Made by a program: the position numbers and the translations under genes. 32,000 nucleotides of DNA from Gemmata obscuriglobus (GTDB lineage Bacteria > Planctomycetota > Planctomycetia > Gemmatales > Gemmataceae): the NCBI RefSeq assembly GCF_008065095.1, contig NZ_CP042911.1, positions 5,580,001-5,612,000 on the forward strand, written 5' to 3'. Positions 1 through 32,000 of the stretch are shown piece after piece; within the stretch, counting starts at the first letter, position 1; the number at the start of each line of letters is the position of its first letter. The notes beneath the pieces were generated by a model. The model was not told the origin of the DNA. It was given only the letters and a program-made list of their open reading frames with translations, and did no database searches.

Positions 1-348
1 GTCCGGAAGGGTCTTACCCGCGACGACGGGCCGACCGTACTGGCCCAGGTCGATCGTCCCGTCGGGCTGAACCGGTTGGTCCGGCGGCAGGCGAACCGGC
101 GAATCAAGCTCCACCGGCTGAACCAGTAAGGTGTCACCGGGCTCGACGACGTGCGCGGGCAACAGCCCCATCGCCAGTTCGCGCGGCACCGGGGCCGGAA
201 CCGGCGCGGTGTCGCGAATGGCTTTCGCGTTCTTGTTCAGCGGGTTGGTCGGCGTGCTGAATCCCAGCGATTCGCCAATCGTCGAACACCCCGTGGCAAC
301 CAACAGCCCCAAACTCAGGGCGATCGCGGCGTGGACGCGCGGTTTCAT
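1..348 (-). CDS. Polysaccharide export outer-membrane lipoprotein (Wza / Poly_export-like), N-terminal 116 codons; the gene continues beyond the left window edge
   Basis: Absent from the ORF track because it is open at the window edge. My reverse-strand translation from ATG (complement of 346-348) gives MKPRVHAAIALSLGLLVATGCSTIGESLGF...LLPAHVVEPGDTLLVQPVELDSPVRLPPDQPVQPDGTIDLGQYGRPVVAGKTLPD. It has a signal peptide with a lipobox-like LVATG|C. The PGD-x-L...DG-x-I-x-L...G...V-x-G-x-T pattern is typical of Poly_export domains. AGGAG (complement of 358-362) lies 9 nt upstream of the ATG. The reading frame runs exactly to position 1. Confidence 0.6.
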   Translation of the reverse strand, partial: MKPRVHAAIALSLGLLVATGCSTIGESLGFSTPTNPLNKNAKAIRDTAPVPAPVPRELAMGLLPAHVVEPGDTLLVQPVELDSPVRLPPDQPVQPDGTIDLGQYGRPVVAGKTLPD

Positions 349-465
349 AACACGGATCTCCTGTCCGGAATACCGGAAGTGCCAGTGTTATCGGCTCGCG
401 CGAACGTACCGCTTCAATCGCCTGTTCCTCACTTCACCCAACTTCGCACGTTCCCTACAACCGTC

Positions 466-3400
466 CTATTTGCTGTTCATGGACCCGATGCCGGCGCCGA
501 GCCCCAGCACCCCGGCGGCCTCCGCCGGAAGCACATACCTTGACAGGAAGAACCGCACGGCCTGATCGGTCAATAGTGCGCCCACGTTAACCTTGACCAC
601 CGGGTTGCTGGTCTGACCGGTGATTGAGAGCCGCACCGTGCGGTTCGAAAGGAAGTCGCTCACATCCCGGATCAGCGTGACCGGGATCGGGCCGAATGTG
701 GGCAACCGCAACCCGAAGAGGCGCAACCCGGGCACGTCCGGGCCGATCGTCCCGGTGTGCGCCACGACGTTCATATCGATCCGCCCGCCGGTCGTAATAG
801 TCCCCTCCGCGAACAGTTGCGCGGACGGGTTCGCCAGCGCGAGCCGCTGCACGCGGAACACGCCGCCGCGGAGGCTACCCCGAACGTCGCCGGACTGGAA
901 CGGCTTCACCAGCCCAGTGGTGTTCAAGAACGGCGTAACCTGCTGAAGAATCGGAATTTCGCGCACCGACGTGTTCGTGAGGGTCGCCAGCAGCGTGCCG
1001 TTCACATCGTCGATCGAGCGCACCCGGCTCCCCTGGAGGTCGAACCGACCGGTGATCCGACCATTACCGAGGAGGGCGTTTTCGCCCAGCGAAGGGGCGA
1101 TCGTGCGGATGGGTACGTCCACGAAGCGCACCTCCCCGTCGAGCCGCGCCTCGCGCCCCCAATCGAGCGTGAGGTGTGCCGTCGCCCGTCCGGAGCCGGC
1201 GTTCACCGTCCCCTCGCGGATCGCGAGCCGCCCGTAACCCCCGGCCGCACTGGCGAAGGTGAACGGCACCCGCAGGTCGGTGACCGGAACGCCCGAAACG
1301 CTACCGCGTGGCAGCGAGATCGTACCCGACCCGCGCACCTCGCTCCCGAGGCGCGCGTTGAGCATGAGGGACACCGGCCCGTCGATCAGGTCCCGCGAGT
1401 CGGCGCCGAGCGGTGCGAGGAGCTTCTTCGCGTCCGCACCGGTGAGCGTCACGGTGAAGTAGTTCCGCTGGGTTTGTTCGAGCCGCACGAGGCCGCGGGC
1501 ACGAAGCTCGCCGCCGGCAATACGGCCCCTCACCTCCGAAAGCTGTAGGATGTTGTCCCGGAGTACCAGCAAACCGATCAGCTCTTGCGAAACGATGTTG
1601 CTGCCCCACTCCAGGCGCGTGAGCGTGATGCGCCCGTTCCCGGCCGAGAGGTCGTTGTCGAAATCGAACGTGACATCCAGCCGGCCGCGAAGCGGCCGAA
1701 GTGCATCGAAGCCCAGCCCGCCGGCGACCCGCGACAGGTCCGCACCCATCAAGCGAAACGATCCGCGGTCACGCTTTCCGATGGGCGCCTTTTCGTCATC
1801 CTTCTTCAGCCCGGGGTAGCGCCCCTTGATCTCGAACGAGCCGCCGAGCGTCTTGCCCTCCAGCTCGTACTCTACCGCCCCGCCCTTCAACGCCGCTTTC
1901 CCGGCCAGGCGCTCTGCCGGGATGCCCTGCACCGTCAGTTTCGGCGCGCTGAGGTCCACGTCCAGGTTCCCGACGCGCGCCTGCCCCTCCTTCGCGGGCG
2001 GGATCGTGCCGCCCACCTTCCCGGACACTTTGCCCGCGATCTTCACCGGGAAATCGGGCACCAGGTCCGTCGCCGCGGCGGCGTCGAGTTCCTTGAATTC
2101 CACCCCGAACGAGCCACTCTTGTCGGCCGCGAAAGGCACGTCGGCCGAGCCGGTCAGCGAGCCGCCGAAGGCGTCGGCCTTCAGATCGGACACGACCAAC
2201 CGTTCCGGAGTGAGCGCCCACTTGAGCCCGATGTGGTTCGCGCTCGACTTCGCCAGCGTCAGTTTGGAAGCGGTCACGGTCCCGGTCGCGTTGTACGTGA
2301 GCGGCGAGATCGTCCCGGTGAGAGCAGTGTCTGTTTCGAGCACACCCTCCACCGGCGCCGGGAGCTTCACCTCCGGCACCAGCTTGCGGAGGTCGGTGAC
2401 GCTCGTCCCGGTGGTCTTCACGGTCGCGCGGAACGGGTACTGGCCGGACAGCCCGAGCGTCCCGTCCGCCACGATCGGGATGCCCTCCAGCGCCACCTTC
2501 GCTTCTTTGAGGGTCAGGGTGCCCTTCTCGACCGTCGCGGACAGCTTGATGTCCTTCGCGGTGCGCCCCTCAACTACGAGTTCGCTCGACGAGATCTCCC
2601 CCGAACCGCCCCACAAGGCCGGCTCCGAGATTTTGTCGTAAGGGGCCGTCAGCGTGACCGCGCCCGACGCCGTGCCCTGGACGCCGAGTTGGAAACCGGG
2701 CAGCGCCTTCAGCACCTCGCCGACGGGGATGCGATCAATGGTCAGCGCGGCGTGAACCTCGCCGGGCGGGTCGATCGCGGCGTTCACGGTGCCGCGGAAC
2801 GTACCGGGCGCGGCGCCACCCTTTGCCGGCTGATCGATCGCCCCTACCAACTCGGTGAGTGCGAACTTGCCGTTCTGGTAGCTCATCTTGGCCGACAGGT
2901 TGCGAACGGTGAGCCCTTCGAGGGTGAGCGCCGGCGACGTGATGCTGCCGGTGAACTTGTACGCGGTTTGACTCGCGGCCGAGGTCACCGGGACCGCGAT
3001 AGTTGCTTCCGCCGTCACCTTCCCGCTGATCTTGTAGCTCAGCTTCACGTCGAGCTTTTCGAGCAGCTCTGCGATGTTGATGTCGCGGAACCGCACGGTC
3101 GCGTCGAGCACCGATCCGCCCGTTGCGGCTTCTTTCTTCGGCGGGGGCGGGTCCGCGGGCTTCTTATCCTGACGGGCCGCCGTGCGAACCGGCGCGTTCT
3201 TGGGCCGCGCGCCCGTGCCCTTCGGCATCCGCTGGAACTCGAGCTGGTTGCCGGCCGTTCGCAGGTGAATCGGAATATCGTCGGATTTGATGCTCCCCTT
3301 GGGGAGCCGGATCTCGACACCTGTAATCGCCCCCTCACCGCTGCCGCTGGGAACCAGGCGCCCGTCGGCAAAGACCTGGAGCGACACGTCCGCACTGCCC

Positions 3401-4455
3401 TGGAGCTTGCCGTCCATGTCGCGTGGGAGCTTCCACTCCGGGGGCAGTTGCTTCAGGTCCAGGTTCGCGGCGGTGGCTTTCAGCGTCACGAGCGTCGGCT
3501 CGGGGGCGAAGTCGGCGACGCCGTCCACGGCCAGTGTCCCGCCCGCGAGTTGGGCCTTCGCACCAACCAGCTTGATCTTCGCGCCGGTCAGGTTAATCAG
3601 TCCGGTCACCTTCGCGAGCGTCACGCTCGCATCAGGGAGGGTGAGGGACGCTTCGTTCGGCTTGATGTCAACCGCGTAGTGGACATCGGCACTGGAGTCG
3701 GTCCAGAGCCGCACCGCCACCGCGCCGCGGCCGTCGGCCCGGATGCTCTTCCACACGCTCGCGGGCACGAACGGCACCGACTCCAACCGATCCATCGTGA
3801 GCGGCCCGTCGGGCGTCTCGAACCGCACCTCGCCCGCCGAGCCGTTTTTCGCGATCTCGCCCTTCAGTGTCCACTGCGACCACGCGGGGTCGTCCATCGT
3901 GCCGTCGATCACCACCCGGTCGCCCGCCGGCGTCACGGTGGCGTTGAGGTTGTGCAGCGCGAACTCCGGCCGACCGTCCTGGCGGATCGTCAACCGGCCG
4001 TCGGCCAGCACGATGTTCGGAAGGGTACCCCCGCCGCTGCCGCCACTCTCCGGCATTTTCGGCAGTGTCGTCACCACCTTGCCGTCGGAGCTGACGTGGA
4101 GCGTGAGGTTCACGCCGCGCAACGTCACCTGCTGGGGCGAGATGCGGCTGGTCGCCAGTCCGAAAAGCGAGATGTCCGCGGAGGCGTCCTCGACGGCGAA
4201 CACCTCGGACTTGCCGCCCGCCGGCGCCGCGGGGTCGAACAACTTCAACCCGATGGAGGAGGTGACCAGCCCGAGCCGGACGCTGGTCACCTCGACCGGC
4301 ATCCCGATCTGGGCGCTGATCTTGCGCGCCACGAGCCCCTTACCCGCGCCAGTCGCGAGGTACACGCCGAGGCCGACGCGGAGTACGACGACGATGGCGA
4401 GCAGACCGCCGACCCCGATGAGTGCCCACCGTAATCCCTGACGCGGCTGAATCAT
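466..4455 (-). CDS. Giant AsmA/TamB-like envelope protein (1329 aa), N-terminally membrane anchored
   Basis: ORF-track 1329 aa; ATG = complement of 4453-4455. The N-terminal TM helix (WALIGVGGLLAIVVVLRVGLGVYL) is followed by more than 1200 aa of beta-rich G/V/T/L repetitive sequence. A Pro/Lys linker (QDKKPADPPPPKKEA) interrupts it. This architecture matches AsmA/TamB-family proteins. That it is coding is near certain; the family call is by eye only. Confidence 0.65.
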   Translation of the reverse strand: MIQPRQGLRWALIGVGGLLAIVVVLRVGLGVYLATGAGKGLVARKISAQIGMPVEVTSVRLGLVTSSIGLKLFDPAAPAGGKSEVFAVEDASADISLFGLATSRISPQQVTLRGVNLTLHVSSDGKVVTTLPKMPESGGSGGGTLPNIVLADGRLTIRQDGRPEFALHNLNATVTPAGDRVVIDGTMDDPAWSQWTLKGEIAKNGSAGEVRFETPDGPLTMDRLESVPFVPASVWKSIRADGRGAVAVRLWTDSSADVHYAVDIKPNEASLTLPDASVTLAKVTGLINLTGAKIKLVGAKAQLAGGTLAVDGVADFAPEPTLVTLKATAANLDLKQLPPEWKLPRDMDGKLQGSADVSLQVFADGRLVPSGSGEGAITGVEIRLPKGSIKSDDIPIHLRTAGNQLEFQRMPKGTGARPKNAPVRTAARQDKKPADPPPPKKEAATGGSVLDATVRFRDINIAELLEKLDVKLSYKISGKVTAEATIAVPVTSAASQTAYKFTGSITSPALTLEGLTVRNLSAKMSYQNGKFALTELVGAIDQPAKGGAAPGTFRGTVNAAIDPPGEVHAALTIDRIPVGEVLKALPGFQLGVQGTASGAVTLTAPYDKISEPALWGGSGEISSSELVVEGRTAKDIKLSATVEKGTLTLKEAKVALEGIPIVADGTLGLSGQYPFRATVKTTGTSVTDLRKLVPEVKLPAPVEGVLETDTALTGTISPLTYNATGTVTASKLTLAKSSANHIGLKWALTPERLVVSDLKADAFGGSLTGSADVPFAADKSGSFGVEFKELDAAAATDLVPDFPVKIAGKVSGKVGGTIPPAKEGQARVGNLDVDLSAPKLTVQGIPAERLAGKAALKGGAVEYELEGKTLGGSFEIKGRYPGLKKDDEKAPIGKRDRGSFRLMGADLSRVAGGLGFDALRPLRGRLDVTFDFDNDLSAGNGRITLTRLEWGSNIVSQELIGLLVLRDNILQLSEVRGRIAGGELRARGLVRLEQTQRNYFTVTLTGADAKKLLAPLGADSRDLIDGPVSLMLNARLGSEVRGSGTISLPRGSVSGVPVTDLRVPFTFASAAGGYGRLAIREGTVNAGSGRATAHLTLDWGREARLDGEVRFVDVPIRTIAPSLGENALLGNGRITGRFDLQGSRVRSIDDVNGTLLATLTNTSVREIPILQQVTPFLNTTGLVKPFQSGDVRGSLRGGVFRVQRLALANPSAQLFAEGTITTGGRIDMNVVAHTGTIGPDVPGLRLFGLRLPTFGPIPVTLIRDVSDFLSNRTVRLSITGQTSNPVVKVNVGALLTDQAVRFFLSRYVLPAEAAGVLGLGAGIGSMNSK

Positions 4456-4675
4456 GGCGCGGCCCCGAGTGTCGCGGATACTTCACCGTAATCGATCCTG
4501 CAACTCGAATGCACATCGCGTTCCAACCAGACCGTTGAAAGACCGGCGGAACGCGCGGCGCACCTGGCGCACGCGGCGCAATTCGCACCGCTCCCCGGGA
4601 GCGAGTGACGCCGGTCGGGCGTGGTGTCGGTGCGTACCATTACTGCGACCGGCCCATACCGATACGGAGTACGTG

Positions 4676-5677
4676 ATGGCGTCCCCCGCCCTGTTCCTCG
4701 AAACGATCAACGCGTTCCAGCGCACGGAGGCGCTCCGCGCGGCCGTCGAGTTGGAGCTGTTCACCCACATCTCGAAGGGCGCGGGCACGGCGCCCGAACT
4801 CGCGGCCGCGAGCGGCGCCTCCGTCCGCGGGGTACGCATCCTGGCGGACTATCTCACGATCCTCGGCTTCATCACCAAAACCGGCGAGCGGTACGAGCTG
4901 ACACCCGACTCCGCGGTGTTTCTCACCCGCGGCTCGCCTGCGTACCTCGGCGGGGCGTTCGAGTTCCTGCTCACACCACAAATCCGCGACAGCTTCGGTA
5001 AGCTGACCGCCGCCGTCCGGAAGGGCGGCACGGCGTTCTCGGACGAGGGGACCGTCTCGCACGACAACCCGGTGTGGGTGGCGTTCGCCCGCGCGATGGG
5101 GCCGATGATGATGATGCCCGCGCAACTGCTCTCGGAGCTGGTGGGCGGGGACCGCGACCGGCCGCTCCGCGTGCTCGATGTGGCGGCCGGGCACGGGCTG
5201 TTCGGCATCCAGATCGCCAAGGACTACCCGAACGCCCACGTGACCGCGCTGGACTGGGCGAACGTGCTGGCGGTCGCGTCGGAGAACGCGAAGCGCGAGG
5301 GCGTTTCGGCGCGGCACGCGCTGATCCCCGGCAGCGCGTTCGAGGCCGACTGGGGCGGCCCTTACGATGTCGTGCTCCTGACGAACTTCCTGCACCACTT
5401 CGACGTTCCGACGTGCGAGCGGATCGCCGCCCGGGCGCTGGCGGCGCTGGCCCCGGGCGGGCGCGCGCTGACGCTGGAGTTCATCCCGAACCCGGACCGC
5501 GTCAGTCCGCCGCCCACCGCGAGCTTCGCGCTGACGATGCTCGCGAGCACGGCCCACGGCGACGCGTACACGTTCGCCGAGTATGAGGGTATTTTCGCCC
5601 GTGCGGGCTTCGCCCGGAGCGAGTTTCGGCCGCTCCCGCCGACCGCGCAGCAGGCGGTCGTTTCGTACAAGAGCTGA
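4676..5677 (+). CDS. SAM-dependent O-methyltransferase (Methyltransf_2 / dimerisation-domain type)
   Basis: The ORF track gives 4454..5677, but the first 74 codons are Arg-rich junk that overlaps the divergent AsmA-like start. The in-frame ATG at 4676 gives MASPALFLETINAFQRTEALRAAVELELF (winged-helix dimerisation region). SAM motif I is present as LRVLDVAAGHGLFG, and the length (333 aa) is typical of this O-methyltransferase family. Confidence 0.85.
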   Translation: MASPALFLETINAFQRTEALRAAVELELFTHISKGAGTAPELAAASGASVRGVRILADYLTILGFITKTGERYELTPDSAVFLTRGSPAYLGGAFEFLLTPQIRDSFGKLTAAVRKGGTAFSDEGTVSHDNPVWVAFARAMGPMMMMPAQLLSELVGGDRDRPLRVLDVAAGHGLFGIQIAKDYPNAHVTALDWANVLAVASENAKREGVSARHALIPGSAFEADWGGPYDVVLLTNFLHHFDVPTCERIAARALAALAPGGRALTLEFIPNPDRVSPPPTASFALTMLASTAHGDAYTFAEYEGIFARAGFARSEFRPLPPTAQQAVVSYKS

Positions 5678-5775
5678 CAACAGGCCGGGAGTTGAGCCGT
5701 CTCCGATACCCGGGTGACCTCATATTCGTCGGGCGCGGTCAACAGGGCGGTAGAATCTGCCGGGAGGGTTATTCC

Positions 5776-6612
5776 ATGTACCCGGCTGAGACGACCGATC
5801 CGCAACCGTCCGACACCGACCCGGCAACGGCCCGCGCGGTCGTGTTCACGCTCACCTCAAGCGCCGCCGGCTCCGAACGGGAAGACACGATCGCGGTCGA
5901 AGCGCCACTGGAACTGCGCATCGGCGGACGGCCCGTAACCGTGCTGATGCGGACCCCCGGCCACGACGAGGAACTCGTCACAGGCTTCCTGTTCGGCGAA
6001 GGGGTCATCGCGGACGCCGACGACATCATCGCCTTCGAGCGCCCGGACGCCGAGCGCGCGAACGTGTTGAACGTGCGGTTGATGGTGGCCCGCCGGGCGT
6101 TCAACCTGGACCGGCCTTTTTACAGCAACTCGAGTTGCGGGATTTGCGGCAAGCGCTCGCTGGAGTCGGTGGAACTACACGCGCCGGCAGTTCAATCGTC
6201 GCTCACGATTTCGCGAACGGTTCTGACGGAGTTACCGGAGCGTCTGCGGGCGGCCCAGCCGGTGTTCGCGCGCACCGGAGGGGTTCACGCTTCGGGACTG
6301 TTTACCGCCGCGGGTGAGTTGGTGGCGGTGCGCGAAGACGTGGGCCGGCACAACGCGCTCGACAAGCTCGTGGGCCGGGCGCTCAACGAGGGACAGGTGC
6401 CGCTGTCCGGTCGCGTGCTGCTGGTGTCGGGCCGGGTGAGTTATGAACTCGTTCAAAAAGCGGTCGCGGCGGGCATACCGGTACTCGCTGCCGTCGGGGC
6501 GCCGTCGTCGCTCGCGGTCGAACTGGCTACGCGGTTCGGAATCACGCTCATCGGGTTCCTCCGGCCGTCCGGGATGAACGTGTATGCGAACCCGCGGCGC
6601 GTGGTGGATTAA
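5776..6612 (+). CDS. fdhD: Formate dehydrogenase accessory sulfurtransferase FdhD
   Basis: Hallmark motifs are present: SSCGICGKRS, GGVHASGLF, DVGRHNALDKLVG and SGRVSYELVQKA. ATG at 5776 is preceded by GGGAGGG (5762-5768). The track ORF start at 5692 adds 28 poorly coding-like codons. Confidence 0.9.
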   Translation: MYPAETTDPQPSDTDPATARAVVFTLTSSAAGSEREDTIAVEAPLELRIGGRPVTVLMRTPGHDEELVTGFLFGEGVIADADDIIAFERPDAERANVLNVRLMVARRAFNLDRPFYSNSSCGICGKRSLESVELHAPAVQSSLTISRTVLTELPERLRAAQPVFARTGGVHASGLFTAAGELVAVREDVGRHNALDKLVGRALNEGQVPLSGRVLLVSGRVSYELVQKAVAAGIPVLAAVGAPSSLAVELATRFGITLIGFLRPSGMNVYANPRRVVD

Positions 6613-6688
6613 ACGCCAAGGGGACCGCTCGCCAAGAGCCACCCAATCCTGACGCGCCCCCCCGAAGTTCCGTGATCCGTGAAAGCAG

Positions 6689-6716
6689 TTGACACACCGC
6701 CGCGGTACGTTAGCCT
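6689..6716 (+). promoter_or_regulatory. Candidate sigma70-like promoter for the His-rich ORF / RND operon
   Basis: Perfect -35 TTGACA (6689-6694), 16-nt spacer, weak -10 TAGCCT (6711-6716), about 47 nt upstream of ATG 6763. This is a pattern match only, and promoter consensus in this lineage is uncertain. Confidence 0.25.
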
Positions 6717-6762
6717 GATAGTGCCATATTGCTTCTCGCCCCAACGCCTCGCCCGCCCTCGC

Positions 6763-7200
6763 ATGGTCCGGCTGTTCGTTAATCTCGTGCTGATCCCGTG
6801 CCTGCTGCTAACGCAGTTCGCCGCGGTGCCGCACGCGCACGCCGGCGGTTCAACCGGAACTTCACACGAGGGGCACCCGCACTTCCACTTCCACCTGTTC
6901 GGGTCGGACCCCGCGACCGACGGGCTCCGCGCGTGTTTCGATGCCGAATGTGCGGACACCGCCAGTGCCCGATCCGCGCCGCCGTGGGATCACGACGCCG
7001 ACGCCGTGTACGTCGAATCGACCACGGCCTCACCAGAACGCGAGAAGCACCTCGCCCCGGAGTTTATTGCAGAACTGGCACCGGCGCTGGTGCCGCTCCT
7101 CCGTGACACCGACGCACCTGTAGCCCCGCGACTCGACGACCGCATTCACCTCCCGGTCCGCTGCCCGCTGTACGTCCGGTTCCTCGCGCTCACAATTTAG
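6763..7200 (+). CDS. Small His-rich exported/membrane protein (145 aa), function unknown, first gene of the RND cluster
   Basis: ATG 6763 gives MVRLFVNLVLIPCLLLTQFAAVPHAHAGGSTGTSHEGHPHFHFHLFG...PPWDHDADAVYVE...RCPLYVRFLALTI. There is an N-terminal hydrophobic segment followed by a His cluster (HAH, HEGHPHFHFH). Third codon positions are almost all G/C in my hand reading, so it looks coding. I recognise no family. Confidence 0.6.
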   Translation: MVRLFVNLVLIPCLLLTQFAAVPHAHAGGSTGTSHEGHPHFHFHLFGSDPATDGLRACFDAECADTASARSAPPWDHDADAVYVESTTASPEREKHLAPEFIAELAPALVPLLRDTDAPVAPRLDDRIHLPVRCPLYVRFLALTI

Positions 7201-7363
7201 CCCCCTCCTCACCCGTCCGTCCCTCGCGCCGGCGGCCACGCCGCGCGTTCCCGTTCGCACCCGTCCGCGCTTGCGCCGCCCGATAACTCCCGGCGCCGCG
7301 CGCTCGTTCCCCGGTCACGGCTTCGAGCCGAACTGGACACGCCTAAGCACAGCGAGCGAACTC

Positions 7364-8911
7364 ATGAGCGTTCACACACCCACGCCGCCCCCCCCGGTCG
7401 CGGCCCCGTCCCCTGCTCTGCCGGCGCGCCCGACGCCGCGCTGGCTGAAAGTCGTCCTTTGGCTCGCCTTTGTCGGGATCGCCGGCGGAAGCGCGACCGC
7501 TGTCGCACTGTCGGTCGGCGCGAAGGGGAAGCCGGACGAGCGCGCGGCCGAGGAGAAAAAGGCCGAAGAAGATAAGAACGCGGTGACCATGCCGAAAGCG
7601 AAGCAGACCGCCGCGGGCGTGGAGACGGCTCCCGCCACAGCGGGGCCGTTGCGAACAGTCACCTGGCGCACCGGGCGCGTGGCCCTGAACGAGGACCGCG
7701 TCGCGCACATCAGCCCGCCGGCCGAGGGGATCGTCCGCGAGGTTCCCGTTCGGGTCGGCCAGACGGTGACCGCCGGCGACGTGCTAGCGGTCATCGAGTG
7801 CCGCGAGTTCGGGTTCTTGAAGCTCGAACTGGTGAAGGCCCGGATCGCCGCCGCTACGGAGCGCGAGGCGACCGAGCGCACCCGCACCACGATGACCAAC
7901 GCCGCCGAGTTGCTCAAGCTCCTTGTAGCCAGCACCCCCGCCGCGGAGATCGAAGCGAAGCTCGCCGACAAGCCCATCGGCACCTGGCGCGCGGACCTGC
8001 TCGGCGCTTCCGCCCGGCGGCTCCAGTTCCGCGCGCAACTCGCGTCGCTCAAGTCGTCCAGCGGCGCGGTCGCGGAATCGGTCGTGCTGAAGGCCCAGGC
8101 GGAAGCCGACGCGGCCGACGCGGCCTACGCGAGCCTCGTCGAAGACTTGCGGTACCAGGTGCGGTTCCAGGTGCGCCAGGCCGAGTTGAAGCTCCGCGAG
8201 GCCGAAACCACGCTCGACGTGGCCAAGGCGAAGCTGCTCACCTTCGGCATGACGCCCGAGGCCGTGAACGCGCTCGACCCGATCGCCGAAGGCGCGAAGG
8301 CGGCGCTGCTTTGCGTGCGCGCGCCGTTCGCCGGGACGGTCGTGGAGAAGCACGCGGTCACGTCCGAACGGGTCGGACCGCAGTTCCAGATGTTCGTCCT
8401 CGCCGACCTCGACACGGTTTGGGTGCAGGCCGATGTGTTCGAGCCCGACCTGCCGCTCGTGCGCGACCTCGACGGGCGGGAGGTGACGTTCCGGTCCGAG
8501 GTGGCCGGGCTCGCCGAGCGCCCCGCGAAGGTGGTCCACACCGGGGACCTGGTCGATAAGGCGTCGCGCACGCTCACCCTGACCGCCGAGGCCGCCAACC
8601 GGCCGCTCAAACCGGGATCGAACGACCGCGCCCTGAAGCCCGGAATGTTGGCCGAAATCGGGTTCGAGAGCGGCTCGTCGGCGCCCGTCGTTCAGGTGCC
8701 CGTCGGGGCGGTGTTGCGGCACGAGAACAAGCCGTTCGTGTTCGTGTCCACGGCCGAGGACACCTTCGTCAAGCGCGAGGTGACGCTCGGCCGGCAGTCC
8801 GGCGACGCGGTCGAGATCCTCGACGGGCTGCGGCCGGCGGAAGCGGTCGTCGTGCGCGGCGGGTTCGTGCTCAAGTCCGAGTTGCTCAAAGACCAGATGG
8901 TGGGGGAGTAA
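7364..8911 (+). CDS. Efflux RND periplasmic adaptor subunit (MFP / CzcB-like)
   Basis: ATG 7364 (the track start 7271 is a TTG). N-terminal TM (WLKVVLWLAFVGIAGGSATAVAL), a coiled-coil hairpin region, barrel-sandwich motifs (GIVREVPVRVGQTVTAGDVLAVIE; APFAGTVVEKH) and a beta-barrel C-terminus. The stop lies 4 nt before the pump ATG, with GGGGAG as the shared RBS. Confidence 0.85.
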   Translation: MSVHTPTPPPPVAAPSPALPARPTPRWLKVVLWLAFVGIAGGSATAVALSVGAKGKPDERAAEEKKAEEDKNAVTMPKAKQTAAGVETAPATAGPLRTVTWRTGRVALNEDRVAHISPPAEGIVREVPVRVGQTVTAGDVLAVIECREFGFLKLELVKARIAAATEREATERTRTTMTNAAELLKLLVASTPAAEIEAKLADKPIGTWRADLLGASARRLQFRAQLASLKSSSGAVAESVVLKAQAEADAADAAYASLVEDLRYQVRFQVRQAELKLREAETTLDVAKAKLLTFGMTPEAVNALDPIAEGAKAALLCVRAPFAGTVVEKHAVTSERVGPQFQMFVLADLDTVWVQADVFEPDLPLVRDLDGREVTFRSEVAGLAERPAKVVHTGDLVDKASRTLTLTAEAANRPLKPGSNDRALKPGMLAEIGFESGSSAPVVQVPVGAVLRHENKPFVFVSTAEDTFVKREVTLGRQSGDAVEILDGLRPAEAVVVRGGFVLKSELLKDQMVGE

Positions 8912-8915
8912 CCGG

Positions 8916-11900
8916 ATGCTCGCGCGCGTGATCGACTTCGCCATCGGCAACCGTTTCCTGGTCATCCTCGGCTCGCTCCTTCTGCTCGCCGCCGGCCTGT
9001 ACGCCGCGGACCGGCTGGCCGTGGACGCCGTGCCGGACGTGACCAACGTGCAGGTGCAGGTGATGACCACGGCCCCGGCGCTCGGGCCGCTGGAGGTCGA
9101 GCAGGGCGTCACGATCCCGGTGGAGGCCGCGATGAGCGGGCTCCCGCGGGTGGAGGAGATCCGCTCGGTGTCGCAGTTCGGGCTGTCGGTCGTGACGGTG
9201 GTGTTCGAGGAGGGGACCGACATCTTCTGGGCGCGCCAGCAGGTCAACGAGCGGCTGGCGGAGGCCCGCGAGCGCATCCCGCCCGGGGTGCCCGCGCCGA
9301 AGCCCGGCCCGATCGCCACCGGGCTGGGCGAGATCTACCAGTTCGAGGTGCGCAACAAGCCGGGCTACAGCCACCCGCTCATGAAGCTCCGCGAAATACT
9401 CGACTGGCAGATCGCGCCACAGCTCCGCGGCGTGCCGGGGGTGATCGAGGTGAACACCAACGGCGGGCAGCTCCGCGCCTACGAGGTGCGGCCCGACCCC
9501 GAGAAGCTGCGCGCGTTCAACATCCCGCTCGAAAAGCTGTTCACCGCCCTTCATGAGAACAACGCCAACGAGGGCGGCGGGTACCTGCTGCTCAAGTCGC
9601 AGGAGCAGCGCATCGTGCGCGCCGAGGGGCGCATCAGCTCGCTCGACGACGTGCGGAACGTGGTCCTTGATGCCCGCGGGGACGGCACCCCGGTGTACGT
9701 CCATCAGGTGGCGGACGTGCAGTTCGGCCCGGTGCTGCGCCAGGGCGCGACCACCCGCGACGGCCGCGGCGAGGCGGTAGTCGGCGTCGTGATGCTGCTC
9801 GCCGGCGAGAACTCGCGGGCCGTCGTGCGCGGCAGCAAAGAAAAGATGGAGGAGATCAAGAAGACGCTCCCGGAGGGCGTCGAGATCGATGTGGTGTACG
9901 ACCGCACGGAGCTGGTCGAGCGCACCGTTCACACGCTCAAAACCAACCTGGTCGAGGGCGGCGTCCTGGTCGTCGTGGTGCTCCTGGTGCTGCTCGGGAG
10001 CCTGCGGGCCGGGCTGATCGTCGCGCTGGCGGTGCCGCTGGCAATGGCCGGCGCGTTCGTGGGGATGTGGTACGCCGGGCTGTCGGGCAACCTGATGAGC
10101 CTCGGCGCCATCGACTTCGGGCTGATCGTGGACGGCAGCGTGGTGCTGATCGAGAACGTGGTGCGCCGGGTGGCGGAACACCGGCACCACCACCGGGACG
10201 ACCGCGCGCCGCTCGAGGTGGTCCGCGACGCGTGCCGCGAGGTGGCCCGCCCGGTCGTGTTCGGGGTGGGCATCATCCTGCTGGTGTACCTCCCGATCCT
10301 CTCGCTCCGCGGGGTGGAGGGGAAGATGTTCAAGCCCATGGCGCTGACGGTGATCTTCGCCCTGCTGAGTTCGCTGGCGCTGGCGCTGTTCCTCATGCCG
10401 GTGCTGGCGGCGATCTTCCTCCGCAGCGTGTCCGAGCACGAGCCGCTGCTGGTGCGGCTCGCGAAGGCGGTGTACCGCCCGCTCCTGGGCCTGGCCGTCG
10501 GCGCCCCGCGGGCGGTGGTGCTGGCGTCGGCCGCGACGTTCCTCCTGAGCGCCTGGACCGTTCAGCACATGGGCGCGGTGTTCATCCCGAAGCTCGACGA
10601 GGGGTCCGTCGCGATCCAGGCCACCCGGCTCCCCAGCGCGTCGCTCGAAACGTCGGTGCAGATGACCACCCGCCTCGAGCAGTGCCTGCGCGAGATGCCC
10701 GAGGTCGATTCCGTGGTCAGCAAGAGCGGCCGCCCGGAGATCGCCAACGACCCGATGACCATCAACCTCACGGACGTCATCGTCACGCTGAAGCCCAACA
10801 GCACCTGGCGGTTCGCGAGCAAGGAGGAACTGGTTAAGGCGATGGAGGAGAAGCTCGAGGCCGAGGTGCCGGGTCAGGTGTACGCCTTCTCGCAGCCCAT
10901 CGAGCTGCGCGTGGCGGAGCTGGTCGCGGGGGTTAAGGCCGATGTGGGGATCAGCGTGTACGGGGACGACCTCGACCAGCTCCGCGCGACCGCGGAAGAG
11001 GTGGCGGCGGCGGTCGGGAAGGTGCCCGGGGCGGCCGACGTGGCGGTGGAACAAACCGGCGGGCTGCCGTACCTGCGGGTCATCCTCAAGCGCGACGCGC
11101 TGGCGCGGCACGGGATCAACGCCCGGGCCGCCCTCGACGCCGTCGCCGTGGTCGGCGGCAAGGACGTGGGCGAGGTGTACGAGGGCCAGCGCCGGTTCCC
11201 CCTCCAGGTGCGGTTCCCGGAAGCCGTGCGCGAGGACCTGGGGCGCCTGAAGAAGGTGACCGTGCCCGACGCGAAGGGGCGCCCCATCCCGCTCGAACAG
11301 CTCGCGGAGCTGCGGTTCGAGGACGGCCCGGGCCAGATCAGCCGCGACGCCATCCGGCGCCGGGCGGTCGTGTCGTGCAACGTCCGCGGGCGCGACCTCG
11401 CCGGGTTCGTCGCCGACGCGCAAAAGACCGTGGACGAGAAGGTGAAGCTGCCGACCGGCTACTCGGTCGCGTGGGGCGGGCAGTTCAAGAACCTGCAAGA
11501 GGCCACCAAGCGGCTGTCGGTGGCGGTGCCCGTCGCGCTGCTGATGATCTTCGTGCTGCTCCACTCCACGTTCAACTCGACGAAGCTCGCGGCGCTGATC
11601 TTCCTGAACGTGCCGCTGGCGGCGTCGGGCGGGGTGTTCGCGCTGTGGCTCCGCGGGATGGACCTGTCCATCTCGGCGGGGGTCGGGTTCATCGCGCTGT
11701 TCGGCGTCGCGGTGCTGAACGGGGTGGTGCTGGTCACCTACGTCGTCGAGCTGCGCAAATCGGGCGCCGACCCGCTGGGCGCAGCCTTTGAAGGGGCGAT
11801 GATGCGCGTGCGCCCGGTGCTGATGACCGCGCTGGTCGCGACGCTCGGGTTCATCCCGATGGCACTGTCGAGCGGGTCCGGGGCGGAGGTGCAGAAGCCG

Positions 11901-12017
11901 CTCGCCACGGTGGTGATCGGCGGACTCGTGACTTCGACGCTCCTGACGCTGTTCGTGATCCCGGCGGTGTACCGCTGGTTCGACCCGGAACCGGCGACCG
12001 CGGCGGCGGAGGTATAA
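8916..12017 (+). CDS. czcA: Heavy-metal efflux RND pump, CzcA/CusA family (HME-RND)
   Basis: 1033 aa with the typical N-terminus MLARVIDFAIGNRFLVILGSLLLLAAGLYA..VDAVPDVTNVQVQV. The TM4 motif AIDFGLIVDGSVVLIEN gives D400-x5-D406-x6-E413 (nt 10113-10154). As I recall, this is the proton-relay signature of divalent-cation HME pumps, whereas CusA-type pumps lack the first Asp. Confidence 0.92.
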   Translation: MLARVIDFAIGNRFLVILGSLLLLAAGLYAADRLAVDAVPDVTNVQVQVMTTAPALGPLEVEQGVTIPVEAAMSGLPRVEEIRSVSQFGLSVVTVVFEEGTDIFWARQQVNERLAEARERIPPGVPAPKPGPIATGLGEIYQFEVRNKPGYSHPLMKLREILDWQIAPQLRGVPGVIEVNTNGGQLRAYEVRPDPEKLRAFNIPLEKLFTALHENNANEGGGYLLLKSQEQRIVRAEGRISSLDDVRNVVLDARGDGTPVYVHQVADVQFGPVLRQGATTRDGRGEAVVGVVMLLAGENSRAVVRGSKEKMEEIKKTLPEGVEIDVVYDRTELVERTVHTLKTNLVEGGVLVVVVLLVLLGSLRAGLIVALAVPLAMAGAFVGMWYAGLSGNLMSLGAIDFGLIVDGSVVLIENVVRRVAEHRHHHRDDRAPLEVVRDACREVARPVVFGVGIILLVYLPILSLRGVEGKMFKPMALTVIFALLSSLALALFLMPVLAAIFLRSVSEHEPLLVRLAKAVYRPLLGLAVGAPRAVVLASAATFLLSAWTVQHMGAVFIPKLDEGSVAIQATRLPSASLETSVQMTTRLEQCLREMPEVDSVVSKSGRPEIANDPMTINLTDVIVTLKPNSTWRFASKEELVKAMEEKLEAEVPGQVYAFSQPIELRVAELVAGVKADVGISVYGDDLDQLRATAEEVAAAVGKVPGAADVAVEQTGGLPYLRVILKRDALARHGINARAALDAVAVVGGKDVGEVYEGQRRFPLQVRFPEAVREDLGRLKKVTVPDAKGRPIPLEQLAELRFEDGPGQISRDAIRRRAVVSCNVRGRDLAGFVADAQKTVDEKVKLPTGYSVAWGGQFKNLQEATKRLSVAVPVALLMIFVLLHSTFNSTKLAALIFLNVPLAASGGVFALWLRGMDLSISAGVGFIALFGVAVLNGVVLVTYVVELRKSGADPLGAAFEGAMMRVRPVLMTALVATLGFIPMALSSGSGAEVQKPLATVVIGGLVTSTLLTLFVIPAVYRWFDPEPATAAAEV

Positions 12018-12044
12018 CGATCGTTACACCTCCGCCGCCGCGGT
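11997..12044. terminator. Near-perfect 48-nt palindrome between convergent czcA and the ABC exporter (likely terminator hairpin)
   Basis: Arms 11997-12013 and 12028-12044 form a 17-bp perfect GC-rich stem (ACCGCGGCGGCGGAGGT / ACCTCCGCCGCCGCGGT), and the inner ATAACGATCGTTAC is largely self-complementary. The czcA stop TAA (12015-12017) sits in the apical part. TTTT at 12051-12054 follows on the + strand. Confidence 0.5.
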
Positions 12045-12100
12045 GGATGATTTTGTGATGCGCGCCGCCGACCGCATGAACCGTCGGTGGCGCGGCGGTA

Positions 12101-13963
12101 TCACGCCCCTGCGGGCACCGGTGAGTGCATCTCCGTCTTCCCCGACTGCGCCGCGCGGACCAGTTCGGCGAACATGCCGTCCCGCGCGATCAGCTCGTTG
12201 TAGGCCCCGGTTTCGACGAGCTGGCCGTCGTCGAACACGAAGATGCGGTCTGCGTCCGCGAACGTGCTGAGCCGGTGTGCGACCATAATCACCGTCCGGT
12301 CGCGGGTCGCGGTGCCGATCGCCTGTTGGACCCGGCGCTCGGAAATCGTGTCCAGGGCGCTGGTCGCCTCGTCGAGGACGAGGATCGGCGGGTTCTGGAG
12401 GAACACGCGGGCCAGCGCGATCCGCTGCCGCTGCCCGCCCGAGAGGTTCGCCCCGCGCTCCGCCACGGCCGACTTGTACCCGTCGGGCATCGCCGCGATC
12501 TCGTCGTGGATGCAGGCCATCTTCGCGGCCCGCACGATGTCTTCCGGCAGGCACCGCTGGCACCCGTAGGTGATGTTCTCCTCGATCGTGCCGCTGAAGA
12601 TGAACGGGTTCTGGCCGACGTACCCGATCAGGTGGCTGATGGTCTCGCGCGACACCTCTTCGAGCGGGACGCCCATCAGGGACACGCGCCCCTCGCGCGG
12701 GTGAAGGAGCCGCATCAGCACCTTCAGCCACGTCGACTTCCCGCACCCCGATTTGCCCGCCACGCCGATCGTCTCGCCGGGGCTAATAGTGAGGTCGATG
12801 CCGCGCAGCGCCGGCGCCGGGCGGCCGTCCGAGAGCGTGTAATCGACGCGCAGGTTTTCGACCCGCACCACCGCGACCGTGTCGTCCAGCCGCGGCTCGG
12901 TGTGCGTCGGCGTCCGGAACGAGGCGTCCACCGGCAGCGACATCAGCTCCTGCAAGTCGAGCACGCGCAGGCTCGCCTCGTGCCCCTCGTCCAGCACGCG
13001 GTGGATCTCGTTCAGCGGGGCCATCGCGCTCAGGTAGAGCATCGAGAACGTGAGGATGTCGCCGAAGCTGATGTGCTTGTTGATCGCGAGGTACGCGGCG
13101 AGCGCCAGCACCCCAACGTGGAACAGCCCTTCCACCATCGCCTTACCCGCGCCGAAAAACGACATCGCTACGTGGTGCCTCAGCTCCTTGGACCGCTTCT
13201 GCTCGGCGGCCTTCGCGACCCGCCGCAGCTCGTGCGCGTGCGCGTTCGCCACCCGCACGTAATCCAGGCCCCCGAGCAGTTCCACCACCGTGCCGTCCAT
13301 CTCCTCGTTGACCCGCAGCAGCTTCAGGCGGACCCGCTTCTGCGACATCAGTTGCCACACGGTGAGGCTCATCGAAACCGGGATCACGCCGAGCATCGCC
13401 AGCCCGAGCCACGGTTGCTTCCAGATCGCCGTACCGATCGCAAACACGCCCACCACGACCGCCGGGAAGAAATCCAGGAACGAGAGCCGCAAGAGGCGCA
13501 TGAACCCGCCGACCGACCGGAAGATTTTACCGTGCAGGGCGCCGACCTTTTCGTGCGTCAGCCCCGACAGGTCCGCCTGCATCAGGTGCGAAATCACCTT
13601 CACGCTCGTGTGCCGCTCGATCCGGGTGCAGGTGTTTTCCACCAGAAAGCGCCGCAGCACCTGAAGCAGTTCGCGCAGGAACACGAGGATCGCGATCGCG
13701 CCCAGAAGGAGGGCGACCGCTTCGAGCACCGCGGCCTTCGGCTCGTCGCCCGTGACGCCCTGTGCCACCCGATCGACAAGGCGCCCCGAGAGGAGCGGCA
13801 GCGCCGTGGCGGCGATCCCCCCGACGGCCATCACCGCGACCGCCCCGAGCAGCGCCGCCCGGTGTGACTTCGATAACATCCGCCACGTCTTGCGGGCGGT
13901 CTCGAACAGCTCCCGGACCTCGGTACTGAACCGGGCGACGGCAGGGTTCGGTTTGCCAGCCAT
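12101..13963 (-). CDS. ABC exporter, fused permease + ATPase (type I exporter; candidate cyclic-glucan exporter by synteny)
   Basis: 620 aa. The N-terminal half is a 6-TM ABC_membrane region. Walker A is GKSGCGKST, the signature is LSGGQRQRIALARV, Walker B is ILVLDEATSALD, and the H-loop is VAHRLST. GAGGA lies 7 nt upstream of ATG (complement of 13961-13963). Confidence 0.9.
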   Translation of the reverse strand: MAGKPNPAVARFSTEVRELFETARKTWRMLSKSHRAALLGAVAVMAVGGIAATALPLLSGRLVDRVAQGVTGDEPKAAVLEAVALLLGAIAILVFLRELLQVLRRFLVENTCTRIERHTSVKVISHLMQADLSGLTHEKVGALHGKIFRSVGGFMRLLRLSFLDFFPAVVVGVFAIGTAIWKQPWLGLAMLGVIPVSMSLTVWQLMSQKRVRLKLLRVNEEMDGTVVELLGGLDYVRVANAHAHELRRVAKAAEQKRSKELRHHVAMSFFGAGKAMVEGLFHVGVLALAAYLAINKHISFGDILTFSMLYLSAMAPLNEIHRVLDEGHEASLRVLDLQELMSLPVDASFRTPTHTEPRLDDTVAVVRVENLRVDYTLSDGRPAPALRGIDLTISPGETIGVAGKSGCGKSTWLKVLMRLLHPREGRVSLMGVPLEEVSRETISHLIGYVGQNPFIFSGTIEENITYGCQRCLPEDIVRAAKMACIHDEIAAMPDGYKSAVAERGANLSGGQRQRIALARVFLQNPPILVLDEATSALDTISERRVQQAIGTATRDRTVIMVAHRLSTFADADRIFVFDDGQLVETGAYNELIARDGMFAELVRAAQSGKTEMHSPVPAGA

Positions 13964-14012
13964 TGCGATCCTCGATGTGCGCGCCCCGAGCGGCAGTACC
14001 CGGAGGCGCGAG

Positions 14013-14043
14013 AAAAATCACCGCCCCGTGCGGAAGCGGTGAT
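14013..14043 (-). terminator. Intrinsic-terminator-like hairpin plus T-run (minus strand) between the small ORF and the ABC exporter start
   Basis: The minus strand reads ATCACCGC-TTCCGCACGGG-GCGGTGAT-TTTTCT. The 8-bp stem pairs 14017-14024 with 14036-14043, plus 2 possible inner pairs, and is followed by T4. It lies 47 nt after the small-ORF stop and 50 nt before the ABC start codon. Confidence 0.5.
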
Positions 14044-14090
14044 CAGAGCAACGTTCGGAGAGGTGTCGAACGGGGAACGGAGCCCCGGCC

Positions 14091-14300
14091 CTAGCGCGGG
14101 CCGGGTTTGAGCCGGCGCTGGATCTGACTCACCATGAGCGGCGACGCCTTGAGCCGGTTCATCAACTTCTGCTCGACCATCTGCGACGGTGACAGTTCGG
14201 CCCGGTAGTCAAGGATCAGCGTTTCCTCTTCTGCGCGGGCGACCTCGGCTTGGGATTGACGGTCGGAAGTCGGTTTGGCGTTGTTCACAGCGTTCCTCAC
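14091..14300 (-). CDS. Small hypothetical protein (about 69 aa) between glucan synthase and ABC exporter
   Basis: The track ORF is 14091..14384 (GTG start). The first 28 codons have only 16/28 G/C at position 3. From the internal GTG (14298-14300) onward, 55/69 codons end in G/C, which is coding-like. Sequence: (V)RNAVNNAKPTSDRQSQAEVARAEEETLILDYRAELSPSQMVEQKLMNRLKASPLMVSQIQRRLKPGPR. No family recognised, and the start is uncertain. Confidence 0.35.
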   Translation of the reverse strand: MRNAVNNAKPTSDRQSQAEVARAEEETLILDYRAELSPSQMVEQKLMNRLKASPLMVSQIQRRLKPGPR

Positions 14301-14394
14301 TAAGGTGACCGGAGAGGTCGCACTGCATAAAGCAGATGGCGCGCCAAACAAGTCCAGGAACGCACGATCCTTCAAACTATTCACAATTGCCTAG

Positions 14395-17300
14395 TCAATT
14401 GGCACTTTTTGCCCCAAGGACAACACGAACGGCATGTTCCCGGCCGTCGTCGCGCAGCAGGATCGCGAGTTCGGGAAGTTGCGTGCCGTTCAGCCACACT
14501 TCGCGAACTCCGGATTCGACCCGATCAGGGTTTTCGACACGACACCGGTACACCGTCCCGCCGTGTCGGTACTCGATCTCAAACTCACCCCACTCCGACG
14601 GAACGCGCGGATCGAACGAGAGCCGGTCGCCGCGTTTGGTGAACCCGAGGATCGTTTCCAGCGCGGCGCGGTAGAGCCAAGACGCAGAGCCGGTGTACCA
14701 CGTCCACCCGCCGCGCCCGACGTGCGGTGCCACGCCGTACACGTCCGCCGCGACCACATACGGCTCCACCTTGTACAGCTCCACACCCTCAGGGGTTGCG
14801 GCGTGCGCGAGCGGGTTCAGCATGTTCCACAGCGCAACCGCTTCGGTCCCCCGCCCGAGGCCGGCCAGCGCCTGAACGAGCCAGATGGCCGCGTGCGTGT
14901 ACTGCCCGCCGTTCTCGCGGATGCCCGGAACGTACCCCTTGATGTACCCGGGCTCGAGCGTCCCGCGGTCGAACGGCGGCGCGAACAGCTTCACCAGCCG
15001 CGCGTCACGGTCTACCAGATGCCCCAGGGCGGCGTTCACCCCGCGCCGGGCGCGGTCGGGGGCGCCCGCGCCGGACAGCACGGCCCAGGACTGCCCGAGC
15101 GAGTCGATGCGGCACTCGTCGTTCGCGCGCGCCCCGAGCGGGGTGCCGTCGTCGAACCAGGCGCGCAAGTACCAGTCGCCGTCCCAGGCGTGCTCCTCCA
15201 CCGCGCCCCGGAGCTGCTCGGCCTCCGCCGCGAGGCGCCGGGCCGTGTCGGGGTCGCCGTGCCCTGCGGCCAGTTCGCCGAACTGCTTCCGCACGAGGAT
15301 CTGGAACCACGCCACCCACACGCTCTCGCCCGTCCCGCCGGCGCCGACCAGGTTCATGCCGTCGTTCCAGTCGCCGCACCCCATAAGCGGGAGCCCGTGC
15401 GGGCCGAGCTTCCAGCCGTGCGCCAGCGCCCGCAGGCAGTGCTCGTAAATCGGCGCGGTCTGCTCGGACACGGACGGCTGGAAGTACTCTTCTTGCTCCT
15501 CGGCCTTGAGCGCGGGGCCGCGCAGGAACGGCACCTCCTCGTTCAGGACGGTCGTGTCGTTCGTCACCGCGACGTACTGGGCCACAGCGTACGGGAGCCA
15601 CAAGAAGTCGTCGGAGAAGCGGGTGCGGACGCCGCGCCCGGTCGGCGGGTGCCACCAGTGCAACACGTCGCCTTCCGGGAACTGGTGCGCGGCGGCCCTC
15701 AGGATCTGCTCCCGCGCCTGGGCGGGTTCGGCGTACAGCAGTGCCATCGCGTCCTGAAGTTGGTCGCGGAACCCGTACGCGCCGCCGGACTGGTACAGCG
15801 CGGTTCGCCCCCAGAACCGGCACGCCAACACTTGATACGGCAGCCACCCGTTCACCAGCACGTCGAGCCCGGGTTCGGGCGTGCGCACCCGCACCGTTGA
15901 AAGCCGGCGCTCCCACGCGGCAACCACCTCGCGCAGCGCCTGCTCCGCCCGCACCGGATCGCGGTACTCGGTCGCAAATTTCGCCGCGGTCGCCGCGTCC
16001 ACGGCTTGACCGAGTACGAACACGATTTCGGCCGTGCCGTCGGCGGCCAACTCGAACCGCCCCAGGAGGGCGGCGCACGGGTCGAGCGCCGGCCCGGCGA
16101 GGTCGCTCAGGCCGACGCGCCGCAGCGCCGCGGGGTGCCCAGGTGAGCGGTTCCGGCCCAGGAACTCGGTCCGGTCGCCGGTCAGCGTGCGGGGCCGCAG
16201 GCTCACGTCCGCGAACGCGACCGCCGAACCGAAATCCTCGTTAAAAGCGCACCGAGCCAGGAGGGTGCCGGAGTTCGGATCGACCTCGGTAACGACGTGC
16301 GTCGCGGTGTGTTCGCGGTTGGTCCCGAGCACCCAGTCCGCGAACAGCGCGGCCGACAGCCGGCGCGCGCGGCCGGCGCGGTTGGTGACTTTGAGGCGCA
16401 ACACCTTCACCGGGTCCGCGACCGGCACGAACAGCGTGAGTTCGGTACAGAGCCCGTCGCGGTCGGCGGCGTAGGTCGTGTACCCGTGCCCGTGGCGCGT
16501 CTCGGTCGGGCCGCCGCACGGGCGCGGGGTGACGCTCCAGAAGTGCCCGGTCTCCTCGTCGCGCAGGTAAACCACCTCGACCGGCGGATCGGTGACGGGG
16601 TCGTTCGCCCACGGCGTGAGGCGGTTCGACTGGCTGTTACCGGCCCACGTCGCTCCCGGCCCGGCGTCGGTCGCAAGGCACCCCACCACCGAATTCGCGA
16701 TCACGTTGATCCACGGCGCCGGGGGCGTGCCGGTGACGACGTACTCGCGCCCGTCGGGGCTGAACCCGCCCGTGCCGTTGAAGAAGCGAAGGCCCTCTCC
16801 GGCGTTGCACTCGGTCACGTTCGGTTCGCCCGCGCGTGTGGGCACCAGGTCCGGGGGCAACTTGCTGCCCCGCGCGACGGCGTCGATCTGGTCCGCGAGG
16901 GTGCCGTGGTCGCCGTACAGCACCACCCGCGCGGCGGCCAGGATCAGCGTGCGGTCCTCGCTGCCGGGCTGGACCTTACGAACGAACACCCCGCCCGGGC
17001 GGTCGATGACGTCGCGGCTGTCGCTCGCGCGGGCCAGCGCGGCGAGGTCCTGGTACAGCTCCTCGCGGTAGCTCGCCGGGCGGTCGGCGAGCAGCACCAA
17101 ATCCACCACGAACCCGCGCCCGCGCCAGAACGCGTGCGCCTTGAGCGCCTGCCGCGCCAGGGGCATGCCGTCCCCATCGGACACGCACACGGCGACGATC
17201 GGCACATCGCCCGAGATCCCGGACCGCCACAGCCCCGGCTGGCCGAGCCGGTTCTCGCGCAGCGACGCGGCCGAACGCAGCGCGGCGGGCGGGAACAGGA

Positions 17301-20300
17301 CGTGCCCGGCGAGCCGCTGGAACACGTGCGACTCGGCGGCCGTGATGCCCAGGTGCCGCAGTTCGACCCGGCTGTGCGCCCAGGCGAGATCGAACGCGCG
17401 GTCGGCGGCGGGCAGCGCGTGGTAGTGGTCCGCCAGCGCCAGGGCCGCCTCGCGGGTGTCGGCCACCGCGGTGACGAACGCCAGCGTCGCCCGCCCGCCC
17501 GCGGGGATGCGAACGGTTTTGCGGAGCGCGAACACCGGGTCGAGCACTGACCCCACGGTGCCCGACAGCCGCTTCGTCAGCGCCTCGGGCTCGCCCGGCC
17601 CGCGGCGCCGGCCGAGGAACTTCGCGCGGTCCGTTTCGTGCTCGGTGGCGCGGCCCGCGTGCTCGTCGGCGGCCACCAGATGAACCGCAAATACCGGCTT
17701 TTGGCTCGGCGCCCGCGGGCGCCGGCGACAAATGAGGGCGTCGTACTGCGGCACCCATTCCGTTTCGAGGAACAGCTTCCCGAACGCCGGGTGCGCGAGG
17801 TCGGCGCGCTGGTCGTTCAGCACCACCTCCACAAGGCTGGTGACCTCGAGCGCGCGGGGCCGGGTGTCGTGGTTGACGAGCGTCACCCGGCGCACCTCGG
17901 CGTCGTGGTCGGGGGCCACGACCACTTCCGTCTGCGTTTCGATGAACCCGTCGCGGCGCCGCAGCTCGGCCTTGTCCGCCGAGAAAATGACCTCGTAATA
18001 ATCGGCCGGGGTACACAGCGGCTGGTGCCCGGCGGACCACTCCACGCCCGTCGCCGGGTCGCGCACGTACACGAACGAGCCGTGCGGGTCACGGGTCGGG
18101 TCCGCGCGCCACTTGTTCACCGCCAGCCCGCGCCGGGAGCTGAACCCGCCCCCGGCGTTCGTCACGAGAACCGTGTACTGCCCGTTCGAGAGCAACTGGC
18201 ACCGCGGCGCCGGGGTGGCGGCCGTCGTGAGCCGGCGGCTCACCTCGGACGCGGCCGTGGCCGGGGTCGCTCCCTCCGTCTCGGTGTCCGGGGCGCGCAC
18301 CTCGGGGGCGTCGAGCGGCACCCGCTCCTGGAGCAGCAGTTCGACCGCCCGCACCGCCGGTTCGGCGTGGAGCCGGCGGCAGTGAACGTCGCCCAGCAGG
18401 CGGTTGGTGATCGCGCACAGGCCCATCCCCTGGTGGTGCGCCATGTACGACTTCACCACCCGCCACCGCTCGCCCTTCTTGAGCCGGTCGCGGGTGAAGT
18501 CGATCGCCTCGTAAAACCCGTACTCCCCTTCCCCGCCCGCCCCGCGGAGCATCGTGAAGTTGCCGATCGCGGCGGTGGCGTCGACCATCGTCGCCAGAAG
18601 GGTCGCGTAGGGCGCGACGACCAGGTCCTTCCCCAGCCCGCGCTTGAGCCCCATCCCGGGCACGCCGAACGACTGGTACTGGTAGTCACCCTCCGCGCTG
18701 ACGACCGCGAACCCGGACTCCGACACCCCCCACGGGGTGCCGGTCTCCACCCCGTACTCGATGTGGCGCGCGACGGTCGCGTGGTGCGCCACGTCGAGCA
18801 TCGTTCCCCGCGGCGGCGCGAGGAGCAGCCGCGGCATCAGGTACTCGAACATGGTCCCGCCCCACGAGATCAGCCCCGGCGCGCCGCCGGCGGTCGTGAC
18901 CAGGCGGCCGAGCTGGAACCAGTGCTTCCGCGGCACCACACCCCGCGCGACCGCGAGGAAGCTCGTGAGCGCGGCCTCCGACGCGAGCAGGTCGTAGTGC
19001 GCCGAATCGAGCCGCTCGAGCGGGACGTTGTAACCGATGCTGAAGAGGTGCCGGGACTCGTTGTACAGGAACCCGAAGTCCATCGCGTCCGCGAACCGCT
19101 CGGCCCGCCCCGCGGCCTCCTCCAGCCGCGCGACCAGATCGGCCGCGCGTGACCGCCCCAAAGATTCAGACAGCGGCTCCGCAACGGAACGGGACTCCAG
19201 TTCGGCCCGCAAAGCGGGTAGCCGTTTCGCCCAGTGCCGCGGGCTGTGCGGGGTGTCGAGTTCGCCGAGTGGAGCCGCGCCCCGTTCGCCGGGCGACAGT
19301 GCCCGGAGCACCGGCAGCCACGGGCAGACCGTCTCCAGTTCGGCCCGGAGCGCCTGAATCTGCGCGACCAGTGCCGGCCCCCACGCGCCCGCGCCTTGCA
19401 GGTTCGAGAGCGAGCGGGCGAGCTTGTCGGCCCCTTCCAGCCAGTCGGCCCACGCGAGCAAGGAAGCGGGCGCCGTCGCCAGGTGCGTGCGCAACGCGTC
19501 GGCCGCGCCGGCGGGCAGGTTTTCCGCCGCCAGGTTCAGCGTGTCGAGCAGCCCGCGCGGGGCCGCCGGCGACGGAACCACCTCATCGGCCTTTGCCCGC
19601 AGCCCGTTCTTCACCGCCAGCAAACAGCCGAGCAGGTTCCCGCTATCCACAGTGGACACGTAGTCCGGCGGGAGCGGGCGGAGCGTGGTGGTTTCGTACC
19701 AGTTCAGGAAGTGGCCGCGGAACCGGTCCATCCGGTCGAGCGTGTCGAAGGTGTTGGACACGCGTGTCGCGAGTTCGGTCAGCGTTACGTACCCGAGATC
19801 GTGCGCGGACAGCGTCGACAGGAGCAACAACCCCTTGTTGGTGGGGGACGTGCGGTGCGCCACCACCCCGCGCGGGTCCTCCTGGTAATTGTCGGGCGGG
19901 AGCCAGTTGTCCTCGGCGGTGACGAACGTCTCGAAGAACCGCCACGTCTTACGCCCGGTGCGGCGCAACTCCGCTTCATCCGCCGCCGCCAGCGGGGCCT
20001 CGGCGTCCTTCAGCGGCCGACTCACCAGCCACGCGACCACCGGCGACAGCGCCCACGCCACCAGCCACGGCCCCGCGGCCCACAGCGCCCCGGGACTCGT
20101 CCACGCGACCAGCGCGGCAAGTCCCACCGCGAGCGCCACCGCCTGCCACATCGACCGAACGAACTGTCGCAGCCCGCTCCCGAGCCGCGCCTCGGCGGCC
20201 GCCGCCGTTTCCCACTCGAGCATCTGCCGCCGGGTGACGAGCAGCCGGCGCAGCGTCCGCCCCACGGCGTCGAGCGCGAGCGCCGCTTGGTTCGGCAGGA

Positions 20301-22899
20301 ACACCGCGGCCAGCACCACTTGCCAGAACGTCGCGGGCAGGCTCTGTCGCGCCCCGCGGAGCACCGCCCCGGGCGTCCGGCTCGATACGAAATCGAGCCC
20401 CTGGAGAACCAGTTGGAGCAGCAGCGGCACCGCGAGCACCGCGAGCGCCACGAGCGACCACGCCCACGCCGCCCCGGGAAGCACGGTCCAACCCAACGCG
20501 AGGAGCGCCACCAGCGCGGCCGGCATCAAGCTGCGCCGGAGGTTGTCGAGCACCTTCCAGCGGCCCAGCAGCGTAAGCACGTTTGGTTTGCGCCCGTCGG
20601 CGGTCGGAACGGTGAGCCCGAGCCACGGGAGCAGTTGCCAGTCGCCGCGCACCCACCGGTGCTCGCGCTTCGCGTAGGCGTGGTACTTCGCGGGGAAGTC
20701 GTCGAACACCTCCACGTCCGTGACCAGCCCGCACCGGGCGAAGTTCGACTCGATCAGGTCGTGGCTCAGGATGCTGTTCTCCGGGAACGCGTGTCCGGCG
20801 GTCGCGTGGAACGCTTCCAGGTCGTACAGCCCCTTCCCGGTGAACGTGCCCCACCCGAACAGGTCCTGGTACACATCCGACGACGCGCTCGAGTACGGGT
20901 CGATGCCCGCCGAGCCCGCAAAGATGCGGGCGAACAGCGACCGCAGGCCGGTCTTGTAGAGGAAGCTGACCCGCGGTTGCAAGATCCCGTACCCCGCGAC
21001 CACCCGGCGCCCGTCGGCGGACAGCACGGGGCGGTTGAGCGGGTGCGCCAGCGTCGCAACGAGCCGCCGGGCGGCGTCGCGCGGCAGCACCGTGTCCGCG
21101 TCCAGTGTGAGGACGAACCGGGCCTCAATCGCCGCCGCGTCGCCGGTCTGAACCGTGTAACTGGTGCTCGTGTCCCCCTTCAACAGGCGGTTGAACTCGT
21201 CGAGCTTCCCGCGCTTGCGCTCCCACCCCATCCACGCGCCTTCGGACACGTTGAGCTGGCGCTTGCGGTGAAAGAGGAAGAAGACGTCGGCCTTGCCGCG
21301 GGCGTGCCGCTCGTTCAGCTTCCGAATCCCGTCGGCCGCGACTTTGACCAGCGCGGCGTCGTTCGGCGTCGTTTCCGTGGGGGCGTCGGCCCAGTCGGTG
21401 AGCAGCGCGAACCGGAACTGCGGGTCCGGGTTCGCCAGGTAGTGAAGCTCCAGCCGCTCGCAGAGCGCCGCCGCGCTTTCCGGTTTCGTCAGCATCCCCG
21501 GGATGACGACGATGGTGCGCCACTCGGCCGGCACGCCGGAATTGAAATCGAGCTTCGGCAGCACCCGCGGCGGGAGCACCCGGCACACCGCCGCGTTCAC
21601 CACCGCAACCGCGACCTCGCTCGCGGGAAGCAGGACCGCGAGCCCGACCAGCACGAGCAGCCACACCGACGACGTGACGAGAGCCGTGAGCCCGACGGCG
21701 AGAGCGACCAGCGACACCGTTATCAGCGTCAGCCCGCCGAAATACGTCAGATTCGGGCGGTCCGTCAGGAGCGCGCGCCACCGGTCGCGGAACTTGAACC
21801 GGCACCCCAGCGCGCGGGCGAACGCGCCCCGCCCCTCCGCAACGAGGTGGTATCCGAGGTGCCGCTCGCGCGGGGAGGCGCCCTGCGCGGCCCGGGCGAG
21901 CGCGTGCCGGGCGACGTCCGCCTCGTCGCGCCGGGCCGCCTTGGCGAGTTGCTCCACGGCCTGGCGGTAGCGGTCGCGGGTGGCCGCGTCCTGGTGCCGG
22001 TACACGCCCGTCGGCTCGGCGCGGAGCGCCTCCTCGACCAGACTCGCGTGCTCGAAGAACTGCCCCCAGTCGATCGCGTTCAGCAGGCGCAGGCTGGTGA
22101 CACAGTTCCCGACCGAGACCTGGTTCGCCGCCTGCCGCCGGTGCTCGCGGCGCAGCACCTCGCTCAGGTCGCCGGGCACGTCCGAGATTCCCGGGTTCGT
22201 TTCGCTGAGGTCGCGCACGGCCTGGTGCCAGCCGACCAGGAACGCATCGGAACTGCCTTCCGGGAGCGGCCGGTTGGCCCCGGTCTCGGTCCGGCCGACC
22301 CATTCGAGCGCCCGCGCCCGCTCGGTGCGGGTGCGGAGCATCTGGTCGGCGAGCCGGCGCAGGTTCTCGATCAGCGCGAGCCGGAGCATGATCGGCACCG
22401 CCCACAGTTCGCCGGTGGTGAGCGGAGCGACCTCCTGGTACGCGCGAACGAACCGGAGGAGCTGGCCGTCGTCGAGGTGGCTGTCGGTGTGGGTGACCAG
22501 TTCGACCGCGAGCGCGTAGACCCGTGGGTGCCCGCGGTGCGGCCCGTCCGCGGCCACGGGCAGTTCGTCGGCGTACCCGCGCGGGAGGTCGGTGCGCACC
22601 TCGCGGAGCACGTCCTCAATGACAAAGAAGTTGTCGAGCAGCCACTCCGCGTCCGGCATGAGCGGCTCGGCGCGGGCGGCCTCGGCCGCGGCGTCCCGCG
22701 CGGCGCGGAGCACCGCGGCGTTGTCGCGAAGCCGGGCCAGCAGCGCATGTGAACCCGGGTTCACATGCGCCGGCCCCGCGGCGAGCGAGCGGGCCAGGTC
22801 CGCGAGGCGGTCCGGGCCGAACAGGTCGCCGCGAAACGGTTCAGGAGTCGGTACTTGAGGAGAGGGGTCGTGTCGTTTGCTCGATAATGACCGTTCCAT
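14395..22899 (-). CDS. Cyclic beta-1,2-glucan synthase (NdvB/ChvB/Cgs-type: GT84 glycosyltransferase + GH94 phosphorylase-like C-terminal half)
   Basis: The maximal track ORF has a GTG start at 22986 (2863 aa). ATG at 22899 (2834 aa) is preceded by GGGGAGA, and GC3 is better downstream of it. The size matches known Cgs/NdvB proteins. It has a multi-TM N-terminal half with a GT motif (LTLDADTVLPRDAARRL, REHRWVRGDWQLLPWL). The C-terminal half carries cellobiose-phosphorylase-like motifs (FRDQLQDAMAL, GCGDWNDGMN, ENGGQYTHAA). Confidence 0.9.
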   Translation of the reverse strand: MERSLSSKRHDPSPQVPTPEPFRGDLFGPDRLADLARSLAAGPAHVNPGSHALLARLRDNAAVLRAARDAAAEAARAEPLMPDAEWLLDNFFVIEDVLREVRTDLPRGYADELPVAADGPHRGHPRVYALAVELVTHTDSHLDDGQLLRFVRAYQEVAPLTTGELWAVPIMLRLALIENLRRLADQMLRTRTERARALEWVGRTETGANRPLPEGSSDAFLVGWHQAVRDLSETNPGISDVPGDLSEVLRREHRRQAANQVSVGNCVTSLRLLNAIDWGQFFEHASLVEEALRAEPTGVYRHQDAATRDRYRQAVEQLAKAARRDEADVARHALARAAQGASPRERHLGYHLVAEGRGAFARALGCRFKFRDRWRALLTDRPNLTYFGGLTLITVSLVALAVGLTALVTSSVWLLVLVGLAVLLPASEVAVAVVNAAVCRVLPPRVLPKLDFNSGVPAEWRTIVVIPGMLTKPESAAALCERLELHYLANPDPQFRFALLTDWADAPTETTPNDAALVKVAADGIRKLNERHARGKADVFFLFHRKRQLNVSEGAWMGWERKRGKLDEFNRLLKGDTSTSYTVQTGDAAAIEARFVLTLDADTVLPRDAARRLVATLAHPLNRPVLSADGRRVVAGYGILQPRVSFLYKTGLRSLFARIFAGSAGIDPYSSASSDVYQDLFGWGTFTGKGLYDLEAFHATAGHAFPENSILSHDLIESNFARCGLVTDVEVFDDFPAKYHAYAKREHRWVRGDWQLLPWLGLTVPTADGRKPNVLTLLGRWKVLDNLRRSLMPAALVALLALGWTVLPGAAWAWSLVALAVLAVPLLLQLVLQGLDFVSSRTPGAVLRGARQSLPATFWQVVLAAVFLPNQAALALDAVGRTLRRLLVTRRQMLEWETAAAAEARLGSGLRQFVRSMWQAVALAVGLAALVAWTSPGALWAAGPWLVAWALSPVVAWLVSRPLKDAEAPLAAADEAELRRTGRKTWRFFETFVTAEDNWLPPDNYQEDPRGVVAHRTSPTNKGLLLLSTLSAHDLGYVTLTELATRVSNTFDTLDRMDRFRGHFLNWYETTTLRPLPPDYVSTVDSGNLLGCLLAVKNGLRAKADEVVPSPAAPRGLLDTLNLAAENLPAGAADALRTHLATAPASLLAWADWLEGADKLARSLSNLQGAGAWGPALVAQIQALRAELETVCPWLPVLRALSPGERGAAPLGELDTPHSPRHWAKRLPALRAELESRSVAEPLSESLGRSRAADLVARLEEAAGRAERFADAMDFGFLYNESRHLFSIGYNVPLERLDSAHYDLLASEAALTSFLAVARGVVPRKHWFQLGRLVTTAGGAPGLISWGGTMFEYLMPRLLLAPPRGTMLDVAHHATVARHIEYGVETGTPWGVSESGFAVVSAEGDYQYQSFGVPGMGLKRGLGKDLVVAPYATLLATMVDATAAIGNFTMLRGAGGEGEYGFYEAIDFTRDRLKKGERWRVVKSYMAHHQGMGLCAITNRLLGDVHCRRLHAEPAVRAVELLLQERVPLDAPEVRAPDTETEGATPATAASEVSRRLTTAATPAPRCQLLSNGQYTVLVTNAGGGFSSRRGLAVNKWRADPTRDPHGSFVYVRDPATGVEWSAGHQPLCTPADYYEVIFSADKAELRRRDGFIETQTEVVVAPDHDAEVRRVTLVNHDTRPRALEVTSLVEVVLNDQRADLAHPAFGKLFLETEWVPQYDALICRRRPRAPSQKPVFAVHLVAADEHAGRATEHETDRAKFLGRRRGPGEPEALTKRLSGTVGSVLDPVFALRKTVRIPAGGRATLAFVTAVADTREAALALADHYHALPAADRAFDLAWAHSRVELRHLGITAAESHVFQRLAGHVLFPPAALRSAASLRENRLGQPGLWRSGISGDVPIVAVCVSDGDGMPLARQALKAHAFWRGRGFVVDLVLLADRPASYREELYQDLAALARASDSRDVIDRPGGVFVRKVQPGSEDRTLILAAARVVLYGDHGTLADQIDAVARGSKLPPDLVPTRAGEPNVTECNAGEGLRFFNGTGGFSPDGREYVVTGTPPAPWINVIANSVVGCLATDAGPGATWAGNSQSNRLTPWANDPVTDPPVEVVYLRDEETGHFWSVTPRPCGGPTETRHGHGYTTYAADRDGLCTELTLFVPVADPVKVLRLKVTNRAGRARRLSAALFADWVLGTNREHTATHVVTEVDPNSGTLLARCAFNEDFGSAVAFADVSLRPRTLTGDRTEFLGRNRSPGHPAALRRVGLSDLAGPALDPCAALLGRFELAADGTAEIVFVLGQAVDAATAAKFATEYRDPVRAEQALREVVAAWERRLSTVRVRTPEPGLDVLVNGWLPYQVLACRFWGRTALYQSGGAYGFRDQLQDAMALLYAEPAQAREQILRAAAHQFPEGDVLHWWHPPTGRGVRTRFSDDFLWLPYAVAQYVAVTNDTTVLNEEVPFLRGPALKAEEQEEYFQPSVSEQTAPIYEHCLRALAHGWKLGPHGLPLMGCGDWNDGMNLVGAGGTGESVWVAWFQILVRKQFGELAAGHGDPDTARRLAAEAEQLRGAVEEHAWDGDWYLRAWFDDGTPLGARANDECRIDSLGQSWAVLSGAGAPDRARRGVNAALGHLVDRDARLVKLFAPPFDRGTLEPGYIKGYVPGIRENGGQYTHAAIWLVQALAGLGRGTEAVALWNMLNPLAHAATPEGVELYKVEPYVVAADVYGVAPHVGRGGWTWYTGSASWLYRAALETILGFTKRGDRLSFDPRVPSEWGEFEIEYRHGGTVYRCRVENPDRVESGVREVWLNGTQLPELAILLRDDGREHAVRVVLGAKSAN

Positions 22900-23031
22900 G
22901 CGCGCGCGATTCTCCCCGTGTCGAGAACTGACCGGGGAGCAAATCGGGTGCCGTGTAATCGATGTGCGAAAGCACCGCGCACGCACCGCGCATGAGCGAA
23001 CTGGACAACCTGATCGGGTAAACGTGCGCGA

Positions 23032-23445
23032 CTACGAGCCGAGATTACTCGGACCGAAGGCGCCGGGAAGCAGTTCGGCCAGCCGCTGGGTGATGACGCC
23101 GGGGCCGTCGCACACGCTCACGACGAGCGCGTTCGGTCCGAACTCGTTGATCACTTGCCGGCACCCCCCGCAAGGGGCCGTGGGCTCGGGCGTGGGCGTG
23201 TAGATCACGACCGCCGCAACGTCGGTGCGCCCGCTCCCGACCATCTGAAAGACGGCGTTTCGCTCTGCGCAGATCGTGAGCCCGTAGGACGCGTTCTCGA
23301 CGTTGCACCCGTCGAAGACGGTCCCGTCGCCGGTGAGAACCGCAGCCCCCACCCGGAACCGGCTGTACGGGGCGTAGGCACGCGCCGCGACGGCCCGGGC
23401 GCGACGAATCAGTTCTGCGAGGGTCGAGTCGTCCAGAGGGGTCAT
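23032..23445 (-). CDS. cdd: Cytidine deaminase (small homotetrameric type)
   Basis: ATG = complement of 23443-23445, giving 137 aa. Zinc-site motifs are CAERNAVFQMV and PCGGCRQVINEF, and the N-terminus has APYSRFRVGAAVL. The track start at 23508 adds 21 non-conserved residues. Confidence 0.9.
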   Translation of the reverse strand: MTPLDDSTLAELIRRARAVAARAYAPYSRFRVGAAVLTGDGTVFDGCNVENASYGLTICAERNAVFQMVGSGRTDVAAVVIYTPTPEPTAPCGGCRQVINEFGPNALVVSVCDGPGVITQRLAELLPGAFGPSNLGS

Positions 23446-23964
23446 ACGTTCTCTCGCGTCGTGTTGACCGTTTGGATGCGCCACACTCTCCCTGCACCGG
23501 CGCGCCAAACGCCGCAGCCGGGCCGGCGATCAAATCCTGTGTGCGCGGCCTTAGCCAGAAAACGCTGCTGGGCTCACCGGTTGCTTTAACGTGTTAATTT
23601 ACTAGCGACAGCCAAGGAAAACACAATAGCTTCGAGTTCCAGGTTCTAATTTGGCCCAGTGGCCGCCAAAACGCTCCAACGATTCGTGCCACTCGCAACT
23701 CTAATTGAAACTACTGGAATCACCTTCACACGCAGCCGCGGTCCGCCCGGCGCTCCGCCGCCGCAGAATTTTGTTCTCTCCGGATCGGCAAGACTCTGGA
23801 ACCCGAGGGCCGAATTCGCGCCGGCGCACGAGGGTTCGCTCGCACCTCACGCCCCGCCTGCACCCGGGACCGAAAATGTCGCGCCGGATGCGAGGAGACC
23901 GGTGAGTGGCGACAGCTTGTTGTGCGAGCGGAGATTATGAGCCCGCACCGCAAACCGCAGCAAT

Positions 23965-23993
23965 TTGTTAACCCGCGATTCGCGTTTTATGCT
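23965..23993 (+). promoter_or_regulatory. Candidate promoter upstream of the CheX-like gene
   Basis: TTGTTA (23965-23970), 17-nt spacer, TATGCT (23988-23993), about 110 nt upstream of ATG 24104. Pattern match only. Confidence 0.25.
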
Positions 23994-24103
23994 CTTAACA
24001 CCTGCACGCGCCGACGGGGCACAAGCGAACGAGCGCAGCTCGCCGCGCGTAACCGAAGCGCCCCTCTGACGCACCGCCCCAGACATCGACCGAGTACAGA
24101 CCG

Positions 24104-25822
24104 ATGGTCGCAACACTACCCACCGCCAACACGTTCCCGCCCGCCGTGAGCGAGGCCGTCGAGGGCGCGGCGGCCACCTTCTTCAGCGGTTCGTGCGGGC
24201 TGACGCACGTCCCGGACGCGCAGATTGATGACGCCGTCGACCAGGCGGGCATCATGAGCACCATCTCGTTCGTGGGCGACATCCAGTGGGCGTTCGCGCT
24301 GGCGTTCCCCGAGGAGGCCGCGGTCGGACTCGCCCGCACGTTCGCCGGGTTCGACATCCCGTTCGACAGCGTGGATATGGGCGACGTGATCGGTGAGATC
24401 GTGAACGTGATCGCCGGGGACGTCGTCGGCCGGCTGGCGAAGCAGAAGATCGAGGCCCGGATGTCGCTCCCCACGACGGTGCGTGGGAGCAACGTGTCCA
24501 TGATGATGCCCACGGACGCGCCCGCCACGCGGTTCGTGTTCTCCGGCCCGGCGGGCACGTGCTGGTTCGACCTGGTCGCGACGCCCAAGCCCCTGGCGGC
24601 GCCGGGCCAAGAGGAGAGCCCGGAGGCGGCCACCCGGTGGGGCGGTTCGGACCCGCCCGCGCCGCCCGTGACGCCCGCGCCGGTGGGCACCCTGGCTCCC
24701 GCCCCGGCGCCCGCCGCCGCCCCGGCACCTCACGCCGCGCCGGACCCGTCACAGGACGCCTGGGCCGCGGCGATGGCCGAGGCCGAGCGGCAGATGGCCG
24801 AGCAGGACGCCCTCGACGCCGCCGCACGCGCCGCCGGTCTGACGGCCGGCCCGGCGGTGCAAACCGTCGTCGTCCAGGGGGGCTCCCGGTTGATGCCGCT
24901 GGTGCTGGTGCTGGCCTGCGCCGGGTGGGGCGGGTTGGTCAGCCTCATTGCGGCCGGCGGCCCGCACGGGCCGCCGCCCGAACCCGCGGCCGCGGAGCAC
25001 GCCGAGGGCGCGGCCGCGCCGAAGGCCCCGACCGCAGAGATCGACGAGCTGATCCGGAGCGACCAGTTCGACGACGCCCTCAAGGCGTGTTTCAAGGCCG
25101 CGAAGAAGGACCCCCGACCGAGCGAAACCGCGCTGACGCTCCGCGAGGCCCTGTGCCTCGAGGGCCAGGGCCGCTGGGGCGAGGCCGCCGGGGCGTACCA
25201 GCGCGCCGAGGCGGACCCGGACACGGTCACGTCGGTGGTCGCGCTACTCGGCCAGGCCCGGTGCGCCACGCAGGACGGGTCGTACGTGATCGCCCGCGCG
25301 CTGACGAACCGCGCGCTGCTGCGGTCCGGCGCCCCCGGCTTCCGCGGCACGGCGGTGCGCAAGGACATTCAACACCTCCAGGCGCGGATCGCGCTGCAGG
25401 CGGCCGGCGCGAAGCCGCTGCCCCGGGACGCGAGCGCACGCCCCCTGCTCTCCGCCAGCCCGACCAACGGGCTCGAATGGCTGCCGACGAGCGCGCCCCC
25501 CCCCACCCCGACCGGTGACACGTTCGAGGTGCACCGCATCCTCGGCGCGCCGAAAATGCTCCAGGTGAGCGGTAGCCTCTCCCGCCGCCCGGCGCTTGAG
25601 GTGCTCAACGCGCTCGCCGCCACCGCCGGCTGGAAGGTGCAGGTGAACAGCGACGCGGCCGCGCAACTGAAGTGGGCGGTCGGCCCGATCGAGATCGACC
25701 ACCTCACGCTGCCCGAGTTCCTCAACGTCCTCATGGACGGGACCAGCGTCACGTGGGCGACGGACGGGGACACGTTGCGCCTGGCACTGCCGGCACGCAA
25801 GGAAGCGGCGCCAAAGAAGTAG
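24104..25822 (+). CDS. Membrane-anchored CheX-like phosphatase domain protein with extracytoplasmic TPR-like and STN-like regions (572 aa)
   Basis: Residues 1-160 resemble CheX (IMSTISFVGDIQWAFALAFPEEAAVGLARTFAG...DVIGEIVNVIAGDVVGRLA...MSLPTTVRGS). The motif D94-x3-E98-x2-N101 lies at nt 24383-24406, and Pro123 follows. Next come a P/A-rich linker, one TM helix at aa 263-286 (nt 24890-24961), TPR-like helices (QGRWGEAAGAYQRAEADPD) and a C-terminal module of about 90 aa (PALEVLNALAATAGWKVQVN...LPEFLNVLMDGTSVTWATDGDTLRLAL) that fits the STN pattern. Confidence 0.8.
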   Translation: MVATLPTANTFPPAVSEAVEGAAATFFSGSCGLTHVPDAQIDDAVDQAGIMSTISFVGDIQWAFALAFPEEAAVGLARTFAGFDIPFDSVDMGDVIGEIVNVIAGDVVGRLAKQKIEARMSLPTTVRGSNVSMMMPTDAPATRFVFSGPAGTCWFDLVATPKPLAAPGQEESPEAATRWGGSDPPAPPVTPAPVGTLAPAPAPAAAPAPHAAPDPSQDAWAAAMAEAERQMAEQDALDAAARAAGLTAGPAVQTVVVQGGSRLMPLVLVLACAGWGGLVSLIAAGGPHGPPPEPAAAEHAEGAAAPKAPTAEIDELIRSDQFDDALKACFKAAKKDPRPSETALTLREALCLEGQGRWGEAAGAYQRAEADPDTVTSVVALLGQARCATQDGSYVIARALTNRALLRSGAPGFRGTAVRKDIQHLQARIALQAAGAKPLPRDASARPLLSASPTNGLEWLPTSAPPPTPTGDTFEVHRILGAPKMLQVSGSLSRRPALEVLNALAATAGWKVQVNSDAAAQLKWAVGPIEIDHLTLPEFLNVLMDGTSVTWATDGDTLRLALPARKEAAPKK

Positions 25823-25830
25823 TCACGCGC

Positions 25831-25887
25831 GCCAGCGGCGGGCCGGGCGCGCACCTTAAAACGGTGCGCGCCCGGCCCGCCGCTGGC
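25831..25887 (+). terminator. Perfect 25-bp GC-rich stem-loop immediately after the CheX-like gene stop
   Basis: GCCAGCGGCGGGCCGGGCGCGCACC (25831-25855), loop TTAAAAC (25856-25862), GGTGCGCGCCCGGCCCGCCGCTGGC (25863-25887). I verified the arms as exact reverse complements. It starts 9 nt after the stop codon (25820-25822). No U-tract follows. Confidence 0.6.
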
Positions 25888-26105
25888 ACGGAGGCGGTCC
25901 GCACCCGAAGTGCCCCCCGCCCGGCGAACCGACGGACCGAAAGCGGTACCGCCGCCCAATTCCCACACTTCATCCCTGACATCACACCCCCGCGAGCCGT
26001 GCCCCGTTTGGCTCTTGAGACCGACCGGGGCGGTTGCGTAGTCTCAACAATGGGCCACGGGCAACTTGCGCCCCGCGCCCGCCGACCCGGTTGACAACCT
26101 CTCTG

Positions 26106-29100
26106 ATGACCAAACAGCGAACGCGCGGCCCAAGCGGGGCCGCTCCGGTAGCATCGCACGGCACCGCAAACGGACCGGTCGCACACGCCCCCTTCGGACC
26201 GTGGCCGGTGCTGATCCTGTTGGGGGCGCTGTGCGCCGCGGACGACTCGGGCCGGCTCCCCCCGGGGGTGTGGGCCGCCGGGGGGCTCGCCATCGGCGCG
26301 GCCGCGGGCCTCGGGTTCGTGCGGCTCCGGCGGCACGAACCCGAGGCCCGCGCGACGGCGTACCTCCGACGGGCGATGGACGCGGTGGCAGACGCGGTGT
26401 TCGTCCTGGACCACCGGGAGCGGGTGCTCTTCGCGAACGCAGAGGCGGCCGCGCTCGCGGGGCCGCCCGCGGCCGAACTGGTCGGTCGTGAGGCGAACGC
26501 GTGCCTGCCCGCCGGGCTCGCGGACTGGCTCCGTCGGCGCGGCCCCGCGGGCCAGTCGGTCGAGGTGCCGGGGAGCGAGGGGCGGGTTTACGCCGCGCGC
26601 CGGGTCACCTGGTCCGCCGCTTCCGGGCCGCCGGGGGCGGTCGTGGTCGTGCGGGACCTCACCGACCAGAAGCGCGCGCAACAAGCGGCCGACCGGACCA
26701 CGGCGTACCTGCGCGCCGCGCTGGACCGCCTCGCCGACGGAGTCGTGGTGTCGGACGCCGCCGGGAACCTGCTGGACCTGAACCCGGCCGCGGTGCGGAT
26801 GCACGGGTACGAGCGGGTCGAACAGGCACGGCGGAACCTCGCCGCGCTCCGGGACACGTTCGTCCTGGCGCCGGTCGGCGGCCCGCCGCTGCGGTTCGAC
26901 GAATGGCCCCTCTCCCGGCTGCTGCGCGGCGAGGACGTGGGCGTGTGCGAACTGACGGTGCGGCGCACGGACGTGCCGGTCGAGCGGGTGGTACAGTACA
27001 GCGGGACCCGCGTGCCCGGCCCCGCGGGCGGCACGGAGCTGGTGGTGGTCACGAGCCACGACGTGACCGACCGGCGCCGCGCCGAGGACGAGTTGCGGGC
27101 CAGCGAGCAGCGGTTCCGGGCGTTCGCCGACCACGCCGCCGACGCGTTCTTCCTCCACGACGACCGCGGCACGGTGCTGGACGTCAACCGCCAGGCGCTC
27201 GCGTCCCTCGGGTGCGAGCGGGCCGAGCTGGTCGGCCTCTCCCCGCTCGCGTTCGACCCGGACCTCACGCCGCAGCAGCTCGCGAACAACTCCGAGCGGT
27301 TAAACGCCGGGGAGACGATCGCGTGCGAGACCCGGCACCGGCACACGTCCGGCCGGGTCTTCCCCGTCGAGCTGCGGATCCGCCCGTTCACCGCCGGCGG
27401 GCGGCGCCTCGCCGTCACCCTCGCCCGGGACGTCACCGCGCAGGTCGCGGCCCGGGCGGCGCTGCGGGCGAGCGAGGAGAGTTACCGGCTGCTGTTCGAG
27501 TGCAACCCGCTACCGATGTGGGTGTACCACACGGAAACGCTGGCGTTCCTGGCGGTCAACCCGGCGGCGGTGGCGAAGTACGGGTACACGGCGGACGAGT
27601 TCCTGGCGATGACCCTTCGGGACATCCGCCCCGCCGAGGACGCGGCGCGGCTGCCGGGCGCGGTCGCCGCGGCGGGCGGGAAGCTGTCCGACTCGGGCGT
27701 GTGGCGCCACCGACTCAAGAGCGGGGACCTGATCCAGGCCCGCATCTACTCCCACCCGCTCGAGTTCCGCGGCCGGCCCGCGCGCCTGGTCATGGCGCAG
27801 GACGTGACCGCGCAGCTCGCGGCGGAGCACGCGCTGCGGGAGAGCGAGGAGCAACTGCGGCGCACGCTGGAAGCATCGGCGACGGGGCTCTGGAGCTGGG
27901 ACCTGACCGGCGGCACGATCGCGTGGCAATCGGACCAGGTCCCCGCGTCGTTCCACCCGGGCGGGGCGTTCGACGGCACCGCACACGGGGTGGACCGGGT
28001 GCTCCACCCCGAGGACCGCGAGCGGGTGTGGGCGGCGGCCCGCCGGGCGGTCGCGGCCCGCGACCTGTTCGAGTGCGAGTTCCGGGTGGTGTTCCCGAAC
28101 GGGGGCGGGCGCTGGGTCGCGGCCCGGGGCCGCGCCGCGTACGCCGACGACGGGCGGCCGGTGCGGATGCTCGGCACCATCACCGACGTGACCGCGCGCA
28201 AGACCGCCGAGCTGGAGCTGCAGCGGACGCGGGCGGTCCTCCAGAAGCTGGTCGATCACAGCCCGGCGCTGATCTTCATGACCGGGGCGGACGGGCGGTA
28301 CCTGCTGTTCAACCCGCGGTGCGAGGCGGCGCTCGGGGTGCGGGCCGCGGACGTGCTCGGGCGGACGCCGGCCGAAGCGTTCCCGGCCCCGCTCGCGCGC
28401 AAAATCGCCGAGCGGGACGGCCACGCCCTCAGCACCGGTGTGCCCCAGGTCTCGGAAGAAACGGTACGCACCCCCGACGGGCCGACCCATTTCTCGACCG
28501 TCCGGTTCCCCGTCTCCGGCCCCGACGGGCGCGTCATCGCCCTCGGCGGGGTCGCGATCGACATCACCGCCCGGCGGCGCGCCGAGGACGACCTGCGCGC
28601 CCGCGAGGAGCTGTTCCGGCTCCTCGCCGACGAGTCCCCGCACATCATCTGGGTGAGCGACCGCGACGGGCGCCCCGAGTACACCAACGCCCGGTGGCGG
28701 GAGTACTCCGGCCGCACGGCCGACCAGGCGCGCGAGCAGGGCTGGGCGGGGGCCGTCCACCCGGACGACCGAGAACACTACCGGCGGTCCTGGCGCGAGG
28801 CGCGGGCGCGGGGGGGGGAGCACGAGGCGCAGGTGCGGCTGAAACGGGCCGACGGGGTGTACCGCTGGTTCCTCGCGCGCGCCAAGCCCGTGGGCGGGCC
28901 GGGCGGAACCCGCCGCTGGTTCGGCGCCGCCACCGACATCGAAGAGCAGAAGCAGCGCGAGGCCTCGCTGCTCCGGGCCGACGTCCAAAAGGACGCGTTC
29001 CTGGCGACCCTGGCGCACGAGCTGCGGAACCCGCTGGCCCCGATCGCCGACGTGGCCCACCTCCTGGGCTCCGGCGGGCTCGACGACGGGCGGCTGCGGG

Positions 29101-30110
29101 AGGCCGGTGCGCTGCTCGCGGGGCAGGTCCGGTTGCTCACCCGGCTGGTCGACGACCTGACGGACCTGAGCCGCGTGCGGCGCGGCGCGGTCGAACTGCG
29201 GTGCGAGCCGGTCGCGCTCGCGGACGTGATCCGAACGGCGGTCGAGACCAGCGCCCCGCACATCCGCGCCGCGGGGCACCGACTGTCGCTCGAGCGCCGC
29301 TCGGAGCCGGTGATCGTGCGCGGGGACGCGGTCAGGCTGGCGCAGGTCGTCTCGAACCTCCTGACGAACGCCGCCAAGTACACCCCGCCCGGCGGAAACG
29401 TCTGGCTCGCGCTGGACCGGGACGGAACGGAGGCGGTGGTCCGGGTGCGCGACGACGGCGCCGGCATCGACCCGGCACTGCTGCCCCGCGTGTTCGACAT
29501 GTTCGTCCAGGAGCGGCGCCTCCAGGAACAGGCCCCCGGCGGCCTGGGCGTCGGGCTGACCCTGGCGCAACAAATCGTCGAGCTGCACGGGGGGGCGATC
29601 GACGCGCGCAGCGCGGGGCCGGGCCGGGGGGCCGAGTTCGTGATCCGGCTCCCGCTCGCCGCGACGAACGAGCCGCCCCCGCCCGGCCCGCAGCCGGCGC
29701 CCGCCGGACCGCTCCGGGTGCTCGTCGTGGACGACAACGAGGCCGTCGCGCAGAGCTTCTCGTGGGTCCTGTCGGGGTGCGGGCACACCGTTGCGGTGGC
29801 GCACGACGGCCCGCGCGCGCTCGCGTTGGTGCGCGAGTTCCGCCCCGACGCGGTGCTCCTCGACCTCGGGCTACCGGGGACGAACGGCTGCGGGGTGGCG
29901 CAGGCGATCCGGGAACTGCCGGAGGGGGTCGGGGCGCTGCTCGTGGCCGTCACCGGGTGGGGAACGGAGGACGACCGCCGGCAGACGCGCGGGGCCGGCT
30001 TCGACCACCACCTCACGAAGCCGGTGAACCATCAGGAGCTGACAGCACTCCTGGCAACCGTCTCACGGCAGCACGGCCAAGCGGCAACAGTTCGGAACAC
30101 GTCCGGGTAA
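26106..30110 (+). CDS. Hybrid sensor histidine kinase: 2 short TM segments, 7 tandem PAS domains, HisKA, HATPase_c, C-terminal receiver
   Basis: ATG 26106 (the track start 26034 is a TTG). Seven PAS units are each closed by a D(V/I/L)T..(K/R)..E boundary (RDLTDQKRAQQ, HDVTDRRRAEDEL, RDVTAQVAARAAL, QDVTAQLAAEHAL, TDVTARKTAELEL, IDITARRRAEDDL, TDIEEQKQREASL). The H-box FLATLAHELRNPL places His at nt 29016-29018. N box is NLLTNAAKY, G1 is DDGAGI and G2 is GGLGVGL. The receiver has VVDDNE, LLDLGLPG (Asp at nt 29862-29864), VAVTGWG and HLTKP. Confidence 0.92.
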   Translation: MTKQRTRGPSGAAPVASHGTANGPVAHAPFGPWPVLILLGALCAADDSGRLPPGVWAAGGLAIGAAAGLGFVRLRRHEPEARATAYLRRAMDAVADAVFVLDHRERVLFANAEAAALAGPPAAELVGREANACLPAGLADWLRRRGPAGQSVEVPGSEGRVYAARRVTWSAASGPPGAVVVVRDLTDQKRAQQAADRTTAYLRAALDRLADGVVVSDAAGNLLDLNPAAVRMHGYERVEQARRNLAALRDTFVLAPVGGPPLRFDEWPLSRLLRGEDVGVCELTVRRTDVPVERVVQYSGTRVPGPAGGTELVVVTSHDVTDRRRAEDELRASEQRFRAFADHAADAFFLHDDRGTVLDVNRQALASLGCERAELVGLSPLAFDPDLTPQQLANNSERLNAGETIACETRHRHTSGRVFPVELRIRPFTAGGRRLAVTLARDVTAQVAARAALRASEESYRLLFECNPLPMWVYHTETLAFLAVNPAAVAKYGYTADEFLAMTLRDIRPAEDAARLPGAVAAAGGKLSDSGVWRHRLKSGDLIQARIYSHPLEFRGRPARLVMAQDVTAQLAAEHALRESEEQLRRTLEASATGLWSWDLTGGTIAWQSDQVPASFHPGGAFDGTAHGVDRVLHPEDRERVWAAARRAVAARDLFECEFRVVFPNGGGRWVAARGRAAYADDGRPVRMLGTITDVTARKTAELELQRTRAVLQKLVDHSPALIFMTGADGRYLLFNPRCEAALGVRAADVLGRTPAEAFPAPLARKIAERDGHALSTGVPQVSEETVRTPDGPTHFSTVRFPVSGPDGRVIALGGVAIDITARRRAEDDLRAREELFRLLADESPHIIWVSDRDGRPEYTNARWREYSGRTADQAREQGWAGAVHPDDREHYRRSWREARARGGEHEAQVRLKRADGVYRWFLARAKPVGGPGGTRRWFGAATDIEEQKQREASLLRADVQKDAFLATLAHELRNPLAPIADVAHLLGSGGLDDGRLREAGALLAGQVRLLTRLVDDLTDLSRVRRGAVELRCEPVALADVIRTAVETSAPHIRAAGHRLSLERRSEPVIVRGDAVRLAQVVSNLLTNAAKYTPPGGNVWLALDRDGTEAVVRVRDDGAGIDPALLPRVFDMFVQERRLQEQAPGGLGVGLTLAQQIVELHGGAIDARSAGPGRGAEFVIRLPLAATNEPPPPGPQPAPAGPLRVLVVDDNEAVAQSFSWVLSGCGHTVAVAHDGPRALALVREFRPDAVLLDLGLPGTNGCGVAQAIRELPEGVGALLVAVTGWGTEDDRRQTRGAGFDHHLTKPVNHQELTALLATVSRQHGQAATVRNTSG

Positions 30111-30398
30111 ATGGGCGACCGTCTTGATCGCCGCCACAGCGAGGCCGGTGCAACACAAATGACGTTCACCCGCCCCGCACCGAGCCCAGCGACGTGAATA
30201 CAAGCGGCAACCGCTGCTGCCTTCAAGACGCCGGGCGGGTCGTGGTCGAACCGCCGATATCAGCCCTTCCAGTTGCTCACATCATTGGGGTTGCGGAATC
30301 GACTTCAACTCGTTTCCGGCTGCCATCGGACCGCCCCTCGCCGACATCCCGATCACCCACGCCGACAAGCGGGCGCCTCGTGAACCTTCAGGACTGCG

Positions 30399-30493
30399 AG
30401 TCAAAAGTCGTCAAGTCAGCAAGTCGTACAGTCACAAACCATCATTATCACTGGATTTGTGACTGTACGACTTTCGACGATCGGACTTTTGAC
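30399..30493. repeat. Low-GC nested palindrome (18-bp inner and 10-bp outer stems) carrying AGTC repeats with about 8-nt period
   Basis: The inner arms 30421-30438 (AAGTCGTACAGTCACAAA) and 30456-30473 are exact reverse complements, with a 17-nt loop. The outer arms are GTCAAAAGTC (30400-30409) and GACTTTTGAC (30484-30493). AGTC starts at 30399, 30406, 30414, 30422 and 30430. A further AGTCGTA copy lies at 30521-30527. Confidence 0.7.
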
Positions 30494-30591
30494 CCGAAGC
30501 TCTTCAGCTCCAGACATTTGAGTCGTATCGCCACTGGCCGGTAGGGTCCACAACCGGTGAGCAATCGGAACTTCCGCGCACCACCTCTTCA

Positions 30592-31665
30592 CTACGGCAG
30601 GGGTACGTCTTTGAACTCGAACGGTACGGTCACATCGGCGAGTGGCGCGGGCGTTTCGTACACGAGCGCCCACCCTTTCCCGGTCGGGTTAGCGAACCCC
30701 GCCTTCGCGTTCTCGTCGAACCGATGGATGACGCGCAGCGGGCTCGTCTGTTCCGGCTGCGGAATCTCGTACTCGTCGATCGTTACGAAGTTCCCGTCCG
30801 GCGAGCGGAGCCGCAGCCGGTTGTCGCGGAGCCACGGTTGCCCCTCGAAGCTCTGAAACACCGGCTGCCCGGACGGGTAACCGAGTTCCAGCACGACCTC
30901 CCATGTGTTGCCTTTCTTTTGAAGCTTTTTTAGCGCGCCCGTCACGCCTCCCAACGTTTGCGGCGGCGGCAGCGCTCCACCGGGCGCCTCGAACTTAAAC
31001 TCCAGCAGCCGGTCGGCGACGGTCGCGTGAAACGCCCCCGCGAGCGCGGTCAGACGCTGGGCCGTCCGCGGGACGCCCTCGATCTGCACTTTCATCTCGG
31101 CGGTCGCGCCGGACGGAAGCACCTGGGCCGACCCGCCCGTGTCCCGGAGTTTCGACCCCCGGTCGTCGGTCACCTTGCTGACCCGCGGCGTGGTGTCGAT
31201 CCGGTACACCTTCAGTCGCGGCTCCCAATGGGCCAGCAAGGCGACCTCGTGGAACGTGGCGCCCGCGTCGAGCAGCGCGCGGCCGGTGACCCCCTTCGCG
31301 ACCACCCGGAACGGACCGCTCGTAGCGGCGATCTCTTTCGAGTCGCCGCGCGGGAGCAGTTCCACCCGCGCCCCGCTCTCGCGCACCACGATCCGTGCGC
31401 CCGACGTGTCGGCGCTCTGCTGCAACGCGGACCAGAACGGCGCCTTGTCGAACGCGGCCCCGCACTTGGCGTTGACAAGCAACGGCGGTACCGCGATCGG
31501 CACCCCGGACTGCTTCGACAACTCCGCGACGACCTCTCCCAGCGGCGCGCCGGCCTTGGCGAACGTCACGGCGGTCGGGGCCGGAACCGGCGGCTTCGAC
31601 GGTTCCGCCGCGGCCAGCGCCATGAGGGTGCCGAGAGTGAGGGGTATAATGGGCAGCAAGCGCAT
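30592..31665 (-). CDS. Secreted hypothetical protein (357 aa) with an N-terminal STN-like module
   Basis: ATG = complement of 31663-31665. It gives MRLLPIIPLTLGTLMALAAAEPSKPP (signal peptide), then VTFAKAGAPLGEVVAELSKQSGVPIAVPPLL...FWSALQQSADTSGARIVVRESGARVELL. The rest is beta-rich with no recognised family. GC3 is high throughout. The track start at 31722 adds 19 residues. Confidence 0.7.
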   Translation of the reverse strand: MRLLPIIPLTLGTLMALAAAEPSKPPVPAPTAVTFAKAGAPLGEVVAELSKQSGVPIAVPPLLVNAKCGAAFDKAPFWSALQQSADTSGARIVVRESGARVELLPRGDSKEIAATSGPFRVVAKGVTGRALLDAGATFHEVALLAHWEPRLKVYRIDTTPRVSKVTDDRGSKLRDTGGSAQVLPSGATAEMKVQIEGVPRTAQRLTALAGAFHATVADRLLEFKFEAPGGALPPPQTLGGVTGALKKLQKKGNTWEVVLELGYPSGQPVFQSFEGQPWLRDNRLRLRSPDGNFVTIDEYEIPQPEQTSPLRVIHRFDENAKAGFANPTGKGWALVYETPAPLADVTVPFEFKDVPLP

Positions 31666-31800
31666 GCGTGGCTCCCGGTCTCGGGCGGCGTCCGGTCGTA
31701 TAGACGACGCGGAAGGACCCACCTATCCTAACCTTGCTAGAAGAGCCGAGCCACTCGCGGTTCCTGCCCTGCCATCCGCCCGCTCACGAGGACGTTGTCG

Positions 31801-32000
31801 ATGCTCGTCACCCCCGACGTGTTGGCACACACCAGCGCTCGACTCCCCGACGACGTGGACCCGCAGGAAACGACCGAATGGCTCGACGCGATGGAGGCCG
31901 TACTCAAGCACGGCGGTCCGGAGCGGGCGAAGTTCCTGCTCGAGACGCTGATCGCCGCGACCGAGCGCGGCGGGGCAAAAATGCCCGGCGGGATCACGAC
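31801..32000 (+). CDS. aceE: Pyruvate dehydrogenase E1 component (AceE-type, homodimeric), N-terminal 66 codons; continues past the right window edge
   Basis: Absent from the ORF track because it is open at the window edge. My translation from ATG 31801 gives MLVTPDVLAHTSARLPDDVDPQETTEWLDAMEAVLKHGGPERAKFLLETLIAATERGGAKMPGGIT. This matches the conserved AceE N-terminus pattern (D-x-DP-x-ET-x-EW/DWL-x-A/S...G..RA.FL/YL). GAGGA lies 9 nt upstream. Confidence 0.8.
   Translation, partial: MLVTPDVLAHTSARLPDDVDPQETTEWLDAMEAVLKHGGPERAKFLLETLIAATERGGAKMPGGIT

Follow-up and report, generated by a model that had tools for sequence, protein, structure and literature searches.

The time-scale on which a chemotaxis system signals is determined by its CheY-P phosphatases, and the location of the enzyme shapes the CheY-P gradient. 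Three solutions are known: soluble CheX and CheC proteins, FliY integrated into the C-ring, and CheZ recruited to receptor clusters or poles. In the window analysed here (32,000 nt of Gemmata obscuriglobus DNA), a single gene appears to join a CheX domain to a membrane anchor and a predicted periplasmic TPR/STN-like module. This raises the question of whether such a protein is real and what a chemotaxis phosphatase would do in that position. The gene is:

24104 to 25822, + strand: whole open reading frame (ORF) of the CheX-TM-TPR-STN-like fusion, 572 aa plus stop (seven collinear orthologues, 45-100% identity).

The encoded protein is 100% identical to GobsT_47670 of G. obscuriglobus, and an upstream stop makes the ATG at 24104 the earliest start available to the ORF. 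The preliminary description had allowed for two genes joined by a frameshift, an assembly or annotation artefact that gains some plausibility from the separate ORFs for both halves in a related MAG. However, the ORF is intact, the 572-aa protein is identical on 13 contigs, including that of a complete 9.03-Mb genome, and the six other orthologues, which stem from independent assemblies, are collinear with an unbroken frame. In the split relatives (L006, L007, L008 and L012), a 170-aa cheX is followed by one in-frame TGA, 66 nt and a gene for the helix, TM, TPR and STN parts. The two ORFs share a frame with a single stop codon between them, a pattern that fits an evolutionary stop-codon change and not a frameshift. 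On the basis of the identical contigs and the independent collinear orthologues the artefact was rejected and can be regarded as effectively refuted.

Each folded module of the protein has a dN/dS below 0.5. Because of this and the seven collinear orthologues, the fusion is considered genuine and constrained. It is also rare. The CheX library search gave 1006 significant matches, and the full architecture was found in three representatives only, all from the Gemmata clade, among 1.84 billion cluster representatives. The full-length fusion is conserved in seven collinear orthologues, but its conservation is confined to this clade. A 349-aa form (P0008), which starts inside the linker helix, is located on a 2.4-kb contig whose upstream DNA does not contain CheX; it was taken as a truncated or rearranged copy.

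The N-terminal part of the protein comprises the following features:

24140 to 24580, + strand: predicted cytoplasmic CheX phosphatase domain, aa 13-159 (PF13690, PDB profile search, Foldseek).
24383 to 24406, + strand: catalytic residues D94, E98 and N101 on the catalytic helix (alignment).
24470 to 24472, + strand: P123 of the catalytic motif (alignment).

The first 160 residues or so had been read as a CheX fold that retains the catalytic signature, and both points are supported. PF13690, the CheX model within the CheC/CheX/FliY phosphatase superfamily, matches aa 51-146 with 47.4 bits (cutoff 27; E=2.1e-12). A profile search against the PDB reached CheX structures at E about 1e-7, and the catalytic motif was in register. 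Foldseek yields TM-scores normalised to the target (TMt) of 0.65-0.80 for 3hm4, 3iic, 6vpw, 1xko and 3hzh, and of about 0.5 for CheC, FliY and FliM. The domain shows the CheX-type alpha/beta fold with a single active site, whereas CheC has two; a direct reading of the sequence revealed no second E-x2-N in the first helix (aa 13-31). The protein is not the Thermotogales CheX equivalog of NCBIfam (26.5 bits vs. a cutoff of 280).

D94, E98, N101 and P123 are invariant in all seven orthologues, although these are only 45% identical overall. The E-x2-N…P residues of 3hm4, 3h4y and 6vpw align gap-free to E98, N101 and P123. The N-x21-P spacing, previously described as within one residue of x22, is itself the spacing of these three structures. 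E98 and N101 further correspond to the catalytic E-x2-N pairs of CheX proteins with experimentally shown activity, namely E91/N94 of V. vulnificus CheX (6vpw), an active CheY-P phosphatase (PMC12887009), and E96/N99 of B. burgdorferi CheX (PMC3035606). Judged by these comparisons, the N-terminal domain is a CheX with a predicted intact active site. It shares the fold, the single active-site helix and the D-x3-E-x2-N…P motif with CheX of T. maritima (1XKO), B. burgdorferi (3HZH) and V. vulnificus (6VPW). In contrast to known CheX proteins, which are soluble, single-domain and about 155-175 aa long, the 572-aa fusion adds 410 aa that comprise the tether, a TM helix and two extra folded domains (TPR and STN-like).

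The fusion is a second copy in G. obscuriglobus, which retains a canonical cheB-cheY-cheX operon (L025) with a stand-alone CheX. Catalytic redundancy is therefore possible, and the fused CheX could act as a non-catalytic CheY-P-binding or scaffolding module at the membrane (a sink or adaptor) or belong to a functionless, decaying fusion. We consider this very improbable, given the invariant catalytic residues among such divergent orthologues, a CheX dN/dS of 0.20-0.29 and the constraint on all folded modules.

Between the CheX domain and the periplasmic modules, the following elements are predicted:

24584 to 24742, + strand: disordered P/A-rich linker, aa 161-213, variable in length and sequence (pLDDT <50; alignment indels; dN/dS 0.51-0.78).
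24743 to 24838, + strand: acidic, Ala-rich, conserved cytoplasmic helix, aa 214-245 (…DAWAAAMAEAERQMAEQDA…; predicted helix 215-243).
24890 to 24961, + strand: single TM helix, putative signal anchor with N-in/C-out orientation, aa ~263-286 (19-residue Kyte-Doolittle mean; flank charges).
24962 to 25030, + strand: Pro-rich periplasmic juxtamembrane linker, aa 287-309 (pLDDT <50 through aa 306; dN/dS 0.34-1.2).

About 100 residues separate CheX from the TM helix, and about 55 of them form the disordered, fast-evolving P/A-rich linker. The acidic helix is conserved (dN/dS 0-0.06 in close pairs), and its motif also occurs in the unfused partner proteins of L006, L013, L019 and L020. It is an ancestral feature of the N-terminus in the partner family described below and does not belong to CheX. 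The single TM helix at aa 263-286, as proposed in the preliminary description, is found in all seven orthologues, where the Kyte-Doolittle mean over 19 residues is 1.99-2.26. Its flanks carry 91 K/R vs. 6 D/E on the N-terminal side and 43 K/R vs. 49 D/E on the C-terminal side, summed over 23 family members. This strong, family-wide positive-inside signal indicates an N-in/C-out topology and agrees with the cytoplasmic enzyme and periplasmic C-terminus assumed earlier; the C-terminal half would accordingly lie in the periplasm. A disordered Pro-rich stretch of about 25 aa (pLDDT <50) follows the TM helix. A search for a rigid connection between the two sides of the membrane, based on the structural model and Pfam, found neither a continuous helix nor a HAMP- or S-helix-like transmitter.

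The C-terminal half contains two folded modules:

25031 to 25408, + strand: putative periplasmic TPR domain, aa 310-435, seven helices (Foldseek; TPR_16 sub-threshold).
25520 to 25789, + strand: C-terminal STN/secretin-N0-like domain, aa 473-562 (model with pLDDT 84; Foldseek; STN matches of homologues).

TPR_16 remains below its Pfam cutoff (25.9 vs. 32.7 bits), and when the C-terminal half was searched as a profile in the PDB, designed TPR/PPR proteins were the only matches. The homologues of the domain pass TPR model cutoffs, and Foldseek matches it to the 3-TPR domains of Hop TPR2A, CHIP and PcrH (TMt about 0.75, E about 1e-3). The TPR character proposed earlier holds, but its extent was overestimated: the repeats span about 125 aa instead of 180 and are followed by a 37-aa unstructured spacer. 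Cys329, Cys351 and Cys387 are invariant in the orthologue alignment of the domain, and its dN/dS is 0.09-0.43.

The C-terminal domain is modelled as a beta-hairpin followed by a beta-alpha-beta / beta-alpha-beta-beta arrangement (dN/dS 0.25-0.45). The protein's own sequence gives no match to STN (PF07660) in Pfam even at E<=10, and likewise none in NCBIfam or the PDB; the assignment as STN-like is therefore based on the fold search and on homologues. STN is matched by 9 of 22 homologous modules (best E=2.2e-5) and DotD by four, with one weak FecR_C match in the same set. The top 50 PDB matches of aa 473-562 are mostly of the STN/secretin-N0 type, with statistically modest scores (E 1.4e-3 to 0.3, TMt up to 0.64). 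They include the N0 domains of PilQ and GspD/XcpQ, the signalling domains of PupB, PupA, FecA and FpvA, DotD, the PupR CCSSD and a few baseplate proteins of phages or contractile injection systems. The STN resemblance suspected earlier is thus upheld at the level of fold and family, but not by the sequence itself.

The split form indicates where the non-CheX half comes from. In the related MAG, the two halves are adjacent in-frame genes that close a che operon with the order MCP-cheR/D-cheB-cheY-cheX-partner. The partner belongs to a family of membrane TPR proteins of about 700 aa with an STN-like domain, and the non-CheX half of the fusion is a truncated paralogue of this separate family. Long paralogues are encoded divergently beside fliC in seven loci from Gemmataceae and Isosphaeraceae. 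Where the contig extends further (L013, L021 and L022), fliD-fliS-flgF-flgG-flgA are also found beside the long paralogue, and at L020 the long partner gene is divergent to cheY-cheX-cheA. The partner locus of Frigoriglobus (L017) has no motility neighbours. Likewise, no motility genes surround the fused gene in G. obscuriglobus, G. massiliana, L002 and L003. The flagellar link of the family refers to the gene neighbourhood of the long paralogues, not of the short fused form. With this scope, the distribution is suggestive of a motility-linked partner family.

The long paralogues resemble PflA/PflB of Campylobacter and Helicobacter, MotC/MotK and Borrelia FlcA/FlcB in being membrane-anchored, TPR-rich, predicted to be periplasmic and encoded beside flagellar structural genes. 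TPR-rich periplasmic flagellar scaffolds such as PflA/PflB, MotC/MotK and FlcB provide a precedent for this type of protein (PMC12054838, PMC13023049). A comparison of the long partner with the PDB gave generic TPR matches only and no specific similarity to solved flagellar scaffold proteins. The Planctomycete family differs by its embedded STN/N0-like domain and its acidic cytoplasmic helix, and its link to flagella is one of gene neighbourhood.

A neighbor-joining tree of CheX sequences places the fused domains in one clade (39 of 60 bootstraps, 65%), which is sister to the stand-alone CheX of Gemmata che operons. The CheX of the split form and that of L020 branch outside this pair, and the linkage of CheX and partner would therefore be older than the fusion. 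Since the canonical che-operon CheX is retained, the fusion would represent an added, specialised copy. In other lineages, the CheX of P0114 and P0136 is extended by a P/A linker and a coiled-coil tail, which suggests that CheX was given tethering modules more than once.

Immediately downstream of the fusion, a candidate for a different signalling partner is encoded:

26034 to 30110, + strand: membrane hybrid histidine kinase (multiple PAS, HisKA, HATPase_c, REC), 211 nt downstream of the fusion (Pfam).

The CheX domain could be dedicated to the C-terminal REC domain (aa 1229-1340) of this PAS-rich kinase and not to a chemotaxis CheY such as the 147-aa CheY of the che operon. Both genes share a strand and are separated by 211 nt with no intrinsic terminator detected; scans of the surroundings of the fusion gene for Rfam families, promoters and terminators returned nothing. 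The adjacency is kept in G. algarum, and the long partner paralogue of L021 also precedes a PAS-HisKA-HATPase-REC kinase. However, the adjacency is absent from G. massiliana, L002 and L003, and the closest unfused relatives of the CheX domain are found in che operons, where a single-domain cheY immediately precedes them. The orthologous MCP persists at the G. algarum locus, suggesting that the kinase was inserted into what is left of a che operon. As only two closely related species have it next to the fusion gene, the kinase was set aside as a pathway-defining neighbour. It is probably not part of the fusion's system, and a dedicated CheX-REC pair is accordingly regarded as improbable.

The best explanation of these data, to which we assign a probability of roughly 0.55, is a membrane-tethered CheY-P phosphatase placed at a motility-associated site of the cell envelope. 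The protein would be bitopic in the inner membrane, with a cytoplasmic, catalytically competent CheX domain joined by a largely flexible tether of about 100 residues to one TM helix, and with the 3-TPR and STN/N0-like module in the periplasm. It would have originated within the genus Gemmata, when a duplicated che-operon cheX was fused to a short gene of the membrane TPR/STN family. The periplasmic module and the conserved cytoplasmic helix would hold the protein in place at a motility-associated site, for which the flagellar base is plausible, and CheY-P would be hydrolysed locally, analogous to motor-resident FliY or cluster-localised CheZ. From the sequence comparisons, CheY-P is the presumed substrate and the flagellar apparatus the presumed location. 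The principle of fixing a phosphatase to a motility structure by fusion or binding would be shared with FliY, a CheC-like phosphatase fused to the C-ring protein FliN in Bacillus and Thermotoga, and with CheZ at clusters or poles, the location of the fusion being inferred. FliY is cytoplasmic and enters the C-ring through its FliN homology, whereas the fusion would be anchored through its TM helix and periplasmic module; homology of the fusion protein to FliN or CheZ was not detected.

The preliminary description had favoured a sensor phosphatase, in which a periplasmic or envelope cue perceived by the TPR/STN module gates dephosphorylation. Conceivable routes are allostery, oligomerisation upon ligand binding of CheX, which is normally a dimer, or FecR-like proteolysis that frees a soluble CheX. 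The layout, with a cytoplasmic effector, one TM helix in N-in/C-out orientation and a C-terminal periplasmic STN-like domain, is indeed that of FecR/PupR anti-sigma regulators. The fold matches include the PupR CCSSD (6ovm) and the anti-sigma factor BDI_1681 (4m0n), and the periplasmic modules are under purifying selection. However, FecR and PupR carry an anti-sigma domain, whereas the fusion has CheX and an interposed TPR domain. At the level of sequence, the weak FecR_C match of one of the 22 homologous modules is the only similarity to FecR that was found. Genes for a protease, a TonB-dependent transducer or an ECF sigma factor do not recur near the fused gene across the orthologue loci, and no conserved sigma or transducer partner of the FecR type was found there.

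The flexible, Pro-rich stretches on both flanks of the TM helix, one of them within the largely disordered cytoplasmic tether, speak against allosteric gating of the CheX domain, as does the lack of a continuous helix or transmitter; such gating probably does not occur. In the relatives, the periplasmic module is a separate protein with no enzymatic domain that is paired with structural flagellar genes. Gating by a periplasmic cue found no support in these data, although it may still occur through oligomerisation or regulated proteolysis, and a sensor phosphatase is considered unlikely. As the non-CheX half is a paralogue of a separate flagellin- and che-paired family and not a dedicated sensor, the pattern of the partner family is more easily reconciled with anchoring or localisation than with ligand sensing, in line with a tethered phosphatase.

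A more ambitious variant, which we regard as doubtful, is a phosphatase coupled to a machine across the envelope. The TPR/STN module would dock on a periplasmic motor part or another envelope machine, and the site of CheX action, or whether CheX acts at all, would depend on how far that machine is assembled or on an envelope cue, with oligomerisation or FecR-like proteolytic release as possible means. If this were true, the unfused paralogues of about 700 aa would be a previously unrecognised Planctomycete flagellar accessory protein, and their acidic cytoplasmic helix would recruit chemotaxis components.

A literature search found no description of a membrane-anchored or Planctomycete CheX, and the preliminary description had not recognised the proposed input logic as described. 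To our knowledge, motility and signalling in this phylum, whose cell envelope is unusual, are almost unstudied. The comparative data point to an uncharacterised membrane family that accompanies flagellar genes in Gemmataceae and Isosphaeraceae, and its fused, split and unfused states are natural experiments on a possible interaction of CheX with its partner. With a CheX fused to a membrane anchor and a periplasmic TPR/STN module, a fourth way of placing CheY-P phosphatases would join the three known ones. If the periplasmic module regulates its activity, the protein would represent a new input route into chemotaxis that bypasses receptors and CheA.

The open reading frame (ORF) at 24104-25822 of the forward strand lies exactly where the preliminary description placed it and encodes 572 aa, with the ATG at 24104 as the first start codon past the upstream stop. 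The encoded protein and GobsT_47670 are 100% identical; the latter is present on 13 contigs, the 9.03-Mb genome among them, and is named 'hypothetical protein' or 'chemotaxis protein CheX' in the databases. Features of the locus are:

14395-22986, reverse strand: 2863-aa ORF with GT2, glucoamylase-like and GH94 domains
24104-25822, forward strand: CheX-TM-TPR-STN-like fusion ORF
26034-30110, forward strand: membrane hybrid histidine kinase (PAS domains, five at minimum; receiver at the C-terminus)
30592-31722, reverse strand: 376-aa ORF following the kinase, without Pfam match

The 2863-aa ORF resembles cyclic beta-1,2-glucan synthase and is overlapped by many long spurious ORFs on both strands because of the high GC content (~72%). 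Between the cytidine deaminase and CheX-fusion genes, G. algarum encodes a 1380-aa ORF without Pfam match (locus L005, 3377-7519). G. obscuriglobus has a 595-nt intergenic region of lower GC (~0.63) instead (window 23509-24103); scans of this region found neither an Rfam family nor a sigma70-like promoter.

The CheX fold proposed for the N-terminus is confirmed by Pfam (PF13690, aa 51-146, E=2.1e-12, 47.4 bits vs. a gathering cutoff of 27) and by matches to solved CheX structures; the Thermotogales CheX equivalog of NCBIfam is matched weakly. Built from the first 165 aa, a profile retrieves 3hm4 and 3h4y at E ~1e-7, followed by 3iic, 6vpw and 3h2d, and weakly matches 1xko and 3hzh. In these profile alignments, the D-x3-E-x2-N...P signature aligns gap-free with the structures' own motif. 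The catalytic residues read from the sequence at the outset (D94, E98, N101 and P123) are invariant in all seven full-length orthologues, which share 45-100% identity and derive from G. obscuriglobus, G. algarum, G. massiliana and several MAGs. The x21 spacing, queried at first against the reported x22, also occurs in 3hm4, 3h4y and 6vpw and is therefore normal for this CheX subgroup. 6vpw is V. vulnificus CheX, an experimentally active CheY-P phosphatase with E91/N94 as its E-x2-N pair; E96/N99 is the corresponding pair of B. burgdorferi CheX, whose N99 enters the CheY active site (PMC12887009, PMC3035606). Judged by sequence, the CheX domain of the fusion protein is established as catalytically intact.

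A full-length AlphaFold2 model was built on a 7-sequence alignment (overall pLDDT 57.7, folded domains ~65-82), and dN/dS was calculated per region against three orthologues.

Regions of the fusion protein (boundaries from the AlphaFold2 model, for the TM segment from hydropathy) and their dN/dS
aa 13-159: CheX alpha/beta domain; dN/dS 0.20-0.29
aa 161-213: disordered P/A linker; dN/dS 0.51-0.78
aa 215-243: long acidic, cytoplasmic helix; dN/dS 0-0.06 (close pairs)
~aa 263-286: hydrophobic segment of the TM region, modeled with low confidence
aa 311-433: seven TPR-like helices; dN/dS 0.09-0.43 (TPR domain); then a 37-aa spacer
aa 473-561: STN-like C-terminal module, beta-hairpin plus beta-alpha-beta / beta-alpha-beta-beta; dN/dS 0.25-0.45

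The orthologues are collinear end to end. Together with the dN/dS values, this excludes a frameshift artefact, i.e. two genes joined by a sequencing error, which had been named as a possible objection and was checked in the orthologue alignment.

In a Foldseek search of the full-length model against the PDB, CheX structures rank first (TMt 0.65-0.80, E 2e-8 to 5e-6), followed by CheC, FliY and FliM (TMt ~0.5). The same search returns the 3-TPR domains of Hop TPR2A, CHIP and PcrH (TMt ~0.75). The TPR-like helices of the preliminary description thus stand as a fold, but the sequence match to TPR_16 (aa 311-373) is sub-threshold at 25.9 vs. 32.7 bits. The STN-like C-terminus had been suggested from its hydrophobic pattern alone, and Pfam finds no STN match in the protein's own sequence. 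Modeled separately, however, the module reaches pLDDT 84, and its top 50 Foldseek matches are mostly STN/secretin-N0-type domains, with a few phage/contractile-injection baseplate proteins (E 1.4e-3 to 0.3, TMt up to 0.64). They include PilQ N0, the signaling domains of PupB, PupA, FecA, FpvA and FoxA, the N0 domains of GspD, XcpQ, InvG and MxiD, DotD, and the periplasmic STN of the anti-sigma regulators PupR and BDI_1681. Among homologous C-terminal modules, Pfam assigns STN to 9/22 (best E=2.2e-5) and DotD to 4/22. Given these fold matches and homologues, the STN assignment holds at the fold/homologue level.

The single TM helix, as first read, is present in all seven orthologues (19-residue Kyte-Doolittle mean 1.99-2.26). 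In the wider family (23 members), the 15 residues on its N-terminal side contain in total 91 K/R vs. 6 D/E and the 15 on its C-terminal side 43 K/R vs. 49 D/E, a strong positive-inside signal for an N-in/C-out orientation. These charges agree with the topology assumed initially. The CheX domain lacks a signal peptide and is therefore cytoplasmic, and the TPR and STN-like domains are predicted to be periplasmic. To our knowledge, every STN/N0 domain of solved structure is periplasmic.

Among 1.84 billion cluster representatives, an exhaustive HMM search yielded only three with the full-length fusion, all from the Gemmata clade. Outside fusions, the CheX half is found in a large set of stand-alone proteins of 160-175 aa and in some tandem CheX-CheX proteins; six of the latter (P0011, P0013, P0014, P0018, P0023, P0079; 320-350 aa) are close kin of the fused domain. 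In another lineage, P0114 (297 aa) and P0136 (218 aa) combine CheX, a P/A-rich linker and a coiled-coil-like C-terminal tail without a TM helix. This layout may be an independent means of tethering CheX and hints that tethering evolved more than once. The partner half corresponds to the first ~360 aa in many proteins of ~700 aa, in which acidic helix, TM helix, TPR and STN-like domain are followed by a long TPR extension. One 349-aa copy (P0008; L009, 222-1403) starts inside the acidic helix on a 2.4-kb contig whose upstream DNA is not CheX-like; truncation or rearrangement of the gene is the probable cause.

Scanning of species genomes gave 15 loci, distributed over Gemmata, Frigoriglobus, Singulisphaera, Isosphaera and Gemmataceae MAGs; in both G. 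algarum and Gemmata sp. IIL30, the fused gene coexists with a long paralogue that is not fused. At seven loci from Gemmataceae and Isosphaeraceae (L013, with the partner at 9500-11869, L014, L016, L019, L021, L022, L023), the long paralogue lies divergently beside a flagellin gene (fliC), identified by Pfam and blastp. Where the contig is long enough (L013, L021, L022), fliD, fliS, flgF, flgG and flgA follow the flagellin gene. At L020, the long partner gene is divergent to cheY-cheX-cheA. No motility genes were seen in the neighborhood of the L017 partner. The conserved acidic helix (…W-A-A-A-E-A-E-A-E-R-E-L-A…) is shared by the fused protein and the split form as well as by the che-linked partner at L020 and the partners next to flagellin at L013 and L019, and is therefore an element of the partner rather than of CheX. 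The ~700-aa proteins are candidates for a flagellar accessory role in Planctomycetes. In other phyla, TPR-rich periplasmic proteins are known to scaffold the flagellar motor (PflA/PflB, MotC/MotK, FlcB; PMC12054838, PMC13023049); as no specific sequence similarity of the long partner to these proteins was found, the comparison is one of analogy only.

In the split form, the C-terminal half has a 381-aa relative (P0009), whose gene lies directly 3' of a 170-aa cheX and closes an operon comprising PAS-MCP, a cheR/cheD fusion, cheB, cheY, cheX and partner; at least four assemblies independently contain this arrangement (L006, L007, L008, L012; related Planctomycetia MAG). The 497-505-aa product of the cheR/cheD gene in Gemmataceae che operons (L006, 2230-3723; L026, 6710-8227) unites CheR methyltransferase and CheD deamidase. 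Split cheX and partner (L006, 5422-7146) share one reading frame and are separated by a single TGA (5932-5934) and 22 sense codons before the partner ATG, so that one stop-codon change would interconvert the split and fused states. The split form may represent the ancestral state before fusion, a fusion that was split by a nonsense codon, or a site where readthrough of the stop codon gives both soluble and anchored CheX.

G. obscuriglobus also encodes a stand-alone CheX (GobsT_55410, 173 aa, 54% identical to the fused domain), last in a cheB-cheY-cheX operon; the G. palustris operon reads MCP-cheR/D-cheB-cheY-cheX. In a neighbor-joining tree, the CheX domains of the fusions group as a single clade (39/60 bootstraps) with Gemmata stand-alone CheX as sister, and split-form and L020 CheX fall outside both. 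Just past the hybrid kinase, at the position of the 376-aa ORF, G. algarum encodes a PAS-HAMP-MCP (53% identity with the split-operon MCP) that looks like a remnant of an ancestral che neighborhood. The simplest history starts from an old linkage of the CheX and partner genes; within the Gemmata lineage, a cheX duplicate would have become joined to a short partner and later have left the che operon.

Established are thus an intact CheX domain, a membrane anchor, a TPR/STN module of inferred periplasmic location, and the genomic tie of the partner to flagellar and che genes. From these we infer a membrane-tethered CheY-P phosphatase, which would be positioned at a motility-associated envelope site, a role functionally comparable to that of motor-resident FliY and cluster-localized CheZ. 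The preliminary description went further and proposed a possible sensor phosphatase, in which an envelope or periplasmic cue would gate dephosphorylation of a response regulator; for this, information would have to cross the membrane. Present evidence does not support such gating. The TM helix is preceded by ~55 disordered, fast-evolving residues and a G/P-rich segment and followed by ~25 Pro-rich disordered residues; with flexible stretches on both sides and no rigid transmitter in the sequence, allosteric gating is unlikely. CheX might be controlled by oligomerisation or FecR-like proteolytic release. A weaker candidate substrate of the tethered phosphatase is the hybrid kinase encoded downstream, whose adjacency to the fusion gene is confined to G. 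obscuriglobus and G. algarum. A PAS-HisKA-HATPase-REC hybrid kinase also lies directly 3' of the long partner paralogue at L021 (9996-11927), which may be fortuitous or reflect a weak association that recurs.

No description of a membrane-anchored CheX or of the CheX-TM-TPR-STN-like architecture was found in the literature searched. The architecture is real and unusual. On sequence grounds, it is a new form of a known enzyme family, confined to one genus-level clade and with a predicted function only, and the series of fused, split and unfused forms makes the relationship between CheX and its partner directly testable.
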